Source: Escherichia coli | GTDB taxonomy: Bacteria; Pseudomonadota; Gammaproteobacteria; Enterobacterales; Enterobacteriaceae | Strand: one strand, 5' to 3' | NCBI RefSeq assembly: GCF_011045215.1 | Contig: NZ_CP049201.1 | DNA: 64,000 nucleotides | In this document: positions 1 through 64,000 of the stretch, in pieces | How positions within the stretch are numbered: position 1 is the first letter of the stretch | Layout of the letters: the number at the start of each line of letters is the position of its first letter | Translations under genes and position numbers: made by a program | Notes under the pieces: generated by a model | Databases searched by the model: none | The model's input: only the letters and a program-made list of their open reading frames with translations | What the model was told of the DNA's origin: nothing

Positions 1-27
1 CCCGGAGAGGGGGCGATAGAATAGCCT

Positions 28-1176
28 TTAGCGAGCGACTCGAAGGCCGTTTTCAACACCGCGTGAGAACACCACCTGCCAGAGCTGAATATCACGGGCG
101 CGAAAAGCACCTGCGCAGGCATTCAGATAATAGGTAAACATCCGTTTAAAGCGTTCACTGTAGTTATCCGCAATTTCTGGCCATGCGGCGAGGAATCGTT
201 CATACCACGCCATCAACGTAGTATCGTAATCAGCACCGAAGTTATGCCAGTCTTCCATCACAAAGTGGGGTTCGCTGGACTGAGCAATCTGGCGTACAGA
301 GGGCAGGCAACCGTTCGGGAAAATATATTTATTAATCCAGGGATCAACATTCAGATCGGTTTTTTTCGAACCGATAGTATGGAGCAGGAATATGCCTTCC
401 GGTTTCAAATTACGATCCACCACCGCAAAATAGGTATCGTAATTTTTCGGTCCGACGTGCTCGAACATCCCCACAGAAACAATACGATCAAACTGGTCGT
501 TCAGGTCACGATAATCTTGCAGCAAAATGGTGACATCCAGGCCTTCACAACGTTCCTGAGCCATTTTTTGCTGTTCGGCAGAAATGGTGACGCCCACCAC
601 GCTTACGTCATAATTAGATGCCATGTAGTGAGCCAGTCCGCCCCAGCCGCAGCCAATATCCAGTACGCGCATCCCTGGTTTTAACTGCAATTTTTCACAA
701 ATCATTTTGAGCTTCGCCTGCTGGGCAGATTCCAGATTATCGGCATCTTTCCAGTAAGCGCAGGAATATTGCATGAAGGGATCAAGCATGCGGCTGAACA
801 AGTCATTACCCAAATCGTAATGCTCTTTGCCGACTATCCAGGCACGTTTTTTACTCTGCAGATTGAAGAGACGAGCGCCGGCAATACGCAGCGTGTCTTT
901 GAAATGATGGGGGAGTTGGTTCTCGAGACCTGCGCGTAAGACTTTGCTAAAAAACATATCCAGTCGGTCACATTCCCACCAGCCATCCATATAACTTTCG
1001 CCTAACCCCAAAGAGCCTTCTTGCAGAACGCGTTTAAAAAAATCGGGGTTTTTCACACGAATATCCGCCGGGGCAGAACCGTTAATGGCTATACCGGCAC
1101 GGCTAAGTAATTCGTTGGCGATACGGTACCAGTTGTCATCCGGTACACTGACTTCTTCTATACACGATGAACTCAT
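28..1176 (-). CDS. cfa: cyclopropane fatty acyl phospholipid synthase
   Basis: 382-aa ORF, recognised as E. coli Cfa (SAM methyltransferase fold, GCGWGG motif); ATG confirmed at 1176-1174. Confidence 0.95.
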   Translation of the reverse strand: MSSSCIEEVSVPDDNWYRIANELLSRAGIAINGSAPADIRVKNPDFFKRVLQEGSLGLGESYMDGWWECDRLDMFFSKVLRAGLENQLPHHFKDTLRIAGARLFNLQSKKRAWIVGKEHYDLGNDLFSRMLDPFMQYSCAYWKDADNLESAQQAKLKMICEKLQLKPGMRVLDIGCGWGGLAHYMASNYDVSVVGVTISAEQQKMAQERCEGLDVTILLQDYRDLNDQFDRIVSVGMFEHVGPKNYDTYFAVVDRNLKPEGIFLLHTIGSKKTDLNVDPWINKYIFPNGCLPSVRQIAQSSEPHFVMEDWHNFGADYDTTLMAWYERFLAAWPEIADNYSERFKRMFTYYLNACAGAFRARDIQLWQVVFSRGVENGLRVAR

Positions 1177-1390
1177 AGTTTCTCCATCACTGGTCGGTGA
1201 TCAGAACCTTAAAACAGCGTAGACGCTTTTTGGGCTTTGTGAGAAATCTCGCAGAAAAAACCGCGAGTCTATAATCCGACGTAGAACAGAGGGAAAGGAG
1301 GAACCCTTGCCGAAATGACCATCCATAGTGAGTCGGGAACGATCCTGTCCCCGTAAAAACATAATATTTATCGTAGCTTTAACAACTCGA
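1177..1390 (-). promoter_or_regulatory. cfa promoter and long 5' leader region
   Basis: Non-coding stretch upstream of cfa; by established knowledge cfa has sigma70 and sigmaS promoters and a long sRNA-targeted leader. Boundaries not resolved from sequence. Confidence 0.3.
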
Positions 1391-1466
1391 AATTAGTATA
1401 GGCCGCTAATTTCAATCATACAACAAAATTTTGTTAGCAGCCTAAGTATAAGTATATCGATATAGA

Positions 1467-2678
1467 TCAGTGTGATTCGCTATGAGCGACTTCGGCATTG
1501 CCATGATTCTGGCAGCCAACTTCTTCACAACGTTGCATCATGTAACCCAGCGCGACCAGCACTACTGTTGATAACATCACGCTGGTGGTGGTGAGCAATG
1601 GCGTGCTGATACTGATCAGCCAGGAAACTACCAGACTTGCGAGGAAGCACAGACCCAGTTGTAGAGTGTTCTGCAACGCTGCGGCGCGACCAGTGGCGTG
1701 TGGGAAGGGACGCAGCGCCTGGGCGACAACAATAGGGTAGATCGCGCCATTGGCAATCGCCATCACACAGAATGGGATCAGGATTTCGACCAGCGACACA
1801 TGGCTAATGAAGCCCGCAGCCCAGGTCGCAATGACGCTGACAGCAAACAGCACCAGCAACCACGGTAATAACTGCTTGCCTTGCCATTTCTGCAGCGCGG
1901 CGCGACAGCCATAACCACCAATCAGAAACGCGATAGTTTGCGGGACATAACTTAAACCAATAACTGCCGGGCTGTAGCCCATTTCACTAAGGATGAACGG
2001 TGAACCGGTCAGCCATGCAAAAAAACTGGCTGAACAGGCCGCGTATATCAGCACGTTGCCGCGATAGGTTTTAGAACGTAGCAGGTCGGTAAAGGTCAGA
2101 CCATCCTGACTATTGTTACGGGCCTTCGTCGTGGGTTTGAGCCAGAAAATAGGCAGAATCAGCACCACGGTAATGGCAAACAGGGTGGCGAAAATCGCCT
2201 GCCAGGAAAAATGGACCAGCAGCCAGCTTCCTAACAGAGGAGCCAGGGCCGGAGATAGACCCACCAGCGGCATGATGGTCGCAAAAATTCGGTTAACCTT
2301 CTGTGAAGGATAATAATCCGTCACTAACGCTTGCCAGATAACCGCCGCGGCGCAGACACCCACAGCTTGTACAAAACGCAATACCAGCAGCATAGCGGCG
2401 TTTTCTACCCACAGCATCCCCAGACTACCTAACGCAAAAATTGTCAGGCCGATTAATAATACCGGTTTACGACCATAACGGTCGGAGAGCGGCCCCCACA
2501 GAAGCTGGGCTGCGGCAAAACCGGCAAGGAACAGACTAAGGCTGGCACTGACAGCAGACGCAGGCGTTTGCAGGTCGGCCTGTATGGCGGCGAAAGCAGG
2601 CAGATACATATCGGTTGCCAGAAAACCGAGTACGCTCAAACCCGCCAGCCAGACTAAAAATCTTTTCCCAGGTTGCAT
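1467..2678 (-). CDS. punC: MFS purine nucleoside transporter
   Basis: 403-aa multi-TM ORF matching E. coli YdhC/PunC; ATG at 2678-2676. Confidence 0.9.
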
Positions 2679-2790
2679 GTATATTCTCTAAATCTCTCAA
2701 TTAAACACCGCCGCAAAGTGTAGGGAGTGAAATTAGTGTTGTGAAACGGTAATATTTGATGACTGGTTTCAAAAATTTTGCAGGTAGACT

Positions 2791-3723
2791 ATGTGGTCAG
2801 AATATTCACTCGAAGTTGTTGATGCGGTAGCGCGTAATGGTAGTTTTAGCGCTGCGGCACAGGAGTTGCATCGCGTTCCTTCTGCGGTCAGCTATACCGT
2901 GCGTCAGCTGGAAGAGTGGCTGGCGGTGCCGCTCTTTGAAAGACGGCACCGTGATGTGGAACTGACCGCTGCCGGAGCGTGGTTTCTCAAAGAAGGGCGC
3001 TCTGTTGTCAAAAAAATGCAGATCACCCGCCAGCAATGTCAGCAGATAGCGAACGGCTGGCGCGGTCAGTTAGCTATTGCAGTGGATAATATTGTCAGGC
3101 CAGAACGTACACGGCAGATGATCGTTGATTTTTATCGCCATTTTGATGATGTCGAACTTCTTGTCTTTCAGGAAGTGTTCAACGGTGTCTGGGATGCGCT
3201 TTCCGACGGGCGCGTGGAACTGGCGATTGGCGCAACACGCGCGATTCCGGTAGGCGGTCGTTATGCCTTCCGGGATATGGGGATGCTAAGCTGGAGTTGC
3301 GTTGTTGCCAGTCACCACCCGCTGGCGTTGATGGATTGCCCGTTCAGCGATGATACGTTGCGCAACTGGCCGTCGTTGGTGCGCGAAGACACCTCGCGAA
3401 CGCTACCTAAACGTATTACCTGGTTGCTGGATAACCAAAAAAGACTTGTCGTACCTGACTGGGAATCATCGGCAACCTGTATCTCGGCAGGATTATGCAT
3501 AGGGATGGTGCCAACACATTTCGCCAAACCGTGGCTTAATGAGGGGAAGTGGGTAGCATTAGAACTGGAAAACCCCTTTCCGGATTCGGCATGTTGTCTG
3601 ACATGGCAGCAAAATGATATGTCGCCTGCGTTAACCTGGTTGCTTGAGTATCTCGGCGATAGTGAGACGCTGAATAAGGAGTGGCTGCGGGAGCCGGAAG
3701 AGACTCCCGCAACGGGTGATTAA
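2791..3723 (+). CDS. punR: LysR-family transcriptional regulator
   Basis: 310-aa ORF with N-terminal HTH, divergent from punC; matches YdhB/PunR. Confidence 0.9.
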
Positions 3724-4745
3724 CGACGATAGTCGCGGAACGGGCCGTCAGCCACGGAGCGGCGTTCAATCAAGCGCGGATGCACTTCAATGGACTGCGG
3801 TTCTTCACGTTTGTTGACTATACGATCCAACAACATGTTGAACGCTGTTTCACCCAGCGAATCTTTTGGCTGATGGATCGTGGTCAGCGCCGGCGTAAAA
3901 TAGCGGGCGTTGCGCACGTTATCATAACCAATCAGCGAAACATCCTGCGGGACGCGCAGCCCCATTTCATCAGCAGCACAAAGTGCGCCCATTGCCATGA
4001 TATCGCCACCACAGAAGACGGCAGTAGGGCGATGCGGCTGCGACAGGATTTGCTGCATGGCGCGATAACCGGATTCAGGTTCAAAGTCACCCTGCACAAT
4101 CCAGCTTTCCGGCACTTTGATCATCGCTTCTTCCATCGCCTTCATAAAACCGGCAAGGCGGCCTGCGCCGGTGTTACGTTCCAGCGGGCCGGGGATAACG
4201 CCGATTTCGCGGTGACCGCGTTCAATCAGATAACGCCCGGCCATGTAGCCGCCTTCGAACGCGTTATCAATGACCGCATCGGTGAAGTCAGCTTTTGCTT
4301 CACCCCAGTCCATCACCACCATTGGAATATGGCGATACTCTTCCAGCATCGCCAGCAACGGCTCTGGGTACTCAGAACACATCACCAGCAGACCATCGAC
4401 GCGTTTTTGCGCCATCATCGACAGATAAGCCCGCTGTTTCTCAAGATTGTTCCACGCATTGCCCAGAATCAGGGTGTAACCTTTCTGGAAGCAATTTTTT
4501 TCAACTGCTTCAATGATCTCGGCAAAATAGGCCGCTTCGCTGCTGGTCGCCAGCAAACCGATAGACTTGGTGTGGTTAACCTTCAGGCTACGCGCCACCG
4601 CGCTAGGGGAGTAGTGTAATTCTTTAATCGCTGCCCACACGGCGTTGCGCGTTTCTTCAGCGACGAAACGTGTTTTGTTGATCACGTGTGACACAGTTGT
4701 AGTGGAAACGTTTGCTCGTTTCGCTACATCTTTTATTGTTGCCAT
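3720..4745 (-). CDS. purR: purine repressor PurR (LacI family)
   Basis: 341-aa ORF beginning [24 protein letters not shown], recognised as PurR. Confidence 0.97.
4703..4718 (-). promoter_or_regulatory. PUR box (purR autoregulatory operator O2, inside coding region)
   Basis: Minus-strand GAGCAAACGTTTCC matches PUR-box core; position about 30-40 nt into purR ORF as expected for O2. Confidence 0.5.
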
Positions 4746-4788
4746 TCCATTTCACTCCAGACCCTAACTTCAGCTCCTGCAAAATCGC

Positions 4789-4806
4789 AAGGTAAACGTT
4801 TGCCTT
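4789..4806 (-). promoter_or_regulatory. PUR box (purR operator O1 in 5' leader)
   Basis: AAGGTAAACGTTTGCCTT, near-palindromic PUR-box core 44-61 nt upstream of purR ATG. Confidence 0.55.
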
Positions 4807-5043
4807 TACACACCTTACGCACAACAAAAGTGTTGCGGTACGCCGGAAAAACGACACGGAGCGTCAGGAAGGGGTCAATGGCCAGTACGCAAATAGTGTA
4901 AGCGTGGAATTTTGGCCGATCTTGACGAAAAGGGGAAGTGGTAAAAACACTTATCATTATAAATGACGGGAGATTTTTTCATCACAGTGTGTAAAAATGC
5001 GTAATATCACTTTTTGTGTGGTAATAAAAAAGGAGAAAACTTG

Positions 5044-5133
5044 ATGAGCACCGACCTTAAATTTTCACTGGTAACAACGATTATCGTCCTCGGTTTGATC
5101 GTGGCCGTGGGTTTGACTGCCGCGCTGCACTGA
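5044..5133 (+). CDS. ynhF: 29-aa small membrane protein YnhF
   Basis: ATG..TGA ORF translated by hand: MSTDLKFSLVTTIIVLGLIVAVGLTAALH; hydrophobic single TM; location purR-ydhP matches known ynhF. Confidence 0.8.
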   Translation: MSTDLKFSLVTTIIVLGLIVAVGLTAALH

Positions 5134-5298
5134 TTTCCTCTCGAGGGAGCGCGTTCTCCCTCGCATCTCCTTCCTGTTTGTTAGCAAAATGGCAAAAGTG
5201 TTTTCTCTTTTTGTTATTTTCATTTTTTTGTGATTGCTGTCATGCTTTCGCCACTTTAATGAATATCGCGTAATGACGCGAAGAGGTGGAGATAAGGC

Positions 5299-6468
5299 AT
5301 GAAAATTAACTATCCGTTGCTGGCGCTGGCGATTGGCGCGTTTGGTATCGGGACAACGGAGTTCTCGCCAATGGGCTTGTTGCCCGTCATTGCGCGCGGT
5401 GTGGATGTCTCGATTCCCGCTGCCGGAATGTTAATCAGTGCCTATGCAGTTGGCGTAATGGTGGGCGCGCCGCTGATGACGCTTCTACTTTCTCATCGTG
5501 CCCGCCGCAGTGCGTTGATTTTCCTGATGGCAATTTTCACGCTAGGCAACGTACTTTCCGCCATCGCGCCGGATTATATGACCCTGATGCTTTCACGCAT
5601 TTTGACCAGCCTGAATCACGGAGCATTTTTTGGTTTGGGTTCAGTCGTGGCCGCAAGCGTGGTGCCAAAACATAAACAGGCCAGCGCAGTTGCCACTATG
5701 TTTATGGGGTTAACCCTGGCAAATATCGGTGGCGTGCCGGCGGCGACCTGGTTGGGTGAAACCATCGGCTGGCGGATGTCATTTCTGGCAACGGCGGGGC
5801 TGGGAGTGATTTCAATGGTAAGTCTGTTCTTCTCATTACCTAAAGGTGGTGCAGGGGTACGACCTGAAGTGAAAAAAGAGCTGGCGGTATTAATGCGTCC
5901 GCAGGTGCTGTCTGCATTGCTGACGACGGTACTGGGAGCTGGTGCAATGTTTACTCTCTACACCTATATCTCTCCGGTACTGCAAAGTATTACCCACGCA
6001 ACACCGGTGTTCGTCACGGCAATGCTGGTGCTGATTGGTGTCGGATTCTCTATCGGTAACTATCTCGGCGGCAAACTGGCAGATCGTTCAGTTAACGGCA
6101 CGTTGAAAGGCTTTTTGTTGCTGCTGATGGTGATTATGCTGGCAATCCCGTTCCTGGCCCGCAATGAGTTCGGCGCAGCTATTAGCATGGTGGTGTGGGG
6201 CGCTGCAACCTTTGCGGTCGTACCGCCGTTACAGATGCGCGTGATGCGTGTCGCCAGTGAAGCGCCAGGTCTGTCTTCATCAGTCAATATTGGTGCCTTT
6301 AATCTTGGAAATGCGCTGGGAGCAGCTGCTGGTGGTGCGGTAATTTCCGCTGGGCTGGGATACAGCTTTGTGCCGGTGATGGGGGCGATTGTCGCGGGAC
6401 TGGCATTATTGCTGGTGTTTATGTCAGCCAGAAAACAACCTGAAACAGTTTGCGTTGCTAACAGCTAA
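5299..6468 (+). CDS. ydhP: MFS transporter YdhP
   Basis: 389-aa 12-TM ORF matching E. coli YdhP. Confidence 0.9.
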   Translation: MKINYPLLALAIGAFGIGTTEFSPMGLLPVIARGVDVSIPAAGMLISAYAVGVMVGAPLMTLLLSHRARRSALIFLMAIFTLGNVLSAIAPDYMTLMLSRILTSLNHGAFFGLGSVVAASVVPKHKQASAVATMFMGLTLANIGGVPAATWLGETIGWRMSFLATAGLGVISMVSLFFSLPKGGAGVRPEVKKELAVLMRPQVLSALLTTVLGAGAMFTLYTYISPVLQSITHATPVFVTAMLVLIGVGFSIGNYLGGKLADRSVNGTLKGFLLLLMVIMLAIPFLARNEFGAAISMVVWGAATFAVVPPLQMRVMRVASEAPGLSSSVNIGAFNLGNALGAAAGGAVISAGLGYSFVPVMGAIVAGLALLLVFMSARKQPETVCVANS

Positions 6469-6479
6469 TTAAACAAAAA

Positions 6480-6501
6480 CGCAGAAGGATAACCTTCTGC
6501 G
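6480..6501. terminator. bidirectional hairpin between convergent ydhP and sodB
   Basis: CGCAGAAGG-ATAA-CCTTCTGCG perfect 9-bp stem, A-run upstream and T-rich downstream. Confidence 0.6.
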
Positions 6502-6530
6502 TTACAGTTGCTGACAACGTGCGATTTATC

Positions 6531-6600
6531 TTGCCGAATGCGCTGTTAACGCCTCATCCGCGTTGGCATGGTAAGCGAAGCGTATCAGGCAATACTGCAT
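6531..6600. repeat. REP-like palindromic elements (degenerate REP pair)
   Basis: GCCGAATGCG...AACGCCTCATCCGC and GCCTGATACGCTTCGCTTACCATGCC (minus) resemble REP consensus; in convergent intergenic space. Confidence 0.45.
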
Positions 6601-6613
6601 TTGCCATCAGTTA

Positions 6614-7195
6614 TTATGCAGCGAGATTTTTCGCTACGAATTCCCAGTTCACCAGCGCCCAGAAGTGCTCAAGATAGCCAGGACGTGCATTGCGATAGTC
6701 GATGTAATATGCGTGTTCCCAGACATCAACGGTTAGCAGCGGAGTCGCATCGGTGGTCAGCGGAGTACCCGCGTTAGAGGTTGAAACGATAGCCAGTTTG
6801 CCATCGCTGTTTTTCACCAGCCAGGTCCAGCCAGAACCAAAGTTTTTGATCGCTGCATCAGTAAACTGAGCTTTGAAATCGGCAAAGCTGCCAAAAGATG
6901 CGGCGATAGCTTCAGCGACTTTTCCAGTCGGTTCGCCACCGGCGTTCGGTGCCAGGCAGTTCCAGTAGAAAGTATGGTTCCAGACCTGAGCTGCGTTGTT
7001 GAATACGCCACCTTCAGAGCTGCGAATAATCTCTTCCAGTGATTTACCTTCAAACGCGGTACCTTTGATCAGGTTGTTCAGGTTAGTGACATAAGTCTGA
7101 TGATGCTTGCCGTAGTGATACTCGATGGTTTCCGCAGAAATATGCGGTGCCAGAGCATCTTTAGCATATGGTAGTGCAGGTAATTCGAATGACAT
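6614..7195 (-). CDS. sodB: iron superoxide dismutase
   Basis: 193-aa [39 protein letters not shown], recognised as SodB. Confidence 0.97.
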
Positions 7196-7221
7196 TGCTA
7201 CTCTCCTTTATTATTAATTTG

Positions 7222-7251
7222 CATACGTACAATAGCCTTATTGTGCGTATG
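7222..7251 (-). promoter_or_regulatory. palindrome in sodB promoter/5' leader
   Basis: CATACGTACAATA-GCCT-TATTGTGCGTATG, 13-bp arms with 1 mismatch, 27-56 nt upstream of sodB ATG. Confidence 0.45.
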
Positions 7252-7322
7252 GATAGGGTAGCAAATTAAAAGGTGAGACAAAAGATGAACTTACCCTGTT
7301 GCCGTAACAACAGGGTAAAGTT

Positions 7323-8150
7323 TTAGCGAAGTGTTTTTGGGGTCATTACCCGGCGAGCGCCAACGTAGTGGCGCTGCCAGTAGTCTTCACTGAGAGAAGT
7401 GATTTGAATTTCCTGACCCGTACGCGGTGACTGAATAAATTTGCCGTTGCCGACATACACACCGACATGATCGGCTGTACCGCGTCCCTGAGTACGGAAA
7501 AAGACCAGGTCGCCGTTTTTCAGTTCACTACGTTCGATTGGCGCTGCATCACGCAGGTGATACATTTCATTCGCCGTACGCGGAATACGAATTTTTACCA
7601 AATCTTTATAAGCGTAATAAACCAGGCCGCTGCAATCAAAACCGGTACGCGGTGAGCTGCCACCCCAACGATATGGCTTACCAATTTGCTGCATCAGTTT
7701 ATTCATTGCCACTTTTGTGGCTTTTTGCACCTTCGCTTTGTGTGCGTCGGCAAGGGTTCCTGACGCGGCATTTTTGACTTTCACACAATGCGATTTATAG
7801 CCCTTACGTTTGGTACACTTTTCGGTAAAGCTGGCTGAGGCCGTTTTATTGACGGTATGTTTGCTGCGAGTTTTGGCGTTTTTAGAAGCGGTAATGGAAG
7901 ATTTTTTAACGGAAGAAGCGGTTTTGCTTTTGGTCGTACTTTTACTGGCGGCTTTTTTCGCTGTTTTCTGGCTGGCTTTCTGGGTCTTTTTGGTGGTTGC
8001 CGTGCTTTTCTTTTTATCTGCTTTTTTGGTGATATGAGTGGTAGCAGAACTCTCCCTGGCTTGCTTTGAAGCATGGGCCATAGGCGTTAAAGGCAGGGTG
8101 GTAAAAAGTAAAGCACAGAGCGTGATCGAAATACGGTTTATCCGCGCCAC
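7323..8150 (-). CDS. mepH: NlpC/P60 peptidoglycan DD-endopeptidase MepH
   Basis: 275-aa ORF (GTG start) with signal peptide, K/T/S-rich linker and C-terminal NlpC/P60 domain (GFDCSGLV); matches YdhO/MepH. Confidence 0.9.
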   Translation of the reverse strand: MARINRISITLCALLFTTLPLTPMAHASKQARESSATTHITKKADKKKSTATTKKTQKASQKTAKKAASKSTTKSKTASSVKKSSITASKNAKTRSKHTVNKTASASFTEKCTKRKGYKSHCVKVKNAASGTLADAHKAKVQKATKVAMNKLMQQIGKPYRWGGSSPRTGFDCSGLVYYAYKDLVKIRIPRTANEMYHLRDAAPIERSELKNGDLVFFRTQGRGTADHVGVYVGNGKFIQSPRTGQEIQITSLSEDYWQRHYVGARRVMTPKTLR

Positions 8151-8484
8151 TGAGCGTCCCTCTGTTAAGGCAGGTCTATCATGCCTGCGTCTGATTTACA
8201 AAACTTGATGATTCTAATGCATAGAAGAAGAGAAAGTTAATAGCTTTTATTGTTAAAAAATACGTTTCGTTGGCGAGCGCAAAAAAATGCAGCAGTGAAA
8301 GCTAAAAATGGTTATAAATACGCCAGTTTGCCGTGCATCAGGGAAGAAACGAATATTTGAAATGCAACAAATAGAGCAAAGGGATAAAATAGCAAAAGCG
8401 TGATGAAAATGTTATTTTCCGATGCCGCACTGACCCGCTACAATGTCAGATTACTGCCGTAAAGAAGTTTGAGGAAGCAAGACA

Positions 8485-8832
8485 ATGAGCACCACTATCG
8501 AAAAAATCCAACGCCAGATTGCTGAAAACCCGATCCTGCTGTACATGAAAGGTTCACCGAAACTGCCGAGCTGCGGTTTCTCTGCCCAGGCAGTACAGGC
8601 GCTTGCCGCATGTGGCGAACGTTTTGCCTATGTTGATATTCTGCAGAATCCGGACATTCGTGCGGAGCTGCCGAAATATGCTAACTGGCCGACCTTCCCG
8701 CAACTGTGGGTTGACGGCGAACTGGTCGGCGGTTGTGATATTGTGATCGAAATGTATCAGCGTGGCGAACTGCAGCAGCTGATCAAAGAAACTGCCGCTA
8801 AATACAAGTCTGAAGAGCCGGACGCGGAATAA
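8485..8832 (+). CDS. grxD: monothiol glutaredoxin Grx4
   Basis: 115-aa ORF with CGFS motif (PSCGFSAQ). Confidence 0.95.
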   Translation: MSTTIEKIQRQIAENPILLYMKGSPKLPSCGFSAQAVQALAACGERFAYVDILQNPDIRAELPKYANWPTFPQLWVDGELVGGCDIVIEMYQRGELQQLIKETAAKYKSEEPDAE

Positions 8833-8846
8833 TCCGTCCTGCAATA

Positions 8847-8874
8847 CTGACGGATGCGAACGGGCATCCGTCAG
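8847..8874 (+). terminator. hairpin downstream of grxD
   Basis: CTGACGGATGC-GAACGG-GCATCCGTCAG 11-bp stem directly after grxD stop; weak U-tract. Confidence 0.5.
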
Positions 8875-8882
8875 TCCTTTAT

Positions 8883-11800
8883 CTATCCCCAATCCAGCCC
8901 TTGTGGCGAACTTGAAAATCCCGCCTCACGCAGCAGCGTAAACATCGGCGTTTGCCGGACCGGTAGATCATTCACTTCTGTTAGCGTAAAGCGCAGCCGT
9001 GGTTCGCGACGCAGTGCGGTAGTCAGCGCGTGGAAAACCTCTGGGGCGAGTAATTCCTCTTTTTCCTGCCAGACCAGCATTTTTTTGCCACCTTGCGCCA
9101 GATAGAGTAACAATTTGCCGCCAGAAACGACCACCAGCGCACCCGCCCGACGCGTTGGTACCAGCGTTGCCGGATGTGCAGGCCAGGGCAGAAGATTTCC
9201 CCACACATTAGCCGGATCGTTGGCGGAGAGCGCCACTGGTGTATAGTGGCGCGTTTGCGCGGCTTGTGTCGCCAGGTCGCGCAAGCGGTCAATAGTCAGA
9301 CGTTCAGCGAATTGCGCGCCACCCAGACCTTCTACAAAACGACCTCGCATAATTCGCCCGGAGTCTTCCATACTTCGACAAAGCGTTTGCATCGATGGAA
9401 ACCCGCCAGGGATATTTTCGGCTATCACCGCCTGACGACTGATGATGCCGTAGCGGTCGAGCATATTTTCCGCCAGCGCCAGCATCCTTTCGGTATCGTT
9501 TAGTGGCTCCACCTGCAATAACGACCAGCGTCCAGCCAGATTTGGTGTGTTGTAAGATACCCGCGGCGAGACGGGTTGTGCATAGACAGGACGCCCACGA
9601 CGAGCCCGGTGACTGCGGCGAGTTGAGGTGCGTGCGTTGGAACTGCTGCGGGTGAGGGCGCGTAACGGTGCCCAAATATCGCTGGTGATGACGCCTTGCC
9701 AGACCAGCGCCCATAACGCCTCTTGCAGTGCCGAGGGATCAACCGATTCGCCGATTTTGTCGCGTATCCGTTGGCTGATTTGTTGTGCAAACCAGGCTCC
9801 TCCGTCAGCCAGAACAGCGACTATCGCTTGTTGCAGCGCCGAACGATTCGCCTGATCCGCTTCGGCGGGAGTGAACGATTCTGCAGCATATTCCTGTAGA
9901 TGCAGTGCCACCAGGCCGTCATCTTCACCCAGTTTTTTTTGCCCCGACCAGATAACCGCACCGGTTGCCAGTAATTCATCGAGCATTTCTGGCGAATAGT
10001 CGCGTACGCGGGCAGGCAGGATCTGGCTTTCCCAGAGTGAGGCGGGTAAGCCGACTCCGGCAAGCTGTTCGATTACCCGCATCACGCCATCTACGCCCTC
10101 ATAAACGCCTGGCGATGTTGAGGCAAAGAGCGCCGGGCTACCATCGGTGGCGGGTAATACGCCCTGACGTTCCAGCAGCAATCGCGCATAGGTCGTGGCT
10201 GCAACGGGACGCGTCGCTTCTCTGGCGGCTTGCAGCGAGCGCAAACGCAGACGACGAAATACTTCATCGCTCACCCAGATGTCTTGTTGCAGATTCATCA
10301 CCAGACCCTGTTCGCGCAGTTGCTGAAGCTGCTCTTCGACAATGGCAATACCGAGACTAAACTCATGAGCCAGTTGTTCAGCCGTGACCAGAGCATGAGC
10401 CCGGAGATAGCGCAGAAAGAGGTCGCGAAGCGGGTAACTGACTCTATGCAAATAAATCTCTGGCAGAGACTCTGGTAGTTGTACGCCGAGGGCATCGCGC
10501 AGCCTGGCGGCATCATCCATACAGGCAAGACGCTCCTGTCCGCTAATCATCGCCGGGAAGATTCGTTTTACTGTAAGAAGATTTTCCAGATACGACGCAA
10601 TCTCTTCACTGCTGCCTGTATGCCGTTGCGCCAGGTCTTCAACGGTCATTGGCCCCAGTTCGCGCAGCAGGTCGAACAATCCTTCTTCACCTTTCGCTCT
10701 TCTGCCAGGAGCCAGTCGTTGCAACTCTTCTTCCACCTGGCGAATGACCTGCGGGTCGAGTAATTCCCCGGATCGACCTGTCCGAGTAGATTGCGCAGTA
10801 ACTCGCTGTCCAGCGACAGTACGGATGCCCGGCGCTCTGCCAGCGGGGCGTCGCTCTGGTACATAAATTCCGCGACATAGCCGAACAATAAACTTGTGGC
10901 GAAAGGCGAGGGCGTAGTAGTCGTTACATCGGATATTTGAATTTCGCCACCGTTCAGGCGACGCATCAAACGTTCCAGTGCGGGAAGATCATAAACATCT
11001 TGCAGACATTCGCGTAGGGTTTCGAGAATGACCGGAAAATCCGGATATCCCTGAGCGATTTCCAGCAACTGACTGGCGCGCAGCCGTTGTTGCCAGAGCG
11101 GGGTGCGATGGCCCGGCGTGCGGCCCGGCATTAATAACGCCCGCGCGGCGCATTCGCGAAAACGGGCGGCGAAAAGTGCTGAGCTGCCTACCGCCTCGCG
11201 GACAATTTGCAGCAACTTTTCTGGTTCAAACAAAAAAATCGCGGCGTCGGGCAATTTACCATCAGTGTCAGGAATGCGCGCAACAATGCCGTCATCACTG
11301 GCGACCACAGACGCGTCAGCGCCCCATAGCGCATGTATTCGCCCGGCAATCGCCAGCGCCCAGGGTTCATGCACCCGTCTTCCATAGGGAGAGTGCAAAA
11401 TAATACGCCAGTCGCCAATTTCATCACGGCACCGTTCGAGGACCAGATGACGACTCCCCGGAACGATGCCCGTCGCGTTGCGCTGCTCGTCAATCAACCC
11501 CTGAATATTGGCGATCGTATTTTCTTCAGCCAGCCACGGGGGAATAGTCCCGGAAAAGAACGCGCCATCCGCCAGTAAATGAAGAAAATCGCCGATCATC
11601 TCGCCTAATTCAGCCGGACGTCCGTTACCTTCACCACGCCAGAAGGGGAGCCGGGCAGAACGACCCGGAGCAGGAGTCACAATCACCTGATCGCGGGTGA
11701 TTTGCTGTATCCGCCATGAGGTAGCGCCGAGAGTGATAATGTCGTTCACCCGCGACTCATATACCATCTCCTCATCCAGTTCACCCACCCGCCGCGAACC

Positions 11801-13498
11801 GGCCTGTTCTTCACCTTCGGGTAATAACACGCTATACATGCCACGATCCGGAATGGTGCCACCGCTGGTAACCGCCAACAGCTGAGCGCCAGGTCGGGCG
11901 GTCAATATCCCGGTCTCCCTGTTCCAGACCAGTTTTGGTCGAAAAGCAGAAAAATCGCCAGAGGGATAGCGCCCGGAAAGCATATCCAGCGTGGCGTCAA
12001 AAACACGTCTTGGCAGATCTTTCCACGGTGCGGCACGGCGTACGCGGGAGTACCATTCGTCTACCTGTAATGCATCCATCGCCGCGGCGGCAACGGTTTG
12101 CTGCGCAAGGACGTCGAGTGGATTATGCGGAGGTGTCAGGTTTTCCAGCCTGCCTGCGAACATACACTCTACAATGACTGCGGAATCGACTAAGTCACGC
12201 CGGGTTCGGGGGAAAAAAAGCCCTTTGGAGATACCTCCTACCTGGTGTCCGGCACGTCCAATGCGTTGTAACCCACTGGCAACAGAAAGCGGCGTTGCCA
12301 CCTGAATCACCAGATCCACCGCGCCCATATCAATCCCCAGTTCGAGACTGGAAGTTGCGACCACGCAGCGTAATTCACCCGATTTCAGCGCCTGTTCGGT
12401 GATTGCTCGTTGTTCTTTAGAGACGGAGCCGTGGTGTGAGCGGGCAATAAAAACGTCGCTACTTTGTACACGGTTAGAGGTTGCGCCGGAGGTCGACTCG
12501 AAATGGGCCACATCAACGGCGATAGAAGGGGAACGCTGTAAGCGTGCGGCGTAAAGCTCATTTAATCGTGCCGTCAGTTTTTCCGCCAGCCCCCGCGAAT
12601 TAGTAAAGACAATGGTCGAGCGATGGCGCAACACTTCATCAAGGATACCCGTTTCAATATATGGCCAGATGGAGCCTTCCCGGCCGGCATGGCTGTCTTC
12701 GCCAGTGCCGCTGGCGACCGATGAGACATCATCCATATTGGCGACCGGTACGACAATCCGTATCTGCGGATAGCGCATTGCGGGTGGGTTGACTACCGTA
12801 ACCGGGCGATCGCCGCCAAGAAATGCTGCCACATCGCTGGCTGAGCGCACAGTGGCAGAAAGGCCAATTCGCTGTGCTGAGGTGTGGAGCAGCGCATCGA
12901 GCCGCTCCAGACTTAACGCCAGATGCGCGCCACGTTTACTGCCCGCTACCGCGTGGACTTCATCAATAATTACCGTTTCGACGCCGCGTAGCGTTTCGCG
13001 CGCGCGGGAGGTCAGCATCAGATAGAGTGATTCGGGTGTGGTGATCAGAATATCCGGCGGATTACGGGTGAGTTTGCTGCGTTCCTGTGCAGGCGTATCG
13101 CCAGTACGGATCCCCACGCGAAGATTGACTTCCGTTTCGCCGCGCCGCCGCCGTTCATCGGCAATACCCTTCAACGGGATCTGCAAGTTGCGCTGAACGT
13201 CGGTGCCCAGGGCTTTTATCGGTGAAATATAGAGAATGCGTGAGGTTTTACGCTTATGCGCCTCGCGGGTATCTTCGCCGCCTTCGCGGAAGAGCCGATC
13301 GAGGGCGTAGAGAAATGCTGCCAGCGTTTTCCCGGAGCCGGTCGGTGCAATCACCAGCGCATGTTCGCCTCGCGCCGCCACATGCCAGGTTTGCGACTGG
13401 ACAGCGGTCGGCTGTTTAAAGGCGCTAAGAAACCAGTCGCGGGTCGCCGGTGAAAACACGTCCGGCAGGGGCGATGAAAGGTTTGGATTATCTGCCAT
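8883..13498 (-). pseudogene. lhr: lhr (large ATP-dependent helicase-related protein) disrupted by -1 frameshift
   Basis: Two overlapping ORFs (950 aa at 10646..13498; 617 aa at 8883..10736) in different frames; total span 4616 nt is one nt short of the 4617 needed for 1538 aa + stop; frame change maps to C4 run at 10756-10759 (GATCCGGGG on coding strand). Confidence 0.8.
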
Positions 13499-13590
13499 TA
13501 ACGCTATTCCCCGTGAATATCATGCATGATGCGTGGAATAGCCTCACTATAGATGCCTGAATCATTGCATGTCATCAGGCATCGACTCGA

Positions 13591-14238
13591 TTACACCTCT
13601 TCGGCGGCAGGTAGCGGCCAGCCTCCCAGACGTTTCCAGCGGTTGACGATTTCACAAAACAGCACCGCAGTGCGTTCGGTGTCGTACAGCGCGGAGTGCG
13701 CCTGGGTGCTGTCGAAGTCCATGCCAGCGGTCTGGCAAGCCTTTGACAATACGGTTTGTCCGAGTGCCAGCCCGGCCAGTGCAGCAGTGTCAAAAGTGGC
13801 GAAAGGGTGGAACGGGTTACGTTTCAGTGAGGCGCGTTCTGCGGCGGCCATCATAAAGCTGTGATCGAAATTGGCGTTGTGCGCCACCATAATGGCGCGG
13901 TTACAGCCGCTCGCTTTAATACCTTTACGTACAACTTTAAAAATTTCGTGCAGCGCCTCGTATTCGCTGACCGCGCCGCGATCGGGATCGTTCGGGTCAA
14001 TGCCGTTGAAGGCAAGGGCTTCTGGTTGCAAATTTGCGCCGACAAATGGTTCGACGTGGAAATGTAATGTGGTGTCCGGCATCAGCCAGCCTTGTTCATC
14101 CATTTTCAGGGTGATGGCGGCAATCTCAAGCAGCGCATCGGTTTTGGCGTTAAATCCGGCTGTTTCAACATCGATCACAACAGGATAAAAACCACGAAAA
14201 CGGTCGCACAGACCGGTAAGTTGAGCGTTATCGGACAT
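13591..14238 (-). CDS. rnt: ribonuclease T
   Basis: 215-aa ORF, DEDDh exonuclease motifs, recognised as RNase T. Confidence 0.95.
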
Positions 14239-14340
14239 CTGATTCTCTTAATACGGATAAATTGCAGCGCGCATTATGACAAATATTACTTGTCGATGCA
14301 GTAAAGATGCGGGCGCGATGAGTTCGCGCCCGGCAGGAGA

Positions 14341-14748
14341 TTAGTTGCCCAGACCGCGACCGGCGTCTTTCTCTTCGATTAACTCAATTTTGTAACCGTC
14401 CGGATCTTCCACAAACGCGATAACCGTAGTACCGCCTTTTACCGGACCCGCTTCACGGGTCACGTTACCCCCATTTTGACGGATTTTTTCGCACGCTTCA
14501 GCGGCATTATCTACGCTAAGCGCGATGTGACCATAAGCAGTGCCGAGTTCGTATTTATCCACGCCCCAGTTGTAGGTCAGTTCAATCACCGCTTCTTCGG
14601 TTTCCGGGCCGTAGCCAACAAACGCCAGTGAGTATTTGTATTCCGGGTTTTCGCTGGTACGCAGCAGTTTCATGCCCAGAACTTTGGTATAAAAATCGAT
14701 GGAGCGTTGCAGATCGCCAACGCGCAGCATGGTATGAAGAAGACGCAT
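14341..14748 (-). CDS. gloA: glyoxalase I (lactoylglutathione lyase)
   Basis: 135-aa [29 protein letters not shown], recognised as GloA. Confidence 0.96.
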
Positions 14749-14828
14749 CTTTTTATCCTCAAAATGGCTAACAGATTCAAAATGTTGTTTTAGTATAGCG
14801 GCGGCTTTACGCCGCTCGCAATGTTGGA

Positions 14829-15926
14829 TTACAACGTCGGGTAATCAGTGTAGCCTTCCGCACCGCCACCATAGAAACTTTCAGCACGCTGTGGGTTAAG
14901 CTCAGCTTTGCGCTGCAAGCGGGCGACCAGATCCGGGTTCGCAATCCAGTCACGACCAAATGCCACCGCATCAATTAACCCTTTGCCAATCAGCGTTTCG
15001 GCTTTTTCTACCGTGTATGCACCTGCGCCGATAATCGGACCGTGGAAACGTGCGCGTACTTTTTCGCGGAACGCATCAGTATACGGTTCACCTCCCGCCC
15101 AATCTGGTTCTGACATATGCAGATAAGCAATGCCGCGTTTACCCAGTTGTTCAATCAGATACAGTGCATCGGCTTCTTCATTCGGGCCGTTATCTGTGTT
15201 CTGGAAAGTACCGATTGGCGAAACGCGAATGCCAATGCGATCGGCACCCCATTCTTCAATCCCTGCATCGACCACTCCCAGCACCAGACGTGCGCGATTT
15301 TCCACGCTGCCGCCGTACTGATCGGTACGATGGTTTGAAGAAGGAGAAAGGAACTGATGCAGCAAATAACCGTGAGCAGAGTGGAGCTCCACCAGATCAA
15401 AACCGGCTTCACGCGAGTTAGCAATGGCCTGACGGAAATCATTGACGATACCTGGAATCTCTTCCAGTTCAAGGGCACGCGGCATGGATGTTTCAACGCG
15501 GATCGCCTGACCATTTTCATCGCGCAGAGAAGTACGTGTTCCCGCGCTAAGTGCTGAAGGCGCTACCGGTGCCTGACCGCTAGGTTGCAGGCTGGCGTGA
15601 GAAATGCGTCCAGTGTGCCACAGCTGTACGGCCATATGCCCATTTTCAGCATGAACGCCAGCGGTAATTTTTTTCCATGCGGCAATTTGTTCCGGACTAT
15701 GGATGCCAGGTGCACCAGCATACCCTTTTGCCTGGGCAGAAATTTGCGTGGCTTCGCTAATAATCAAACCGGCACTGGCACGTTGGCGATAGTATTCCGC
15801 CATCAACGGGGTAGGGATGTCACCCGGTTCAATACTGCGCAGACGCGTCAGCGGTGCCATAAAAATACGGTTTGCCGCAGTTATTGCGCCCACTTTCAGT
15901 GGGGAATACAGTTTTTCAGATGACAT
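14829..15926 (-). CDS. nemA: N-ethylmaleimide reductase (OYE family)
   Basis: 365-aa old-yellow-enzyme-like ORF in nemR-nemA-gloA arrangement. Confidence 0.95.
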
Positions 15927-15962
15927 AAAGGCTCCCGGTCGTCTGGTGATAAAAAATGCCTG

Positions 15963-16562
15963 CTAAACGGCAGGCGTCGCAATAATGTTTTTTACATGTG
16001 CCAGCGCGTTTTCCAGCGGCTCGGAATTGCGCGAAATTTTGGCCTGCAGATTCGCACCCAGCCATAGTGCGTAAAGCACTTGTGCCTGTTGCAGCGGTTC
16101 GCCACAAAAGGTTAAACAGTGGTTCTCACGGCCATTTTCCAGAGCCTGCGAGAGCAGGGCGATCACGCCGCGAGCGCCTTTATCCATCGCGCTACGCATA
16201 TCTTCTGACAGATCGCACACTTCGGCAGAGAGTTTTACTGTCAGGCATCCACTGATGGTTCCATGTTGGCAAAACTGGTTCAGTGTTTGCTGGTAATAAG
16301 CCAGTATGCGGTCGCGGTAGTTACCTTCGCCGGATTGCAGCAACTCAGTCAGTCGCTGGTGATATGCGGCATAATGGCGCTCAAGCATGGCAACGCCAAA
16401 CGCCTCTTTAGAGCGAAAGTAGTGATAGAAGGACCCTTTCGGCACTTCAGCGGTTTTTAGTAATTCGCTTAGCCCCATCCCGGTGAATCCACGTTGCAGG
16501 CAAAGTTGCTCGCCCGTCGCCAGGAGATGTTCGCGAGTATCATGTTCGGTGTGTTTGTTCAT
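15963..16562 (-). CDS. nemR: TetR-family repressor NemR
   Basis: 199-aa ORF with N-terminal TetR HTH immediately upstream of nemA. Confidence 0.93.
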   Translation of the reverse strand: MNKHTEHDTREHLLATGEQLCLQRGFTGMGLSELLKTAEVPKGSFYHYFRSKEAFGVAMLERHYAAYHQRLTELLQSGEGNYRDRILAYYQQTLNQFCQHGTISGCLTVKLSAEVCDLSEDMRSAMDKGARGVIALLSQALENGRENHCLTFCGEPLQQAQVLYALWLGANLQAKISRNSEPLENALAHVKNIIATPAV

Positions 16563-16576
16563 GTGTTGGAGTGTAG

Positions 16577-16592
16577 TAGACCAGTCGGTCTA
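16577..16592. promoter_or_regulatory. NemR operator (NemR box)
   Basis: TAGACCAGTCGGTCTA inverted repeat 15-30 nt upstream of nemR ATG. Confidence 0.7.
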
Positions 16593-16664
16593 GTGCAAGC
16601 AAAGTTGCTACTTTGGGCATTAACAGCTTCAATAATGGTAATAATCTTATCTGAGGAGGGCGAG

Positions 16665-16904
16665 GTGGCGGAGCAATTAGAATTCTTTCCCGTCCAGAGC
16701 CCGTGCCGGGGAATTTGCCAGTCTGACGAACGCGGGTTTTGTCGCGGCTGTTTTCGTAGTCGGGATGAGCGTTTTAACTGGAATAAAATGAGCGATGGCG
16801 AAAAACAAGAGGTGCTGCGCCTTTGTCGGCAACGATTAATGCGCAAATTACGTGCAAATAAGCCAGCGTCATCAGACGAACCGGAGCAACCATCACTCTT
16901 TTGA
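16665..16904 (+). CDS. ydhL: DUF1289 Cys-rich small protein YdhL
   Basis: 79-aa reading frame from GTG at 16665 preceded by GAGGAGGG; CxxC..CxxC motif; the 136-aa track ORF is an upstream extension. Confidence 0.75.
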   Translation: MAEQLEFFPVQSPCRGICQSDERGFCRGCFRSRDERFNWNKMSDGEKQEVLRLCRQRLMRKLRANKPASSDEPEQPSLF

Positions 16905-16952
16905 GCCTAATCTTGCGTATACTCCTCTCATATCTGATAAGAGGAAGCGATT

Positions 16953-17849
16953 ATGGTTCAGCGTATTACTATTGCGCCGCAAGGCCCGGAGTTTTCCCGT
17001 TTTGTGATGGGCTACTGGCGATTGATGGACTGGAACATGTCCGCCCGCCAGCTGGTCAGTTTTATTGAAGAGCATCTGGATCTCGGCGTGACCACCGTGG
17101 ACCATGCTGATATTTATGGTGGCTATCAGTGCGAAGCGGCGTTTGGCGAGGCGCTGAAACTGGCACCTCACCTGCGTGAGCGGATGGAAATCGTCAGTAA
17201 ATGCGGTATCGCGACGACCGCGCGTGAAGAAAACGTCATTGGTCATTACATCACTGACCGCGATCACATCATTAAGAGCGCCGAACAGTCGCTAATTAAT
17301 CTTGCGACCGATCATCTGGATCTGCTGTTAATCCACCGCCCGGACCCGTTAATGGATGCCGATGAAGTGGCGGACGCGTTCAAACATCTGCATCAGAGCG
17401 GCAAAGTGCGTCATTTTGGCGTATCGAACTTTACGCCTGCGCAATTTGCCCTGTTGCAATCACGTCTGCCGTTTACCCTTGCCACTAATCAGGTGGAAAT
17501 ATCCCCGGTACATCAGCCGTTACTGCTGGATGGCACGCTCGACCAACTGCAACAACTGCGTGTTCGTCCGATGGCGTGGTCCTGCCTTGGTGGTGGTCGT
17601 CTGTTTAATGATGATTATTTCCAGCCGCTGCGTGATGAACTGGCTGTGGTGGCGGAGGAGTTAAACGCGGGCTCGATTGAACAGGTGGTTTACGCCTGGG
17701 TACTACGTTTACCGTCACAGCCGCTGCCAATTATCGGCTCAGGTAAAATTGAGCGCGTACGGGCAGCTGTCGAAGCAGAAACACTGAAAATGACCCGTCA
17801 ACAATGGTTTCGTATCCGTAAAGCGGCACTGGGTTACGACGTACCGTAA
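16953..17849 (+). CDS. ydhF: aldo-keto reductase family oxidoreductase YdhF
   Basis: 298-aa ORF matching YdhF. Confidence 0.9.
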   Translation: MVQRITIAPQGPEFSRFVMGYWRLMDWNMSARQLVSFIEEHLDLGVTTVDHADIYGGYQCEAAFGEALKLAPHLRERMEIVSKCGIATTAREENVIGHYITDRDHIIKSAEQSLINLATDHLDLLLIHRPDPLMDADEVADAFKHLHQSGKVRHFGVSNFTPAQFALLQSRLPFTLATNQVEISPVHQPLLLDGTLDQLQQLRVRPMAWSCLGGGRLFNDDYFQPLRDELAVVAEELNAGSIEQVVYAWVLRLPSQPLPIIGSGKIERVRAAVEAETLKMTRQQWFRIRKAALGYDVP

Positions 17850-17929
17850 GCACTTTTAGGAATAGCCGCCGTTCAAAAATGTGTCACTGGTTTACACTTA
17901 TTCAGGAATGCACAATGAACGGAGGTCCT

Positions 17930-18451
17930 ATGAAACGTTTTAGTCTGGCTATTCTGGCGCTGGTTGTTGCAACCGGCGCACAAGCTGCCAGTGAAAAAGT
18001 CGAGATGAACCTCGTCACGTCGCAAGGGGTTGGGCAGTCAATTGGTAGCGTCACCATTACTGAAACCGATAAAGGTCTGGAGTTTTCGCCCGATCTGAAA
18101 GCATTACCTCCCGGTGAACATGGCTTCCATATTCATGCCAAAGGAAGCTGCCAGCCAGCCACCAAAGATGGCAAAGCCAGCGCCGCGGAATCCGCAGGCG
18201 GGCATCTTGATCCACAAAATACCGGTAAACATGAAGGGCCAGAAGGTGCCGGGCATTTAGGCGATCTGCCTGCACTGGTCGTCAATAATGACGGCAAAGC
18301 TACCGATGCCGTCATCGCGCCTCGTCTGAAATCACTGGATGAAATCAAAGACAAAGCGCTGATGGTCCACGTTGGCGGCGATAATATGTCCGATCAACCT
18401 AAACCGCTGGGCGGTGGCGGTGAACGCTATGCCTGTGGTGTAATTAAGTAA
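17930..18451 (+). CDS. sodC: periplasmic Cu,Zn superoxide dismutase
   Basis: 173-aa ORF from ATG at 17930 with signal peptide MKRFSLAILALVVATGAQA and Cu/Zn SOD His ligands; track ORF is longer upstream. Confidence 0.93.
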   Translation: MKRFSLAILALVVATGAQAASEKVEMNLVTSQGVGQSIGSVTITETDKGLEFSPDLKALPPGEHGFHIHAKGSCQPATKDGKASAAESAGGHLDPQNTGKHEGPEGAGHLGDLPALVVNNDGKATDAVIAPRLKSLDEIKDKALMVHVGGDNMSDQPKPLGGGGERYACGVIK

Positions 18452-20464
18452 TTAAGAGGCCAGCGTACCTTGCGGTGGTGCTTGCTCAAGTTGAGAAAGC
18501 GAGCAGTACAGCCGCCAGACAATTGCCGCCAGCTCACGGGCGGCAGGTTGATGATGACGGGCAAGGTTGTCGCAAATCCGCTGTAATTCTTCAAGTGTGG
18601 CCGCCAGTGATTTTTGCTGAACGCCACGCTCACTCATCACTCCCCGCAACAGTGAAATACAGTTATCCCGTACTCGCGATAACGGATCGGAACGCGATTC
18701 CCAGCCGCGTAATTGCCAGACAACATGAGAACAGTTCAGCAGCACTACACCCCAGCGTAATAACCAACGGCGAGCCAGTGCATCCTGGCTGTTACTCAAC
18801 TGACTGACGTGATGATAAGTGAGCGATTCAAATTCGCTTTCACTCAGTGTTGGATGGCGGCTTAGTTGATCGACAAAATCCCGGCGCAGCGCGCGAATAT
18901 GGCGGCGGCTTTTGCGAGCATCCGATCCTGGACGCAGAATGGCGAACGCTAACCACGCCAACGCGACGCCAACGATTTTTGCCAGATTATCGTTAAGAAA
19001 ATCAGCAAAATCATACACCGGGGGATTAGTTACAGCGATAAAAGAACCCATAAAAACAATCAGTTGCCCCCACAATGCGGCAAATTTTGGCATCTGCAAT
19101 TTAAGAAGCTGCATTGTCGCCAGCAGTGGAAAGAGAAACAGTAAAAATTGCCACAGATCGCTAATCTGGACCATCAGACCAAATTTGACCACAAAGCTGA
19201 ATAGCGAAAGTAACACCAGCGTGCGCATCAGCAGTGACAACGACTTAAACGGTGCTGCGACGGCGGAGTAGAGTACGCAGCTAATTGCTGCCAGCGTTAA
19301 TGCATTGGCACCGGCATCCCATTGCGAAGCAATACTCCATGCGCCAATCATCATCAACGTACAAAATGTACGCAGCCCGCTCCACATAGCTTCGGCGTTA
19401 TCGGTATGACGAGCCAGGCCGGATGTCCGTGGGAGTCTGGTATGATCATCTACACCGCTTTGCAGACGATGTAATTCCTGACTACTTTGCAGATAAAGGC
19501 GGCAAAAATAACGTAGTCGCTGCCAGAAGGCGACGTGCCGATAGTCGGCGACGTTGGTCGGGCGTAGCGGGGCGATAATACGTGCGACGGTGTAAACATC
19601 TGTTTGCGAACTGGCGAGCGCCGTCAGCAACTGTTCGAGAATTTTTCGTGTGGCACCTGGCGGTGAGGGCCAGTTGAGCAACATACGTCGCAGGCTGGAG
19701 ATGACACTGGTCATACGTAATTGCTGGTGGAGCAGCGCATTAAGGCGCGCGTTTTGCTGGCGAAAACGATAGTGGCTCCAGAAAGCCTGGATACGCAGCA
19801 AATTCATGGTCAGTATCTGCCCAATCACCCCTTCATGTGCTGCACGAATGGCATCGGTTGTTTCAGGCTGCCAGAGTAAACTGGCATGTTCAAGTAGTCG
19901 GGCGTGCATGTTTTTCAATGCGGTTAAAAGGGCTGTAGCATCGGAACTGCTAGGCAGGATCATCATCATCATGCCGCCGCACAAAATACCGACAATCACC
20001 TCGCAAACGCGCGCCTGAGCGATATCCCACAGCTGGCTGGCCTCAGTAATATTAACCATCGGAAAGGCGATGATGGCAGCCGTGTAGCCCGCCAGTTGAA
20101 ATGCATACGCGACGTTATTCGTGAAGTGCGCACAGGCCCAGGTACAAAAGCCAAGCCACGCCGACATGCTCAATAGAAAAAACCACGGCTCATTGAGCGT
20201 ATGTCCGGCAAGAAGCAGTGCCGCAATGGCTCCCAGTAAACTGCCAGCGATGCGTCCGAGGCTTTTGCTGATGACACCGCCAACGGTGGGAAAGCTAACC
20301 ACTGCAGCCGAGGTCATCGCCCAATAGGGTTCATCCAGATTCAAATAATAGGCAACCGTCAGCGCCAGACACATAGCAATGGTATTGCGTAACGCATAAC
20401 GCCATTGCGCCAGCGTGGCCCTGAACCAGGGCAAATTGCGCAAGGACCATGACGATGCGTTCAT
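18452..20464 (-). CDS. ydhK: FUSC/AaeB-family putative efflux protein YdhK
   Basis: 670-aa multi-TM ORF matching YdhK. Confidence 0.88.
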
Positions 20465-21321
20465 TATTGACCTACGGCAATGCTACAGGTGGTGCCCGAC
20501 ACCAGCGTGACATCGCCTGGAACTTTATCCAGCGCAAAGCGGACGGGAACGCGTTGGGCGAGTCGAACCCAGGGGACGTTAGGTTTCACATCCGGAATAA
20601 GGCTTGAGTCACTTTCAACGCTCTGATCATAAATCGCCCGACCGATACTGGAAACATGACCCTGTAACGTTTTGTTATCACTATAGAGGGTAATTTGTGC
20701 TGGTGCACCTTCGCGGATATGGCGCAACTTGGTTTCTTCAAAATAACCAATGACGTAAAACGAGTTGCTGTCGACAAGGGCAAACAGCGGTTTCCCGGTA
20801 TCAGCGTAATCGCCGATGCGGGTAGTAAGGTTAGTCACCCATCCACTCACCGGGGCGCGAATTTCCGTTTGCGCCAGTTGCCATTGTGCCTGTTTCAGCG
20901 TCGCCTGTGCGGCATCAACACTGGCCTGCATCGCTTTAACATTGAGGTTAGCGGTATCGAGTTCTTCGGCAGAAATAAAATTTTGTGAGAGATGACGACG
21001 ACGATTCGCTTCGTTATTGGCTTTTGCGAGGTCAGATTGCGCTTTCGCCAGCTGAGCCTGTGCGTTCAGCTCGGCGATCTGAAAGGGCGTTTTATCGATC
21101 GTGAGCAGAAGATCCCCCGCGTTAACCAGCTGGTTGTCTTTTATATTCAGCTCAACAATACGTCCCGACACCTGTGGGGTGATAGAAACCTGTTCTGCGC
21201 GTATTTTCCCGTCGCGTGTCCACGGAGATTGCATGTAATAATTCCACAGCCACCATCCGGCAAGAACCGCAACTACCGCTACAATGATTGTTGAGAAATA
21301 CTTAATTGTTTTAATTGACAT
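20464..21321 (-). CDS. ydhJ: HlyD-family membrane fusion protein YdhJ
   Basis: 285-aa reading frame from ATG at 21321 (MSIKTIKYF); single N-terminal TM plus coiled coil. Confidence 0.88.
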
Positions 21322-21323
21322 AG

Positions 21324-21560
21324 TTACCACGCAATCAGTATTGCCAGAGCAAGGCAAACGCAAATCGCAAACAGCGATAAATCCATTAACAAGGGATGCC
21401 AGATGTCACCGGCGTAGATCCAGCCACGAAGCAGGCGGTGTACGACAAGCCAGATGACGAATCCAAACGCGAAGGCTTTGAAAAACGGAGGAAAATAGAC
21501 GGACGCACCGAACACCAGATCTTGTAAGGGCAATCCTGTTGCATTGAGCATAAACTTCAC
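21324..21560 (-). CDS. ydhI: DUF1656 small membrane protein YdhI
   Basis: 78-aa ORF (GTG start) at head of ydhIJK. Confidence 0.85.
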
Positions 21561-21732
21561 AAAGTAGATTCCTTTACGACCGAATATATTGCGTTAGATT
21601 AATAAATATTCTTTAAGTGCGAAAAATTTACGCGCAATTTCTGAAAAATATGTCTGACGGTAACCAAATGCAGCAATACATTTGTTTTAACAATACAATT
21701 GCTGCACACTATTCTAAAAGCCGCATAATATC

Positions 21733-21744
21733 TTAGCAAGCTAA
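21733..21744. promoter_or_regulatory. SlyA binding site
   Basis: Exact 12-bp palindrome TTAGCAAGCTAA 11 nt upstream of slyA start, identical to SlyA consensus site. Confidence 0.7.
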
Positions 21745-21754
21745 TTATAAGGAG

Positions 21755-22195
21755 ATGAAATTGGAATCGCCACTAGGTTCTGATCTGGCACGGTTGGTGC
21801 GCATATGGCGTGCTCTGATAGACCATCGCCTGAAACCGCTGGAGTTAACACAAACCCATTGGGTTACGTTACACAATATCCATCAGTTACCTCCAGACCA
21901 GTCGCAAATTCAACTGGCAAAAGCGATTGGCATCGAGCAGCCATCACTGGTCCGTACTCTGGACCAACTGGAAGAAAAAGGGTTAATTTCGCGTCAAACT
22001 TGTGCCAGCGATCGTCGGGCTAAACGTATTAAACTGACGGAAAAGGCAGAGCCGCTGATCAGCGAAATGGAAGCTGTTATTAACAAAACCCGCGCGGAAA
22101 TTTTACATGGCATCTCCGCAGAGGAACTGGAACAACTGATTACGCTCATCGCAAAACTTGAGCATAATATCATTGAGTTACAGGCCAAAGGGTGA
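21755..22195 (+). CDS. slyA: MarR-family transcriptional regulator SlyA
   Basis: [29 protein letters not shown]...; the real start may be the TTG at 21761, giving 144 aa. Confidence 0.93.
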
Positions 22196-22205
22196 AATGA
22201 AGGGG

Positions 22206-22233
22206 GCGTGTGGTCAGTAACCTGACCACACGC
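22206..22233. terminator. bidirectional hairpin between convergent slyA and slyB
   Basis: GCGTGTGGTCAG-TAAC-CTGACCACACGC perfect 12-bp stem. Confidence 0.65.
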
Positions 22234-22240
22234 AAACTAT

Positions 22241-22708
22241 TTAGCGCGGAGAAACGGTCACCTGACTGCCATTGCTGGCCAGTACGACACGTTGGCCCGG
22301 AGAGAAACGAGTGTTGCCTTGTTTCTGTACCACCATGATGGTATTACCATCGTCTTTACGAATTTCCAGCTCGACACCCTGCGTTTTGTTCATTGCACTC
22401 TGTACGCCCTGACCGGCTACGCCACCTGCAACAGCGCCTGCTGCAGTAGCCAGAGAACGCCCGGTTCCGCCACCAACAGTATTTCCCAGGAAACCACCAA
22501 GAACAGCACCGCCAATTGCACCGATCACGTTGGAATCATCACCGCCCTGAATCTGTACCGGACGTACGTTAACGATGGTGCCATAGCTGACATTCTGTAC
22601 TTGTTTCGCTTCAGAAGCGGTATAAACATCCCCTGACAGGGTGTCGTTATTAACACAACCGACAAGAGACAGACCTACCATTGAAACAACCAATACGCGT
22701 TTAATCAT
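22241..22708 (-). CDS. slyB: outer membrane lipoprotein SlyB
   Basis: 155-aa ORF with lipobox (LVGC) and Gly-rich region. Confidence 0.95.
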   Translation of the reverse strand: MIKRVLVVSMVGLSLVGCVNNDTLSGDVYTASEAKQVQNVSYGTIVNVRPVQIQGGDDSNVIGAIGGAVLGGFLGNTVGGGTGRSLATAAGAVAGGVAGQGVQSAMNKTQGVELEIRKDDGNTIMVVQKQGNTRFSPGQRVVLASNGSQVTVSPR

Positions 22709-22831
22709 TGAAAAATCTCCTGTTCACCATGAAACGCCACGCAAGCATCCCTCATGGTCAAAGTATATGGCATATGTGAATCCATGGTTACATGTTCTAC
22801 CAAATATGAGCAAATCATAATGAAAGTAGGA

Positions 22832-22848
22832 TCAACCAATTATAAACA
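22832..22848 (-). promoter_or_regulatory. putative PhoP box in slyB promoter
   Basis: Minus-strand TGTTTA-TAATT-GGTTGA direct-repeat motif about 125 nt upstream of slyB ATG; slyB is a known PhoP-activated gene. Confidence 0.45.
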
Positions 22849-22981
22849 AAACATTCATGATGATTATTGATTTGAAGATAATGTTTTACTACCAACGGTA
22901 AAAATCGGTCATTCCGCATGGTATTCACGAAAAGTTTATGTTTGAGTGGTGCGCAAACGTCAGATTGAAAAAGGATGAACT

Positions 22982-24091
22982 ATGAAATCGGGCCGCTTTA
23001 TTGGCGTTATGTCAGGCACCAGCCTTGATGGTGTTGATGTTGTGTTGGCGACAATTGATGAACACCGGGTCGCACAGCTGGCAAGTTTGAGCTGGCCGAT
23101 CCCGGTGTCTCTGAAACAGGCTGTACTGGATATTTGCCAGGGCCAGCAGCTTACACTTTCGCAGTTTGGACAGCTTGATACTCAACTCGGGCGACTTTTT
23201 GCTGATGCGGTCAATGCCTTGCTTAAGGAACAAAACCTGCAGGCGAGAGATATAGTTGCGATCGGCTGTCACGGTCAAACCGTCTGGCATGAACCGACGG
23301 GCGTGGCACCACACACTTTACAGATTGGCGATAACAATCAAATTGTGGCACGCACCGGAATTACGGTTGTCGGTGATTTTCGCCGTCGCGATATTGCCTT
23401 GGGAGGACAAGGCGCACCGCTGGTACCTGCGTTCCATCATGCCTTGCTGGCTCACCCAACCGAGCGACGAATGGTGCTCAATATTGGCGGCATCGCCAAT
23501 CTGTCACTGCTCATTCCTGGGCAGCCGGTTGGCGGCTACGATACCGGTCCTGGTAACATGCTGATGGATGCCTGGATCTGGCGTCAGGCCGGTAAACCTT
23601 ACGATAAAGATGCCGAGTGGGCACGGGCGGGTAAAGTTATTCTCCCACTGCTGCAAAATATGCTCAGCGACCCATATTTCTCGCAACCTGCACCGAAAAG
23701 CACCGGACGCGAATACTTTAACTACGGCTGGCTGGAGCGCCATTTACGCCATTTTCCGGGTGTTGATCCCCGTGATGTGCAGGCCACACTGGCAGAACTC
23801 ACCGCCGTGACCATTTCTGAACAAGTTTTGTTGAGCGGTGGCTGCGAACGATTGATGGTATGTGGTGGAGGTAGTCGTAATCCGCTACTCATGGCGCGTC
23901 TGGCGGCATTACTGCCAGGCACAGAAGTCACCACCACCGATGCCGTTGGCATTAGTGGCGATGACATGGAAGCATTGGCTTTCGCCTGGCTTGCCTGGCG
24001 GACGCTGGCGGGATTACCAGGAAATCTGCCTTCCGTCACTGGCGCAAGCCAGGAGACGGTACTGGGGGCTATTTTCCCCGCCAACTCGTGA
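22982..24091 (+). CDS. anmK: anhydro-N-acetylmuramic acid kinase
   Basis: 369-aa ORF matching AnmK. Confidence 0.93.
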
Positions 24092-24188
24092 TATCAGAAT
24101 TAACTGAATTTTTTCTTATCGTGTCTGCCGTTACACTTGGAAGATTAAGGAGGGTATTTGCCCTCCGGACCAGGAAAGTCTTCGGGAT

Positions 24189-24518
24189 ATGACTATGAAA
24201 AAACTGTTAATTATCATTTTGCCGCTCCTTCTCTCCGGCTGTAGCGCCTTTAATCAACTGGTTGAGCGAATGCAAACCGATACGCTGGAATACCAGTGTG
24301 ATGAAAAACCGTTGACGGTCAAACTGAATAATCCGCGCCAGGAAGTCAGTTTTGTTTACGATAATCAACTACTGCATCTCAAACAGGGCCTTTCAGCCTC
24401 TGGCGCGCGTTACTCCGACGGGATCTATGTTTTCTGGTCGAAAGGTGAGGAAGCGACTGTCTATAAACGCGACCGCATCGTCTTGAATAACTGTCAGTTA
24501 CAAAATCCACAGCGTTGA
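24189..24518 (+). CDS. mliC: membrane-bound lysozyme inhibitor of C-type lysozyme
   Basis: 109-aa ORF with lipoprotein signal (LLSGC). Confidence 0.9.
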
Positions 24519-24576
24519 GATTTTTCCAGGGGCGGCGCACAATAGCGTCACCCACTGACAATCCGTAAAGAAAACC

Positions 24577-25233
24577 ATGTCTGATAACGACGAATTGCAG
24601 CAAATCGCGCATCTGCGCCGTGAATACACCAAAGGCGGGTTACGCCGCCGCGATCTTCCCGCCGATCCATTAACCCTTTTTGAACGTTGGCTCTCTCAGG
24701 CTTGTGAAGCCAAACTGGCGGACCCTACCGCGATGGTGGTCGCTACCGTGGATGAACATGGTCAGCCTTATCAGCGCATCGTTTTACTCAAACATTACGA
24801 CGAAAAAGGCATGGTGTTTTACACCAACCTCGGTAGCCGTAAAGCACATCAAATTGAAAATAATCCGCGCGTTAGCCTGCTGTTCCCGTGGCATACCCTT
24901 GAACGCCAGGTGATGGTGATCGGTAAAGCGGAACGACTTTCGACTCTCGAAGTGATGAAATATTTTCATAGCCGCCCGCGTGATAGCCAGATTGGTGCAT
25001 GGGTTTCGAAGCAGTCCAGTCGCATTTCTGCCCGCGGTATCCTTGAAAGTAAATTCCTGGAGCTGAAGCAGAAGTTTCAACAGGGCGAAGTGCCATTGCC
25101 GAGCTTTTGGGGCGGTTTTCGCGTCAGCCTTGAACAGATTGAGTTCTGGCAGGGTGGTGAGCATCGCCTGCATGACCGCTTTTTGTACCAGCGTGAAAAT
25201 GATGCGTGGAAGATTGATCGTCTTGCACCCTGA
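24577..25233 (+). CDS. pdxH: pyridoxine/pyridoxamine 5'-phosphate oxidase
   Basis: 218-aa ORF matching PdxH. Confidence 0.95.
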
Positions 25234-25361
25234 AAAGATGCAAAAATCTTGCTTTAATCGCTGGTACTCCTGATTCTGGCACTTTATTCTATGTCTCTTT
25301 CGCATCTGGCGAAAAGTCGTGTACCGGCAAAGGTGCAGTCGTTATATACATGGAGATTTTG

Positions 25362-26636
25362 ATGGCAAGCAGTAACTTGATTAAACAATTGCAAGAGCGG
25401 GGGCTGGTAGCCCAGGTGACGGACGAGGAAGCGTTAGCAGAGCGACTGGCGCAAGGCCCGATCGCGCTCTATTGCGGCTTCGATCCTACCGCTGACAGCT
25501 TGCATTTGGGGCATCTTGTTCCATTGTTATGCCTGAAACGCTTCCAGCAGGCGGGCCACAAGCCGGTTGCGCTGGTAGGCGGCGCGACGGGTCTGATTGG
25601 CGACCCGAGCTTCAAAGCTGCCGAGCGTAAGCTGAACACCGAAGAAACTGTTCAGGAGTGGGTGGACAAAATCCGTAAGCAGGTTGCCCCGTTCCTCGAT
25701 TTCGACTGTGGAGAAAACTCTGCTATCGCGGCGAACAACTATGACTGGTTCGGCAATATGAATGTGCTGACCTTCCTGCGCGATATTGGCAAACATTTCT
25801 CCGTTAACCAGATGATCAACAAAGAAGCGGTTAAGCAGCGTCTCAACCGTGAAGATCAGGGGATTTCGTTCACTGAGTTTTCCTACAACCTGTTGCAGGG
25901 TTATGACTTCGCCTGTCTGAACAAACAGTACGGTGTGGTGCTGCAAATTGGTGGTTCTGACCAGTGGGGTAACATCACTTCTGGTATCGACCTGACCCGT
26001 CGTCTTCATCAGAATCAGGTGTTTGGCCTGACCGTTCCGCTGATCACCAAAGCAGACGGCACCAAATTTGGTAAAACTGAAGGCGGCGCAGTCTGGTTGG
26101 ATCCGAAGAAAACCAGCCCGTACAAATTCTACCAGTTCTGGATCAACACTGCGGATGCCGACGTTTACCGCTTCCTGAAGTTCTTCACCTTTATGAGCAT
26201 TGAAGAGATCAACGCCCTGGAAGAAGAAGATAAAAATAGCGGTAAAGCACCGCGAGCCCAGTATGTACTGGCGGAGCAGGTGACTCGTCTGGTTCACGGT
26301 GAAGAAGGTTTGCAGGCGGCAAAACGTATTACCGAATGCCTGTTCAGCGGTTCTTTGAGTGCGCTGAGTGAAGCGGACTTCGAACAGCTGGCGCAGGACG
26401 GCGTACCGATGGTTGAGATGGAAAAGGGCGCAGACCTGATGCAGGCGCTGGTCGATTCTGAACTGCAACCTTCCCGTGGTCAGGCGCGTAAAACTATCGC
26501 CTCCAATGCCATCACCATTAACGGTGAAAAACAGTCCGATCCTGAATACTTCTTTAAAGAAGAAGATCGTCTGTTTGGTCGTTTTACCTTACTGCGTCGC
26601 GGCAAAAAGAATTACTGTCTGATTTGCTGGAAATAA
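25362..26636 (+). CDS. tyrS: tyrosyl-tRNA synthetase
   Basis: 424-aa frame from ATG at 25362 ([18 protein letters not shown]), HIGH and KMSKS (KFGKT) motifs. Confidence 0.96.
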
Positions 26637-26652
26637 TGCATTAAGTGGAAAG

Positions 26653-26685
26653 GGGGAGTGAGAAATCACTCCCCCTGGTTTTTAT
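26653..26685 (+). terminator. rho-independent terminator after tyrS
   Basis: GGGGGAGTGA-GAAA-TCACTCCCCC followed by TGGTTTTTA. Confidence 0.75.
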
Positions 26686-26694
26686 ACAGGGAAC

Positions 26695-27558
26695 ATGATG
26701 AAAAATATTCTCGCTATCCAGTCTCACGTTGTTTATGGTCATGCGGGTAACAGTGCGGCAGAGTTTCCGATGCGCCGCCTGGGCGCGAACGTCTGGCCGC
26801 TGAACACCGTTCAATTTTCTAATCACACCCAATACGGCAAATGGACTGGCTGCGTGATGCCGCCCAGCCATTTAACCGAAATTGTGCAAGGCATTGCCGC
26901 CATTGATAAATTACACACCTGTGATGCCGTATTAAGTGGCTATCTGGGATCGGCGGAGCAGGGTGAACATATCCTCGGTATCGTCCGTCAGGTGAAAGCC
27001 GCGAATCCGCAGGCGAAATATTTTTGCGATCCGGTAATGGGTCATCCGGAAAAAGGCTGTATCGTTGCACCGGGTGTCGCAGAGTTTCATGTGCGGCACG
27101 GTTTGCCTGCCAGCGATATCATTGCGCCGAATCTGGTTGAGCTGGAAATACTCTGTGAGCATGCGGTAAATAACGTCGAAGAAGCGGTTCTGGCAGCGCG
27201 CGAACTCATTGCGCAAGGGCCACAAATTGTGTTGGTTAAACACCTGGCGCGAGCTGGCTACAGCCGTGACCGTTTTGAAATGCTGCTGGTCACCGCCGAT
27301 GAAGCCTGGCATATCAGCCGTCCGCTGGTGGATTTTGGTATGCGCCAGCCGGTAGGTGTTGGTGATGTGACGAGCGGTTTACTGCTGGTGAAACTGCTTC
27401 AGGGGGCAACGCTGCAGGAGGCCCTGGAACATGTGACCGCTGCAGTCTACGAAATCATGGTGACCACCAAAGCAATGCAGGAATATGAGCTGCAAGTGGT
27501 GGCTGCTCAGGATCGTATTGCCAAACCAGAACATTACTTCAGCGCAACAAAGCTCTGA
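26695..27558 (+). CDS. pdxY: pyridoxal kinase 2
   Basis: 287-aa ORF matching PdxY. Confidence 0.94.
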
Positions 27559-27570
27559 AATATCTCATTT

Positions 27571-27594
27571 CGGCCCACAACGACCTGTGGGCCG
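27571..27594. terminator. bidirectional hairpin between convergent pdxY and gstA
   Basis: CGGCCCACA-ACGACC-TGTGGGCCG. Confidence 0.6.
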
Positions 27595-27601
27595 ATGGCT
27601 A

Positions 27602-28207
27602 TTACTTTAAGCTTTCCGCTGACAGCGCGTCTTGTACTTCCGGACGTTCAGCCATACGTTGCATAAATGCCGCAATGTGCTCTAACCCTTCCAGATTCAG
27701 TTTCACCGCGTATGCCCAGCGCAGAACCGTAAACAGATAGGCATCAGCAATTGTAAATCTTTGCCCGCAGATCCAGTGCTCATCCTTCAGTGCCTCATTC
27801 ACATATTGCAGCTTCTTCTCCAGCTGCGCGCGAACTGTCGGTTTGTACTCTTCCGGTGTATCAGGGCGAAACAGAGGTGTGAAACCTTTATGCAGCTCGG
27901 TGGCGATGTAATTCAGCCATTCGATGGTTTTATAGCGGGAAATACTGTTTACCGGTGCCAGCAACTGGCGGTCGGGGACGCTGTCGGCAAGATACTGCAT
28001 AATCGCAACGCCTTCCGTCAGCAAAGTACCATCGTCCAGCAGCAATGCAGGCACCTGCCCCTTAGGGTTAACGGCAAAGTAATCGTCACCGTTTTCGAGA
28101 CGTTTTTTCATTAAATCCACACTGACGAGCGTAAAATCCTTTCCGCTCTCACGCAGGGTGATATGGGAAGCGAGAGAGCAGGCGCCCGGTTTGTAGAACA
28201 ATTTCAT
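27602..28207 (-). CDS. gstA: glutathione S-transferase
   Basis: 201-aa [28 protein letters not shown], recognised as GstA. Confidence 0.95.
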
Positions 28208-28255
28208 CGGTAACTCCTTTTGTCTGTGGTTTAAAGTATGGTAGTGCGTTGCTGA

Positions 28256-28290
28256 ACAAAAAAAAAGCCGCTAACGAAAAGTTAGCGGCT
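28256..28290 (-). terminator. rho-independent terminator after dtpA
   Basis: AGCCGCTAAC-GAAAA-GTTAGCGGCT with A9 on plus strand (U-run on minus-strand transcript). Confidence 0.75.
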
Positions 28291-28312
28291 TGTAAAAGAG
28301 TTTCCCTGAATT

Positions 28313-29815
28313 TTACGCTACGGCTGCTTTCGCCGCTTTGTCTGCAGCGTCATCCTGCGTCATGCGGTGCAGTTTCGGCGCGGTCAGCAGCATCAGTACT
28401 GCAATAACGGCAGTAGCGACACCAATCTGCAAGAATACGCGACCATAGACTTCCAGTGACATCAGCGGATCGGTAACGTTATCCGGCACAGCCATCATAC
28501 CCGCAACATAACCACCAATCAGGTTTGCACCGGCAGTGGTCAGGAACCAGCTACCCATAATGAAGCCCATCAGACGCTGCGGAACGAGTTGAGCAACCAT
28601 TGCCAGACCCAGACCAGAGATCATAAGTTCCCCGATACTCTGCAGGCCATAGCTTGCGACCAGCCAGCTTACAGACACGATACCTGCGTCAGACGCGAAT
28701 TTTGCACCCAGCGGCAGAATCAGGAACGCACCAGAACACATCACCATACCGATTGCAAACTTAGTTGGCATCGGCAGGGTATCGCCCATCTTGTTATAGA
28801 TAGCGGCCAGAATCGGGCTACCAATGATGATCCAGAACGGGTTCAGTGCCTGATACTGCTCAGGTTCTACGGCCAGGCCCAGAATGGTGTGTTCAACGTT
28901 ACGAATCGCAAAGAAGTTCAGTGACGTTGGCATCTGGCTGTACAGTACGAAGAAGATAATGGCTTCGAGCATCAGGATGAAGGCAACGATCATTTTACGA
29001 CGCGCAGCACCTTTCATCGCGAAGGCTTCTTTACCGAAGATAACCACGATACCAAAGGCAACAACGCCCAGCGCCATACGCGCAACTTCCTGATTGTGCA
29101 GCAGCCAGGTGGCGATAGCGATCAGTGCCACAACACCAATAATGGTCAGCAGCAGGTTACGGTAGTTGATAGGCTCGAAGTCTGGTTTTGAACCGTACTG
29201 TTTAACCCAGCGTTGGCAGAAGGCGAAGTTAACGATAGTGATCAGCAGGCCTACAACGCTCAACGCAAACGCAACACTCCAGCCGTATTTCGCGGCCAGC
29301 CACGGGGTGGCGATCATAGAGAAGAAAGAGCCGATGTTGACGGACATGTAGTACATGGTGAATGCACCGTCCAGACGCGGGTCGTTTTTCTCATAGCATG
29401 TAGAAAGCAGAGAAGACGGGTTAGCTTTAAACAGGCCGTTACCGACCGCAATAGCCGCCATACCCATATAAACGATACCGGCGTCGTGACCAGACCAGGC
29501 AACCAGAGCATAACCAATCGCCAGCACAATAGCGCCGAGCATAATTACGCGTTTAGTACCCAGTACCTTGTCACCTAACCAGCCGCCGATAGCGACCAGA
29601 CCATAAACCAGGGCACTAAAGGAAGAGAAAAGGGTGATTGAATCCGCTTCAGACATACCCAGTTGTTTAACCAGGTAAACAGCCATAATTCCTTGTAGGC
29701 CGTAATAACCAAAACGTTCCCATAACTCAATCGAGAAGATGAGATAGAACGCCTTCGGTTGTTTGAAAGCGTTCAAACTGACGCTTTCAGTTGGTTTTTG
29801 GTTTGCAGTGGACAC
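28313..29815 (-). CDS. dtpA: dipeptide/tripeptide:H+ symporter (POT family)
   Basis: 500-aa ORF (GTG start) matching DtpA/TppB. Confidence 0.94.
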
Positions 29816-30425
29816 TTTTACCTCTTTTTTTACATCCCATATTAACGGGGGTGCTTTCTCGCGTTATGTCTAAAAAACATACGCGCAATTGTTATAGTGG
29901 GAGGGGAAACGGCAGGTAATGTTCACTATCTTGCACTTTCAGACAAGTCCTTTGTAATAATCTGTTACATATAACTGAGGCGGGGAATTCAACCATTCCG
30001 GGAAATGTTATCCAGCGTTAAATTTTTCAAAAAACGTAACGGCAGATTTTTTCACTGCACTGAGAGGGGGGTGATGGCTTGACGGCGATATGTTCTGCTA
30101 TTTAGCGTTTTTCCTAGTGAGATAGTCCAGTTTCTGAAAAATAGCCAGTGTAATGTTTTGTAGGTCAATATTTGTTGCGTGTGTAAATTTAAATGATTTT
30201 AACCTGATTCTTGCAATGTTTTTACATTGCCACAGCATCGTGATCTTGATCACGAATGAATAGAAAATTTCGCTATTAAAAAAACAATTAACCTGCATTT
30301 TTGGTTATCCGCAAACGGATTACCTGATGATAACGCTAAGCAATGGCATCATTGACGTTAAAAAGATGTTTTAAAAGAGGATAAAGAAAGGTTATCAATG
30401 GGGTAATCGGTGTTACCCCTTTTCT

Positions 30426-31061
30426 TCAGATGTCAACTTTCTCTTTGTATTCACAAAGATCTTCAATAATACAAGAGCCACAGCGGGGCTTGCGGGCAAT
30501 GCAGGTATAACGCCCGTGCAGGATCAACCAATGGTGGCAGTCGACTTTAAACTCTGCCGGAACCACTTTCAGTAGCTTTTCTTCTACCTGTTCGACGTTT
30601 TTCCCCGGCGCAAATTGAGTACGATTACAAACGCGGAAGATGTGCGTGTCGACAGCAATAGTCGGCCAGCCGAATGCAGTGTTTAATACGACGTTGGCTG
30701 TTTTACGACCTACGCCGGGCAGGGCTTCAAGCGCAGCACGATCTTCCGGAACCTCGCCATTATGCTGCTCCAGTAAGATACGGCAGGTTTTGATGATATT
30801 TTCTGCTTTGCTGTTATAAAGCCCAATCGTTTTGATATAGGTTTTCACCCCTTCAACGCCCAGTTCAAGCATCGCTGCAGGCGTATTCGCCACCGGGTAG
30901 AGTTTCGCCGTCGCCTTATTAACACTGACATCGGTCGCCTGAGCGGAAAGCAGTACGGCAATCAACAATTCAAAAGGCGAACTGAAATTAAGCTCGGTGG
31001 TGGGATGAGGATTGTTCTCACGCAGGCGAGTGAGGATCTCCAGGCGTTTTGCTTTGTTCAT
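30426..31061 (-). CDS. nth: endonuclease III
   Basis: 211-aa ORF with HhH and 4Fe-4S Cys cluster. Confidence 0.95.
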   Translation of the reverse strand: MNKAKRLEILTRLRENNPHPTTELNFSSPFELLIAVLLSAQATDVSVNKATAKLYPVANTPAAMLELGVEGVKTYIKTIGLYNSKAENIIKTCRILLEQHNGEVPEDRAALEALPGVGRKTANVVLNTAFGWPTIAVDTHIFRVCNRTQFAPGKNVEQVEEKLLKVVPAEFKVDCHHWLILHGRYTCIARKPRCGSCIIEDLCEYKEKVDI

Positions 31062-31756
31062 CAGACATTCCCTGTTTCACCGTTTGGCAATGCACGTTCG
31101 GCAGCTGCTTCAGTACGGCGCTTTTTCATTCTTTCATCAATCAGGTATTTTCCTGCCAGCATCAGTCCCAGGCCAATAAATGCACCTGGTGGCAGCATCG
31201 CCAACAGGAAAGGGGAGTCGGTGTGGAAAATCTCCACGCGTAATACTTTTGCCCAGCTACCTAACAGCGCATCAGCACCGTCAAACAATGTGCCATTGCC
31301 GATAATTTCGCGTAGTGAACCCAGCACGAACATGGCGCAGGTTGCGCCCATACCAATTGAAAAGCCGTCCAGTGCCGAAAGCGCCGGACCTTTTTTGGCG
31401 GCGAAGGCTTCAGCGCGGCCCACAACGATACAGTTAGTGACAATAAGCGGAATAAAAATCCCTAATGATTGATACAGGCCAAAGGCGTAGGCGTTGATCA
31501 GCATCTGTACAGCGCTGACCACCGAGGCGATGATCATCACGTAAATGGGAATGCGGATCTCGGCTGGCGTCCAGTGACGCAGCGTCGAAATGGTCAGGTT
31601 GGTCAGCGTCAGTACCAGCGTAGTCGCAAGTCCTAAACCCAGAGCGTTAGTGGCAGTGGACGTGACCGCCAACAGAGGACAAAGGCCGAGCAACTGGACC
31701 AGCGCAGAGTTGTTTTTCCACAACCCCTGAACAATAACGTCTTTAATTTCGCTCAC
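31061..31756 (-). CDS. rsxE: Rsx (Rnf-type) complex subunit E
   Basis: 231-aa membrane ORF, GTG start, in rsxABCDGE-nth cluster. Confidence 0.92.
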
Positions 31757-31759
31757 GCT

Positions 31760-32380
31760 TTATTCTCCACAGGCAGGAAGTTGAGAAAGTTGTGCCGGTA
31801 ACGTCTGAGCGTACAATCCGGCGCGTTTTACCGCATTAACCACCGCGCGGGGAGTAATCGTCGCGCCGGTGAACTGGTCGAAATCACCACCATCTTTCTT
31901 CACCGCCCAGTGCGCATCATCCGCACCACTGATTTTTTTACCCGCAAAATGGGTGATCCAGTCAGAAAGGCGCAGTTCGATTTTATCGCCAAGCCCTGGC
32001 GTTTCGTGGTGCTCTGTCACGCGCGTGCCAAGTACCGTGCCGTTAAAATCGGCTCCCACCAGCAGCTGAATCGCACCGGAATAGCCATCTGGCGCGGTTG
32101 CTTCCAGAACGGCGGCTACCGGTTTGTCATTCTGTTTGGCGATGTAAACCCGATGCTCACCTTTACCTAACTCTGGCGCAGTTACCAGATAGCAACTCTG
32201 TGCCAGCGCATTGTTATAGCGTTCGGCTGGCAGCACCTGATCAAATAACGCCTTTTGTTGCAGACTGGCCTGTTCAGCAATCGTCGTTTTGGTCATCTGG
32301 TTGATGGCCGCAGTTAACCCTGTTGAACCCGCTGCAAATAGCGCCAACGTAATGCCGTGTTTTCGGATAGTTTTCAGCAT
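31760..32380 (-). CDS. rsxG: Rsx complex subunit G
   Basis: 206-aa [21 protein letters not shown]. Confidence 0.92.
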
Positions 32381-32383
32381 GGT

Positions 32384-33442
32384 TTACCCTTTGCGATGGC
32401 CGTAGACGCGCGGACGCGTGTAGTAATCGATCAGAGGAACCGTGATGTTCGCCAGCAGGACGGCAAAAGCCACGCCGTCAGGATAGCCGCCGAAACTGCG
32501 GATCAACCAGACCAATAAGCCCGCCAGCGCGCCGAAAATAAGACGACCACGATTGGTCGTAGAAGCGGTAACCGGGTCAGTCAAAATAAAGAATGCACCG
32601 AGCATGGTCGCTCCAGACAGCAGATGAATTTGCGGTGCTGCCAGTGTTTCTGGTGAGAACAACCAGCCCAACGTTGCGCATAACGCCAGCGTTACTAAGA
32701 AGCTGAGGGGAATATGCCAGCGAATCGCTTTCTGCCATAGCAACCATACGCCGCCAGCCAGCCAGGCGAGATTTACCCATTGCCAACCAGCGCCCGCCAG
32801 AATACCGCTGTAGATCGGATATTGCATAATCTGTTCAACCGAATGACCGGCACGGACAGAGGTTTTAAATGTATCCAGCGGTGTCGCCTGACTAATGCCA
32901 TCAATACCTAAGCGTAGTGTGTTCATATCACCACCACTGGCGGTATGCCCGCTGAAAATAACCTGTATGGCGTCGATAAAACCTGGGATGTTGACCGCAA
33001 TTTCATGTGGCGGTAACCAGCTGGTCATCTGCACCGGGAAGGAGATCAGTAAGACCACATAACCAATCATTGCCGGATTAAACGGGTTTTGTCCCAGACC
33101 GCCATACAACTGTTTAGCGATGATCACCGCAAACACCGTACCCAGCACGACCATCCACCATGGCGCGAGGGGGGGAATACTTACCGCCAGCAATAAGCCT
33201 GTCAGCAATGCTGAGTTATCTTTCAACGTGGCGGCTACCGACTGTTTGCGTAGTTTGAGTACGAGAGCTTCGGCTAACAGAGCACTGACCGACGCCAACA
33301 GGATCTGAACGAGAGTACCCCAACCAAAAAACCACAGTTGCGCTGCGATTCCTGGCACGGCTGCGAGCAACACCAACAGCATAATGCGCGATGTCTGGCG
33401 CTGGTTATGGGTATAAGGGGAGCTAGCTATTCTGAATACCAT
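32384..33442 (-). CDS. rsxD: Rsx complex subunit D
   Basis: 352-aa polytopic ORF. Confidence 0.92.
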
Positions 33443-35851
<2,409 letters not shown>

Positions 35852-35852
<1 letters not shown>

Positions 35853-36433
35853 TACAACTTCACCAAACCACTAAAGCCCATAAAGGCCAGAGACATAAGA
35901 CCTGCGGTAATTAACGCAATGGCATTACCGCGAAAAGGAGCCGGGACATCAGCCACAGCAAGGCGTTCGCGGATGGCTGCGAAGAGAACCATCACCAGCG
36001 AGAAACCGACAGCGGCGGAAAAACCGTACAGCGCCGACTGCAAGAAATTGTGCCCGAGATTGATATTCAGCAACGCCACGCCGAGCACTGCACAGTTGGT
36101 GGTGATAAGCGGCAAAAAAATCCCCAGCAGACGGTAAAGCACCGGGCTGGTTTTGCGCACCACCATCTCGGTGAACTGCACAACCACAGCAATCACCAGA
36201 ATAAACGCCAGGGTACGCAGGTAAATCAGATTAAGTGGGATCAAAATCCACGTATCGATAAGCCAGGCGCAAATAGACGCCAGCGTCATCACAAACGTTG
36301 TTGCCAGCCCCATGCCCATCGCGGTTTCCAGCTTTTTGGAAACTCCCATAAACGGACAGAGACCGAGAAACTTGACCAGTACAAAGTTATTGACCAGTAC
36401 AGTTCCGACAAACAGTAACAGGTAGTCAGTCAT
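35852..36433 (-). CDS. rsxA: Rsx complex subunit A
   Basis: 193-aa membrane ORF. Confidence 0.93.
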
Positions 36434-36509
36434 TTTTCGGCCTGAAATAAAAAAGCCGCCTATTATCCGTTAATCCAGAGCAGGCGACAACAGGTTAACT
36501 GTAAGGTTA

Positions 36510-36950
36510 TTACGGATTCACAAACGTCGCTTTCACCCGCGACGAGCGTTTGAAATAGGGGACGATCAATGCGGTTGCCAACAAAGTAAACAGCAACTGG
36601 CGAACGGCTATGCCATCTTCCACGGGTGAAAAAGCGAACGCTTTTACTGCCAGCAATACGGAAATAAGCAGCCAGATAATATAGTGTTTAGGAACACAAC
36701 GCCGACGTTTAAAGAAAGCGATGGTCAACCACAGTGTGTAATACCACATGGCGATAGCAGTAATAAAAGAAACGCCCCATAAGATTTGTGTCGTCAGTGC
36801 TTGTGCGCCGAGCGTTTGAAATGTTTGCGGAGAAGATAACGCAGCGGTATACAGCAACAACGCCAGCGTCGTACTTAACAGAGCGACTAAAAGCCAGGCC
36901 AACGGGCCAAGCAACCAGCCTCCAATACGTTGTGGCGTTGTGGTGGTCAT
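36510..36950 (-). CDS. ydgK: DUF2569 inner membrane protein YdgK
   Basis: 146-aa frame from ATG at 36950 (MTTTTPQRIGGW). Confidence 0.85.
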   Translation of the reverse strand: MTTTTPQRIGGWLLGPLAWLLVALLSTTLALLLYTAALSSPQTFQTLGAQALTTQILWGVSFITAIAMWYYTLWLTIAFFKRRRCVPKHYIIWLLISVLLAVKAFAFSPVEDGIAVRQLLFTLLATALIVPYFKRSSRVKATFVNP

Positions 36951-37035
36951 AGGTTCTCCAGAATAGCGACGCAAACAGGCAAATCTAATTTTAGGGGCGT
37001 TATTATAAGGCTTTTATAACCGATCGCTACTTTCT

Positions 37036-37251
37036 TTATTGGACATAGTGCCAGACGGACTTCGGTACCTGGCCGAGGTCAAACAAACGCCCGCCAGAAA
37101 CCAGCTCTGCGCGACGGTGATCGGCAGCACGATACATATTGATCAGTTCCTGATCGTCCGTCAGGGTGTAATTAAGATGGTCGTAGAGTTTTTCCAGACT
37201 TTCGAGTGAACTGATTTTGCGAAATTTTAATAAGTAGTCCTGAACAGTCAT
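37036..37251 (-). CDS. cnu: Hha-family nucleoid-associated protein Cnu (YdgT)
   Basis: 71-aa [33 protein letters not shown]. Confidence 0.93.
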
Positions 37252-37523
37252 AAAAGGTCCATAAAATAATTAATACCAAAGGGGTAGGTATTATTAGTGA
37301 TGATAAAATTTCACCAAAAGTGAACGCTTGTGTTATTACAATAATAAGAATGCGCTGATGGCAAATATTCAGGGATGAAAAACTGCTCTGAAAAGAGTAA
37401 CGCGCTTTACTATCCCTGACAATCACCAACAACATCGAACAAGATAATAAATTCCTGGTTTAATATCCGACAAGTGAAAACATGCACCCGGACGGGCAGC
37501 ATGTCGCTCTACAAGTGCAGAGC

Positions 37524-37649
37524 TTACTTGTGTTGTACCGTAGTACTCTGTTCAGGTGGCTGATAGTTGTCAATGTGACTCGCCACGCCAAGAAGAATGA
37601 CTGAAACGACAAGAACGATCCAACCTGTTAATTCAATAAGACGATTCAT
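37524..37649 (-). CDS. blr: 41-aa small membrane protein Blr
   Basis: Hand translation of minus strand: MNRLIELTGWIVLVVSVILLGVASHIDNYQPPEQSTTVQHK; position between cnu and ydgJ matches blr. Confidence 0.8.
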   Translation of the reverse strand: MNRLIELTGWIVLVVSVILLGVASHIDNYQPPEQSTTVQHK

Positions 37650-37891
37650 TACAACTCACATCTCTGTTGATTGATCCATTAACTTCAGGGGGTAAATGTT
37701 ACTTAGCAATAATAGCTCCAGCAAGATTTTTACTGAGGTTTTTGCGATATTTAGCTTTTGTCGTTGGAAAAATCGCTATTTTTTTGACTTAAGTTAAACA
37801 ACATCCCTTATTGCTGGCAGGTTATTAAACTGTTGAGCGAGGGTAAAGGATAGTGTCAAATAGCCATCATACTTCAATGAGAGGCAATGAC

Positions 37892-38932
37892 ATGAGCGAC
37901 AACATCCGTGTTGGGTTGATTGGGTATGGTTATGCGAGCAAAACCTTCCATGCGCCCCTGATTGCGGGCACGCCCGGGCTGGAACTGGCGGTTATCTCCA
38001 GCAGTGATGAAACAAAAGTAAAAGCCGACTGGCCAACGGTTACGGTTGTCTCTGAGCCGAAGCATCTGTTTAACGATCCCAACATAGACCTGATTGTCAT
38101 TCCTACACCCAACGATACCCATTTCCCGTTAGCCAAAGCGGCGCTTAAGGCGGGTAAACATGTGGTCGTTGATAAACCCTTTACCGTGACACTGTCACAA
38201 GCGCGAGAGCTGGATGCGCTGGCAAAAAGCCTGGGGCGTGTGCTGTCTGTATTCCATAACCGTCGTTGGGATAGCGATTTCTTGACGCTAAAAGGTTTGC
38301 TAGCGGAAGGCGTGCTGGGTGAAGTTGCTTACTTTGAGTCTCATTTTGACCGCTTCCGTCCGCAGGTGCGCGATCGTTGGCGTGAACAGGGCGGCCCAGG
38401 CAGCGGTATCTGGTACGATTTAGCACCACATCTTCTTGATCAGGCTATTACATTATTTGGTTTACCGGTCAGCATGACGGTGGACTTGGCACAGTTACGG
38501 CCTGGAGCGCAGTCGACCGATTATTTCCACGCCATCTTGTCCTATCCACAGCGGCGAGTCATTTTACACGGTACCATGCTGGCAGCCGCTGAGTCAGCAC
38601 GGTATATCGTGCATGGATCCCGAGGCAGTTATGTGAAATATGGCCTCGATCCACAGGAAGAACGTCTGAAAAATGGCGAGCGTCTGCCGCAGGAAGACTG
38701 GGGCTACGATATGCGTGATGGCGTACTTACCCGCGTGGAAGGTGAGGAACGTGTCGAAGAAACGCTGTTGACGGTGCCTGGGAATTATCCGGCTTACTAT
38801 GCGGCGATTCGTGATGCGTTAAATGGCGATGGTGAAAATCCGGTTCCGGCAAGCCAGGCAATCCAGGTAATGGAGTTGATTGAGCTGGGCATCGAATCCG
38901 CCAAACATCGCGCGACTTTGTGCCTTGCATGA
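37892..38932 (+). CDS. ydgJ: Gfo/Idh/MocA-family oxidoreductase YdgJ
   Basis: 346-aa frame from ATG at 37892 (MSDNIRVGLIGYGYASKTFHAPL), Rossmann motif. Confidence 0.9.
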   Translation: MSDNIRVGLIGYGYASKTFHAPLIAGTPGLELAVISSSDETKVKADWPTVTVVSEPKHLFNDPNIDLIVIPTPNDTHFPLAKAALKAGKHVVVDKPFTVTLSQARELDALAKSLGRVLSVFHNRRWDSDFLTLKGLLAEGVLGEVAYFESHFDRFRPQVRDRWREQGGPGSGIWYDLAPHLLDQAITLFGLPVSMTVDLAQLRPGAQSTDYFHAILSYPQRRVILHGTMLAAAESARYIVHGSRGSYVKYGLDPQEERLKNGERLPQEDWGYDMRDGVLTRVEGEERVEETLLTVPGNYPAYYAAIRDALNGDGENPVPASQAIQVMELIELGIESAKHRATLCLA

Positions 38933-38966
38933 AAAATGGATGGTGCAATTTGCACCATCCATTTTT
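38931..38966. terminator. bidirectional terminator between convergent ydgJ and add
   Basis: AAAAA-ATGGATGGTGC-AATTT-GCACCATCCAT-TTTTT, 11-bp stem flanked by A5 and T5. Confidence 0.75.
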
Positions 38967-38967
38967 G

Positions 38968-39969
38968 TTACTTCGCTGCGGCTTTTTCTCGCAGTGCGCG
39001 TTTTTCCTCAGCGCTGAGGAAAGCCATTTCCAGACCATTAATCTGTGCCTGGCGGATTTGCTCGCGGGATAACCCAGCAGCTGGCGCGGCAACGTTATAT
39101 TCGTGAATGATATCCACTCCCTGTACGCCGGGATCGTCAGTGTTAATGCTGGCACGAATGCCATGATCAAGGAACGTTTTCAGCGGATGTGCAGCCAGCT
39201 CAGCCACGGTGCTGGTCTGAATATTGGAGGTCAGACAGGATTCAATACCAATTTGTTGCTCGGCGAGAAAATCCATCAGCGCCCGATCTTCAATGGCTTT
39301 TACGCCATGTCCAATACGCTCCGCACCCAGTTCACGAATCGCCTGCCAGATGCTTTCCGGCCCGGCAGCTTCGCCTGCATGGACGGTAATATGCCAGCCC
39401 GCATCACGCGCGCGGTTGAAGTGGGAAAGGAACAGACTTCCCGGGAAACCAAGTTCATCACCGGCTAAATCAAGTGCGGTAATCTGGTCACGGTGGGCTA
39501 AAAAGGCTTCCAGCTCTTGCTGACAGGCGGCTTCGCCGAAGGTCCGGCTCATAATGCCGATAAGCTTCGCCTGCACACCAAAGGTGCGGCAACCTTCACG
39601 TACGCCATCGATCACCGCTTCGACAACACCCGCTACAGGCAGCTTATGTGCCATTGCCATGTAGCCTGGTGAAAAACGCAGCTCGACATAGTGCAGGCCG
39701 TTACGGGCTGCATCTTCAATGTTTTCAAATGCCACGCGGCGGCAGGCATCAAGAGAGGCGAGAACTTTAACACCCCAGTCAAGTTTGGTCAGAAAGCTCA
39801 CCAGATCGGGTTCGTTGGCAATGACCTGAACGTGGGGAATCAGTGTTTCCAGGGATTGTGCAGGAAGCGAGATATTATACTGGCGGCCAAGTTCAAGAAT
39901 GGTCTGGGGACGAATGTTACCATCAAGGTGGCGATGGATATCAGTTAATGGCAGGGTGGTATCAATCAT
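38968..39969 (-). CDS. add: adenosine deaminase
   Basis: 333-aa [31 protein letters not shown]. Confidence 0.96.
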
Positions 39970-40037
39970 GGTCGCACTCTTTTTCTGGATATAAAAGTGC
40001 GCACCATTATAAAAACAAAGCAGGGTAAAAATCCACG

Positions 40038-40067
40038 ATTGCGCAACAATTTTTTACGTTGCGCAAT
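40038..40067 (-). terminator. inverted repeat downstream of malY (candidate terminator; overlaps add upstream region)
   Basis: ATTGCGCAAC-N10-GTTGCGCAAT perfect 10-bp arms. Confidence 0.4.
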
Positions 40068-40072
40068 TGGGG

Positions 40073-41245
40073 TTAGCGAACAGCGCGGATGGCGTTAATT
40101 AATCCAGCCACACCTTTTTCCAGTTTCGAACGTGGGCAGCCGGCATTGAGACGGACAAAACCACGACCTTCTTCACCGTAGGTATACCCCGGCATGATCG
40201 CGACCTTTTCTTGCTCGATAAGCGCTTTTTGCAACGCGTTGTCGTCAATATTCAATGGACGTAGATCAAGCCAGGCCAGATAAGTGGATTGCGGGATCTG
40301 CCAGTTGAGTTCAGGAAACGCGGCGTTCATTTTATCTGCGATATACGTCAGGTTATCTTTCAGATAGACGCGTAAGGCATCCAGCCACGGCGCGCCTTGC
40401 TGATAGGCGGCGATATGAGCAGTTAACGCCAGTACCGAAGGGGAAGAAAGCCCATCACGGCCTTTCAGTGCCGATAAATAGGCATCGCGGCTACTGCTAT
40501 TTTCTATAATCCCGTAAGCACCGGTCAGGGCGGGAATATTGAAACTTTTCGATCCCGACGTTAGCAACGCCCAGTCTCCGCGAGCCACATTACTCCAGGG
40601 AATATGCGGCTGCTCGCCCCAAACCATATCCATATGGATTTCATCGGAAATAACCCGCACACCATGACGCTCGCACAGGTCAGCCATGATCTCCAGCTCA
40701 TCGCACGTCCACACTTTCCCGGTAGGATTCTGTGGGCTACACAGGAGCATAATTTTACATTCTGGTTTCGCCAACACGGCTTCCAGCTTGCCCATATCGC
40801 AAAACCAGCCGTCAGCCTGCTTCTCTAAAGCAACGGGCATTACTGTGCGCTGGTTACCTTCAATGGCCTTGTAAAATGCGTCATAGGCGGGCGTGTGGAT
40901 CACCACGCCTTCACCTGTTTCAGACCACTGACGAATCAGTTCTGAAACCATATAGATGACAGAAGGGCCATACACCACCGTCTGCGTATCAATTGCGGTG
41001 TAATGCTGGGTGGAAAACCAGTGGGCAATAGCCGCGAGAAATTCATCGTTTTTCCAGCGGCTGTAGCCAAATACGCCGTGCATCAGGCGCTGATTCAGCG
41101 CCTCGATAATGCAGGGGGCAGTGGCAAAATCCATGTCTGAAATCGTGAACGGTAACAGGTCAGCAGTGCCGAAACGGTCAGCGACATAATCCCACTGTGT
41201 ACACCATGTGCCATGACGATCCACGACCTTTGAAAAATCGAACAT
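40073..41245 (-). CDS. malY: PLP-dependent cystathionine beta-lyase / Mal regulon modulator MalY
   Basis: 390-aa ORF matching MalY. Confidence 0.94.
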   Translation of the reverse strand: MFDFSKVVDRHGTWCTQWDYVADRFGTADLLPFTISDMDFATAPCIIEALNQRLMHGVFGYSRWKNDEFLAAIAHWFSTQHYTAIDTQTVVYGPSVIYMVSELIRQWSETGEGVVIHTPAYDAFYKAIEGNQRTVMPVALEKQADGWFCDMGKLEAVLAKPECKIMLLCSPQNPTGKVWTCDELEIMADLCERHGVRVISDEIHMDMVWGEQPHIPWSNVARGDWALLTSGSKSFNIPALTGAYGIIENSSSRDAYLSALKGRDGLSSPSVLALTAHIAAYQQGAPWLDALRVYLKDNLTYIADKMNAAFPELNWQIPQSTYLAWLDLRPLNIDDNALQKALIEQEKVAIMPGYTYGEEGRGFVRLNAGCPRSKLEKGVAGLINAIRAVR

Positions 41246-41254
41246 ATCTTATCC

Positions 41255-44050
<2,796 letters not shown>

Positions 44051-44161
44051 TCCTCTCTTTATCTGCTATACCTGGTAGTGTCCTTTCCTCAAGGTTAATG
44101 ATAAAAAATGTGGCACACAGGCGGTGCCTTTTATTTTTACTGAAGTTCACAGGAGGTTTAT

Positions 44162-44929
44162 GTGTTTAATTCTGACAACCTGAGACTCGACGGAAAATGC
44201 GCCATCATCACAGGTGCGGGTGCAGGTATTGGTAAAGAAATCGCCATTACATTCGCGACAGCTGGCGCATCTGTGGTGGTCAGTGATATTAACGCCGACG
44301 CAGCTAACCATGTTGTAGATGAAATTCAACAACTGGGTGGTCAGGCATTTGCCTGGCGTTGTGATATTACTTCCGAACAGGAACTCTCTGCACTGGCAGA
44401 CTTTGCCGTCAGTAAGCTGGGTAAAGTTGATATCCTGGTTAACAACGCCGGTGGCGGTGGTCCTAAACCGTTTGATATGCCAATGGCGGATTTTCGCCGT
44501 GCTTATGAACTGAATGTGTTTTCTTTTTTCCATCTGTCACAACTTGTTGCGCCAGAAATGGAAAAAAATGGCGGTGGCGTTATTCTGACCATCACTTCTA
44601 TGGCGGCAGAAAATAAAAATATAAACATGACTTCCTATGCATCATCTAAAGCTGCGGCCAGTCATCTGGTCAGAAATATGGCGTTTGACCTGGGTGAAAA
44701 AAATATTCGGGTAAATGGCATTGCGCCGGGGGCAATATTAACCGATGCCCTGAAATCCGTTATTACACCAGAAATTGAACAAAAAATGTTACAGCACACG
44801 CCGATTAGACGTCTGGGCCAACCGCAAGATATTGCTAACGCAGCTCTGTTCCTTTGCTCGCCTGCAGCCAGCTGGGTAAGCGGACAAATTCTCACCGTCT
44901 CCGGTGGTGGGGTACAGGAGCTCAATTAA
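44162..44929 (+). CDS. hdhA: 7-alpha-hydroxysteroid dehydrogenase (SDR)
   Basis: 255-aa ORF, GTG start, TGAGAGIG Rossmann motif. Confidence 0.94.
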   Translation: MFNSDNLRLDGKCAIITGAGAGIGKEIAITFATAGASVVVSDINADAANHVVDEIQQLGGQAFAWRCDITSEQELSALADFAVSKLGKVDILVNNAGGGGPKPFDMPMADFRRAYELNVFSFFHLSQLVAPEMEKNGGGVILTITSMAAENKNINMTSYASSKAAASHLVRNMAFDLGEKNIRVNGIAPGAILTDALKSVITPEIEQKMLQHTPIRRLGQPQDIANAALFLCSPAASWVSGQILTVSGGGVQELN

Positions 44930-45157
44930 TACACTAACGAACCGGTAAACAGCCGTATGTGTTGTTTACCGGGATAGCGTGTGCAATTCATCAACGTCTC
45001 TGCTAAACAACTGGCAGCCAAATCACGGCTATTGGTTAACCAATTACTGGGTGAAAAGTAAACGAATAGAGTGTGCCTTCGCACTATTCAACAGCAATGA
45101 TAGGCGCTCACCTGACAACGCGGTAAACTAGTTATTCACGCTAACTATAATGGTTTA

Positions 45158-45748
45158 ATGATGGATAACATGCAGACTGAAGCACAACCGACACGGACCC
45201 GGATCCTCAATGCTGCCAGAGAGATTTTTTCAGAAAATGGATTTCACAGTGCCTCGATGAAAGCCATCTGTAAATCTTGCGCCATTAGTCCCGGGACGCT
45301 CTATCACCATTTCATCTCCAAAGAAGCCTTGATTCAGGCGATTATCTTACAGGACCAGGAGAGGGCGCTGGCCCGTTTCCGGGAACCGATTGAAGGGATT
45401 CATTTTGTTGACTATATGGTCGAGTCTATTGTCTCTCTCACCCATGAAGCCTTTGGGCAACGGGCGCTGGTGGTCGAAATTATGGCGGAAGGGATGCGTA
45501 ACCCACAGGTCGCCGCCATGCTTAAAAATAAGCATATGACGATCACTGAATTTGTTGCTCAGCGGATGCGTGATGCCCAGCAAAAAGGCGAGATAAGCCC
45601 AGACATCAACACGGCAATGACTTCACGTTTACTGCTGGATCTGACCTACGGTGTACTGGCCGATATCGAAGCGGAAGACCTGGCGCGTGAAGCGTCGTTT
45701 GCTCAGGGATTACGCGCGATGATTGGCGGTATCTTAACCGCATCCTGA
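45158..45748 (+). CDS. uidR: TetR-family repressor of the glucuronide operon (UidR/GusR)
   Basis: 196-aa ORF matching UidR. Confidence 0.94.
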   Translation: MMDNMQTEAQPTRTRILNAAREIFSENGFHSASMKAICKSCAISPGTLYHHFISKEALIQAIILQDQERALARFREPIEGIHFVDYMVESIVSLTHEAFGQRALVVEIMAEGMRNPQVAAMLKNKHMTITEFVAQRMRDAQQKGEISPDINTAMTSRLLLDLTYGVLADIEAEDLAREASFAQGLRAMIGGILTAS

Positions 45749-46086
45749 TCCTCTCATTTCGCGGGCTGGTGATAACTGTGCCCGCGTTTCATACTTTAAT
45801 TTCCCTGTACAAAATACAATCTCCCCGGGATCGGAGAATTCCCCCCCCCAAAATATTCACCGTAGCCATATGTCATGAGAGTTTATCGTTCTCAAGATGC
45901 TCGAACGAACGTTCGATTGCTTATTTTATGGCTTCTGTCAACGCTGTTTTAAAGATTAATGCGATCTATATCACGCTGTGGGTATTGCAGTTTTTGGTTT
46001 TTTGATCGCGGTGTCAGTTCTTTTTATTTCCATTTCTCTTCCATGGGTTTCTCACAGATAACTGTGTGCAACACAGAATTGGTTAA

Positions 46087-49319
<3,233 letters not shown>

Positions 49320-49357
49320 TATTCTATAAAAATAATCAGAACATCAAAGGTGCAACT

Positions 49358-50623
49358 ATGAGAAAAATAGTGGCCATGGCCTTTATTTACCTGACGGCTG
49401 CCTCTGGCCTTACCTCTGCTTACGCGGCGCAACTGGCTGACGATGAAGCGGGACTACGCATCAGATTGAAAAACGAATTGCGCAGGGCTGATAAGCCCAG
49501 TGCTGGCGCGGGAAGAGATATTTACGCATGGGTACAGGGAGGATTGCTCGATTTCAATAGTGGTTATTATTCCAATATTATTGGCGTTGAAGGCGGAGCG
49601 TATTATGTCTATAAATTAGGTGCTCGTGCTGATATGAGTACCCGTTGGTATCTTGATGGTGATAAAAGTTTTGGCTTTGCCTTGGGTGCGGTAAAAATAA
49701 AACCGAGTGAAAATAGTTTACTTAAATTAGGTCGCTTCGGGACGGATTATAGTTATGGTAGCTTACCTTATCGTATTCCGTTAATGGCTGGCAGTTCGCA
49801 ACGTACATTACCGACTGTTTCTGAAGGAGCATTAGGTTATTGGGCTTTAACGCCAAATATTGATCTGTGGGGAATGTGGCGTTCACGAGTATTTTTATGG
49901 ACCGATTCAACAACCGGCATCCGTGATGAAGGGGTTTATAACAGCCAGACGGGAAAATACGATAAACATCGCGCACGTTCTTTTTTAGCCGCCAGTTGGC
50001 ATGATGATACCAGTCGCTATTCTCTGGGGGCATCGGTACAGAAAGATGTCTCCAACCAGATTCAAAGTATTCTGGAGAAAAGCATTCCGCTCGCTCAGGA
50101 TTATGCGCTGAAAGGGGAGTTGCTTGGCTTTTACGCGCAACTCGAAGGCTTAAGTCGTAATACCAGCCAGCCCAATGAAACGGCGTTGGTTAGTGGACAA
50201 TTGACCTGGAGTGCGCCGTGGGGAAGCGTTTTTGGTAGTGGTGGTTATCTGCGTCATGCGATGAATGGAGCTGTAGTGGATACCGACATTGGCTATCCCT
50301 TTTCATTAAGTCTTGATCGTAACCGTGAAGGAATGCAGTCCTGGCAATTGGGCGTCAATTATCGTTTAACCCCGCAATTTACGCTGACATTTGCGCCGAT
50401 TGTGACCCGCGGCTATGAGTCCAGTAAACGAGATGTGCGGATTGAAGGCGCGGGTATCTTAGGTGGTATGAACTATCGGGTCAGCGAAGGGCCGTTACAA
50501 GGGATGAATTTCTTTCTTGCTGCCGATAAAGGGCGGGAAAAGCGCAACGGCAGTACGCTGGGCAATCGCCTGAATTACTGGGATGTGAAAATGAGTATTC
50601 AGTATGACTTTATGTTGAAGTAA
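49358..50623 (+). CDS. uidC: outer membrane glucuronide porin
   Basis: 421-aa ORF with signal peptide and C-terminal aromatic residue. Confidence 0.93.
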   Translation: MRKIVAMAFIYLTAASGLTSAYAAQLADDEAGLRIRLKNELRRADKPSAGAGRDIYAWVQGGLLDFNSGYYSNIIGVEGGAYYVYKLGARADMSTRWYLDGDKSFGFALGAVKIKPSENSLLKLGRFGTDYSYGSLPYRIPLMAGSSQRTLPTVSEGALGYWALTPNIDLWGMWRSRVFLWTDSTTGIRDEGVYNSQTGKYDKHRARSFLAASWHDDTSRYSLGASVQKDVSNQIQSILEKSIPLAQDYALKGELLGFYAQLEGLSRNTSQPNETALVSGQLTWSAPWGSVFGSGGYLRHAMNGAVVDTDIGYPFSLSLDRNREGMQSWQLGVNYRLTPQFTLTFAPIVTRGYESSKRDVRIEGAGILGGMNYRVSEGPLQGMNFFLAADKGREKRNGSTLGNRLNYWDVKMSIQYDFMLK

Positions 50624-50624
50624 G

Positions 50625-50658
50625 AAAAAACGCCGGAGTGAAAATCCTCCGGCGTTTT
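50625..50658. terminator. bidirectional terminator between convergent uidC and ydgA
   Basis: AAAAAACGCCGGAG-TGAAAATC-CTCCGGCGTTTT. Confidence 0.75.
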
Positions 50659-50667
50659 GGCTGTGAA

Positions 50668-52176
50668 TTACTGCTGCGGAATAGCGGGTACAGCCGGAAC
50701 GTTTAATGCCGGCATCGCAAACATACCAACAAAATCTTCCAGTGGCATTTTCTGCCCGTTTAACGTGATCTGACCGTTAGCATATTGCAGGCTGGTGGTG
50801 ATGGTGTTGTCCTGCAAGGTGGTCAGACGGAACATCTGGCCCATTGCTGATGCGCCTTCAACTTGCTGTTTCGCCAGCTTTTTCGCTTGATCTTCCTGAT
50901 AACCTTCCAACTTCGCTACCTGAGTCATCAGTTCAGTTGCCATATCGACCGGAATGGTCAGTTTCGCATCCAGAGATTTAACCGAACGATCTACTTCCTG
51001 CGCCAGCGTTTGCGGCGCTTCTTTAGTCGTTGCCGGATCTTTCAGGAACAACGACAGATTCAGCGCACTTTCACCCTGACTGTTTTTCCAGCTTAGTGGC
51101 GCGATAGTAATCACCGGATCGCCTTTCAACATCAGCGGCAGGGCGCTAAAGAAGGCTTCCGTCACTTTCTCCTGATAAAGTTCGGGATTGTTGGCAATTT
51201 CTGGCTGTGCCAGCAGCGCCTGAGTTTGCGCGTTATATTGCTGGCTAAACTGATGCCAGGCTTCACCATCAATCTGGCCGACTTTTAAAGTCAGCTTGCC
51301 GCTGCCCAGATCCTGATTCTGTACCTTCAGGCTGTTTAGCGAGTAATCCAGTTGGCTATTGATCGTTTTACCGTCATTGACCAGATCCGATTTACCGCTG
51401 ATCTCCATGCCTTCCAGCAGTGCCAGTTCTTTGCCTTCCACTGAAATGGTCATTTTTTCCAGTGACAGTTTTTGGTTTCCTACGCGCTCACCAAAACTTG
51501 CCAGCGTGCTGGAACCGTCGGTTTTCAGATTATTAAAGGTCAACTGCACTTTCTGGTTGTATTCGTTAACTGCGTCTATCCGACCACTTTGCGCCTCCCC
51601 GGAAAGGGAGATAGCTTTGCCGTCTCTGTCCGCATTTAACTGGAACTCGCCGCCGCTAAAGGCGACTTTTTCATCCTTTTGCTCGTAATTCAGCGGATTG
51701 AGCGAAATATCGGAACTGGAATCACCGCTGTAACCAATGCGCGAGTTAATCTCAAAAGGCGTTTCACCTTTTGCCATATCAAACAGTGGTTTGCTTACTT
51801 CGTTATTAACCAGCGTGGTTTGAATTGATGCCATCGATGGGATCAGGTTCAGTTTTTTAAGCTGGGCAAGGGGGAAGGGACCATGATCAACCGATTCGTT
51901 GAAGATGACGCTCTGACCGCTTTTAATCCACGGATTTTCTTTCCCGGCAATGGGTTTCACCAACAGTTGCAACTGGCTGCTGAATACGCCGCGATGATAG
52001 TTTTGATAACTCACTTCCAGGTTGGATTCAGGAGCTGTCAGTTTAAGTTGCGCGTTCGCCTGCGCGACCATCTCTTCGAGATGGGTTTCAATCTTCTTGC
52101 CTGTATACCATGCGCCGCCTGTCCAGACTACGCCTAGCGCAACAATGACGCCTACCGCTACCAGCGATTTATTCAT
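50668..52176 (-). CDS. ydgA: DUF945 family protein YdgA
   Basis: 502-aa ORF with N-terminal TM. Confidence 0.9.
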   Translation of the reverse strand: MNKSLVAVGVIVALGVVWTGGAWYTGKKIETHLEEMVAQANAQLKLTAPESNLEVSYQNYHRGVFSSQLQLLVKPIAGKENPWIKSGQSVIFNESVDHGPFPLAQLKKLNLIPSMASIQTTLVNNEVSKPLFDMAKGETPFEINSRIGYSGDSSSDISLNPLNYEQKDEKVAFSGGEFQLNADRDGKAISLSGEAQSGRIDAVNEYNQKVQLTFNNLKTDGSSTLASFGERVGNQKLSLEKMTISVEGKELALLEGMEISGKSDLVNDGKTINSQLDYSLNSLKVQNQDLGSGKLTLKVGQIDGEAWHQFSQQYNAQTQALLAQPEIANNPELYQEKVTEAFFSALPLMLKGDPVITIAPLSWKNSQGESALNLSLFLKDPATTKEAPQTLAQEVDRSVKSLDAKLTIPVDMATELMTQVAKLEGYQEDQAKKLAKQQVEGASAMGQMFRLTTLQDNTITTSLQYANGQITLNGQKMPLEDFVGMFAMPALNVPAVPAIPQQ

Positions 52177-52276
52177 AATGATTATCCATAAAATGAAATC
52201 AGGCGGACTGGCCGCCTGAAGGTGTTATAAGCCTTTAATAAGCTTAGCAAGAGATGTTAATTTTTTCAGTAAGCTC

Positions 52277-53452
52277 TTACAGCTTGTTGTAAACACGCGC
52301 TAAACGGCCGTGGCCTTTAACAGTCACCGGTGATTCGTTGGCGGCAATAAACGCTGATTCACCCGGTTTAAGCTGTAACTGCTGAGAACCTTTACACAGC
52401 GTTGCATCGCCTTCGACACAGAACAAAATGGCGGCACTCTGCTGGCTAATGGTGGTTTCTTTATCACTAAGGTCATGCAGCGAGAAGGCAAAATCATCAA
52501 CAGGAATCGGGAAGTCCAGTTCTGCACCTTGTTTCACCGGCTGGGTCAACAACTGGTTAGCCGGTTTGGCTTCGAACTTCACATTGGCAACCAGTTCCGG
52601 AATATCAATGTATTTAGGCGTCAGACCCGCACGCAGCACGTTATCGGAGTTTGCCATCACTTCCAGCGCCACGCCTTGCAGGTAAGCGTGCGGTGTTTCA
52701 GCGAACAGGAACATCGCTTCGCCAGGATTCAATTTCACCACATTCAGCAACAGCGGAGAGAACAGGCCGCTGTCATCCGGGTAAAATTCAGAAATTAAAC
52801 GAATCGTTTGCCACGGTTCACCCTGCTGACTGTCGAGCGCCGATTTTAAAATCGCCAGCGCGCGGGATTTTTCTTCACCCTGCATATTCAACAGGCTGGC
52901 GAACAGTTCGCTTAAACGTTCGGCATCAGGCTGTTGTAAAAAGTGAGCAATCGCCGGATGTGCACCTGCGACCGGCTGGAGTAGGGAGACAATCTCGGAA
53001 AATTCACGAAACGCGTTCATCGCAAGGAAAGGCGTCAGCGCAAAAACCAGCTCCGGCTTGTGGTTAGGATCTTTATAGTTACGCTCGGCGGCATCCATCG
53101 GGATACCTGCGGCATTTTCTTTGGCAAAACCGATTTCAGAATTGTGTTTGTTTGGATGAACCTGAATGGAGAGTGGCTGTGCTGCGCATAATACTTTGAA
53201 CAGGAAAGGCAGTTCGCCAAAGCGTTTGGCAACGGCCTCTCCGAGCAGAGTCGATTTATCACTCTCAATCACATCACGCAGTGAAACGATATCTCCGGCG
53301 GCATTCTGCACTCGTGAACTGCTTTTCGGATGTGCGCCCATCCACAGCTCGGCCATCGGCTGGCTGGACGGATTTTCCATACCATAAAGTTCAGTCAACG
53401 CCGTTTTGCTGCCCCAGGCATAGTTTTGCACTGAGTTAATGAGTTTTTGCAT
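52277..53452 (-). CDS. manA: mannose-6-phosphate isomerase
   Basis: 391-aa frame from ATG at 53452 (MQKLINSVQNYAWGSKTALTELYG). Confidence 0.96.
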   Translation of the reverse strand: MQKLINSVQNYAWGSKTALTELYGMENPSSQPMAELWMGAHPKSSSRVQNAAGDIVSLRDVIESDKSTLLGEAVAKRFGELPFLFKVLCAAQPLSIQVHPNKHNSEIGFAKENAAGIPMDAAERNYKDPNHKPELVFALTPFLAMNAFREFSEIVSLLQPVAGAHPAIAHFLQQPDAERLSELFASLLNMQGEEKSRALAILKSALDSQQGEPWQTIRLISEFYPDDSGLFSPLLLNVVKLNPGEAMFLFAETPHAYLQGVALEVMANSDNVLRAGLTPKYIDIPELVANVKFEAKPANQLLTQPVKQGAELDFPIPVDDFAFSLHDLSDKETTISQQSAAILFCVEGDATLCKGSQQLQLKPGESAFIAANESPVTVKGHGRLARVYNKL

Positions 53453-53650
53453 GATCAATCCCTGTTTTAATGTGGAAATTAATCCCGCTATTAAAGCAAG
53501 AATCCTACGGGAAGTAACCTGGAGCCGCAAAAAGTCGTACTAGTCTCAGTTTTTGTTAAAAAAGTGTGTAGGATATTGTTACTCGCTTTTAACAGGGCAA
53601 CGGAACACCCGCCCAGAGCATAACCAAACCAGGCAGTAAGTGAGAGAACA

Positions 53651-55297
53651 ATGTCAAACAAACCCTTTCATTATCAGGCTCCTTTTCCACTCAAAAAAGA
53701 TGATACTGAGTATTACCTGCTAACCAGCGAACACGTTAGCGTATCTGAATTTGAAGGGCAGGAGATTTTGAAAGTCGCACCCGAAGCGTTAACTCTGTTG
53801 GCGCGTCAGGCGTTTCATGATGCGTCGTTTATGCTGCGTCCGGCGCACCAACAACAGGTGGCCGACATTCTGCGTGACCCGGAGGCCAGCGAAAATGATA
53901 AATATGTGGCGCTGCAATTCCTGCGTAACTCCGACATCGCGGCGAAAGGCGTTCTGCCAACCTGTCAGGATACCGGCACCGCGATTATTGTTGGTAAAAA
54001 AGGGCAGCGTGTATGGACCGGTGGTGGTGATGAAGCGGCGCTGGCACGCGGTGTCTATAACACTTATATCGAAGATAATCTGCGCTACTCGCAAAACGCG
54101 CCGCTGGATATGTATAAAGAAGTGAATACTGGCACCAATCTGCCAGCGCAGATCGATCTTTATGCCGTTGATGGCGACGAATACAAATTCCTCTGTATCG
54201 CCAAAGGTGGTGGTTCGGCAAACAAGACGTATCTCTATCAGGAAACCAAAGCGTTACTGACGCCGGGGAAACTGAAAAATTACCTGGTTGAGAAGATGCG
54301 CACGCTGGGTACGGCGGCCTGTCCTCCGTATCATATTGCGTTCGTTATTGGTGGAACTTCTGCAGAAACGAACCTTAAAACGGTGAAACTGGCTTCCGCG
54401 AAATACTATGATGAACTGCCAACGGAAGGGAATGAGCACGGTCAGGCGTTCCGCGATGTGGAACTGGAAAAAGAATTGCTGATCGAAGCGCAAAATCTTG
54501 GTCTGGGTGCGCAGTTTGGTGGTAAATACTTCGCTCACGACATCCGCGTGATTCGCCTGCCACGTCACGGCGCATCCTGCCCGGTCGGTATGGGCGTCTC
54601 CTGTTCTGCTGACCGTAATATCAAAGCGAAGATCAACCGTCAGGGGATCTGGATCGAAAAACTGGAACATAATCCAGGCAAATATATCCCGGAAGAGCTG
54701 CGCAAAGCGGGAGAAGGCGAAGCGGTGCGCGTTGACCTTAACCGTCCGATGAAAGAGATCCTCGCACAGTTGTCGCAGTATCCCGTTTCTACACGCTTAT
54801 CGCTTAACGGCACGATTATCGTCGGTCGTGATATTGCTCACGCCAAACTGAAAGAGCGGATGGATAACGGTGAAGGGCTGCCGCAGTACATCAAAGATCA
54901 TCCGATTTACTACGCGGGTCCGGCCAAAACGCCGGAAGGTTATGCCTCCGGTTCTCTTGGCCCAACGACCGCCGGACGGATGGATTCTTATGTCGATCAA
55001 CTGCAAGCGCAGGGCGGAAGTATGATCATGCTGGCGAAAGGCAACCGCAGCCAGCAGGTGACGGATGCCTGTAAAAAACACGGCGGCTTCTACCTTGGCA
55101 GTATCGGTGGTCCGGCCGCTGTATTGGCGCAGGGAAGTATTAAGAGCCTGGAATGTGTTGAATATCCGGAACTGGGAATGGAAGCCATCTGGAAAATTGA
55201 AGTGGAAGATTTCCCGGCGTTTATCCTTGTGGATGATAAAGGAAATGACTTCTTCCAGCAGATACAACTCACACAATGTACCCGCTGTGTGAAATAA
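53651..55297 (+). CDS. fumA: class I fumarate hydratase (aerobic, Fe-S)
   Basis: 548-aa ORF matching FumA. Confidence 0.96.
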
Positions 55298-55302
55298 ACA
55301 GA

Positions 55303-55327
55303 GCCGCCCTTCGGGGCGGTTTTTTTA
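55303..55327 (+). terminator. rho-independent terminator after fumA
   Basis: GCCGCCC-TTCG-GGGCGGT followed by T7. Confidence 0.8.
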
Positions 55328-55439
55328 CATGGCACGAAAGACCAAACATTTGTTATCAAATAGTAAATAATGAGTGAGCTAAAAGTTGCTTAACGAAAGC
55401 AAAACAGAAAGAAAAAATTAATCAGGTGAGGAGCAGGCC

Positions 55440-57803
<2,364 letters not shown>

Positions 57804-57844
57804 TATAGCACAGTGGTGGTGACTTGACCACCGTGCGCGTAGTG

Positions 57845-59146
57845 TCAAGCAGAGGTAAATTGCGGGATGTTATGCCATAACGGCCAGCTAAACGAGAAGC
57901 GGGCACCACCCAGTTCGCTGGTGTCACAATTAACCGTACCGCCCATTGCCAGTGCTATAGAGTGGACAATTGCCAGCCCCAGCCCGCAGCCGCCGGTTGA
58001 GCGATCCCGGCTGGGATCGAGGCGAACAAAAGGTTCAAAGATATGTTCGCGGTTTTCTGGGGCAATCCCTGGGCCATCATCCTCAACAATTAATGTCGCT
58101 CTATTCCCCGACAGTAGCAGGCTGGTTTCAACCGTTGAATGGCAGTAGCGCAGGGCGTTATTGAGCAAATTATCCAGCACACGCTCCATTAAGCGCATAT
58201 CCAACGCCGCATAATGGCCTTGCGCGAGCGTTTTTATCCGTACCGTTTTATCGGGCGTTACTGCCTGAATGTCTGCCAGATGCGTTGACAGCCACAACGG
58301 CAGGTCTGGTTCGCTAAGATGAAGCTCGTTTTGTGGGCGATCGAGTCGGGCATAAGTCAGCAGCTCTTCAATTAAAGCTTCAAGTTGACTGATATCACGA
58401 TTCAACGCCTGGGATTCGGCGGCGCTCAGGTTATCGCTCATCTCCAGTCGATAACGCAGGCGCACTAACGGTGTTCGCAGTTCGTGTGCAATACCGTCAA
58501 TAAGCTGTTTTTTGCTGGCTATCAAGGCGTTGATATTGTCCGCCATCTGGTTAAATGCGACGCCAAGGCGTTCAAAGCTCGAACCCTCATCAAAGTGGAT
58601 ACGTTCATTGAGATGCCCATCGCCAAATCGTTGCGCCGCAGCTTCCAGTTTTAACATATCCTGCCAGTGCGGACGCATCCAGATAAACACCGGAAAGGCG
58701 AGGGAAATGGCAATAAAAGCGATCAGGGCGATATCCAGCAATCGCATCTGATGGAGGTAATAAAGATAAGGAACAGGACCAACTGCCAGCACGTAGTGGC
58801 TGCGCGGGATACGTTGCAAAAACGTGTACTGATCGTCCAGGGCGACAATTTCGCCGCCACGCAGTCGGTGCATGGAAATATCATCAAGATGGTATTTACT
58901 CAGTGGCTCGACACGCAGATCGAAAGAGAGATTTAAATCCATCTCTTTCAGCGTCTTACCCCAGTCGTGTGGGGGGATCTCACGCAATTCGCTGCGCATC
59001 AGATACAGCGAACTGTTCATCAAATCATCCAGCGACTGTTTGCCCGCGCGTTCGGCGGTAAATTTGTACACCAGCCCAACCAGCAGAGACATCACAAGGA
59101 AGCAGACAAACAATAACAGGTAAAACTGGATAAACAATTTTTTCAT
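57845..59146 (-). CDS. rstB: sensor histidine kinase RstB
   Basis: 433-aa frame from ATG at 59146 (MKKLFIQFYLLLFVCFLVMSLL), HAMP/HisKA/HATPase. Confidence 0.95.
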   Translation of the reverse strand: MKKLFIQFYLLLFVCFLVMSLLVGLVYKFTAERAGKQSLDDLMNSSLYLMRSELREIPPHDWGKTLKEMDLNLSFDLRVEPLSKYHLDDISMHRLRGGEIVALDDQYTFLQRIPRSHYVLAVGPVPYLYYLHQMRLLDIALIAFIAISLAFPVFIWMRPHWQDMLKLEAAAQRFGDGHLNERIHFDEGSSFERLGVAFNQMADNINALIASKKQLIDGIAHELRTPLVRLRYRLEMSDNLSAAESQALNRDISQLEALIEELLTYARLDRPQNELHLSEPDLPLWLSTHLADIQAVTPDKTVRIKTLAQGHYAALDMRLMERVLDNLLNNALRYCHSTVETSLLLSGNRATLIVEDDGPGIAPENREHIFEPFVRLDPSRDRSTGGCGLGLAIVHSIALAMGGTVNCDTSELGGARFSFSWPLWHNIPQFTSA

Positions 59147-59176
59147 TGGCATCGCCCGCAACAGAATACTATTCGT

Positions 59177-59205
59177 ATTAATTCACGACTGTGGAGCAAT
59201 GTAAA
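59177..59205 (-). promoter_or_regulatory. candidate sigma70 promoter for rstB (TTTACA-N17-ATTAAT)
   Basis: Minus strand -35 TTTACA (59205-59200), 17-nt spacer, -10 ATTAAT (59182-59177), about 30 nt upstream of rstB ATG; prediction only. Confidence 0.3.
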
Positions 59206-59324
59206 CCGCCAACTGGATAAGGCCTTGTTTGGAAGATAATGTCCGGAACAGACGGATGTATCCCCGGCGTATTCATATTCAGTAAATTCAATTTTCCACC
59301 GGGGCTTGTTTATTATGCTAAGGT

Positions 59325-60668
59325 TTAATTTAACGTGACGCTTTGTTGTTCTTTAGTCTCTCTATCCTTAAGAAGACGGGCTGATATTACACCGGACATC
59401 ATTGAACCATTCACATTAAGCGCTGTTCTTGCCATATCAACGATCGGCTCTATGGCAATAAAAATACCCACTAATGCGACAGGGAAATTAAGTGTTGAAA
59501 GGACAATCAGCGCCGCGAATGTCCCACCACCACCTACGCCTGCTACCCCTATTGAGCCAAGCGCGATGGCAGGTAAAAGAGTAGCGAGGAATTGCAATGA
59601 GAAGGGATCGATACCCATTGTTGGAGCAATTATCGCCACCATCACGGCAGGATAAATCCCAGCGCAGCCATTTTGTCCCATGTTGGAACCAAAAGACGCT
59701 GCAATATTAGCAATCGTATTTGGAACCCCCAATTTTTCCAATGCAGAAATAGCCAGAGGAATTGAAGCCGCACTACTGCGAGAAACAAACGCAAAGGTAA
59801 GTACTTGCCAGACGGTCTTGTAATAGTTAACGGGGTTTTTACCTATTAACAGCAAAATGCCCGAGTGAACAATAAACATCACAAAAACGGCCAGATAACA
59901 GGCGACGATGAACCCGAGCAAATTGGTAAACTGTGAAAGCTGATACGTTGAGAAGACTTTCGCCATTAGTGCCATTACCCCATAAGGCGTCAGCGCAATG
60001 ACAATACGGACCATTTTCATTACCCATATTTGAATCGCGTTGATCCCCGCGCTCAATTTTTCGCCCTCTGCTGGTGCATCTTTCTTTACTTTTAACAGCG
60101 CAATACCAGCAAGAATTGTAAAGATGACGATGCCAATAACCGAAACACTTCTTGCCCCGGTCAGATCAAGGAAGAGGTTGGTTGGGATCAATGACGTAAT
60201 GAGTCGCGGTAAAGATACCGCAGCTGTTTTCGAGACGTCATCGCTGGTTAAAGAGGATTGCATATGACCAAAGGCGCTGGCATCAAGGCCAATTGCACTG
60301 GCAATAGCCAGGCCAACTAAACCTGCAATCATGACTAAACACAACATACAGGCAACAATAGTTAAAGACATCTTGCCAATACCAGCGCTATTTTCGAGCT
60401 TATTAATCGCTGAAAGAATAGAAATGAATATGAGTGGAACGGCAACAAGTTTTAATAAATTAACATAACCGTTACCAGCAATATTATACCATTCGATAAC
60501 GGTTTCACTGTTTGTCTCAGGAATGAAATGCAGGGAGATACCAATGATAGCCCCCAGGAAAATCGCGATAAAAACACTTTTGGAAAGGGATTCGCTCTTT
60601 TGATCCGTTTTGAAAATCCCCCATGAGCAGATCAAAAAAAGCACAATATATGTGAAAGTTGTAACCAT
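59325..60668 (-). CDS. DAACS-family (sodium:dicarboxylate symporter superfamily) transporter, YdjN/TcyP-like; absent from this position in K-12
   Basis: 447-aa polytopic ORF, ATG at 60668 with AGAGG upstream; shares motifs with E. coli YdjN/TcyP as recalled (W(Y/F)NI(A/V)GNGYV, LTFAF(V/T)SRSSAASIPL, FG(S/A)xxGQNGCAG, GVAGVGGG(G/A)TFAALIV); substrate not inferable. Confidence 0.85.
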   Translation of the reverse strand: MVTTFTYIVLFLICSWGIFKTDQKSESLSKSVFIAIFLGAIIGISLHFIPETNSETVIEWYNIAGNGYVNLLKLVAVPLIFISILSAINKLENSAGIGKMSLTIVACMLCLVMIAGLVGLAIASAIGLDASAFGHMQSSLTSDDVSKTAAVSLPRLITSLIPTNLFLDLTGARSVSVIGIVIFTILAGIALLKVKKDAPAEGEKLSAGINAIQIWVMKMVRIVIALTPYGVMALMAKVFSTYQLSQFTNLLGFIVACYLAVFVMFIVHSGILLLIGKNPVNYYKTVWQVLTFAFVSRSSAASIPLAISALEKLGVPNTIANIAASFGSNMGQNGCAGIYPAVMVAIIAPTMGIDPFSLQFLATLLPAIALGSIGVAGVGGGGTFAALIVLSTLNFPVALVGIFIAIEPIVDMARTALNVNGSMMSGVISARLLKDRETKEQQSVTLN

Positions 60669-60722
60669 TTTTTAAGCCTCTTGCCTCATTCAGCACCTGA
60701 AATGCCGGAAAGAGTTTGTTGT

Positions 60723-60747
60723 AAAAAATCTGCGCCATAAGACGCAG
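60723..60747 (-). terminator. hairpin plus U-run between rstA and the inserted transporter gene (rstA terminator or leader attenuator)
   Basis: Minus strand CUGCGUC-UUAU-GGCGCAG followed by AUUUUUU; a TATAAT hexamer (60763-60758) lies just upstream. Confidence 0.45.
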
Positions 60748-60880
60748 GGACGAGGCGATTATAGAGAAATTTTTTCTCATATTCACATCAAATGTAGGGG
60801 GGTTGGAATTTGAATAAGCTCTTATTAATTGAATTCGTTAATTGTTCTCTTTTTCAGATGAACAAATATTAGTCATCTGA

Positions 60881-61612
60881 TTATTTATTGTCACTATCCC
60901 ATGCATGAGGCGCAAAAAGATAGCCTTTGTTACGCACGGTTTTAATGCGATAAGGTTCTGCGGCGTTATCGAGCAGTTTTTTTCTTAACCGCGAAATAGC
61001 CACGTCCACGCTACGATCCAGTCCGTCATAACTGACGCCGCGTAAATTTTTCAGCAATGCATCGCGGTCCATGATTTGCCCGGCATGGGTAGCTAATTCC
61101 CACAATAATTCGAAATCAGCTGTTGAGAGCGAGATTTCAGTGTTAGCCAGGGTGACTACGCGGTTGATAGGATCGATGGTCAACGTGCCGAAATGCAGGG
61201 CTTTGTAGGGAGTCAGAGACGTTTCCTGAAGACCTTTGGTCAGTGTGGCTTGCTCATTCTGACGCAAATGCAAACGTAAACGCGCTAGCAAAACAGCAGG
61301 GGGCGTCGTTTTGAGAATATAGTCGCAGGCACCCATTTCCAGTGCCAGGATGTGGTTCATATCGCTATCGAGAGAGGTTAGAAGAACAATCGGTCCAGAC
61401 CACTTTGCGCGTAAATCACGACAAATGGTCATGCCGTCCTTGCCTGGTAGCATGATGTCGAGTAACACCAAATCCGGATTTTCTCGCAAAATGGTTTCTT
61501 CGGCATGGTCGCCGCGCGGCTCTACGGTAACCTGCATATCATGTTTTGCCAGGTACGCGGCAATCAGTGAACCGACTTCCGCATCATCTTCCACAAATAC
61601 GATAGTGTTCAT
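60881..61612 (-). CDS. rstA: OmpR-family response regulator RstA (C-terminus differs from K-12 as recalled)
   Basis: Frame from ATG at 61612 (MNTIVFVEDDAEVGSLIAAYL), receiver plus winged-helix domains; ends ...APHAWDSDNK. Confidence 0.92.
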   Translation of the reverse strand: MNTIVFVEDDAEVGSLIAAYLAKHDMQVTVEPRGDHAEETILRENPDLVLLDIMLPGKDGMTICRDLRAKWSGPIVLLTSLDSDMNHILALEMGACDYILKTTPPAVLLARLRLHLRQNEQATLTKGLQETSLTPYKALHFGTLTIDPINRVVTLANTEISLSTADFELLWELATHAGQIMDRDALLKNLRGVSYDGLDRSVDVAISRLRKKLLDNAAEPYRIKTVRNKGYLFAPHAWDSDNK

Positions 61613-61658
61613 AACATTCACGGTAGATATAAAAACGTCACAATACACCGCGCTGTTT

Positions 61659-61675
61659 TTACTTACTATCAATCG
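61659..61675 (-). promoter_or_regulatory. putative PhoP box in rstA promoter
   Basis: Minus strand TGTTTA-GAAAC-GATTGA about 50-65 nt upstream of rstA ATG; rstA is PhoP-activated by established knowledge; second half-site is weak. Confidence 0.35.
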
Positions 61676-61740
61676 TTTCTAAACAAGTTTTCATCAGGTA
61701 TTCTACTGATGACTTGTTATGGAAGTGTTAAGGTAAAAAG

Positions 61741-62076
61741 ATGGGGCTGGTAATCAAAGCCGCGCTCGGTGCGCTGGTAGTGCTGTTGATTGGTGTTTTA
61801 GCAAAAACGAAAAATTATTATATCGCCGGGCTGATTCCACTTTTCCCGACCTTTGCGCTTATCGCGCATTATATTGTTGCCAGCGAACGCGGCATTGAAG
61901 CCTTACGCGCAACCATCATTTTTAGTATGTGGTCGATTATTCCCTATTTTGTTTACCTGGTGTCGCTGTGGTATTTCACCGGAATGATGCGCTTGCCCGC
62001 CGCTTTTGTTGGTTCTGTTGCGTGTTGGGGGATAAGCGCATGGGTGTTGATTATATGCTGGATAAAGCTGCATTAA
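61741..62076 (+). CDS. ydgC: GlpM-family inner membrane protein YdgC
   Basis: 111-aa hydrophobic ORF. Confidence 0.88.
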   Translation: MGLVIKAALGALVVLLIGVLAKTKNYYIAGLIPLFPTFALIAHYIVASERGIEALRATIIFSMWSIIPYFVYLVSLWYFTGMMRLPAAFVGSVACWGISAWVLIICWIKLH

Positions 62077-62795
62077 CGCAGATGACGACCGCCATCAAGT
62101 GGGAAACTGCGTCCGGTGACAAAGCAACTGGTAAGTAAGTAATCGACCAGGTCGATCACTTCTTTCTCGCCAGGCGCGGTTTTCATCAGTGATTTATTCA
62201 GCGCCTGTTGTCGATATTCGGCATCATCATGTTCATTAAACAGGATCAGCGATGGCGCAATAGAATTCACTTTCACTTCCGGTGCCAGCTTGCGGGCAAA
62301 CGAGCGGGTCATATTATCCAGTGCCGCTTTGCTTGCAGCATACGCAATATGTTTGTCGCTACCGCGCTCCACCACATAATCGGTAAAGTGAATGATATCG
62401 CTGGCGGCGTGTCCGTGCCCACGCAGTAATCTTTCCAGCGCATGGTTGAGCAGGTATGGGGTATTAACGTGGATCTGCATCATGCAAGCCAGTACGTCGG
62501 CCAGTGGCGCACCCGGTTTTTCCGCCATCCACGCACTGGCGTTATGCAAAATAGCACGCAGACCATGGGTGCTTTTTAGTACTTCATCGGCAAACGCCAT
62601 CACACCGTCGTTGGTCGAAAAATCAGCCTGAATACACTGCGCACCTGCATTAATCAGTCCATCAATGGCTGGATAGTGAGTCCGATAGCTGACAATCACC
62701 GGTTGCTTTTGATTAATGAAATGCCATGCGAGGGCGAGGCCGATGCGACGACCTCCGCCAGTAATTAATATTGGCAAGGGCTGGGTTTTACCCAT
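62073..62795 (-). CDS. folM: dihydromonapterin reductase / alternative DHFR (SDR)
   Basis: 240-aa SDR ORF, 4-nt convergent overlap with ydgC. Confidence 0.93.
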   Translation of the reverse strand: MGKTQPLPILITGGGRRIGLALAWHFINQKQPVIVSYRTHYPAIDGLINAGAQCIQADFSTNDGVMAFADEVLKSTHGLRAILHNASAWMAEKPGAPLADVLACMMQIHVNTPYLLNHALERLLRGHGHAASDIIHFTDYVVERGSDKHIAYAASKAALDNMTRSFARKLAPEVKVNSIAPSLILFNEHDDAEYRQQALNKSLMKTAPGEKEVIDLVDYLLTSCFVTGRSFPLDGGRHLR

Positions 62796-62831
62796 CGTTA
62801 TCTCCTTTGCTATCCAACGATGGGATGAACG

Positions 62832-64000
62832 TTATCCCACCAGCATCCAGGTCGCCGGAACTGAGGCAATTAACAGCATGCCAATCAGCACCATTTCCTG
62901 ACGGTTCAGTACATTATCATGTGTATGCGTTTTGCGCGCATACAGGAAAACCAGCAGCCCCGGTGCATACAGAACAACGGATAACAGCAAGTGCATTGGA
63001 CCAGAGGCGTACAATAACCATAAGCCATAAATGCAGGCACCGACACCTACCGCTTTATGCAGTGGACGGGTTGCGATTTTCAGCAAGAACGCGCCGACCA
63101 GGAAATAGGGCACCAGAATCATTTCTGAGGCGATGGTCAGCAACGTGTTGTAATCGGAACCGGTCAGCCAGATGAGTACCAGACAAATTTGCACGCAGAT
63201 GTTGGTCAACCACAGTGAGGCGGATGGCGCAGCTTGTGCGTTCTGGCGCGCAAAAATGCGTGGGAATGCTTTATGGGTGGCAGCCAGGAACGGAACTTCT
63301 GCCGCCATGATGGTCCAGCTTAAGTACGCGCCGCAAACGGAAACGATCAAACCGGCAGCGATGATGATTTCGCCCCATGGTCCCATCATTTCCACCATCA
63401 GACCGGCCATTGACGGGTTACGAATTTCAGCCAGTTCAGGACGTGCCACCACACCCAGCGAAAGCAGCGTTACCAGCAAGTAAACGCCCAGAGCGGAGAG
63501 AACCGCCAGCAGTGTCGCTTTGCCAACATCACGTTTATTGCGCGCACGCGCAGAAACAACCACGGCACCTTCCACACCAATGAAAACCCACAGGGTGATC
63601 AGCATGGTGTTTTTCACCTGTTCCCAAACAGGTACGCCAAGTGCAAGTCCGGTGAAGTCGAGCTTGAAGGTATCCAGTTTGAACATCATCATCGCCAGCA
63701 CAACAAACAGACCCAGCGGCAACAATTTTGCCAGTGTCGCCACCAGGTTAATGCTGGCAGCGGTTTGCACCCCGCGCAGGATCAAAAAGTGAACAATCCA
63801 CAATAAAGCCGATGCACCGACTATCGATTGCCAGGTATTACCATCGCCAAACAGGCGCAATTCCGGCGTGTCCGTAAAAAAGCTTAACGCGGAAAAAACG
63901 ATCACCAGATAGGAGACGTTGGCGATGACTGCGCACAGCCAGTATCCCCATGCGGAACAAAAGCCGATTAGCTCGCCAAACCCTTCGCGGGCATAGGTAA
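62832..64000 (-). CDS. ydgI: APC-family arginine:ornithine antiporter-like YdgI (partial, 5' end beyond window)
   Basis: Polytopic ORF with stop at 62832; frame appears open to the window edge; K-12 YdgI is 460 aa so the N-terminal part is off-window. Confidence 0.8.
   Translation of the reverse strand, partial: TYAREGFGELIGFCSAWGYWLCAVIANVSYLVIVFSALSFFTDTPELRLFGDGNTWQSIVGASALLWIVHFLILRGVQTAASINLVATLAKLLPLGLFVVLAMMMFKLDTFKLDFTGLALGVPVWEQVKNTMLITLWVFIGVEGAVVVSARARNKRDVGKATLLAVLSALGVYLLVTLLSLGVVARPELAEIRNPSMAGLMVEMMGPWGEIIIAAGLIVSVCGAYLSWTIMAAEVPFLAATHKAFPRIFARQNAQAAPSASLWLTNICVQICLVLIWLTGSDYNTLLTIASEMILVPYFLVGAFLLKIATRPLHKAVGVGACIYGLWLLYASGPMHLLLSVVLYAPGLLVFLYARKTHTHDNVLNRQEMVLIGMLLIASVPATWMLVG

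Follow-up and report, generated by a model that had tools for sequence, protein, structure and literature searches.

The inverted repeat upstream of Escherichia coli sodB likely encodes a stem-loop with which the sodB mRNA begins

The window, that is, the whole stretch of 64,000 nucleotides of E. coli DNA that was analysed, contains sodB in the neighbourhood of ydhP, mepH (ydhO), grxD and lhr, and an inverted repeat is located between mepH and the sodB start codon. The sodB-mepH stretch has a match of at least 95% identity in 5425 of 5426 complete E. coli genomes, and between the end of mepH and the sodB ATG the window does not differ from K-12 MG1655, so that experiments performed in K-12 are directly applicable to the window. 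Published coordinates were transferred via the sodB ATG of MG1655 (1735378, which equals 1733402 in an older coordinate version). The 70-bp leader plus the -10 element is shared at 100% identity by 5405 of 5425 E. coli genomes, and the lowest-ranked leader variant among the matches listed carries a 2-nt insertion beside the SD and leaves the hairpin intact. The features of the locus are as follows.

6614..7195, minus strand: sodB coding sequence, an ORF of 193 aa for Fe superoxide dismutase, which carries the name sodB in the annotation of 5425 E. coli genomes.
7190..7207 region, minus strand: SD, start codon and RyhB pairing region (SD AAGGAG at 7203-7208, ATG at 7193-7195, RyhB pairing from -12 to +5).
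7208..7224, minus strand: AU-rich stretch AUGCAAAUUAAUAAUAA, predicted to be single-stranded, directly 3' of the hairpin.
7222-7251, DNA feature without strand: inverted repeat found by a repeat search, with 13-nt arms, a 4-nt spacer and 12 of 13 arm positions (92%) complementary.
7225..7248, minus strand: predicted 5'-terminal stem-loop of the sodB mRNA, ACGCACAAUA-AGGC-UAUUGUACGU, with 9 bp and one C·A mismatch.
7248..7251, minus strand: sodB transcription start zone, at -53 in genome-wide maps and at -55/-56 in older single-gene work.
7255..7263, minus strand: extended -10 element TGCTACCCT (TGnTAnnnT), the defining bases of which are invariant in 13 Enterobacteriaceae.
7290-7319, minus strand: intrinsic terminator of mepH (ydhO), a 13-pair stem followed by a T-rich tail, also an inverted repeat.

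The mepH terminator is separate from the repeat at 7222-7251 and bounds the sodB promoter region. The position of its hairpin is constant across genera, and its stem is changed by compensatory substitutions, for example from TTACCCTGTTG/CAACAGGGTAA to CTTACCCTACAG/CTGTAGGGTAAG, as seen in the window and at the homologous positions of L001-L009.

An earlier note on this DNA had described a near-perfect 13-bp inverted repeat lying 27-56 nt upstream of the sodB start, and both its form and its place were confirmed. On the plus strand, the arm CATACGTACAATA (7222-7234) is followed by the spacer GCCT and the arm TATTGTGCGTATG (7239-7251). Since the A of the sodB ATG is located at 7195, the repeat occupies upstream positions -27 to -56; the mRNA-sense reading is CAUACGCACAAUA-AGGC-UAUUGUACGUAUG, and the arms mismatch at one position only, as C·A when read from the mRNA strand and as G·T when read from the plus strand. 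When 13-nt arms with at most 1 mismatch and a loop of 3-10 nt were sought, the 64-kb window yielded 6 distinct sites, whereas 30 Markov-1 random sequences of equal composition yielded 0.53 matches on average, and the sodB repeat is therefore not a chance expectation. The other strong repeats (13-nt arms, at most 1 mismatch) are located at 8845-8876, 22205-22234, 28263-28293, 38932-38966 and 50626-50659. The repeat at 8845-8876 is likely a bidirectional terminator, given its place between the convergent genes grxD (which ends at 8832) and lhr (which ends at 8883), and several of the others have A/T runs alongside, as is typical of terminators. Another perfect inverted repeat of 9 bp (TTAATTTGC / GCAAATTAA, at 7214-7222 and 7261-7269) brackets the main repeat. 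Its upstream copy takes in the TG of the extended -10 as well as promoter spacer sequence, and its downstream copy coincides with the start of the AU-rich leader and is not kept in other genera, so that the 9-bp repeat is probably due to chance; the two copies could pair only in mepH read-through transcripts.

The 5' end of the sodB transcript has been placed at several neighbouring positions. The leader was cloned from -56 (7251) by Urban & Vogel (PMC1807950) and transcribed in vitro from -55 (7250) by Duval et al. (PMC3858243), whereas two genome-wide maps agree on -53, that is, A7248: Kim et al. 2012 (PMC3415461 supplement) give the start 1733349, a UTR of 53 nt and upstream sequence that ends in GCTACCCTATCCATA, and Romero et al. 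2014 (PMC4681348 supplement) give FWD_(III)-1733349. Class III is defined in the latter work as "leading edge of transcription but not TAP-enriched" (PMC4681348), a label that at least accords with a structured, protected 5' terminus. No sodB entry was found in the supplementary tables published with Cappable-seq, Rend-seq and ROSE. Kim et al. 2012 (PMC3415461) also assign to sodB another start at MG1655 1732993, about 409 nt upstream, which falls inside the mepH coding region (roughly window 7604, minus strand) and hence points to read-through of the mepH terminator or to an internal promoter.

The spacing of the promoter elements is in agreement with the genome-wide maps. A simple -35/-10 scan detected no sodB promoter, which is expected because the promoter relies on an extended -10, and the upstream alignment of 13 Enterobacteriaceae (A1) has the invariant columns T12, T13, G14, T16, A17 and T21. 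The canonical +1, computed as 7 nt past the -10 hexamer, is A7248. All of the mapped starts (-56, -55 and -53) fall within the first 0-3 nt of the upstream arm and none lies downstream of the repeat, so that, whichever start applies, all of the repeat but 0-3 nt at its outer edge is transcribed. The "promoter/leader" label given earlier should thus be read almost entirely as leader, since the transcription start is preceded by no more than 0-3 bp at the outer edge of the upstream arm. With a start at 7248, the first transcribed nucleotide is also the first paired base, and with a start at 7250 or 7251 the 5' end is likewise the first paired base, of a longer stem; the choice of start changes the transcribed stem from 12-13 positions (-55/-56) to 10 (-53).

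The predicted fold of the leader was evaluated from both ends of the start zone. A hairpin beginning at 7251 has a predicted free energy of -10.8 kcal/mol (z = -3.75), and one beginning at 7248 has -6.1 kcal/mol (z = -1.1), a value that is equalled by 28 of 200 shuffled sequences and is unexceptional for its composition. From either start, the hairpin dominates the predicted ensemble, with a frequency of 0.73-0.81. It has no single-stranded 5' overhang, because the first transcribed nucleotide already belongs to the 5' arm. In the fold of the 93-nt leader, the unpaired probability from +1 to +24 is near zero, the segment from +25 to +42 (AUGCAAAUUAAUAAUAAA) is open, and the SD and AUG are placed in a weak second stem-loop. 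The latter prediction matches the "weakly structured RBS" within which the sodB SD, AAGGAG, has been described, in a leader structure model taken from Geissmann & Touati 2004 (PMC3858243). The fold of the whole 102-nt leader is uninformative (z = -0.35), the significance being limited to the local hairpin.

The conservation of this element was examined in leaders collected by a SodB-based scan with one genome per species and by a DNA-pattern scan of metagenomes, from which 64 of 120 matched stretches were discarded by a filter because they did not start with a SodB-like protein. In total, 26 distinct leaders of the E. coli type were obtained from Escherichia, Citrobacter, Enterobacter, Kluyvera, Pseudocitrobacter and others, including metagenomes, and every one of the 26 has the extended -10 and a hairpin 0-6 nt from the predicted +1. 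The stem sequences of these 26 leaders are very different, and the position of the hairpin is kept with compensatory changes in at least 9 genera. A nearly gap-free alignment of 20 of the 26 leaders (A2) allowed the pairing to be measured against controls: 70% of the cells are paired in the E. coli register, compared with 25-46% in slid registers, and double changes occur in 35 cells, compared with 16.6±3.0 after shuffling, a count that none of 500 shuffles reached. Five basal pairs, each with compensatory changes, were returned by RNAalifold on A2. The outermost pairs are poorly kept in this alignment (7251-7222 in 2 of 20 leaders, 7250-7223 in 5 of 20), and the conserved helix therefore starts at about 7248/7249, matching the -53 start; the evolutionarily conserved part of the helix is 7225..7248. 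Both this conserved helix and the invariant extended -10 agree with -53 rather than with -55/-56.

The direction of the remaining changes carries information on the strand. The non-Watson-Crick stem positions, read in the mRNA sense, comprise 11 G·U and 2 A·C, a count that omits the Enterobacter-type stems, whose basal stem holds a further U·G. Transitions from Watson-Crick pairs that were indifferent to the strand would give as many G·U as A·C, so that a ratio of 11:2 points to selection on the sense RNA. Together, the predicted ensemble, the covariation controls and the sense-strand G·U excess indicate structural selection on the RNA stem, and this comparison of leaders argues for selection on sense RNA structure rather than on a DNA operator or an antisense RNA. 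Of the two readings offered by the earlier note, that of a 5' RNA hairpin thus gained support from the transcription start, the cross-genus covariation, the variable loop (3, 4 or 6 nt across leaders) and the G·U excess, whereas that of a protein-binding site in DNA is disfavoured, as the covariation, the loop length and the G·U excess favour RNA.

The distribution of the hairpin is restricted. Yersinia, Photorhabdus, Proteus, Hafnia and remoter gamma-proteobacteria are without an E. coli-type promoter or hairpin. In sodB of the Klebsiella/Raoultella type (L082, L083, L107, L144 and similar metagenome loci, considered over about 100 nt upstream of sodB), there is a different promoter (TGTCAATG or TGTATAATG) with a short A-rich leader and no E. 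coli-type hairpin; one variant has a perfect TGTATAAT, from which the predicted leader is short and free of a hairpin. These loci retain the SD, the start codon and the RyhB site. As the Klebsiella/Raoultella leaders do without this promoter and hairpin, the element is not essential for sodB expression, and the hairpin is, as judged from the leaders compared, a lineage-specific leader feature and no universal requirement of sodB. It is confined to the promoter type of Escherichia, Citrobacter, Enterobacter and Kluyvera, and its absence from the Klebsiella type offers a natural comparison for the contribution of the hairpin.

Within the hairpin, the motif GG-YUA-UG, made up of GG in the loop and UA.UG at the top of the 3' arm, is invariant in the 20 Enterobacteriaceae leaders (A2 columns 20-27) and is located at 7230-7237 on the minus strand of the window (GGCUAUUG). 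The 5' arm opposite the motif drifts (CUGUA, CUACA and CACCG are among the examples), so that pairing alone does not explain why the motif is invariant. The UAUUG of the motif could also pair with CAAUG at the start codon. It is conceivable, albeit unlikely, that GG-YUA-UG is a specific recognition element presented by the hairpin to a protein, to an sRNA such as FnrS, or for pairing with the start-codon CAAUG. The hairpin would in that case serve regulation as well as protection of the 5' end.

The AU-rich stretch at 7208..7224, on the 3' side of the hairpin, presumably corresponds to the region of the Hfq footprint reportedly described by Geissmann & Touati 2004. The leader in the window has the attributes of one controlled by Hfq and RyhB, in that its sequence is that of K-12, the RyhB site is present and the AU-rich stretch is predicted to be open. 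Hfq binds and remodels the sodB 5' UTR (PMC2248732, PMC6443205, PMC4911921), and its binding to sodB192 RNA has been documented (PMC2248732). On the other hand, the Hfq-remodelling model for sodB is contested, and an Hfq-independent RyhB variant still represses sodB (PMC6443205). The pairing of ryhB with sodB is listed at -12~5, AGGAGAGTAGCAATGTCA (PMC3415461 supplement file 7). The repeat itself was not found to be an sRNA pairing site for RyhB, as the RyhB site at 7190-7207 does not overlap 7222-7251; because the hairpin is clear of this site, any effect that it has on RyhB access would be indirect. The FnrS-sodB region, in contrast, is listed from -37 to +20 and begins in the 3' arm of the hairpin (UUGUACGUAUG...) (PMC3415461 supplement file 7). 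Among the regions listed for RyhB and FnrS, only that of FnrS reaches the 3' arm of the repeat, and FnrS pairing, unlike RyhB pairing, might compete with the stem. RNAduplex predictions of FnrS and RyhB against the leader were set aside, as intramolecular structure is ignored and the duplexes were unrealistically long. A Fur box (19-bp GATAATGATAATCATTATC) was also sought, and the best match in 7150-7330 agrees at 10 of 19 positions, a score of at least 10 being found more than 1,500 times in the window; the absence of a Fur box fits indirect control via RyhB.

Based on these observations, the repeat is, in our assessment, quite likely the DNA image of a stem-loop that forms right at the 5' terminus of the sodB message. 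The repeat is transcribed, it is predicted to fold, and its pairing is kept by compensatory changes in the sense orientation. In the proposed mechanism, RNA polymerase would start from the extended -10 (TGCTACCCT) at A7248, or at 7250/7251 according to the older mapping, to give a leader in which the 5'-terminal hairpin may be followed by an AU-rich single strand and then by the weakly structured SD/AUG region where RyhB is expected to pair. By established knowledge, a base-paired 5' terminus would hinder both the removal of pyrophosphate by RppH and 5'-end-dependent RNase E, and this hindrance of attack at the 5' end could contribute to a high steady-state level of sodB mRNA. The work behind such a stabilizing role, on 5'-end stem-loops and 5'-end-dependent decay, is reportedly that of Emory/Belasco 1992, Mackie 1998 and Celesnik 2007. 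As the literature on the leader suggests, the hairpin and the adjacent AU-rich tract may constitute a putative Hfq site in RyhB-dependent repression, and the effect of Fur on sodB would be purely indirect, through repression of ryhB. Dubrac & Touati 2000 are said to have mapped a "palindrome plus AT-rich region" as the cis-element for Fur-dependent "positive" control of sodB; a hairpin and AU tract that serve as an Hfq site would explain this mapping. No description of the element was found in the accessible literature on the sodB palindrome. Among 68 fusions, GFP and mRNA were highest with the one that carries the sodB leader (PMC1807950), which is consistent with a hairpin that aids message stability through a protected 5' end. 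Overall, we infer two probable functions of the hairpin, namely to protect the 5' end of the mRNA and to frame the Hfq site.

The palindrome could instead act as DNA, as a symmetric operator over the sodB +1 for a dimeric regulator such as Fur, IHF or H-NS. Weak binding of Fur and effects of IHF and H-NS at sodB have reportedly been described (Dubrac & Touati 2000/2002), a near-perfect dyad does span the start site, and GG.TA.TG within it is invariant across 20 leaders. However, the best Fur-box match is at the background level of the window, the spacing of the half-sites is 3, 4 or 6 nt across genera, and the basal stems are swapped for unrelated complementary sequences in other genera. The dyad symmetry is moreover broken by changes that yield G·U in the mRNA sense, and the outermost 2 bp of the dyad are unconserved. 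An operator is hence very unlikely, the comparative data favouring an RNA role over a DNA-operator role. The repeat might also function in an antisense transcript that starts near 7220 on the plus strand and would carry it as a 5' hairpin. Here, the repeat folds into a perfect 13-bp helix of -16.6 kcal/mol (z = -3.7), a -10-like TATTAT (7209-7214) precedes the putative start, and a reverse-strand start, 1733377, equivalent to window ~7220, is listed by Romero et al. (PMC4681348). This start nevertheless belongs to Class II (TAP-enriched, no coverage step), which the same authors ascribe partly to background transcription (PMC4681348), and it is missing from the list of Kim et al. 2012, so that it probably reflects pervasive transcription. 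Furthermore, the non-Watson-Crick positions of other genera that are G·U in the sodB sense become A·C in the antisense, and a functional antisense hairpin is accordingly highly improbable.

Among the remaining alternatives, a part in an RNA thermometer like that of the Yersinia sodB 5' UTR (RF02775), which would occlude the ribosome-binding site in the cold, is extremely improbable, the least probable of all. RF02775 is the only Rfam match in the region (7166-7270, minus strand, E = 0.0003-0.0014), and the Yersinia sodB leader melts thermoresponsively in vitro; the effect in vivo is marginal even in Yersinia (PMC10358904). The match scores 31.4 bits where the gathering threshold is 98, its similarity does not extend beyond the SD and coding sequence, and several match positions, including the anti-SD stretch, are flagged as non-standard pairs. 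In addition, the E. coli hairpin is located in an unaligned insert of the match and does not touch the SD, and the Yersinia leaders have no hairpin or promoter in common with E. coli. A functionless chance palindrome or terminator remnant is very improbable. The modest stability of the RNA from -53 (z = -1.1) and the Klebsiella clade, which does without the hairpin, would be in keeping with it, but only 0.53 such repeats are expected per 64 kb, the position and compensatory changes extend across at least 9 genera, and the repeat is near-invariant in 5,425 E. coli genomes. A remnant of a terminator is contradicted by the lack of a U-tract, the sequence after the repeat being CAAAUUAAUAA in the minus-strand reading and GATAGGG in the plus-strand reading; the scan for intrinsic terminators returned only that of mepH at 7290-7319, a separate hairpin. 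The repeat is thus best read as the 5'-terminal stem-loop of the sodB mRNA.

Several known systems are comparable to this stem-loop. The ompA-type 5' stem-loops block RppH and 5'-end-dependent RNase E. Like them, the sodB hairpin begins at +1 without a 5' overhang on an abundant mRNA, but its stem is short and AU-rich, with a predicted -6 to -11 kcal/mol, and stabilization by it is putative. The arrangement also resembles the Hfq module in which an A/U-rich single strand is located beside a stem-loop, as AUGCAAAUUAAUAAUAA, for which an unpaired state is predicted, directly follows the sodB hairpin; the importance of Hfq remodelling at sodB is, however, disputed (PMC6443205), and the part of the hairpin in Hfq binding is putative. 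The Yersinia SodB_thermometer (RF02775) comes from the leader of the same gene and has a similar SD and start region, whereas E. coli scores 31 versus 98 bits, the anti-SD helix is unconserved, and the promoter and upstream leader differ. The closest system is the sodB leader of E. coli K-12, which is the same locus with an identical sequence and, from -55/-56 to the ATG, the model RyhB/Hfq target. The 5' hairpin of this much-studied leader is already known, and the observation in the earlier note is correct but ordinary; the leader is a textbook target of RyhB and Hfq, the hairpin is part of the standard construct, and its confirmation adds no new biology. There is no structural difference from the K-12 leader, and the genome-wide +1 at -53 shortens the transcribed stem by 2-3 pairs and means different "native" 5' end nucleotides for in vitro work.

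Follow-up and report, generated by a model that had tools for sequence, protein, structure and literature searches.

The Escherichia coli lipoprotein MepS (Spr), a DD-endopeptidase paralogous to MepH, has a short N-terminal segment. Its NlpC/P60 domain, represented by several structures (PDB 2K1G, 7V6S, and 8XUD), is of the same kind as that of MepH, to which it aligns over residues ~150-270 with E = 2e-20. In the literature, both enzymes are described as cleaving cross-links redundantly and as being under the control of Prc/NlpI (PMC11211486; PMC8996183); MepH is named as one of three redundantly essential, cross-link-cleaving DD-endopeptidases (PMC11211486; PMC8996183), and the K-12 enzyme is reported to cleave D-Ala-mDAP (4-3) cross-links (PMC11211486). 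Prc/NlpI proteolysis degrades MepH and controls its levels (PMC8996183). The NlpC/P60 chains in the PDB that were found by sequence search, MepS among them, align to MepH residues ~130-270 only, and these matches being confined to the domain, MepS offers no counterpart of the ~85-residue linker or of the Cys-loop that precede it in MepH; no solved MepH structure is present among the PDB sequence matches.

Among the proteins closest to the one described here is K-12 MepH/YdhO (WP_000101193.1; UniRef MEPH_ECOLI, 271 aa), which is encoded at the same grxD-mepH-sodB locus and has an identical signal peptide, Cys-loop, and NlpC/P60 domain, but is without the residues Q57-K58-A59-S60 (12 nt); as set out below, the K-12 state is the derived one. 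Deletions between short, close direct repeats are a classic product of RecA-independent replication slippage in E. coli, and it is with the familiar lacI-type slippage deletions that the mepH site is most readily compared: the deleted mepH segment resembles these in being bounded by a direct repeat (perfect, of 7 nt, with a spacing of 12 nt) of which one copy is retained, and in its in-frame product, whereas the mechanism at mepH is read only from its footprint, in a region where such repeats are expected by chance.

The gene considered here lies in a 64,000-nt stretch of E. coli DNA (contig NZ_CP049201.1 of assembly GCF_011045215.1), referred to throughout as the window. The reading that is favored, at a probability of roughly 0.9, is that the window carries an ancestral long allele of mepH, that K-12-type alleles were shortened by a microhomology deletion, that both alleles are frequent in E. 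coli, and that the difference between them is most likely neutral.

Identity and Organization of the mepH Locus

The assignment of the window protein as the MepH/YdhO orthologue draws on identity, synteny, and domain content, all of which agree. The protein is nearly identical to K-12 MepH over its full length (one substitution and a 4-aa indel), it possesses the expected catalytic domain (Table 1), and the gene order of the window, namely sodB (6614..7195, minus), mepH, grxD (8485..8832, plus), and lhr (from 8883, minus), agrees with the order lhr / grxD / mepH / sodB / ydhP of the K-12 annotation. The GTG start is that given by RefSeq for mepH in other strains, and a megablast search of 5,426 complete E. 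coli genomes with the ORF gave matches in 5,425, where the gene is annotated as mepH, at 97-99.9% identity. A MepH-specific model is absent from NCBIfam, where the best match is the MepS equivalog, under its cut-off. Given the identical catalytic domain, D-Ala-mDAP endopeptidase activity is predicted for the window enzyme; its signal peptide, which is conserved across MepH orthologues, would be cleaved after AHA and before S.

Among the complete E. coli genomes searched, one of the 5,426 gave no mepH match whatsoever, and in another, TUM2805 (NZ_CP128950.1), the last 116 nt of mepH are all that matches, next to the labels 'endopeptidase' and 'grxD'. Both cases are consistent with rare natural truncation or loss of mepH, in line with the redundancy of the enzymes.

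Table 1. Features of mepH and of the reading frames that overlap it (window positions).
Feature	Position	Strand	Description	Source
mepH (ydhO) CDS, long allele	7323..8150	minus	275 aa, GTG start; peptidoglycan DD-endopeptidase MepH	ORF list
Signal peptide	8070..8150	minus	residues 1-27, MARINRISITLCALLFTTLPLTPMAHA then S; hydrophobic core, AHA before S	
Low-complexity Lys/Thr/Ser/Ala-rich linker	7818..8069	minus	residues 28-111; predicted disordered	
Cys-loop, C112-x2-RKG-x4-C122	7785..7817	minus	joins linker to catalytic domain	10-orthologue alignment
NlpC/P60 (C40) catalytic domain	7350..7682	minus	residues 157-267	Pfam PF00877, 125.8 bits, cut-off 23
12-nt block CCAGAAAGCCAG	7972..7983	minus	Q57-K58-A59-S60; gene nt 168-179; missing from K-12-type alleles	DNA and protein alignments
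Direct repeat copy 1, CCAGAAA	7977..7983	minus	gene nt 168-174; outgroups are without this copy and read AATAAA	
Direct repeat copy 2, CCAGAAA	7965..7971	minus	gene nt 180-186; K-12-type alleles keep a single copy	
Alternative-frame ORF (+1 frame of mepH), judged spurious	7781..8074	minus	97 aa	
Antisense ORF, judged spurious	7810..8037	plus	75 aa; stop in two Escherichia outgroups; 71 aa in K-12	
Antisense ORF, judged spurious	7857..8069	plus	70 aa; start codon lost in two outgroups; 66 aa in K-12	

The Linker and the Cys-Loop

The stretch separating the signal peptide from the catalytic domain is strongly skewed in composition: lysine, threonine, serine, and alanine together account for 72% of the amino acids at residues 28-150 and for 85% at residues 41-107, and the codons of residues 28-150 have 41% A and 14% T on the coding strand. 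The linker is barely alignable among 10 orthologues and accounts for their total lengths of 247-295 aa; residues 132-275 are nearly invariant across genera in the same alignment. The amino-acid differences among the E. coli MepH alleles compared all fall in residues 6-107, with the exception of Q246R. An AlphaFold2 model, which was computed from a shallow alignment of 10 sequences and is of low confidence (mean pLDDT 52.9), was used for its disorder pattern alone; it gives a pLDDT of 28-32 for residues 21-100 and of 38 for residues 101-110, has no secondary structure before residue 109, and continues after the linker with a hairpin at residues 109-125 (at the Cys-loop), a long helix at residues 133-156, and the NlpC/P60 fold. 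The search of the PDB returned no match over the linker save one low-complexity alignment. A flexible, basic, disordered spacer is the best-supported description of this region.

The Cys-loop is more constant, in that C112, R115, K116, and C122 are invariant in the 10 orthologues and the motif is doubled in Enterobacter, Klebsiella, and Raoultella. It may be a disulfide-bonded element.

A Four-Residue Length Difference at a Short Direct Repeat

A preliminary inspection of the window (the sequence-only reading) had set the 275-aa ORF against 271 aa for K-12 MepH and had placed the extra residues most likely in the linker, for example at the segment TQKASQKTAKK. Both points are borne out. The mepH gene of the K-12 substrain HMS174 is 816 nt long and encodes 271 aa, not 275 aa with an identical linker, and protein alignment opens a single gap, QKAS, at window residues 57-60, within the quoted segment. 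Q57-K58-A59-S60 is the sole length difference, the window reading T56-Q-K-A-S-Q-K-T63 where K-12 reads T-Q-K-T, and beyond the indel there is one substitution, T99A. At the nucleotide level, the placement of the 12-nt block is ambiguous within 7965..7983 owing to the repeat described below, an interval that lies inside the range singled out at the outset (7790..8060), and the removal of any 12-nt frame within 7965..7983 yields the K-12 sequence. Chance is no issue for this difference, which is a fixed sequence fact in thousands of genomes. Alleles closer to that of the window are on record: the 275-aa MepH WP_000101186.1 (RefSeq; e.g., O157:H7 strain TR01) is identical to the window protein in amino acids and its gene differs by 6 synonymous nucleotides, while the nearest DNA match, from strain PapM-32-1, differs at 1 nt and 1 aa.

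Long alleles have the sequence GAC-CCAGAAA-GCCAG-CCAGAAA-ACA at this site, with perfect 7-nt copies of CCAGAAA 12 nt apart, of which short alleles have one; the adjacent 12-nt units agree at 8 of 12 positions. On mepH, Tandem Repeats Finder reported no tandem repeat at a minimum score of 30, nor did it report any across the whole window at a score of 50, and a general repeat search gave two short direct repeats in the region, neither of them the CCAGAAA 7-mer pair. As one or more perfect 7-mers recur within 30 nt in 96% of linkers with shuffled codons, such repeats are expected by chance in a linker of this composition, and the CCAGAAA repeat is thus compatible with slippage yet no proof of it. 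The real linker has three further short repeat pairs, at which the genomes sampled have no indels. One of these three is a 9-nt in-frame direct repeat, ACCGCTTCT, on the coding strand (7884..7892 and 7914..7922, 30 nt spacing), which is a potential slippage site, with no length variant there among the genomes sampled.

The characterization of the length change as repeat-driven and in frame, which the sequence-only reading had offered, holds in part: the change is in frame and occurs with a short 7-nt repeat, but the repeat amounts to microhomology and there is no tandem array. What is expected of a short-direct-repeat deletion is present, namely a block flanked by a repeat of which one copy is left and a short form that is derived; neither the head-to-tail array nor the multiple copy-number alleles of a VNTR-type tract were found. 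Because Tandem Repeats Finder returned nothing, two length states are seen, and a 3-unit allele was not found, the mepH length change is a microhomology deletion and not a VNTR.

Allele Frequencies and Ancestral State

Allele frequencies were estimated with a 125-nt junction query, which matches 5,393 complete E. coli genomes. BLAST aligned short alleles to this query over 90% of its length with a small gap, and the alleles were therefore told apart by identity bands and row spans. The long junction is present at ≥99% identity and full length in at least 1,818 of the 5,393 genomes, a count that is a lower bound, and among evenly spaced rows of the junction matches the long allele occurs in 21 of 60. 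Whole-gene spans from 39 rows were 828 nt in 14 cases, 816 nt in 24, and 823 nt in one. The long allele accordingly makes up about 35% of E. coli (a sampling estimate) and the short allele about 65%. In ~100 evenly spaced rows there was no third length state, the spans being 828 and 816 nt only, plus one frameshifted assembly, and a synthetic query for a 3-unit allele gave no full-length, high-identity match among the 5,393 genomes. At the protein level, the exact 275-aa window sequence occurs on at least 1,000 contigs under the label 'MULTISPECIES: peptidoglycan DD-endopeptidase MepH' (RefSeq/UniRef), and 15 of the 15 members listed for its 90% protein cluster are of 271 or 275 aa. The long mepH allele is common, ordinary, and already in the databases.

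The single 823-nt gene, from FCI5, is annotated as 'frameshifted' and has a 5-nt gap and three substitutions exactly at the CCAGAAA site; an error of sequencing or assembly within a low-complexity stretch is the most likely cause, rather than a third allele.

For the polarity of the difference, species-representative genomes, one for each species, were searched with a degenerate DNA pattern that encodes the conserved peptide GFDCSGLVYYAYKDLVKIRIPRTANEMY; 11 loci were returned. These include E. albertii, E. whittamii, and the representative of a third Escherichia species (deposited as 'E. coli SCPM-O-B-8794'), as well as Salmonella arizonae, Intestinirhabdus, Enterobacter, Klebsiella, and Raoultella; E. 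fergusonii, E. marmotae, and Salmonella enterica subsp. enterica are not among the 11 loci by name. The long form, ...[S/N/T]-N-K-A-S-Q-K-T..., is found in all three Escherichia outgroups (275 aa in E. albertii and 276 aa in E. whittamii), whose DNA at the site reads AAT AAA GCC AG[CT] CAG AAA and hence is without the first CCAGAAA copy. The MepH of Salmonella arizonae also has 275 aa, with a linker too diverged for site-by-site alignment. Since three Escherichia outgroup species carry it, the long form is ancestral; on these alignments, the window has the ancestral-length, 275-aa mepH, and the 271-aa K-12-type gene is derived from it by an in-frame 12-nt (QKAS) deletion. The earlier wording, in which the window linker is longer than that of K-12, is literally true, but taken as a lengthening it inverts the polarity: with the outgroups long, it is K-12 that was shortened. 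After the split of E. coli from its sister species, a change of AAT to CAG, together with ACC in the preceding codon, created the CCAGAAA repeat; slipped-strand mispairing or a short-homology deletion between the CCAGAAA copies would then have removed one unit.

Haplotype Context of the Two Alleles

In an alignment of 2.1 kb around mepH from 24 hand-picked E. coli genomes and outgroups, the short allele lies on at least three local haplotypes, which are of the K-12/A/B1 type, the O157:H7 type, and the B2 type. Each of them has a similar long counterpart: O111:H8 and 2013C-4225 for the first, O157:H7 TR01 for the second, and SCU-485, FDAARGOS_536, and others for the third. By the four-gamete test, 13 of the 25 informative SNPs within 400 nt (52%, in a small, hand-picked sample) conflict with the indel; one SNP reaches a value as high as that of the indel, and most sites remain below 25%. 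The four-gamete and haplotype pattern fits either recurrent deletion or recombination.

Competing Explanations

Several other accounts of the origin of the 12-nt difference have been weighed. The chance that it is a sequencing or assembly artifact of the low-complexity region is negligible: A-rich, low-complexity sequence is admittedly error-prone, the FCI5 junction is garbled, and the neighboring lhr of the window bears a homopolymer frameshift, but the identical long junction recurs in the at least 1,818 complete genomes counted above, which many laboratories produced on a variety of platforms, 12 nt is an exact multiple of three, and the long form is common to the outgroup species. A gain of four residues in the window strain by tandem duplication or expansion of 12 nt, with the K-12 length as the ancestral one, is suggested by the likeness of the adjacent units, whose 8 of 12 matching positions include the perfect 7-mer, as in a diverged duplication. 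Such a gain is nonetheless highly improbable in view of the long form of the three Escherichia outgroup species, in which, moreover, the first unit (AATAAAGCCAG[CT]) is no copy of the second, so that the long form is older than the repeat; the 275-aa MepH of Salmonella arizonae, not alignable in the linker site by site, speaks in the same direction. The third account, prompted by the comparison with rsxC in the sequence-only reading, is that of a hypermutable VNTR or contingency-locus tract undergoing frequent, reversible changes of length. It would sit well with a short allele on at least three backgrounds, each with a near-identical long counterpart, and with the incompatibility of the indel with 13 of 25 SNPs, matched by one SNP where most are below 25%; it is very unlikely all the same, as there is no array by Tandem Repeats Finder, only two length states occur in ~100 genomes, no 3-unit allele appears in 5,393, the in-frame unit allows no on/off switching, the single repeat copy left after deletion makes exact reversion unexpected, and the sole odd length (FCI5, 823 nt) looks like an assembly error.

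With a microhomology deletion from an ancestral long allele as the preferred reading, a subordinate question, carrying only a shade less than even weight, is whether a single deletion was spread by homologous recombination or the deletion originated repeatedly and independently at the same microhomology. Recombination is favored by the mosaic nature of the locus, where the B1-type long alleles (O111:H8) share the K-12-type short haplotype downstream and differ from it upstream, and by several SNPs that are themselves 30-50% incompatible. Recurrence is favored by the SNPs nearest the indel, which are not K-12-like in B2-type short alleles (T at nt ~111, A at nt 295) or in O157-type short alleles (T/A at nt 294/295), so that any imported tract with the K-12 junction would, for each of them, have to measure less than ~180-330 nt. 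The four-gamete result, for its part, comes from 24 hand-picked sequences, with the intermediate frequency of the indel inflating incompatibility, and no haplotype pair differing by the indel alone was found, O157:H7 TR01 and F8492 being separated by at least 10 other sites in 2 kb. Recurrent deletion and recombinational spread of the short allele stand at roughly even odds. It is quite another matter, and decidedly improbable, that CCAGAAA is a hotspot of at least three independent deletions on which selection for linker length (through Prc/NlpI turnover or sacculus reach), not drift, has acted. Equally improbable is the related view that linker length is functionally tuned, be it for how far the enzyme reaches through the periplasm, for its binding to peptidoglycan, or for its susceptibility to Prc/NlpI proteolysis, and that selection keeps both alleles. 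The intermediate frequency of both alleles in several phylogroup-type backgrounds, the control of MepH levels by Prc/NlpI (PMC8996183), and the third-codon-position excess among variable sites (9:13:30; see below), which places the linker under some purifying selection, are in its favor; but a difference of four among ~85 disordered residues is slight next to orthologues of 247-295 aa with unalignable linkers, the genome matches listed show no apparent link to host or pathotype, and the MepH literature examined mentions neither a function of the linker nor its length polymorphism. Judging from allele frequency and linker variability, a 4-residue change in this spacer is probably neutral or harmless, and nothing here suggests an effect of it on the redundancy of MepH or on its control by Prc/NlpI.

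Overlapping Reading Frames and Annotation

The 4-aa difference had also been said to generate two spurious ORFs that overlap the linker, 7781..8074 and 7810..8037. Both do exist, together with a third at 7857..8069, and all are best regarded as spurious, but they are not generated by the difference, in that K-12 has all three (Table 1), each 4 aa shorter. Across gene nt ~80-330, four of the six frames are free of stops; the linker ORFs are open because of the T-poor coding strand (14% T), stop codons needing T on the sense strand and A on the antisense strand. Variable sites within Escherichia are distributed 9:13:30 over mepH codon positions 1:2:3, which marks mepH as the constrained frame. 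All three overlapping ORFs are, by this evidence, judged spurious.

The 97-aa ORF in the +1 frame, being open in all Escherichia, was considered as a real overlapping gene. It was rejected, as its most variable position is its codon position 2 and its openness follows from the 14% T.

For annotation, the consequence is that a 275-aa MepH is no oddity of the window strain, the long form being ancestral and very common and K-12 a shortened reference, and a false lead is thereby removed. In K-12-based annotation or comparison, the 271/275-aa difference is to be taken as benign and the three overlapping ORFs are to be ignored. At most, the mepH site could be cited as a small natural example of how microhomology leads to an in-frame deletion within a disordered linker in the periplasm.

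Observations on the Neighborhood

The neighboring lhr gene (8883..13498, minus) is broken in the window into ORFs of 950 aa (10646..13498) and 617 aa (8883..10736) that overlap each other, with a frameshift near 10769. Compared with the intact, 4,617-nt lhr of PapM-32-1, it differs by one SNP and by the loss of one G from a run of five (GGGGG to GGGG), and by nothing else; the frameshift is either a recent pseudogenization or a homopolymer sequencing error. In several strains with B2-type haplotypes (8 loci), lhr is deleted, the order there being rnt, then pseudogene remnants labeled 'endonuclease' and 'ATP-dependent helicase', then grxD; this deletion and the mepH indel, ~700 nt away, do not co-segregate. 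In the 334-nt mepH-grxD intergenic region, at a place corresponding to window ~8250..8400, a 50-aa 'hypothetical protein', WP_001299740.1, is annotated by RefSeq in some genomes and not in others.

Farther away, rsxC (33443..35281, minus) is a 612-aa ORF with a visibly reiterated C-terminal region rich in Ala, Lys, Gln, and Glu; K-12 RsxC is presumably about 740 aa. Finally, the enterobacterial sRNA STnc550 is found at 4746..5136 on the plus strand, where it matches the full-length model with 396 bits and constitutes the sole match above an Rfam gathering threshold in the window.

What the first reader, a model, noticed from the sequence alone, without database searches (positions are those of the whole stretch)
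10646..10760. lhr is split by a -1 frameshift in a C4 homopolymer
The lhr locus spans 4616 nt (8883..13498), one short of the 4617 needed for the 1538-aa K-12 protein. The N-terminal ORF stays in frame for about 911 residues through ...LLGQVDPG, then reads NYSTRR... and stops after 950 aa. The C-terminal 617 aa continue in another frame from ...VEEELQRLAPGRR. Translating by hand, inserting one G at the GGGG run (coding strand GAT CCG GGG | GAA TTA CTC) restores ...DPGELLDPQVIRQVEEELQ. So this is either a genuine pseudogene, leaving a helicase core without its C-terminal domain, or a homopolymer sequencing error. If real, it separates the helicase core from the C-terminal domain.
Basis: seen in the sequence. 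Interest (0 to 1): 0.6.

Follow-up and report, generated by a model that had tools for sequence, protein, structure and literature searches.

The report
One-base deletion splits E. coli lhr
In this E. coli strain the non-essential DNA-repair helicase gene lhr has lost one G from a run of five, which cuts the protein just after its helicase half; this is an ordinary strain-specific frameshift, probably real rather than a sequencing error, in a gene that about a fifth of E. coli strains lack anyway.

Summary
It is broken into a 950-aa ORF and a 617-aa ORF. The cause is a G4 run (C4 on the + strand) at 10766-10769, where other E. coli have G5. Adding one G restores a 1538-aa protein.

The deletion is probably real. 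An independent assembly of SRA run SRR11014969 is identical to the window over 18,077 nt. It is the only coding indel across about 59 kb compared with the closest complete genome. All 64 homopolymers of 6 nt or longer keep their length. It is also recent and private: the gene differs from an intact allele by one SNP plus this gap, and only 1 of 4371 other complete genomes has G4, in an unrelated lineage where PGAP calls it 'frameshifted'.

The break follows Gly911, so the whole helicase core is kept and the C-terminal glycosylase and oligomerisation domain is cut off; Pfam WH2_Lhr starts at residue 912. About 19% of complete E. coli genomes have lost most of lhr. I found no sign of programmed frameshifting or phase variation. 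This is an ordinary finding of low interest.

The parts
8883..13498 (-). Whole lhr locus, 4616 nt, disrupted by a 1-nt deletion. It is the last gene of the rnt-lhr pair.
   Evidence: Intact orthologues are annotated 'lhr: ATP-dependent helicase', 4617 nt.
10766..10769 (-). G4 run on the coding strand (C4 on the + strand), the site of the deletion. Other E. coli have G5 here.
10646..13498 (-). ORF1, 950 aa: native Lhr residues 1-911 (DEAD, Helicase_C, WH_Lhr and DEAD_assoc, the complete Lhr-Core), then 39 out-of-frame residues and a TGA stop.
   Evidence: 5v9x Lhr-Core aligns to residues 10-876.
10649..10765 (-). The 39 out-of-frame codons, NYSTRR...ANWGQ, that replace native residues 912-950.
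8883..10736 (-). ORF2 in the native C-terminal frame, 617 aa from GTG (Val922). It encodes WH2 (partly), WH3, WH4 and the C-terminal end, which in K-12 carries the glycosylase residue Asp1536.
   Evidence: PMC10953399.
10646..10649 (-). ATGA overlap. The ORF1 stop TGA (10648-10646) overlaps ATG (10649-10647) of Met951, the start of a 588-aa ORF2 product called by the gene finder on the Logan contig. It is a possible termination-reinitiation site, probably there by chance.
13591..14238 (-). rnt (RNase T), the gene upstream of lhr on the same strand.
8485..8832 (+). grxD, convergent with lhr. No gene lies downstream of lhr on the same strand, so polar effects are not expected.

Best explanation
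This is a genuine, recent, strain-specific 1-nt deletion (G5 to G4, most simply by replication slippage in the run) in the coding strand of lhr. It shifts the frame after Gly911.

Inferred consequence: the cell makes a polypeptide of about 105 kDa, comprising the complete Lhr helicase core (residues 1-911) plus 39 unrelated residues. The C-terminal domain is no longer attached. That domain carries the uracil-DNA glycosylase site (Asp1536) and the module that makes Lhr oligomeric. From published work on EcoLhr-Core (1-877), the truncated protein should be a monomeric ATPase and 3'-5' translocase with weakened helicase activity and no glycosylase activity.

This amounts to a partial or complete loss of function in a non-essential repair gene. 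The expected phenotype is at most the mild peroxide and AZT sensitivity reported for a full lhr deletion.

Shown here: the deletion, its position relative to the domains, its rarity, and its reproducibility in a second assembly. Inferred: the origin by slippage, expression of the truncated protein, and the phenotype.
For: - Sequence and repair.
- Second assembly: Logan contig SRR11014969_135 encodes exactly the same 950-aa product and is 100.000% identical to window 5422-23498 over 18,077 nt with no gaps.
- Assembly quality: against PapM-32-1, about 59 kb aligned, the lhr gap is the only indel inside a CDS; the others are intergenic (with annotation). Against NZ_OZ197100.1 it is the only indel in 16 kb.
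- Homopolymers: of 231 runs of 5 nt or longer, 229 keep their length, including all 64 runs of 6 nt or longer. That is not the pattern of homopolymer-prone reads.
- Contrast case: contig SRR33768395_112 shows what an error-prone assembly looks like, with three GTT to GTTT insertions that break lhr and nemA.
- Domain position.
- Biochemistry of core and CTD: PMC8053096 and PMC10953399.
- Dispensability: 1043 of 5425 complete genomes hold less than 80% of lhr. The eight such genomes among the rows listed keep 3-5% of it, and in JCM 5491, the one inspected, only about 230 bp lie between rnt and grxD.
Against: - No reads were available and the platform of SRR11014969 is unknown. If the window's assembly and the Logan assembly come from the same reads, they would share a systematic error.
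- The gene shows no other decay, only 1 SNP against the intact PapM-32-1 allele. That fits a very recent mutation, but it also fits a consensus error.
- The exact 950-aa product is on record from a single contig.
- The only other complete genome with G4, 2013C-4974, belongs to a different lineage (98.4% identity). No lineage is therefore seen to inherit the allele.
Confidence: 0.8

Rival explanations
1. Sequencing or assembly artefact: the genome really has G5 and an intact 1538-codon lhr, and one base was lost in the consensus.
For: - The change is a single-base change in run length, the commonest type of consensus error.
- The allele otherwise differs from an intact one by a single SNP.
- It is essentially unique among complete genomes.
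- Both assemblies may derive from the same run.
Against: - A 5-nt run is short for such errors.
- All 64 runs of 6 nt or longer, and 165 of the 167 five-nt runs, match the relative in length.
- There is no other coding indel in about 59 kb.
- A de Bruijn assembly made directly from the reads gives the same base count.
Confidence: 0.15
2. Functional split gene: the deletion is real, and both halves are made. The halves would be a monomeric Lhr-Core helicase and a separate C-terminal glycosylase fragment, translated by termination-reinitiation at the ATGA overlap (Met951, 588 aa). Lhr function would then be divided rather than lost.
For: - The ORF1 stop and the Met951 ATG overlap as ATGA.
- A GGGG stretch lies upstream, at -4.7 kcal/mol to the anti-SD against -5.7 for lhr's own start.
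- Purified Lhr-CTD alone has UDG activity and Lhr-Core alone is an active translocase (PMC10953399; PMC8053096).
Against: - The SD-like stretch is only 3 nt from the ATG, and 26% of internal 20-nt windows in lhr pair at -4.0 kcal/mol or better, so it is not above background.
- The 588-aa product would lack the first 39 residues of the WH2 module.
- Stand-alone CTD binds DNA poorly and is much less active than full-length Lhr.
- The ATGA arrangement is an expected by-product of reading Met-Thr (ATG ACC) one base out of frame.
- No lineage conserves the arrangement.
Confidence: 0.1
3. Recoding or phase variation: full-length Lhr is still made by -1 ribosomal slippage on G_GGG, or the run switches length reversibly as a contingency locus.
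For: A P-site tRNA-Gly slipping back one base on C-CGG-GGA would re-pair perfectly with GGG. It would then read GAA, giving the exact wild-type sequence. This follows from reading the sequence.
Against: - There is no X XXY YYZ heptamer.
- The 86 nt downstream fold no better than shuffles (z = -0.61).
- A 4-5 nt run is too short for known phase-variable tracts.
- Only 1 of 4371 other genomes differs at this run.
- Intact strains need no frameshift here, so selection for stimulatory elements is not expected.
Confidence: 0.02

Closest known systems
E. coli K-12 Lhr (large helicase-related protein, 1538 aa; Lhr-Core plus Lhr-CTD)
   Same: - Same locus between rnt and grxD.
- 98.3% nucleotide identity to a K-12 derivative (H68).
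- Same Pfam architecture once one G is restored.
- Strong match to the M. smegmatis Lhr structures 7lhl and 5v9x.
   Different: The reading frame is broken after residue 911, so no single 1538-aa product is encoded.
lhr pseudogene of E. coli 2013C-4974 (NZ_CP027587.1, locus C6998_RS08130, PGAP note 'frameshifted')
   Same: - Identical G4 allele over the 80 nt around the run.
- The gene is also 4616 nt.
   Different: The genetic background differs, at 98.4% identity over 8 kb with 114 mismatches. This is an independent event or an independent error, not shared ancestry.
Recombinant EcoLhr-Core (aa 1-877) studied by Warren et al. 2021 (PMC8053096)
   Same: The predicted ORF1 product contains all of this fragment, which is a monomeric, active ATPase and translocase that unwinds RNA:DNA hybrids less well than full-length Lhr.
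   Different: The natural product carries 34 more native residues (878-911) and a 39-residue out-of-frame tail. Its stability and activity are untested.
Natural near-complete lhr deletion in many E. coli (e.g. type strain JCM 5491)
   Same: Loss of intact Lhr in a wild strain.
   Different: In JCM 5491 about 4.4 kb are removed, leaving about 230 bp of gene ends. Here a single base is lost and both halves stay readable.

Membership tests
Lhr helicase family (Lhr-Core plus Lhr-CTD) | SF2 helicase motor (DEAD and Helicase_C) followed by the Lhr winged-helix domain and DEAD_assoc (domain 4) | tested here: met
   DEAD 31-218, Helicase_C 350-417, WH_Lhr 446-616 and DEAD_assoc 679-867, all in ORF1; 5v9x aligns to 10-876, E = 7.5e-295.
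Lhr helicase family (Lhr-Core plus Lhr-CTD) | C-terminal domain of tandem winged-helix modules (WH2-WH6) plus a beta-barrel | tested here: met
7lhl aligns to 10-1479.
Lhr helicase family (Lhr-Core plus Lhr-CTD) | Core and CTD encoded as one continuous polypeptide (1538 codons in E. coli) | tested here: not met
   4616 nt, with the frame broken after codon 911.
Frameshifted pseudogene (as flagged by NCBI PGAP) | An indel that is not a multiple of three, relative to intact orthologues, with both halves still alignable to the full-length protein | tested here: met
   The identical allele in NZ_CP027587.1 is annotated 'frameshifted'.
Frameshifted pseudogene (as flagged by NCBI PGAP) | The mutation is present in the DNA of the organism, not only in the assembly | tested here: inconclusive
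   It is reproduced in the Logan assembly of SRR11014969, and the window is otherwise free of coding indels. The reads themselves could not be inspected.
Programmed -1 ribosomal frameshift site | Slippery heptamer X XXY YYZ in the zero frame | tested here: not met
   the sequence is GAT CCG GGG AAT. Only a single-tRNA slip on G_GGG is possible.
Programmed -1 ribosomal frameshift site | Stimulatory downstream RNA structure | tested here: not met
   minimum free energy -22.6 kcal/mol against a shuffle mean of -20.9, z = -0.61.
Programmed -1 ribosomal frameshift site | The frameshift arrangement is conserved among relatives | tested here: not met
   only one of the 4371 matching genomes carries G4; at this run the rest differ from the window.
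Phase-variable homopolymer (contingency locus) | Long homopolymer tract whose length varies among closely related strains | tested here: not met
   The run is 4-5 nt. Only 1 of 4371 genomes deviates.

The most novel reading that the evidence does not exclude
The deletion creates a natural separation-of-function allele. A monomeric Lhr-Core helicase and an N-terminally trimmed C-terminal glycosylase fragment (Met951-1538, started by termination-reinitiation at the ATGA overlap) would both be made and act as separate proteins. This would resemble the organisms that encode core-only Lhr and stand-alone AlkZ-like glycosylases. A small amount of full-length protein might also arise by -1 slippage on G_GGG.
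Probability: 0.08. Interest if true: 0.3.

Novelty: already known. Interest (0 to 1): 0.1.

Why it matters
It matters little beyond annotation. The gene should be annotated as a frameshifted lhr pseudogene, not as two separate helicase-like genes. If the deletion is real, the strain is a natural mutant that keeps the Lhr motor but has lost the attached uracil-DNA glycosylase and oligomerisation domain. It could therefore serve as a ready-made separation-of-function allele for groups studying Lhr. Because about a fifth of complete E. coli genomes have already lost most of lhr, one more loss-of-function allele says nothing new about E. coli biology.

Tried and rejected
- Shigella-style decay or IS activity as the cause: rejected. 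The window aligns colinearly with E. coli PapM-32-1 and has no other broken genes.
- Metagenome scan for the G4 allele: no hits. The G5 control found only 3 contigs, so the scan is uninformative.
- Tracing SRR11014969 or its sequencing platform in the literature: nothing found. The PapM-32-1 paper's supplement does not list the run.
- Second Logan contig with the same 588-aa ORF2 product (SRR33768395): not a second case. It has G5 and is broken by different GTT to GTTT insertions that look like artefacts.
- Shine-Dalgarno test for independent translation of ORF2: the pairing is not above the background inside lhr.
- Downstream RNA structure test for programmed frameshifting: negative.
- Tandem Repeats Finder on the rsxC repeat region: no rows.

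Full report
**Observation**

The six-frame ORF list shows two long minus-strand ORFs between grxD (8485-8832, +) and rnt (13591-14238, -). One is 950 aa at 13498..10646, and the other is 617 aa, GTG-started, at 10736..8883. Together they span 4616 nt.

The coding strand reads ...GGA CAG GTC GAT CCG GGG AAT TAC TCG.... The motif GATCCGGGGAATTACTC occurs once in the window, at 10774-10758, which puts the G4 run at 10766-10769.

Inserting one G gives a 1538-aa ORF with a single terminal stop that reads ...LLGQVDPGELLDPQVIRQVEEELQ.... The last native residue is Gly911. Codons 912-950 are out of frame (NYSTRR...ANWGQ) and end at TGA 10648-10646.

The one exception is position: the run lies six bases outside the stated interval 10646-10760.

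**What the intact gene looks like elsewhere**

- A 701-nt query around the site matches 4383 complete E. coli genomes. The best hits are 99.9% identical and one base longer, and all are annotated 'lhr: ATP-dependent helicase'.
- The closest genome over the first 25 kb is PapM-32-1, at 99.5%. Its lhr is 4617 nt and intact.
- Base-by-base alignment places the gap in the run, CCCC against CCCCC on the + strand. Within lhr the two sequences differ by only one SNP, at 9285, plus this gap.
- NZ_OZ197100.1 shares a rare insertion with the window elsewhere (see 'Seen in passing'). It also has an intact G5 lhr, and the lhr gap is the only indel in 16 kb of alignment.

**Real mutation or artefact**

Four results favour a real mutation.

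1. The exact 950-aa product is on record from a Logan assembly of SRA run SRR11014969. That 28-kb contig is 100.000% identical to window 5422-23498, 18,077 nt with no gaps. The window is longer than that contig, so it comes from a different assembly.
2. Across about 59 kb aligned to PapM-32-1, all other indels fall between genes. They lie at 22237 between slyA and slyB, at 24109 and 24154 between anmK and mliC, at 52221 between ydgA and manA, and at 55296 and 55404 at or after the fumB stop (annotation).
3. Of 231 homopolymers of 5 nt or longer in the aligned 49.5 kb, 229 keep their length, including all 64 of 6 nt or longer. Homopolymer-prone chemistry would hit the long runs first.
4. A real error-prone assembly turned up by chance, Logan SRR33768395_112. 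It has G5 at this site but three GTT to GTTT insertions that break lhr twice and nemA once. The window shows nothing like that pattern.

Several points count against certainty. The reads and the sequencing platform could not be examined. The two assemblies may share the same reads. The gene shows no secondary decay. The allele is private.

I put the probability of a real deletion at about 0.8 and of an artefact at about 0.15.

**Rarity**

An 80-nt query centred on the run finds one other complete genome with G4 among 4371, E. coli 2013C-4974. PGAP marks its lhr as a 'frameshifted' pseudogene of 4616 nt.

That strain is only 98.4% identical to the window over the 8-kb locus. The coincidence is therefore an independent slippage event or an independent error.

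A metagenome scan for the G4 allele found nothing. The G5 control found only three contigs, so this test has no power.

**Position relative to the protein's architecture**

| Feature | Residues | Source |
|---|---|---|
| DEAD | 31-218 | |
| Helicase_C | 350-417 | |
| WH_Lhr | 446-616 | |
| DEAD_assoc | 679-867 | |
| WH2_Lhr (from model position 1) | 912-1016 |, offset 582 |
| WH3_Lhr | 1130-1206 | |
| WH4_Lhr | 1334-1416 | |

- All four core domains lie in ORF1.
- The first changed residue, 912, is exactly where WH2_Lhr begins.
- The M. smegmatis Lhr-Core crystal structure 5v9x aligns to residues 10-876, and full-length 7lhl aligns to 10-1479.
- Published borders for E. coli are Core 1-877 (PMC8053096) and Core 1-897 with CTD 898-1538 (PMC10953399).
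- The break is therefore 14-34 residues past the core/CTD border.

**Likely consequence (inference from published biochemistry)**

- EcoLhr-Core 1-877 is a monomer and keeps ATPase and translocase activity. It unwinds RNA:DNA hybrids less well than full-length Lhr and did not unwind DNA:DNA. Full-length Lhr is oligomeric through the CTD.
- The CTD carries a uracil-DNA glycosylase activity that needs Asp1536. It works alone, but much less well than in the full-length protein.
- A full lhr deletion gives mild AZT sensitivity and H2O2 sensitivity.
- The ORF1 product (911 native residues plus a 39-residue tail, about 105 kDa) should therefore be a monomeric motor without glycosylase activity.
- lhr is the last gene on its strand here and grxD is convergent, so no polar effect on other genes is expected.

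**Could the C-terminal half still be made?**

The ORF1 stop overlaps an in-frame ATG of the native frame, as ATGA with Met951. The gene caller on the Logan contig called a 588-aa product from there. A GGGG stretch precedes it, at -4.7 kcal/mol to the anti-SD against -5.7 for lhr's own start.

However, that stretch sits only 3 nt from the ATG, and 26% of internal 20-nt windows in lhr pair at -4.0 kcal/mol or better. The product would also lack the first 39 residues of WH2. Reinitiation is possible, but nothing specifically supports it, and I give it about 0.1.

**Recoding or phase variation**

- A single-tRNA -1 slip on G_GGG would recreate the wild-type sequence (read).
- There is no canonical heptamer, and the 86 nt downstream fold no better than shuffles (z = -0.61).
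- The arrangement is not conserved, and a 4-5 nt run is too short for known contingency tracts.
- I give this about 0.02.

**Context that lowers the interest**

With the whole gene as query, 5425 genomes match but only 4382 cover at least 80% of it. The eight low-coverage genomes among the rows listed retain only 3-5%.

In the type-strain genome JCM 5491, only about 230 bp of lhr ends remain between rnt and grxD. They are annotated as two partial pseudogenes. So about 19% of complete E. coli genomes lack a complete lhr, and those sampled keep only 3-5% of it.

**Verdict**

This is a frameshifted lhr, most likely a real and very recent 1-nt deletion private to this isolate. It is the same kind of event that PGAP already flags in another genome. 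Novelty: already known. Interest: 0.1.

**Seen in passing**

- The lhr region (about 6-14 kb) is almost identical to PapM-32-1, with 2 mismatches in 8 kb. Flanking regions differ by 5-17 per kb, and 49-59 kb is only 95.4% identical. This is a recombination mosaic.
- In the rsxC repeat region PapM-32-1 carries 480 nt more than the window.
- The window has a 1.75-kb insertion between rstB and rstA that encodes a 447-aa cation:dicarboxylate symporter family transporter. The insertion is found at this site in only one other complete genome and otherwise on four plasmids.

Noticed in passing
window 8883-13498; L004 (NZ_AP035801.1) 7001-7229: About 19% of complete E. coli genomes (1043 of 5425) hold less than 80% of lhr, and the eight such genomes among the rows listed keep only 3-5%. 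In the type strain JCM 5491 only about 230 bp of the two gene ends remain between rnt and grxD, annotated as partial pseudogenes.
   Followed up: partly
window 59147-60896: A 1.75-kb insertion lies between rstB and rstA and carries a 447-aa ORF (59325-60668, minus strand), annotated elsewhere as a cation:dicarboxylate symporter family transporter. It is at this chromosomal site in only 1 of 5426 complete genomes (NZ_OZ197100.1, environmental isolate, Netherlands) and is otherwise on four 85-150 kb plasmids at 99.3-99.5% identity. No flanking inverted or direct repeats were found.
   Followed up: partly
window 33490-33626 (rsxC): PapM-32-1 has 480 nt (160 codons, in frame) more than the window in the repeat region of rsxC, with copies 88-90% identical to the window's single stretch. 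Tandem Repeats Finder reports no array in the window itself.
   Followed up: partly
window 1-64000 against L003 and L005 (PapM-32-1): Divergence is mosaic. There are 2 mismatches in 6-14 kb, 5-17 per kb in most of 14-49 kb, only 95.4% identity in 49-59 kb and 99.5% again in 60.9-64 kb. This suggests recombination blocks, with lhr inside a block nearly identical to PapM-32-1.
   Followed up: no
L007 (Logan SRR33768395_112), matching window 10660, 13083 and 15200: An unrelated assembly has three GTT to GTTT insertions that split lhr into three ORFs and nemA into two. This looks like a context-specific sequencing or assembly error. It has G5 at the run studied here.
   Followed up: yes
L001 (NZ_CP027587.1) 1308-5923: E. 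coli 2013C-4974, from a different lineage, carries the same G4 allele of lhr and is annotated 'frameshifted'. Whether that is a recurrent slippage event or an assembly error in that genome was not resolved.
   Followed up: partly

Follow-up and report, generated by a model that had tools for sequence, protein, structure and literature searches.

The spacer that separates rnt, the gene for RNase T, from lhr in Escherichia coli carries a perfect palindrome directly downstream of the rnt stop codon, and the comparative evidence, which is moderate in strength, indicates that the palindrome most likely works as a single-stranded stem-loop in the sense RNA of the rnt-lhr transcript. RNA polymerase reads through this structure, which we call hairpin 1 and which does not serve as an attenuator. 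A stabilizing or translation-modulating function is the most likely one that we infer for it. Our tentative proposal is that hairpin 1 could close off the rnt cistron at its 3′ end as a read-through, REP-like barrier and that, together with a second hairpin in front of lhr, it would lower lhr expression relative to rnt.

Organization of the rnt-lhr locus

The window is the whole stretch of E. coli DNA that was analyzed, 64,000 nt in length. Both rnt and lhr lie on its minus strand, separated by a spacer of exactly 92 nt (13499-13590), and its rnt is identical to the annotated rnt of E. coli PapM-32-1 and K-12. The features of the locus are:

14310-14332, minus strand: gloA terminator, CGGGCGCGA-5-TCGCGCCCG, then a T-rich tail
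14238..13591, minus strand: rnt (RNase T) coding sequence, from the ORF list, with stop codon TAA at 13593-13591
13552..13583, minus strand: hairpin 1, with 9-bp perfect arms and a 14-nt loop, 7 nt past the rnt stop
13546..13575, minus strand: sigma-70 promoter-like match, 10/12 in a consensus scan, overlapping hairpin 1
13503..13542, minus strand: hairpin 2, GCUAUUCCACG-18 nt-CGGGGAAUAGC, -15.4 kcal/mol
8883..13498, minus strand: lhr, with ATG at 13498-13496, in two ORFs (13498..10646 and 10736..8883)
8846..8875, strand not assigned: hairpin between the lhr and grxD stops, 12 bp, ACTGACGGATGC-6-GCATCCGTCAGT

The gloA terminator, just upstream of the rnt promoter, is a canonical intrinsic terminator and agrees with a K-12 Term-seq 3′ end at 1728279 (+) (PMC7815308). 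At the other end, the hairpin at 8846-8875 forms the downstream boundary of the lhr segment and a 3′-end site of grxD. It lacks a clean U-tract, and its K-12 homologue is a very strong grxD 3′ end in Term-seq (scores 805,628 and 274,110; PMC7815308). The G+C content of lhr is ~57%, compared with ~50% in the neighboring genes.

Structure of hairpin 1

The palindrome was first described as GATGCCTGA-N14-TCAGGCATC, with 9-bp perfect arms, in the 92-nt gap between rnt and lhr, and this description is correct as written. On the window strand the full element reads GATGCCTGA-atcattgcatgtca-TCAGGCATC. On the mRNA, the 5′ arm GAUGCCUGA (13583-13575) is followed by the loop UGACAUGCAAUGAU and the 3′ arm UCAGGCAUC (13560-13552), the order from the rnt stop codon onward being UAA-UCGAGUC-GAUGCCUGA-UGACAUGCAAUGAU-UCAGGCAUC-UAUAGUGAGG. 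Five of the nine base pairs are G-C, and a 40-nt RNA containing the hairpin folds with -14.6 kcal/mol (z = -3.1 relative to shuffles).

The window holds 20 perfect inverted repeats with arms of 9 bp or more and a loop of 3-20 nt, as against 4.1 +/- 1.9 in Markov simulations. Such repeats are thus about five times commoner than simulated, and about one-fifth of those in the window could be due to chance. Because only ~0.006 would be expected per 92 nt, hairpin 1 is unlikely to have arisen by chance in the spacer. A permissive cmscan of 12500-15000 against Rfam 15 found no family at hairpin 1, the only hit being a chance snoRNA match elsewhere.

Conservation and covariation

A 301-nt query around the site found a match in 5,425 of 5,426 complete E. 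coli genomes, PapM-32-1 being the best at 100%, and the 81 nt around hairpin 1 are identical in 3,887 of the 5,425, including K-12 MG1655. In the LF82-type variant, which is common in E. coli, the stem is lengthened to 10 bp. Among nine Escherichia sequences (E. coli and E. albertii), none of the 18 arm positions of hairpin 1 varies, compared with 4 of the 14 loop positions (p = 0.028). When the two hairpins of the spacer are pooled, the variable positions are 2 of 40 in the arms versus 9 of 32 in the loops (p = 0.009).

All 11 distinct rnt-lhr spacers contain a hairpin of -11 to -17.6 kcal/mol that starts 5-11 nt past the rnt stop. Besides E. coli, the lineages with the hairpin are E. albertii, a relative with 77% Lhr identity (L091), E. 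fergusonii and the Citrobacter amalonaticus/farmeri group. The E. coli-type and Citrobacter-type hairpins have a GCCUGA/UCAGGC core in common, and the outer pairs differ on both sides between lineages (GAU/AUC, AAU/AUU, AUG/CAU). The forms are:

E. coli: GAUGCCUGA / UCAGGCAUC
Relative with 77% Lhr identity: AAUGCCUG...CAGGCAUU, outer G-C changed to A-U
Citrobacter type: UGCCUGAUAA / UUAUCAGGCA
Citrobacter type: GGCCUGGUAA / UUAUCAGGCC
Citrobacter type: AUGGUCUGAUAA / UUAUCAGGCCAU
Citrobacter type: GCCUGAUAGCC / GGUUAUCAGGC
Citrobacter type: GCCUGAUAGC / GUUAUCAGGC
E. fergusonii: hairpin of unrelated sequence at the same place

In alignment A2, 96.5% of the cells are paired and four pairs are altered on both sides, and 0 of 500 shuffles were as good. 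In the hairpin-only alignment A4, 87.5% are paired, compared with 21-39% when the partners are slid, and three outer pairs are altered on both sides. Pairing of the stem is kept with differing sequences in L091 and in five Citrobacter-type spacers, the surrounding Citrobacter spacer being 82% identical. On the rnt-sense strand, the four non-Watson-Crick pairs of the Citrobacter-type stems are without exception G.U; none is A.C, which is what the same positions give on the other strand. In every lineage the sense fold is at least as stable as the antisense fold, by up to 4.1 kcal/mol.

Taken together, the invariance of the arms next to a variable loop, the pairing kept in distant rnt-lhr lineages and the placing of G.U pairs on the sense strand point to a sense-RNA structure, and they support the RNA hairpin that the initial annotation had read in the palindrome, within a small sample (9-11 distinct sequences with few independent changes, the Escherichia ones being closely related). 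That annotation had also named conservation of the hairpin as a check and a lack of covariation as a refutation. A stable hairpin is present in all of the rnt-lhr lineages found, and in most of them it has the common core with covarying outer pairs, but the E. fergusonii sequence is unrelated.

Decay of lhr in E. coli

As originally noted, lhr is frameshifted in the window. Relative to PapM-32-1, the nearest genome, and to K-12, a G5 run at ~10766-10770 (codon ~909) is contracted by one base to G4, splitting the gene into ORFs of 950 and 617 codons at a distance of ~2.7 kb from hairpin 1. The contraction could be a true mutation or a homopolymer sequencing error. The additional idea that the hairpin is relevant to the frameshift does not stand, as the same hairpin occurs in thousands of genomes with an intact lhr and in 1,040 genomes that have lost nearly all of lhr; the two are unrelated, and lhr decays often in E. 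coli.

The deletion, internal to lhr and ~4.4 kb long, is shared by 19% of the complete E. coli genomes (1,040 of 5,425), among them LF82 and the type strain ATCC 11775. It leaves ~110 nt of the 5′ end of lhr and 126 nt of the 3′ end (LF82, L105 805-1033), remnants that PGAP labels as 'endonuclease' and 'ATP-dependent helicase' pseudogenes. The 1,040 lhr-deleted genomes keep the spacer and hairpin 1, with the 10-bp stem, and hairpin 1 is therefore tied to rnt rather than to lhr.

Alleles of lhr also differ in sequence. Over the first 150 residues, Lhr of the window (13049-13498) is 88.7% identical to that of SCPM-O-B-8794 (L002 3741-4190), RNase T being 100% identical, and E. fergusonii Lhr is just 73% identical to E. 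coli Lhr. Judging from such comparisons, lhr alleles show unusual divergence, which perhaps stems from recombination with other species.

Possible origin of the rnt-lhr-grxD gene order

A search with RNase T gave 81 species loci, among which lhr lies downstream of rnt in E. coli and E. albertii only. In 78 other Enterobacterales loci lhr is absent, as in Klebsiella, which has no lhr orthologue between rnt and grxD, and these two genes are usually convergent neighbors. At 29 of the 78 lhr-less loci there is a common bidirectional terminator, AAAAGCGACC...GGTCGCTTT, that starts 0-31 nt past the rnt stop. A search with Lhr found the rnt-lhr-grxD order also in E. fergusonii, the relative with 77% Lhr identity, cryptic Escherichia clades and Shigella, as well as in the C. 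amalonaticus/farmeri group, where Lhr is 73-75% identical. The presence of the order in that group and in the 77% relative led us to drop the notion that lhr downstream of rnt is an Escherichia-only arrangement. In Phytobacter, lhr is at another locus.

This distribution puts lhr and its leader at the site of the ancestral rnt/grxD terminator in lineages that are patchily scattered, which suggests insertion or replacement by horizontal transfer. Because lhr sits where most Enterobacterales have the rnt/grxD terminator, the rnt-lhr operon looks like a by-product of insertion. The insertion would have removed the rnt terminator, and since lhr-less loci have a terminator at that point, hairpin 1 would in Escherichia be the sole remaining structure to show where the rnt message ends.

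Resemblance to REP elements

Hairpin 1 is REP-like and possibly REP-derived, judging from its sequence. The REP consensus, as given in PMC12306157, is GCC(G/T)GATG...ATC(C/A)GGC, or in a fuller form GCC[G/T]GATG...CTTATC[C/A]GGCCTAC. The arms of hairpin 1, ATGCCTGATG...TCAGGCA, resemble this consensus with arm-level matches of 8-10 nt only, and the Citrobacter-type arms GGCCTGATAA...TTATCAGGCC resemble the Z-type REP GTAGGCCTGATAAG...ATCAGGCA. Like a REP, hairpin 1 is extragenic and lies directly past a stop codon, 7 nt after that of rnt. A further likeness is to the malE-malF REPs, which are situated on an operon transcript whose upstream gene needs more product than its downstream gene.

The differences are considerable. 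Hairpin 1 is single-copy: the 81-nt query finds one place per genome, GCCTGA-N4-24-TCAGGC occurs once in the 64-kb window, and hairpin model R1 has no further convincing matches in ~200 kb. There is no G+C-rich center, the 14-nt loop being A+U-rich, and the 3′ flank is CTAT rather than CTAC/GTAG, the transposase tetranucleotide, with GAGTC as the 5′ flank. The Z-type REP of K-12 malE-malF, GTAGGCCTGATAAGACGCGTCAGCGTCGCATCAGGCA, which served as a positive control, scores 14.5 bits against the covariance model of the hairpin set, compared with 37-42 bits for its members. Being single-copy and having neither a G+C-rich center nor a GTAG/CTAC tail, hairpin 1 is not classed here as a REP; consensus alignment and the covariance model gave a likeness at the level of the arms only.

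These resemblances also allow a reading in which hairpin 1 has no present function and is a relic that the transcript merely carries along, derived either from a REP that has decayed or from the former rnt 3′ flank and stranded when lhr replaced the rnt/grxD terminator. Apart from the likeness of the arms to the REP consensus and to the malE-malF REPs, REP-like palindromes are found right past the rnt stop in other genera (e.g., GCCGGGTAAGCGCAGCGCCACCCGGC in Enterobacter), and the lhr-less Citrobacter sp. R56 has TTTATCAGGC 5 nt past the stop. The rnt 3′ flanks of lhr-less genera in general show weak homology to hairpin 1, with a best z of 4.2 among 156 comparisons. No Term-seq 3′ end is found at the hairpin (PMC7815308), and the Escherichia sequences are too close to one another for arm invariance to prove much. 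If hairpin 1 did descend from a REP, its self-complementarity could reflect properties of REPs or independent insertions rather than local selection. However, a relic would not be expected to have stems significantly less variable than its loops, to keep its pairing with different sequences in L091 and the Citrobacter-type spacers, or to have mismatches that are all G.U on the sense strand, and we regard this explanation as rather unlikely.

Transcription through the spacer

There is no U-run after the stem of hairpin 1 on either strand, the stem being followed by UAUAGUGAGG, and a terminator scan did not call the structure. The K-12 Term-seq lists of Adams et al. 2021 (PMC7815308) contain no 3′ end for rnt or the spacer; the name 'rnt' is absent throughout, and consecutive entries pass from gloA at 1728279 (+) to grxD at 1733706/7 (-). 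In the K-12 transcription start site (TSS) map of Kim et al. 2012 (PMC3415461), there is one start for rnt, 28 nt upstream of the ATG, and none for lhr, the next entry after rnt being grxD. Some further TSS, Term-seq and operon supplements have no entry for rnt or lhr. The pattern of 3′ ends and start sites fits a single rnt-lhr transcript. Reuven and colleagues are likewise said to have described, in 1995, the co-transcription of rnt and lhr.

Because hairpin 1 has no U-tract, and K-12 has neither a Term-seq 3′ end nor an internal start site here, we conclude that RNA polymerase reads through the structure. An intrinsic terminator was rejected for the same reasons and for the size of the loop (14 nt, compared with the usual 3-8 nt), and the suggestion in the initial annotation that the hairpin might act as an attenuator, uncoupling lhr from rnt, is not supported in view of the full set of these observations: the missing U-tract, the long loop, the silent terminator scan and the absence of a Term-seq 3′ end and of an lhr start in K-12. 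It should be noted that rnt is weakly expressed, with 22 TSS reads compared with 100 for grxD (PMC3415461), and given this low expression a weak rnt 3′ end could be missed by the Term-seq calling threshold.

A milder version of the termination idea is that hairpin 1 is a weak terminator or attenuator, a pause site or a Rho-entry site, such that only part of the rnt transcripts reach lhr. Hairpin 1 does occupy the position of the rnt terminator in other genera, the relative P0074 (L098) has a homologous hairpin followed by AUUUUUCUU, and the adjacent lhr/grxD hairpin yields a strong 3′ end despite having no clean U-tract. Nevertheless, the E. coli stem has no U-run behind it and a long loop in front of it, neither the terminator scan nor Term-seq detects an end, and rnt and lhr are reportedly co-transcribed, all of which make even partial termination improbable.

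Alternatively, the palindrome could act as DNA, by providing an operator to which a dimeric regulator binds and which overlaps a promoter of lhr inside the spacer; we likewise consider this improbable. The sigma-70 match consists of a -35 element, ATGACA (13575-13570), in the loop, an 18-nt spacer and a -10 element, TATAGT (13551-13546), directly past the 3′ arm. A -10-like TATCAT occurs at the same place in L091, and Citrobacter-type spacers have an invariant LexA-box-like site, so lhr can have its own regulated promoter. On the other hand, the K-12 map shows no lhr start (PMC3415461), the 1.6 kb scanned gave four promoter matches where 1.0 +/- 1.1 were expected, with this one not above the others, and no equivalent match was called in L091, E. 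fergusonii or C. farmeri. The confinement of mismatches to G.U pairs favors a single-stranded structure of the sense strand, and the hairpin of the Citrobacter type is distinct from its LexA-like box. An internal promoter or operator was set low on account of the missing lhr start and the lack of conservation of the match, and the sigma-70 match is probably inactive.

The Citrobacter-type spacers deserve a comment of their own. They are 142-146 nt long and contain the invariant LexA-box-like sequence CTGTATATTTGACCAG (L089 2409-2424, with homologous positions in L096-L099) together with a second invariant block, CATTTCCCGCTATTCTGTAAAAAGG; the LexA operator pattern CTG-N10-CAG is absent from the E. 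coli spacer. The box suggests that lhr may be SOS-regulated in the Citrobacter type.

Hairpin 2 and the start of lhr

The only Shine-Dalgarno-like run of the spacer (GGGGA) is in the 3′ arm of hairpin 2, and 4 nt separate the end of this hairpin from the lhr AUG. Pairing in hairpin 2 is retained by a compensatory change of A-U to G-C in E. fergusonii and as G.U in L091. From its position and pairing, hairpin 2 probably keeps lhr translation low.

The two loops of the spacer, 13520-13537 and 13561-13574, are complementary to each other, forming a predicted duplex of -10.5 kcal/mol in E. coli (p ~0.001 relative to shuffles) and of -13.4 kcal/mol in LF82-type strains. The relative with 77% Lhr identity also has complementary loops, with a different sequence pair. 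The complementarity could reflect kissing contacts between the loops, duplication of a palindromic motif, or chance. As an alternative fold, the loop-loop pairing was rejected, having -19.1 kcal/mol compared with -30.0 for the two hairpins and being broken in some E. coli lineages (e.g., strain STEC346). It is a very remote prospect that hairpins 1 and 2 constitute a bipartite, ribosome-actuated switch coupling lhr to rnt translation. Such a switch would begin with the melting of hairpin 1 by a ribosome as it terminates at the rnt UAA 7 nt upstream; a loop-loop rearrangement could then open hairpin 2 to expose the lhr Shine-Dalgarno sequence.

Two other observations concern this region. A small ORF of 24-25 codons (13473-13565, minus strand), which runs from an AUG in loop 1 to a UAA 8 nt inside lhr, is uninterrupted in three lineages (E. 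coli, E. albertii and the 77% relative); lacking a Shine-Dalgarno sequence, it was judged to be probably a chance ORF. Through a deletion of 15 nt (L085 214-230), E. coli CFSAN004176, in which lhr is a pseudogene, has lost the 5′ arm of hairpin 2 along with the final base of TATAGT. Deletions of this type are found in few genomes, the 80-90% identity band holding 5 of the 5,425.

Possible role of hairpin 1 and comparison with known systems

If hairpin 1 is the REP-like barrier that we tentatively propose, the following scenario can be envisaged. The hairpin would be transcribed within the rnt-lhr co-transcript, 7 nt past the rnt stop codon, and the long, weakly translated lhr segment would be expected to be cut or prematurely terminated. 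Exonucleases proceeding in the 3′-to-5′ direction would then halt at the stem, sparing the rnt message. Hairpin 1 may also influence the termination of rnt translation, because its stem lies within reach of a ribosome at the rnt UAA; such an effect has been reported for REPs whose distance to a stop codon is below 16 nt (Liang, Rudd and Deutscher 2015, as cited in PMC12306157). Together, the two hairpins would hold Lhr output low relative to RNase T, and a role in setting the expression of rnt and lhr apart is plausible. A counterpoint is that a strong stabilizer should give a 3′ end, and none is assigned to rnt (PMC7815308). No published experiment on hairpin 1 was found in the literature covered, which did not extend to the original rnt and lhr papers.

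Taken alone, hairpin 1 matters little, as it just adds another REP-like stem-loop to an E. coli operon that has been studied extensively. If the stabilizing or translation-modulating role is true, it would explain how one promoter can serve an RNase that the cell needs together with a 170-kDa helicase that is dispensable.

Three kinds of known structures invite comparison. The first is the bidirectional rnt/grxD terminator of other Enterobacteriaceae, AAAAAAAGCGACC-loop-GGTCGCTTTTTT, which has the same genomic position and a G+C-containing stem; hairpin 1 differs from it in its long loop, in the lack of a U-tract on both strands and in not being homologous in sequence. The second comprises 5′ hairpins that sequester Shine-Dalgarno sequences. 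Hairpin 2 is like these in its UUCC 5′ arm, its GGGGA 3′ arm and a pairing kept by compensatory change, but it has no known trigger, such as a ligand, temperature or an sRNA, and it may simply set a low, constitutive level of lhr translation.

The third and closest to our proposal is the class of intercistronic stabilizing hairpins. REP hairpins protect malE, which is located upstream of malF, and the hairpin of the Rhodobacter puf operon is likewise an intercistronic element that stabilizes mRNA. Hairpin 1 differs from such hairpins in having no called Term-seq 3′ end. It is like those of malE-malF in being a stable, read-through stem-loop that has the promoter-proximal gene on one side and a long gene, distal to the promoter, on the other, and in this sense hairpin 1 is an ordinary, known kind of intergenic element.

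Follow-up and report, generated by a model that had tools for sequence, protein, structure and literature searches.

Tandem operator or activator sites at sigma-70 promoters with a poor -35 hexamer lie near -41.5 and -61.5, the class II and class I positions, and lambda cI at OR2 is centred near -42 of PRM. Adenine induces the add gene of Escherichia coli 17.6-fold, and a ChIP-chip study concluded that PurR does not regulate add directly (PMC3159470), which makes a missing regulator of add plausible. A literature search turned up no publication on a malX/malY terminator or on the add promoter as such.

We analyzed the spacer between malY and add in an E. coli sequence of 64,000 nucleotides, which we call the window. 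The two genes, identified as open reading frames (ORFs) and named from the E. coli annotation, are both on the minus strand (malY, 41245..40073; add, 39969..38968, with its ATG at 39969) and are separated by 103 bp. An earlier note on this DNA had reported a perfect 10-bp inverted repeat, ATTGCGCAAC-N10-GTTGCGCAAT, at 40038-40067, and the letters of the window match it exactly, with the plus strand reading ATTGCGCAAC AATTTTTTAC GTTGCGCAAT. Its distances, 6 nt past the malY stop and about 70 to 100 nt before add, were also accurate, as CCCCA separates the TAA from the repeat and 68 to 98 nt separate the repeat from the ATG. The features that we refer to below are as follows.

40073..40075, minus strand: malY stop codon TAA (from the ORF and the sequence).
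40033..40072, minus strand: extended imperfect hairpin, in which CCCCA...CGTGG is added to the perfect stem (15-nt arms, 87% complementary; based on minimum-energy structures and covariation).
40038..40067, minus strand: perfect inverted repeat (10-bp arms, 10-nt loop), the core of the predicted RNA hairpin in the malXY transcript (based on minimum free energy and shuffles).
40059..40066, no strand assigned: distal TTGCGCAA palindrome, at -66 to -59 relative to the add start site and centred at -62.5; invariant in 44 of 44 sequences.
40039..40046, no strand assigned: proximal TTGCGCAA palindrome, at -46 to -39 relative to the add start site and centred at -42.5; invariant in 44 of 44 sequences.
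40027..40031, minus strand: run of five T (U in the RNA), 3' of the hairpin, at -31 to -27 in the spacer of the add promoter.
40030..40035, minus strand: weak -35-like hexamer TGGATT, 18 bp upstream of the -10 hexamer (read from the sequence).
40006..40011, minus strand: perfect -10 hexamer TATAAT, -11 to -6, 5 nt upstream of the start site; nearly invariant in alignment A1.
40000, minus strand: add transcription start site, a G (PMC3415461 supplement).

The arms are longer in K-12, where they form 11 bp (ATTGCGCAACG/CGTTGCGCAAT), and in the window their complementarity runs on imperfectly to 15 nt each (40033-40047 with 40058-40072, 87%). The window has 30 overlapping perfect 10-bp inverted repeats with loops of 3 to 20 nt, at about 16 sites, compared with a mean of 1.4 in dinucleotide shuffles of the same sequence. 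As a class, such repeats are therefore nonrandom, and most of them resemble terminators. A chance palindrome with no function is accordingly hardly credible here: the small size of the element is the sole point in its favour, few such repeats arise in shuffled sequence, and the conservation across genera with covariation that we describe below effectively refutes it. A 501-bp query centred on the element found a single place per genome, between annotated malY and add, in 5,422 of 5,426 complete E. coli genomes, so the element does not have the many copies per genome of a REP- or BIME-like dispersed repeat. There was no second copy of the octamer pair described below within the 64-kb window beyond chance, and an Rfam scan of positions 39000 to 41000 gave nothing credible.

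The earlier note had not remarked that each arm carries one copy of TTGCGCAA, an octamer that is its own reverse complement. Because of this self-complementarity, the element can equally be described as an 8-bp palindrome repeated directly, the second copy starting 20 bp after the first. The remaining four copies of TTGCGCAA in the window are all within long ORFs. A different self-complementary octamer, such as TTCCGGAA, in both arms would leave both the hairpin and the symmetry in place.

We sorted 80 add loci, one genome per species, by the region upstream of add, and we added the window and K-12 to the counts. Two perfect octamers were present in 49 sequences, which included the window, K-12, and three Pseudescherichia-group loci and which came from Escherichia, many Citrobacter, Enterobacter, Lelliottia, Leclercia, Pluralibacter, Pseudenterobacter, Superficieibacter, Phytobacter massiliensis, and the Pseudescherichia group. 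One octamer was present in 12 loci, and 21 loci had no octamer and a different upstream cassette, among them Salmonella arizonae and diarizonae, Klebsiella, Raoultella, Kluyvera, some Citrobacter, and some Buttiauxella. The octamers were separated by 12 nt in all but one of the 49 two-octamer sequences; the exception, L004, had 13 nt. Among 44 distinct two-octamer sequences from about ten genera, all 16 octamer columns were invariant, compared with 1 of the 28 other columns, a phylogenetic footprint in which the octamers are conserved above their surroundings, with the caveat that these sequences are related by descent and the counts exceed the number of independent events.

This pattern bears on the view that the element is a terminator only and that TTGCGCAA is invariant through limited divergence or a structural preference. 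Such an explanation would cover the hairpin, the U-run, the placement 5 nt past the stop codon, and the covariation. Terminator stems usually diverge through compensatory substitutions, as the flanks do here, yet the 16 octamer columns are fixed while 27 of the 28 others vary. Loci with a single octamer are a further difficulty, since one copy beside a separate canonical terminator is unable to form the hairpin. Buttiauxella, Siccibacter, Cedecea, and Dryocola have their own canonical terminator behind malY (for example, GGGGAG-AAAA-CTCCCC-TTTTT), yet they keep one perfect octamer at the add promoter. The retained copy is the proximal one in some lineages and the distal one in others; the proximal octamer is the sole copy, beside separate terminators, in Siccibacter, several Buttiauxella, Pluralibacter gergoviae, and Entomohabitans. 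The locus labelled C. freundii M-21 has a terminator after malY and then an octamer pair with one mismatch. The pair is also kept where malY is a remnant: members of the Pseudescherichia vulneris group retain no more of malY than its final codons, and their octamer pair is still perfect. In L053, the upstream ORFs that were called are oriented away from add, and the pair is perfect all the same. We therefore regard a terminator without a DNA site as unlikely. The frozen octamers and the single copies beside separate terminators point to a constraint on a DNA site apart from the hairpin, and it is very likely that the octamers are under sequence-specific constraint.

The C. gillenii locus (L007) differs from these. 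Its pair is still perfect after an insertion of about 460 bp that places it some 500 bp away from the start of add, and a role limited to -42 and -62 does not explain this. Here the pair is directly behind malY and forms a perfect 12-bp stem with a T-run touching the stem.

The comparison also indicated that Enterobacteriaceae have two alternative add promoter cassettes with a common -10 hexamer and leader, as seen 30 to 100 nt upstream of add (L005, L007, L009, L016, L018, L019, L045, L066, L068, L079, and others). Type A is the octamer pair directly behind malY, and type B has a conserved ...AGAGGATTAT..TCTGTTGTATAAT block without octamers. The two types have a mosaic distribution, even inside Citrobacter and Buttiauxella. 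The insertion of about 460 bp in C. gillenii is what brought type B there; it carries a small zinc-ribbon-like ORF and lies downstream of the pair, which was retained.

Sequence identity allowed us to place the published add start site in the window; Kim et al. (2012; PMC3415461, supplementary file 2) list it at 1700226 (U00096.2) with 165 reads, a 31-nt 5' untranslated region, and the promoter sequence ATCGTTGCGCAATCGTGGATTTTTACCCTGCTTTGTTTTTATAATGGTGCG. The octamer centres are at -42.5 and -62.5 from this mapped start, beside the weak -35-like hexamer and the perfect -10 hexamer. In most other genera, the -35-like hexamer is TAGCTT, with the T-G positions conserved in alignment A1. A consensus scan of the site detected no sigma-70 promoter with two good hexamers, and we found no match for the add start site in Cappable-seq data. 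Octamers placed near a promoter that lacks a good -35 hexamer have the geometry typical of regulator sites. The earlier note had suggested a dimeric regulator site for add, and a site of this kind is favoured by octamers that do not vary, that survive singly, and that are placed at -42.5 and -62.5 of a mapped promoter. The form of the site has to be revised, from one 30-bp dyad for one dimer to two separate 8-bp palindromes two helical turns apart, an arrangement that would suit two dimers or a tetramer. Among genera, 24 to 27 bp separate the proximal octamer from the -10 hexamer, which is loose for a strictly positioned (class II) activator. We lean slightly to an activator; a repressor would tolerate the variation of 24 to 27 bp more easily.

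The add leader has a structure of its own. The mRNA opens with GCACUUUU, which pairs with AGAGUGC just before the ATG (39973-40000, minus strand); this stretch includes a Shine-Dalgarno-like GAG, and the leader folds with a minimum free energy of -8.2 kcal/mol (z, -3.9). Nearly all of 64 distinct add leaders, including those of species with the other promoter type, carry GCACT and GAGTGC unchanged, and one divergent leader (L063) has GATCT/GGATC, which are still complementary. This hairpin could be a 5'-terminal stabiliser, a hairpin for translational control, or even a route of adenine control. It matched no Rfam family.

On the malY strand, the element forms a stable stem-loop 5 nt past the TAA, as expected of an intrinsic terminator. 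The window RNA folds with a minimum free energy of -19 kcal/mol (z, -2.7) and the K-12 RNA with -20.1 kcal/mol (z, -4.8). Overall, the RNAs fold at -19 to -26 kcal/mol; among the eight orthologues tested, four had z scores between -4.8 and -6.1, and the remaining four between -1.2 and -3.2. The stem is 10 bp and perfect in the window (11 pairs with one G-U), 11 bp in K-12, and about 14 to 15 pairs with the imperfect extension. The five U residues begin 6 nt beyond the perfect stem and abut the stem only with the imperfect extension; the site was listed by a simple terminator scan. In the minimum-energy structures, the stem is carried through a 2-nt bulge to abut A-UUUUU. The T-run, which the earlier note had called weak, is thus less weak than it appears because the stem extends imperfectly up to it; the perfect stem is 5 nt off the T-run in Escherichia.

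The alignment showed compensatory changes in the flanking and inner-stem pairs and none in the eight octamer pairs, which were constant throughout. Immediately outside the octamers, 17 sequences have a U-A pair, 12 have G-C, and 8 have A-U; the inner spacer pairs switch between G-C and A-U. The covariation score was 0.224, compared with 0.104 in column shuffles (0 of 500 reached 0.224) and 0.03 to 0.11 when the partners were slid, figures that are inflated by the same relatedness of the sequences. Three pair types spread by clade would be hard to get without selection for pairing. The length of the T-run tracked the hairpin: a run of 4 to 6 follows it at each of the 46 loci that carry it after an intact malY; the single-octamer loci, which either possess a separate terminator or lack malY upstream, have 3 to 5 (mostly 3); and the lineage with the malY remnant has 3. 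We consider the hairpin to be probably under selection. The suggestion in the earlier note that the repeat could be the malY terminator gains from the stem being kept by compensatory changes outside the octamers and from the T-run that accompanies the hairpin, and the role itself stands as a prediction.

These data also bear on the view that the element is a regulator site only, with a hairpin potential that is a by-product of two identical palindromes and with malXY transcription ending via Rho or by read-through. The invariance of the octamers, their persistence as single copies, and their placement at -42.5 and -62.5 agree with it, and so does a U-tract that is short and offset from the perfect stem. 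We also found no malY 3' end in the Term-seq supplement of PMC7815308, which is in keeping with this view; malXY is poorly expressed, so the missing end is uninformative. Two identical palindromes leave the compensatory changes in the flanks and inner spacer unexplained, as well as the longer T-run exactly where the hairpin follows an intact malY. Moreover, the C. gillenii pair, cut off from add by the insertion, has its T-run abutting a perfect 12-bp stem. A regulator site without a terminator is therefore doubtful in our view.

The start site table of Kim et al. (2012; PMC3415461, supplementary file 2) also lists a start inside malX, at 1698864, 117 nt upstream of malY, with 17 reads. malY may thus own an internal promoter outside MalI/CRP control, and such transcripts would meet the hairpin too.

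We favour a dual use of the element, as an intrinsic terminator of malXY and as paired sites for a putative regulator of add, and we put the probability that both roles hold jointly at about 0.5. For RNA polymerase coming from malXY, the arms would pair into a hairpin of 11 to 14 bp (11 bp and perfect in K-12) followed by A-UUUUU. We infer that this hairpin would terminate malXY transcription and would shield add from read-through controlled by MalI and CRP, with the malXY transcript ending about 25 to 30 nt upstream of the add start site. As DNA, each arm would present a complete palindrome, TTGCGCAA, two helical turns from the other, at -42.5 and -62.5 of the add promoter, and the octamers may bind two dimers or one tetramer of the putative regulator, which could activate or repress add. 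Against the dual use stands the perfect stem 5 nt from the U-run in Escherichia, a gap bridged by the imperfect extension only.

It is possible, and we propose it tentatively, that TTGCGCAA-N12-TTGCGCAA is the site of a regulator new to add, maybe the missing factor behind the long-known induction of adenosine deaminase by adenine and hypoxanthine, and that this DNA site is shared with the terminating hairpin. The octamer matched none of the known regulators that we compared with it (RbsR, PurR, MalI, AllR, and PunR). Among these, RbsR alone has been published as a direct regulator of add, and PMC8376909, citing Shimada et al. (2013), describes it as a direct activator. In addition, in our own reading, the K-12 arm with the adjoining loop base resembles a LacI-family half-site followed by a central CG (GCGCAAC-G). 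The element does not have the form of an RbsR operator, a palindrome of 16 to 20 bp like TCAGCGAAACGTTTCGCTGA with a central CG, which we verified in the K-12 rbsD leader. The operator core of rbsD, AGCGAAACGTTTCGCT, reaches at best 10 of 16 in the spacer, as it does in 12% of shuffles. The CG beside the proximal octamer is lost in the window (TTG versus TCG), and the bases adjoining the octamers vary between genera. Knock-down of rbsR left add promoter activity unchanged in three PPTP-seq conditions (PMC10505187 supplement). We consider it very unlikely that the repeat is an RbsR site.

The other regulators were rejected on separate grounds. PurR as the binder was rejected on the ChIP-chip conclusion (PMC3159470). 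The 23-bp motif of PunR (YdhB), TsttwTCAAwAwwwTTGaaGGCA, is unrelated to the octamer, and a punR deletion is reported to have changed only punC (PMC8376909). The MalI operators of the malI-malX spacer, GATAAAACGTTTTAYC, differ from the octamer. An Ada box (AAT-N6-GCAA) fits Escherichia and Citrobacter by accident and fails in Enterobacter, in our own reading. In one of three PPTP-seq conditions, add promoter activity rose when allR was knocked down (PMC10505187 supplement); the E. coli spacer has no AllR-like sequence, and we keep AllR as a weak lead at most. In the PPTP-seq source table, add was no outlier among the first 47 regulators listed.

The malI-malX spacer of K-12 (L081, 5205-5305) carries two MalI operators, GATAAAACGTTTTACC and GATAAAACGTTTTATC; its equivalent in the window is upstream of malX, and among loci long enough to include the malX promoter, the proximal operator is kept from genus to genus. 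This spacer also holds two copies of the octamer with one mismatch. We rejected these near-octamers of the malX promoter, TTGCGTAA and TCGCGCAA, as further sites because they are confined to Escherichia, and we take them to be chance matches.

Literature matches showed that TTGCGCAA is identical to the octamer bound as a bZIP site by eukaryotic C/EBP. To our knowledge, bZIP proteins are not expected in Enterobacteriaceae, and the likeness is a coincidence of sequence only. A search of metagenomes for the exact pattern, with add loci filtered out, gave no second enterobacterial locus with the octamer pair among the 120 matches listed, which were environmental chance matches, one Enterobacter-type add locus (L090), and an unrelated dnaN locus (L163). 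One metagenome contig (Ga0181559_10007997, 9.8 kb; L189) has 35 copies of TTTGCGCAAA, many of them in arrays 19 to 21 bp apart, which is the period of the add pair. Its poorly defined ORFs, with a weak match to a Ulp1 protease, suggest a eukaryotic or viral origin. This array is probably unrelated to Enterobacteria, and we read it as a case in which the palindrome may serve elsewhere as a periodic protein-binding array.

If the dual use is true, one 30-bp sequence is read twice, as DNA and as RNA, and the element is a compact case in which an RNA structure and a DNA motif constrain one and the same sequence. The findings on PurR, PunR, and RbsR leave the 17.6-fold adenine induction of add unaccounted for, and the conserved palindrome pair is a concrete bait for the responsible protein. 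In engineering that deletes or recycles predicted terminators, taking out the "malY terminator" would cost add the upstream half of its promoter. Each role is of a known, ordinary kind, and the wider interest is only in the binding protein and the link to adenine induction; the rest is a routine piece of bacterial gene regulation.

Among known systems, the nearest in place is the intrinsic terminator between the convergent add and ydgJ genes, 1 kb away, a bidirectional textbook terminator at 38932-38966 that begins 1 nt past the add stop codon and consists of AAAAA, a perfect 12-bp stem (TGGATGGTGCA...), and TTTTT. Like it, the malY hairpin is a stem-loop directly past a stop codon and is followed by a T-run, and as in intrinsic terminators of E. 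coli in general, the stem is upheld by compensatory substitutions. The add/ydgJ terminator is canonical, with A5 and with T5 abutting its stem, whereas the perfect malY stem is 5 nt from the T-run in Escherichia. Unlike the add/ydgJ terminator, the malY hairpin has 8 of its 10 stem pairs frozen in sequence, and the whole element is inside the promoter of the next gene. The operators of the LacI family (RbsR, PurR, CytR, and MalI) are, like the octamers, palindromes with a central CG step; the purine and nucleoside regulators of this family belong to the same metabolic area as add, and malI is in the same cluster. LacI-family sites are 14 to 18 bp, compared with the 8 bp conserved at add, and the operators that we tested do not match. 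Compared with promoters that have tandem activator or operator sites, the add sites are only 8 bp, have no conserved flanks, and are shorter than typical sites of helix-turn-helix dimers, and their distance to the -10 hexamer drifts by up to 3 bp between genera. The layout is the same in both, with two dyad sites about 20 bp apart on the same face of the helix, the proximal one abutting a weak -35 hexamer, and a perfect -10 hexamer downstream.

Follow-up and report, generated by a model that had tools for sequence, protein, structure and literature searches.

The stretch of DNA analyzed here, which we call the window, consists of 64,000 nucleotides from Escherichia coli. It is an ordinary part of the core chromosome, located close to the replication terminus, and its genes are arranged as rsx-add-malXY-malI-hdhA-uidR-uidABC-ydgA-manA-fumAC-tus-rstBA. 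Our subject is a homopolymer of cytosines in the intergenic region between uidR and uidA. Of 5,426 complete E. coli genomes, 5,419 have this intergenic region, and its identity to the window ranges from 92 to 99.6%. The sequence around the tract is CTCCCCGGGATCGGAGAATTCCCCCCCCCAAAATATTC (plus strand, AATCTCCCCGGGATCGGAGAATTCCCCCCCCCAAAATATTCACC), and the tract begins 93 bp past the uidR stop codon. A preliminary description of this DNA had placed nine consecutive C between the uidR stop and the promoter/operator region of uidA. The sequence confirms the nine C, and the RefSeq annotation of matching loci identifies the flanking genes as uidR and uidA. The features of the region are listed in Table 1.

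Table 1. Features of the uidR-uidA region, in window coordinates. Alignment columns refer to the alignment of the window with 16 strains (17 sequences) described in the text.
Feature	Position	Strand	Remarks
uidR (gusR) CDS	45158-45748	+	196-aa TetR-family repressor; stop codon 45746-45748; orthologous RefSeq loci annotated uidR
TC-rich variable simple repeat	45749-45759	+	directly 3' of the uidR stop; 11/16 alignment columns vary for 45749-45760
GC-rich hairpin CGCGGGC ... GCCCGCG, then T-rich TTTCATACTTTAATTT	45760-45786	+	conserved
Hypervariable spacer with the tract	45788-45850		29/63 columns (46%) vary in 17 sequences; several haplotypes in the alignment
Short terminator-like hairpin	45821-45838	-	from pattern scan; 7 pairs, tail ATTGTATTTT; in this haplotype only
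CCCGGG hexamer	45824-45829		native; also in PapM-32-1, VE-V11-M, XDL and Nissle 1917
GAATTC hexamer	45836-45841		native; same position in K-12 EMG2 and most aligned strains
C9 homopolymer (the tract)	45841-45849	+	reads G9 on the opposite strand; spans -297 to -289, counted from the uidA ATG
A4 run adjoining C9	45850-45853	+	C/A boundary varies by strain: C6A5, C7A5, C7A4, C6A3
Conserved uidA control region (operators, promoter)	45851-46137	+	28/287 columns vary
Inverted repeat TCGAAC-GAAC-GTTCGA	45901-45916		includes perfect palindrome CGAACGTTCG; candidate GusR operator O1
Dyads CTGTGTGCAACACAG (46062-46076) and ATTGGTTAACTAAT (46078-46091)	46062-46091		nearly invariant in the alignment; presumably candidate O2, UxuR or CRP elements
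uidA (gusA), beta-glucuronidase	46138-47949	+	603 aa, intact; orthologous RefSeq loci so annotated; ATG at 46138

Away from uidR and uidA, the window has about 1.75 kb of extra DNA (59146-60897) between rstB and rstA, two genes that are normally 3 bp apart in one operon. The insert carries on its minus strand an ORF (59325-60668) for a 447-aa sodium:dicarboxylate symporter of the SDF family (Pfam PF00375, E=8e-96), and it is found at this site in just one of the 5,426 complete E. coli chromosomes, that of an environmental isolate from the Netherlands (NZ_OZ197100.1). The same 1,657 bp (99.3%) are present on plasmids; in the one plasmid examined, p50579417_2, they are flanked by two IS1 copies, and the left end of the plasmid homology is also the left end of the chromosomal insert. 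Across the 24 kb from 34000 to 58000, identity to the window does not exceed 98.9% in any of the 5,426 complete E. coli genomes. The divergence from the best match is mosaic, with 21-51 SNPs/kb at 48-51 kb (the 3' end of uidB, and uidC) and 0-3 SNPs/kb at 52-59 kb, a pattern that suggests patches of recombination rather than a uniformly distant lineage. A 19-bp segment of malX (42744-42762), which is inside a long uninterrupted minus-strand ORF (41255-43210) in the window, is absent in OkiPb01695, whose malX is annotated as frameshifted. The comparison with OkiPb01695 also reveals an 18-bp indel of in-frame length in the rsxC region (33479-33496), and short internal repeats near this indel produce secondary BLAST alignments at 88% identity.

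The uidR-uidA intergenic region was aligned for the window and 16 strains. The TC-rich repeat next to the uidR stop differs in both length and sequence by strain (CCTCTCATTTC vs TTCTCTCTCTCTTTCC vs TTCTCTCTCTTTTTCGG) and represents a second simple-sequence length polymorphism of this intergenic region. The GC-rich hairpin that follows varies in only two of its 27 columns (7%) in the 17 sequences and is present in the MFE fold of the window and of K-12; it is probably the intrinsic terminator of uidR. In the uidA control region, 6-15% of the columns are variable. The tract itself is at the 3' end of the part of the intergenic region that is under the least constraint.

No other G/C run in the 64 kb is as long as the tract with its nine bases; runs of length 5, 6, 7, 8 and 9 number 31, 5, 1, 0 and 1, respectively. 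Such a run is not significant relative to base composition; two (overlapping) C8 matches were observed, dinucleotide shuffles gave 1.08 +/- 1.28, and a count of two was reached in 30 of the 100 shuffles. In a published analysis of K-12, G.C runs of 8 bp are already classed as outliers (PMC8510543). The window has two further long homopolymers, an A9 (28258-28266) and a T8 (9933-9940).

The preliminary description also considered the tract to be prone to changes in length, and the strains support this view, because the length differs between strains that have identical flanks. It is far from invariant in the 17 aligned sequences. Nine C are present in the window and in PapM-32-1, eight in VE-V11-M, seven in O121 RM8352, 06_3044 and OkiPb01678, and six in K-12 EMG2, UC4315, 504211, RM13322 and LH85-a. 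The remaining strains have interrupted forms, namely CTCCCT in O55:H7, NEBExpress (a B strain) and LH50-c, CCTCCCT in Z1322, and CCACCT in Nissle 1917 and XDL. The strains with C6 to C9 and those with interrupted forms are all annotated with full-length uidR and uidA. The same point is made by K99B (C9) and VE-V11-M (C8), which are identical across the whole intergenic region save for one C. Within haplotypes, the tract could be used as a small typing marker. A search for the outgroup state, made as a degenerate-pattern scan of genome contigs, returned only chance matches in unrelated phyla and none in Escherichia.

Alleles were then counted in the 5,426 complete E. coli genomes by means of queries below 100 nt in length, for which one difference is enough to push the identity below 99%. 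With the exact 46-nt left and 36-nt right flanks of the window, there are 15 genomes with C7, 263 with C8, two with C9 and none with C10. Therefore, the window holds a rare allele that is one C longer than C8, the modal length of its haplotype. With K-12-type flanks, the corresponding numbers are five genomes with C5, 1482 with C6 and two with C7, i.e., 0.47% are off-mode. The tract is thus about 13 times less variable on the C6 haplotype of K-12 than on the C8 haplotype, where 6.1% of the genomes (17/280) are off-mode (odds ratio 13.7, Fisher p=1.9e-9), with the qualifications that the genomes are not independent in phylogenetic terms (of the five C7 genomes listed, three belong to O169:H41 or a close relative), that homopolymer sequencing errors scale with run length likewise and that some of the public +/-1 calls may be errors.

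The tract therefore has the properties of a slippage-prone mononucleotide repeat: it is an uninterrupted run of nine C, its length differs by whole units on identical flanks, and its variability rises with run length, as far as non-independent genomes and errors that scale alike allow the comparison. Mutation-accumulation data for E. coli indicate that the indel rate is an exponential function of homopolymer length (PMC8510543), and the difference between C6 and C8 matches this published dependence. The length-dependent off-mode calls are what either slippage or homopolymer miscalling would predict, and the earlier statement that the tract is liable to both holds up in this respect.

Since errors would also be expected to produce length-dependent off-mode calls, the ninth C could be a sequencing or assembly miscall in a strain that is truly C8. 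Homopolymer length is a classic error class of several sequencing platforms, and C9 is very rare (two of the 280 genomes on the haplotype, as compared to 263 with C8). However, a comparison of the window with its best relative over ~40 kb reveals few indels, the single-base ones are all intergenic and no gene is frameshifted. Because there are no coding homopolymer frameshifts over this distance, the window assembly is not generally error-prone. Furthermore, C9 is present in two independent assemblies; PapM-32-1 shares the sub-haplotype of the window and K99B is on a different one. As these two public C9 genomes have different sub-haplotypes, C9 seems to be recurrent, having arisen, or been called, at least twice. 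The C7 alleles in related O169:H41 genomes also show that heritable length variants are real at this site. We give a miscall a minor, if appreciable, chance. The reading of the site is the same whether the ninth C is real or miscalled, and the site provides a handy check of homopolymer accuracy in E. coli assemblies.

The two hexamers beside the tract, CCCGGG and GAATTC, had been thought to look like cloning sites. Two 6-bp restriction sites within 18 bp, with an adjoining homopolymer, could be viewed as remnants of engineering, e.g., a polylinker with homopolymer tailing. This suspicion is wrong, because both hexamers occur natively, at the same places, in aligned wild strains, including isolates from humans, baboons, cattle and poultry. 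The region is also collinear with 5,410 of the 5,426 natural genomes, and no vector sequence is present. An engineered junction was therefore rejected, and the probability that we would assign to it is negligible. The GAATTC is the center of a 10/12 quasi-palindrome, GGAGAATTCCCC (45833-45844), that is lost in B2-type strains, which have GAATCC. One general lesson is that a homopolymer with restriction-site hexamers beside it is not necessarily a sign of engineering.

Several readings of the spacer at the level of transcript or protein were considered. An ORF of 78 aa with a GTG start (45769-46005) spans the tract. It was rejected as a coding sequence; 46% of the spacer columns vary, and the changes in tract length, which are not multiples of three, exclude coding. 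The terminator-like hairpin on the minus strand was also considered. Together with its T-rich tail, it might terminate an unannotated minus-strand transcript or small RNA that starts in the uidA control region and includes the G9, and a weak promoter-like site is present on that strand at 45952-45923. However, promoter-like sites are at chance level (one found vs 0.9 expected), the haplotypes do not share a conserved hairpin (alifold, -2.9 kcal/mol) and the folding energy equals that of shuffled sequences (z=0.16 and -0.01). A cmscan at E<=1 over 45600-46300 gave no match to a known RNA family in Rfam, and no consensus RNA structure was found on either strand across 11 distinct haplotypes (-3.8 and -2.9 kcal/mol). 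With a pattern that exists only in the window's haplotype, the minus-strand terminator or small RNA was set aside, and we consider it highly improbable.

A different possibility is that the C-rich, G-poor spacer is a rut-like loading site for Rho, which would supplement the uidR terminator and keep read-through from reaching uidA, a longer C-run making it stronger. Poly(C) is the strongest known activator of Rho. In the 78 nt after the terminator, the window has a C/G ratio of 2.78, and the other haplotypes all have ratios of 1.5-2.1 despite heavy sequence turnover. A local C/G maximum of 3.1 is centered on the tract; at most ~0.3% of the plus-strand 78-nt segments rank as high. The C-rich, G-poor character is kept in all haplotypes, and this could hint at a weak constraint. 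However, the 64 kb hold some 47 bubbles of C>G or G>C that are just as strong, so the signal is not specific. Likewise, the published Term-seq tables are without a 3' end in the uidR-uidA spacer, under conditions in which these genes are poorly expressed; the only 3' end that the supplements list for the region is at the 5' end of uidR. We regard a Rho loading site as improbable.

PMC9881133, which cites Little et al. 2018, describes a pair of operators for GusR, the high-affinity O1 and a second one, O2, both located upstream of the gusA promoter. The gus control region in that study is the same locus as the one described here. Its O1 deletion was made with primers DE6279/DE6280, which join ...GCCCGCGTTTCATACTTTA to GCGATCTATATCACGCTGTGGG and remove a 163-bp segment (PMC9881133 Table S3); expression then becomes unresponsive to inducer, i.e., GusR control is removed (PMC9881133). 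In window coordinates, the deletion corresponds to 45799-45960, or -339 to -178, and so the position of the tract is inside the deleted 'O1 site' segment. The strain used in that study, BL21, has the interrupted CTCCCT at this position and not a C-run, as read from the B strain NEBExpress in our alignment.

The inverted repeat TCGAAC-GAAC-GTTCGA, with its AACGTT palindrome, is 52 bp downstream of the tract. Because it is well conserved and is the only strong dyad in the deleted block, it is likely that this repeat, and not the tract, is O1. In contrast to such an operator, the tract is not a dyad and is not conserved. It was accordingly rejected as an operator for GusR/UidR (TetR family): it has no dyad, and the quasi-palindrome that overlaps it is the one lost in B2-type strains. 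The preliminary description had suggested that the tract, between the uidR stop and the uidA promoter/operator region, could affect expression of the gus operon. The position between uidR and uidA stands; the location in the hypervariable spacer upstream of the conserved control region, the distance to the nearest dyad and the 289-297 bp that separate the tract from the uidA ATG speak against an effect on expression.

As for the promoter, tiled dCas9 guides from -191 to -1 all lower GusA activity to some degree, most strongly at -105, -94 and -2/-1, and guides on both strands between -159 and -38 all repress GusA moderately (PMC9881133 Table S1). The tiling thus ends at -191, and the tract is at -297 to -289. 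This pattern of repression implies that promoter function is at least ~100 bp downstream of the tract. A pattern scan found no plus-strand sigma-70-like promoter site near the tract. The last 177 bp before uidA (45961-46137) show a degree of conservation that is unusual in intergenic DNA; across phylogroups, 11 of their 177 columns vary. Together with the dCas9 repression, this conservation suggests that the control region is extended or that the 5' leader is long. Taken together, the sequence evidence makes an effect of the tract on gus expression, or any other regulatory role, unlikely.

Another regulatory reading is that of a contingency element. Poly-G/C tracts of contingency loci in Neisseria, Haemophilus, Campylobacter and Helicobacter are phase-variable, and the tract described here resembles them in being a G/C homopolymer of ~9 bp upstream of an operon, with a length that varies between strains. 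By analogy, a change in its length might shift the spacing, or the geometry of the DNA, on the upstream side of O1, and this would tune the repression by GusR or the strength of the promoter. Its location within the published O1-deletion block, its rank as the longest G/C run in the window and its length variation between closely related strains would agree with this idea. However, conservation in the intergenic region is lowest where the tract is located. The tract is not inside a coding ORF, and pattern scan and dyad search place it outside of any core promoter spacer (i.e., between -35 and -10) or defined regulator-binding site. It is also not maintained, because the sampled O55:H7, B and B2-type strains, as well as others, have the non-slippery CTCCCT, CCTCCCT or CCACCT in its place. 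Finally, one length dominates per haplotype (94% C8, 99.5% C6), unlike in true contingency loci. To our knowledge, no ON/OFF phenotype is known for the uidR-uidA tract. A phase-variable locus was therefore rejected, and we think it very improbable that the tract acts in this manner.

A more restricted version is that the tract is tunable only in the A/B1-type lineages that have the pure C-run, in which its length would determine either how strongly a Rho-dependent insulator acts between uidR and gus or the geometry upstream of O1. We believe there is very little chance that this is so. If it were true, gut E. coli would have heritable and reversible differences in basal beta-glucuronidase expression; any effect of tract length on gus expression would bear on the variation in gut-bacterial beta-glucuronidase, which is relevant to drug reactivation.

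We consider it most likely instead that this polymorphic tract, which is more variable where it is longer and is surrounded by poorly conserved DNA, is a native mononucleotide repeat in a non-conserved spacer, that its length changes by replication slippage and that these changes are neutral or nearly so; neutrality is suggested by the position and the low conservation. One finding that counts against this explanation is that the tract is inside the 163-bp block whose deletion removed GusR control, and thus it is not formally excluded from the neighborhood of O1; another is the C-rich, G-poor character that all haplotypes retain. The history of the tract might be as follows. An ancestral C/T-rich stretch in a dispensable spacer would have been interrupted in several lineages, and in some lineages it would have become a pure C6 and then lengthened to C7 and C8. 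Misalignment of strands within the run would add or remove one C, at a rate that climbs steeply with run length, and the window would represent a rare further +1 step to C9, the current extreme. Such changes would be tolerated as neutral or nearly neutral, without any designed effect on gus expression, because the spacer holds no essential element and nothing essential depends on its spacing. The biological importance of the tract is small, and its interest is as an example of a simple-sequence run that arises and lengthens in a dispensable spacer, from interrupted forms to C6, C7, C8 and C9.

The closest known systems are the indel hotspots of E. coli described by the Foster laboratory, which include a 9-bp A.T run in the glnS promoter and 8-bp G.C runs in leuP/Q/V/T (PMC8510543). 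Like these hotspots, the tract is an uninterrupted homopolymer of 8-9 bp that undergoes +/-1 changes and whose variability increases with run length. Unlike them, it is known from population polymorphism among public genomes rather than from a measured mutation rate, and it is in a non-conserved spacer rather than in a promoter or a tRNA gene. In conclusion, the C9 tract between uidR and uidA is an ordinary case of an already known phenomenon in a locus that was sequenced long ago.

Follow-up and report, generated by a model that had tools for sequence, protein, structure and literature searches.

A TcyP-subfamily transporter gene with its own predicted promoter and leader lies between rstA and rstB in Shigella flexneri and rare Escherichia coli

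In an E. coli window of 64,000 nt (the whole stretch of DNA analysed here), rstA and rstB are separated by a block of inserted sequence carrying a single gene, called X below. Our preferred reading, to which we assign a probability of about 60%, is the insertion of a self-contained unit (promoter, structured leader and TcyP-paralog cation symporter) by a homology-guided swap with an unsampled relative. The rstA-X-rstB layout is an ordinary accessory-gene polymorphism and nothing exotic, since Shigella flexneri has it as a rule and several related genera have it natively.

Structure of the rstA-X-rstB locus

About 1.7 kb with a transporter gene had been predicted to lie within an rstA-rstB pair that is adjacent in K-12, and the genome comparison bore out both points. 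The rstA stop and the rstB start are 1,734 nt apart in the window and 3 nt apart in a K-12-type genome, and nearly all E. coli have the two genes adjacent. The limits of the insert were determined by comparison with K-12, a non-carrier E. coli, a sister Escherichia lineage with 91% identity and 15 other carriers. Seven nucleotides that join the two genes in K-12 (ATAAGCG) are replaced here by the inserted block (Table 1). On the rstA side the breakpoint falls after the second base of codon 239 (GAA in K-12, GAT here), and on the rstB side the insert ends at the last base before the rstB ATG. The insert supplies the third base of codon 239 (60896) and the last four rstA codons with the stop (60881-60895). 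As predicted, the junction lies within the last rstA codons and RstA ends in ...HAWDSDNK, versus ...HAWE in K-12.

Apart from this insert-derived end, rstA is 99.4% identical to its K-12 counterpart, and the rstB of the window is 98.7% identical. Among the carriers the two genes show 98.4-99.4% identity to K-12, and RstB contains the Pfam HAMP, HisKA and HATPase_c domains.

Table 1. Features of the rstA-X-rstB locus in the window
Feature	Position	Strand	Description or basis
rstB	57845..59146	-	433 aa, intact; from the ATG on, the sequence is typical of E. coli
Inserted block	59147..60896	-	1,750 nt; base-level comparison with empty sites and other carriers
X-rstB spacer	59147..59324	-	178 nt; no convincing terminator, no significant structure
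X	59325..60668	-	447-aa TcyP-subfamily SDF/DAACS transporter gene; Pfam SDF, TcyP identity, subfamily motifs
Invariant leader block	60676..60714	-	39 nt, CTCTTTCCGGCATTTCAGGTGCTGAATGAGGCAAGAGGC; near-identical in orthologs and metagenome contigs
Leader hairpin 1 (60730-60747) followed by U-tract (60723-60729)	60723..60747	-	Terminator scan; terminator/attenuator-like
-10 box of X's own predicted promoter	60758..60763	-	TATAAT; ortholog alignment
Palindrome-like element ACAnTTTTTGTrTG, degenerate copy	60784..60795	-	Candidate regulator site; alignment of 20 upstream regions
rstA	60881..61612	-	243 aa

The G+C content of X is 43.5% (GC3 0.42), versus 50.9% in rstB (GC3 0.56) and 48.6% in rstA. 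The original prediction had the direction of this difference right, while its figures (46% and 55%) were rough. It also described both flanks of X as strongly AT-rich, which is correct for the upstream one (60669-60886, 35% G+C) but not for the downstream one, whose G+C content (43.8%) is not lower than that of the gene.

No transposase or integrase ORF, IS or IS remnant was revealed in the window and no tRNA in the region 54000-64000. The insert had neither terminal inverted repeats nor flanking direct repeats, and its junctions no target-site duplication; transposase, integrase, tRNA and a clear target-site duplication had already been noted as absent on first inspection. Thus, the attributes of an integrase island (tRNA or att site, integrase gene, direct repeats) are lacking at the locus, and those of a transposon or IS insertion (transposase or IS, terminal inverted repeats, target duplication) are lacking in the window. 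An IS200/IS605-like element, an integron cassette and a MITE were likewise rejected for want of terminal structures, core sites and repeats. One insert end, TGGCATCGCC, looks to the eye like the terminus of IS1, but so short a match carries no meaning. The insert is not a chance pattern, because 5,419 of the 5,420 matching complete E. coli genomes differ from the window by this discrete indel.

Family and predicted substrate of the transporter

The gene product had been described as a DAACS transporter encoded in the same orientation as rstA and rstB, and as a paralog of TcyP (YdjN); both descriptions stood. Residues 28-431 match positions 1-386 of the 387 in Pfam model PF00375 (E=9.3e-96), and alignment with E. 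coli TcyP, a cystine/sulfocysteine:cation symporter, spans nearly all of the protein (46% identity, 69% positives, E=6e-125). X contains the subfamily motifs SRSSAAS, GQNGCAG.YPA, GVAGVGGG.TFAA and EP..DM.RTALNV, corresponding to those of TcyP in HP1, TM7, HP2 and TM8, and invariant blocks are common to 13 members of the subfamily. At the level of sequence, these comparisons place the protein firmly in the TcyP subfamily of SDF transporters. It is not an ortholog of TcyP: tcyP occupies another locus and has no trace of the conserved X leader upstream, its product has 463 aa, and X falls into a separate clade at 44-48% identity that lacks the 6-residue loop insertion and the C-terminal tail of TcyP.

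X also shares its fold family with the aspartate transporters of solved structure GltPh and GltTk (E=1e-25 to 3e-36). The substrate-site residues are conserved, namely the HP1 serines (SRSSAAS aligned with RSSSGT of GltPh) and the Asp, Arg, Thr and Asn of TM8 (DMARTALN aligned with D394-M-G-R397-T-M-V-N401). However, the cation/substrate motif NMDGT of TM7, typical of the glutamate/aspartate branch, is replaced by GQNGC, as in E. coli TcyP, and the equivalent of Asp405 is Ser. Because of these two replacements, the cation coupling and the substrate of X probably differ from those of GltPh and GltTk. Judging from the alignments, GQNGC in place of NMDGT is a mark of the TcyP branch and does not exclude X from the SDF superfamily.

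The most likely substrate of X is L-cystine or a related sulfur amino acid, a prediction drawn from the names given in databases and from the similarity to TcyP (46% identity). That X carries something else (an acidic amino acid, a C4-dicarboxylate, another sulfur compound, serine or threonine) is less probable but deserves serious consideration, given that identity to the characterised TcyP is as low as 46%, that X belongs to a separate clade of ~447-aa proteins without the TcyP-specific segments, and that the equivalents of Asp394, Arg397 and Asn401, which bind the amino acid or carboxylate in GltPh, are kept. The genomic neighbours of X vary and have no consistent link to sulfur, although some do have such a link, namely the suf operon of Salmonella and, in K. 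aerogenes, a gene for a methionine aminotransferase. Against a different substrate, X has all the motifs, GQNGC included, that separate TcyP from GltP, DctA and SstT, and its scores against the NCBIfam models of these three families (104, 87 and 74 bits) are far below the respective cut-offs of 638, 513 and 308.

Orthologs and synteny in other genera

Kluyvera, several species of Citrobacter and other Enterobacteriaceae have an ortholog of X between rstA and rstB; RstA is encoded directly upstream of X in nine of 16 species-level genomes and in nine of 19 metagenome contigs. The rstA-rstB islets of Kluyvera, Citrobacter and Salmonella separate the two genes just as the insert does here, but they contain additional genes (for a Ni/Co transporter, an APH(6)-like kinase, a hydrolase and proteins of the PhzF or arginase family, with a porin in Salmonella), whereas the insert of E. 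coli and Shigella contains X alone. In Citrobacter X directly follows rstA, the rstA-X spacer can be aligned with that of the window, and RstA again has a short C-terminal tail; such tails, of 4-6 aa, also occur in Salmonella. Homology between the DSDNK tail and DDEPRK of Citrobacter was considered and rejected: although the MAFFT alignment hints at it, nothing convincing matches the first 85-95 nt of the insert.

X is 80-85% identical in amino acid sequence to its Citrobacter and Kluyvera orthologs, and the corresponding values are 79.5-83.5% for RstA and 78-88% for RstB. The closest X protein from a genus other than Escherichia is 85% identical (in a search of 5.8 billion proteins, GTDB species genomes and JGI metagenomes), and no closer sequence was found outside E. 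coli, Shigella and their plasmids. When the orphan flanks of the insert (59147-59324 and ~60770-60896) were searched in other genera, E. coli genomes and plasmids, only carriers matched.

The Salmonella STM1368-type transporter, whose gene lies at a different chromosomal site between sufA and ydiH/rydB, is an ortholog of X with 77% amino acid identity. Its gene shares the promoter, the leader hairpin and the invariant block with X, and databases name the protein 'L-cystine transporter'. It is core in Salmonella (a cluster of 3,333 sequences), while X is accessory in E. coli. A functional study of this transporter was not found, the one paper that mentions STM1368 doing so only as a neighbour of rydB.

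Distribution in E. coli and Shigella

A survey of the lineages carrying the insert, proposed with the original prediction, revealed the filled arrangement in one of 5,426 complete RefSeq genomes of E. coli, besides a few draft ones. Shigella flexneri normally has it: the arrangement is present in thousands of assemblies (7,375 indexed blocks of the assembly collection) and is annotated in the reference strains 301 and 2457T. The S. flexneri copies of X appear to be decaying; with an ACG start and the substitution G380S, the S. flexneri allele is predicted to be weak or inactive, and the window and plasmid alleles are predicted to be active. RstA has gained four C-terminal residues in the window and eight in S. 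flexneri. X was absent from all GTDB species representatives of Escherichia. We found no functional or descriptive literature on STM1368 or on a split rstA/rstB in Shigella.

Origin of the insert

K-12, a non-carrier E. coli and the sister lineage (91.3% DNA identity) all read TGGGAATAAGCGATGAAAAAA at the empty junction, the junction of E. fergusonii is empty as well, and TGGGAATAA ends rstA also in Kluyvera, MGYG-HGUT-00110 and E. fergusonii. Comparison of these junctions demonstrates that the empty state is ancestral and that the filled allele is derived and arose by insertion.

With regard to the route, X is found at the same locus in relatives, and the insert is limited by rstA codon 239 and the rstB ATG. 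Since these limits are just where homology to rstA and rstB ends, and the locus lacks an integrase, a tRNA, an IS and a target duplication, a homology-guided swap is the most likely route. The donor would be an unsampled enterobacterial relative that already had the order rstA(with tail)-X-rstB. Recombination within the homologous rstA and rstB on either side would have brought the segment in, and E. coli sequence would later have replaced any imported flanks as far as the non-homologous block. Both neighbouring genes are typical of E. coli up to the junction and contain no donor-derived SNPs, so we infer this route from position. In one carrier (L001) an extra TAAG at the rstB-side junction recreates the ATAAG of K-12; such a junction is more readily explained by a clean non-homologous insertion than by a swap.

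Near-identical X segments were also found on conjugative plasmids, bracketed by inverted pairs of IS1 or of ISKpn26, as in composite transposons of the IS1 and IS5 families. Promoter, leader and gene are all kept in these copies, which have no target duplications around them; the chromosomal copy differs in having longer flanks and no IS or target duplication. On 12 plasmids the IS1-X boundary corresponds to window position 59147, exactly the base at which the chromosomal insert ends at the rstB ATG. If the chromosomal insert arose by a homology-guided swap, this coincidence is due to chance. On the rstA side the plasmid forms stop at 60841 and ~60800.

A plasmid could alternatively have been the source, a fragment of an IS1-bounded unit, ending at the inner end of IS1, having joined the chromosome by illegitimate recombination. 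The shared boundary at 59147 is what such an event would leave and the L001 junction resembles a clean insertion. In addition, neither IS1 has a target duplication, which indicates that the plasmid units were rearranged, and the ISKpn26 copy retains two ancestral alleles lost from all chromosomal copies, hinting at a reservoir outside the sampled chromosomes. We nevertheless consider this origin unlikely. The chromosomal copy runs 55-96 nt further on the rstA side, to 60896, than either plasmid form, the chromosome has no IS remnant, and illegitimate insertion at random would hardly be expected to hit the one locus where X is native in other genera. Moreover, the IS1 plasmid copy groups with the haplotype of the IS1-rich S. 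flexneri, which fits capture from chromosome to plasmid. We infer that the plasmid copies are secondary IS captures, later than the chromosomal insertion.

The possibility that K-12 is a deletion derivative had been raised for the genome comparison to decide. In that case the filled allele would be ancestral in Escherichia and a 1.75-kb deletion would have spread through the species; this is in keeping with the synteny of X with Citrobacter and Kluyvera, with its divergence from their orthologs, about equal to that of RstA and RstB, and with a filled allele that equals the empty one plus one contiguous block. It is very improbable and largely refuted by the junction of the sister lineage, which, being exactly that of K-12 including the GCG spacer, argues that K-12 lost nothing, while a deletion would have had to re-create TGGGAATAA by chance; the absence of X from the Escherichia representatives, the empty E. 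fergusonii junction and a GC3 well below that of the neighbours also speak against it.

Promoter and leader of X

The alignment of upstream regions revealed a TATAAT -10 box in 19 of 20 orthologs, the remaining one having TAGAAT; the box also aligns with the rstA-X spacer of Citrobacter. The candidate regulator site is located upstream of it. All nine base pairs of leader hairpin 1 show compensatory double changes among 16 orthologs. The 39-nt block hardly varies among 20 orthologs, whatever their context, or among the metagenome contigs (19 of 19). The Shine-Dalgarno sequence (60677-60682) lies within this block, which can fold into a hairpin in which CUCUU pairs with AAGAG (RNAalifold), a pairing without covariation. 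The leader had no match in Rfam 15, the sole hit being a miRNA at chance level (E=0.74) within the coding sequence, and its identification as a known RNA or riboswitch was rejected.

A covarying hairpin with a U-tract, followed by a block able to hide the ribosome-binding site, could correspond to a riboswitch-like RNA, a protein-bound RNA or an unusually long operator. Being strongly conserved and dedicated to X, the leader is a candidate for a new kind of control by sulfur or amino acids. It is a tentative and rather doubtful suggestion that the 5' region is an undescribed cis-regulatory element for a cystine-type importer and that, in addition, the insertion changed expression of the RstB kinase in all Shigella flexneri.

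Co-regulation of X with the PhoP/RstA circuit, proposed from its position, was not supported. X could work as a member of the rstAB operon, driven by the PhoP-dependent rstA promoter for a low-Mg2+/acid response: the three genes have one orientation, the order rstA-X recurs in several genera and could reflect selected linkage, and a strong terminator is absent between X and rstB, where the spacer has a fold z of -0.6 and the terminator scan gave only a weak 5-bp hairpin. Such an arrangement is quite improbable, however, because the -10 box, the leader hairpin with its U-tract and the invariant block are kept also beside sufA (Salmonella), porin, ecdBCD/mutS and methionine aminotransferase genes, so that the control of X travels with X, and because a terminator-like hairpin lies between rstA and X. 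Matches to the RstA box (TACATNTNGTTACA) with up to three mismatches were at chance level in the window (44 versus 42 expected) and none lay upstream of X, so RstA-box control was rejected. X is probably transcribed from its own promoter, which probably depends on an activator, and controlled through the leader. The rstB gene, being no longer directly downstream of rstA, is probably expressed by read-through from X, from rstA or from both.

Implications

The findings on rstA-X-rstB leave current understanding standing and overturn nothing. They identify the DNA downstream of rstA as a variable spot across Enterobacteriaceae. On conjugative plasmids two types of IS pair have captured the same gene independently, which suggests that the transporter can at times be of use. 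In all Shigella flexneri examined, and in rare E. coli, a transporter gene interrupts what is generally regarded as a compact operon of two genes, rstA-rstB. The transfer of knowledge of RstAB regulation from K-12 to Shigella is affected, as RstA is extended there and rstB does not directly follow rstA.

Structure of the rstA-rstB Locus and Identity of the Inserted Gene

The window carries a transporter gene, designated X, between rstA and rstB. The distance from the rstA stop to the rstB start is 1,734 nt, compared with 3 nt in a K-12-type genome. In gene orientation, the K-12 junction reads CATGGGA-ATAAGCG-ATGAAAAAA, whereas the window has CATGGGA-(TAGTGAC ... GCGATGCCA)-ATGAAAAAA. The breakpoint on the rstA side lies within codon 239; RstA is therefore translated into the insert and ends with ...HAWDSDNK instead of the ...HAWE of K-12. 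No transposase or integrase was found among the ORFs of the window, no tRNA around the insert, and neither terminal inverted nor flanking direct repeats at it. Thus, the gap and its ORF, the junction in the last rstA codons and the lack of transposase, integrase, tRNA or clear duplication were all recovered as described in the original prediction. The G+C content of X is 43.5% (35% in the upstream and 44% in the downstream flank), and its GC3 is 0.42 versus 0.50-0.56 in rstA, rstB and tus.

Coordinates of the features of the rstA-rstB region in the window and of the X segment on plasmids
Feature	Sequence	Coordinates	Strand	Remarks
tus	window	56840-57781	minus	
rstB	window	57845-59146	minus	
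X	window	59325-60668	minus	447-aa ORF
Conserved 5' leader of the X clade, including the -10 box	window	60676-60763	minus	also in loci L003, L005, L008, L010, L012, L030-L045, L054-L072
rstA	window	60881-61612	minus	
Inserted block	window	59147-60896		1,750 nt; replaces 7 nt of the K-12 junction
Region of the IS-bracketed X segment	L019 (NZ_CP025625.1 pBOKZ_020007)	3753-6942		
Region of the IS-bracketed X segment	L020 (pMB06021)	5952-9573		

The assignment of X to the DAACS family as a relative of YdjN/TcyP was borne out. The protein matches Pfam SDF (PF00375) over its full length (E=9e-96). Its identity with E. coli TcyP/YdjN amounts to 46% across the entire protein (E=6e-125), and the two share the TcyP-distinguishing blocks SRSSAAS, ASFG..GQNGCAG.YPA, GVAGVGGG.TFAA and EP..DM.RTALNV; the NCBIfam GltP, DctA and SstT models scored far under their cut-offs. 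Compared with GltPh, X conserves Asp394, Arg397, Thr398 and Asn401 of the substrate site; in place of NMDGT it has GQNGC, a replacement shared with TcyP. X belongs to a clade of 445-448-aa proteins from Salmonella, Citrobacter, Kluyvera and Klebsiella aerogenes that are 77-85% identical to it. This clade is distinct and only 44-48% identical to true TcyP proteins, so that X is a TcyP paralog in an already known transporter family. Its substrate is predicted from this relationship.

Distribution in Escherichia coli and Shigella

The adjacency of rstA and rstB in K-12, stated in the original prediction, was confirmed and proved to be the rule. Among 5,426 complete RefSeq E. coli genomes, a collection that excludes Shigella, the insert was found in one, a Dutch environmental isolate, and the two genes were adjacent in 5,419 others. 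The exact X protein of the window was present on 14 E. coli contigs, one of them a 5.4-Mb chromosome. It should be mentioned that none of the 5,426 genomes reaches 99% identity to the core flank of the window (36000-58800), the highest value being 98.9%; complete genomes therefore represent the lineage of the source strain poorly.

The index of the assembly collection lists the X protein in its S. flexneri form for 7,375 blocks; at every locus read, the gene was located between rstA and rstB. Hence the filled arrangement is rare in E. coli proper and found in thousands of S. flexneri assemblies. Public annotation has shown it for a long time, X of the reference strains 301 and 2457T being labelled 'putative transporter'; our literature search found no paper discussing the split rstA/rstB arrangement.

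X of the window retains the ancestral ATG, the Shine-Dalgarno sequence and all motifs, with the private substitutions S329N and M346I. In S. flexneri (loci L004, L014-L018 and L024-L029) the following changes were revealed (window equivalents in parentheses): (i) loss of the start codon, ATG to ACG (60667), ATG being present in 19/19 orthologs; (ii) G380S in the invariant HP2 GVGGGG loop (59531); (iii) G401V and M423I at ortholog-invariant sites (59467 and 59400); and (iv) conversion of the rstA stop TAA to CAA (60883), which results in a 247-aa RstA. One sublineage (L014-L018) also has a 24-nt in-frame tandem duplication, VGLAIASA (~60293), and another variant of the protein (P0006) lacks 7 residues of this repeat-prone segment (direct repeat D6, 60286-60329). 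These changes look like ongoing decay, consistent with the general gene loss in Shigella.

X in Other Genera and Polarity of the Change

In a survey with one genome per species, X lay between rstA and rstB at 9 of 16 loci (four Kluyvera species, four Citrobacter species and one gut Enterobacteriaceae isolate), and in 9 of 19 metagenome contigs X was immediately preceded by an RstA ortholog. The orthologs from these genera are 80-85% identical to X at the amino acid level, a divergence about that of RstA and RstB. The rstA-rstB neighbourhood seems unusually variable among enterics.

In Citrobacter spp. (L034, L036, L037, L043) the interval between X and rstB contains genes for a HoxN/NixA-family nickel/cobalt transporter and an APH(6)-like phosphotransferase on the opposite strand. 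In Salmonella enterica subsp. diarizonae (L046, L047) a 244-aa RstA with the tail DETTTE is followed by porin and amidohydrolase genes, not by rstB.

Since X is syntenic in other genera and about as diverged as RstA/RstB, we first considered that K-12 is a deletion derivative, a possibility also raised in the original prediction; the outgroup junctions led us to reject it. The exact K-12 junction, TGGGAATAAGCGATGAAAAAA, is intact in a sister Escherichia lineage with 91.3% DNA identity to K-12, the site is empty in E. fergusonii (spacer of 12 nt), and the rstA end TGGGAATAA is found in Kluyvera too. These junctions show that in Escherichia the empty site is ancestral and the filled allele derived. 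The rstA and rstB genes of E. fergusonii (L048) share only ~74% DNA identity with their E. coli counterparts.

Plasmid Copies and Origin of the Insert

Conjugative plasmids also contain the X segment, 99.3-99.5% identical to the copy in the window; their hosts are E. coli, Shigella and Klebsiella, and the plasmid protein sequence is also recorded from Salmonella. In 12 plasmids (IncB/O/K/Z-type and related) it lies between inverted IS1 copies (window 59147 to ~60800), with no target duplication at either IS1; in one plasmid of a seawater E. coli it lies between inverted ISKpn26 copies (59318-60841). Both segments retain the whole promoter, leader and gene. When SNP polarity was set against 19 orthologs, the IS1 copy grouped with the S. 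flexneri haplotype, without its degenerative changes, which fits capture in the IS1-rich Shigella lineage. The ISKpn26 copy retains two ancestral alleles lost from all other copies, which hints at an unsampled reservoir.

The simplest reading of the origin of the insert is a homology-guided swap, in which the rstA-rstB intergenic segment would have been exchanged via flanking rstA/rstB homology. The donor would be an unsampled relative already holding rstA(tail)-X-rstB, and any imported flanks may subsequently have been replaced by E. coli sequence. We infer this from several observations taken together: the synteny in other genera; limits of the insert that run from the exact end of rstA homology to the exact start of rstB; alignment of the rstA-X spacer with that of Citrobacter through promoter, hairpin and leader; short C-terminal RstA tails also in Citrobacter and Salmonella; and the absence of mobile-element hallmarks at the chromosomal insert. 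The junctions are identical in 15 of 16 carriers, and the rstA and rstB genes of the carriers, at 98.4-99.4% identity to K-12, are those of ordinary E. coli.

Three points count against such a swap. The donor search yielded no X with >85% amino acid identity outside E. coli, Shigella and their plasmids, and no donor SNPs remain in the rstA/rstB flanks of the carriers. Furthermore, in the only complete RefSeq E. coli carrier (L001, NZ_OZ197100.1) the insert is separated from the rstB ATG by four additional bases (TAAG when read along the genes; equivalent to window 59146/59147). They recreate the K-12 ATAAG beside rstB, as a clean non-homologous insertion would, and may either have survived from the original insertion junction or have arisen secondarily.

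Descent of the chromosomal insert from a plasmid copy is improbable. The inner end of IS1 does abut the segment at exactly window 59147, matching to the base the insert end at the rstB ATG. This coincidence, for which chance and an insertion hot spot are the only explanations that we can offer, leaves a plasmid-first origin some low probability. The chromosomal copy extends further on the rstA side than both the IS1 and ISKpn26 forms and therefore does not derive from these particular units.

Regulation of X and rstB

The region upstream of X has one layout in 20/20 aligned orthologs, regardless of genus or chromosomal context: a palindrome-like element, ACAnTTTTTGTrTG; a TATAAT -10 box without a good -35 box; a hairpin whose position is kept and whose sequence varies between genera; a U-rich tract; and an essentially invariant 39-nt block holding the Shine-Dalgarno sequence, CTCTTTCCGGCATTTCAGGTGCTGAATGrGGCAAGAGGC. 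RNAalifold revealed 9 pairs in the first hairpin, all with compensatory double changes, and an invariant second hairpin pairing CUCUU with the Shine-Dalgarno AAGAG; for the leader of the window the folding energy is -29.2 kcal/mol (z=-2.3). Of the 19 metagenome contigs containing an exact 22-mer of the block, all have it ~40 nt ahead of an X-type ORF. The leader had no match in Rfam, and nothing like it was found upstream of E. coli tcyP. Because the block is essentially without variation, an RNA element and a DNA operator are indistinguishable, and it could be either. The practical conclusion is that X appears to carry its own control along.

Co-regulation of X by PhoP/RstA, suggested in the original prediction, is unsupported, since X has its own promoter and leader, rstA and X are separated by a terminator-like structure, and the search for RstA boxes gave matches at chance level only. 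Nothing terminator-like was found between X and rstB, so rstB may plausibly be transcribed by read-through from X.

In sum, X in the rstA-rstB gap is an accessory-gene polymorphism that thousands of public genomes already contain, at a locus variable across Enterobacteriaceae. Two points merit experiments: the conserved leader, which is undescribed, and the rewiring of rstB expression that may have taken place in S. flexneri.
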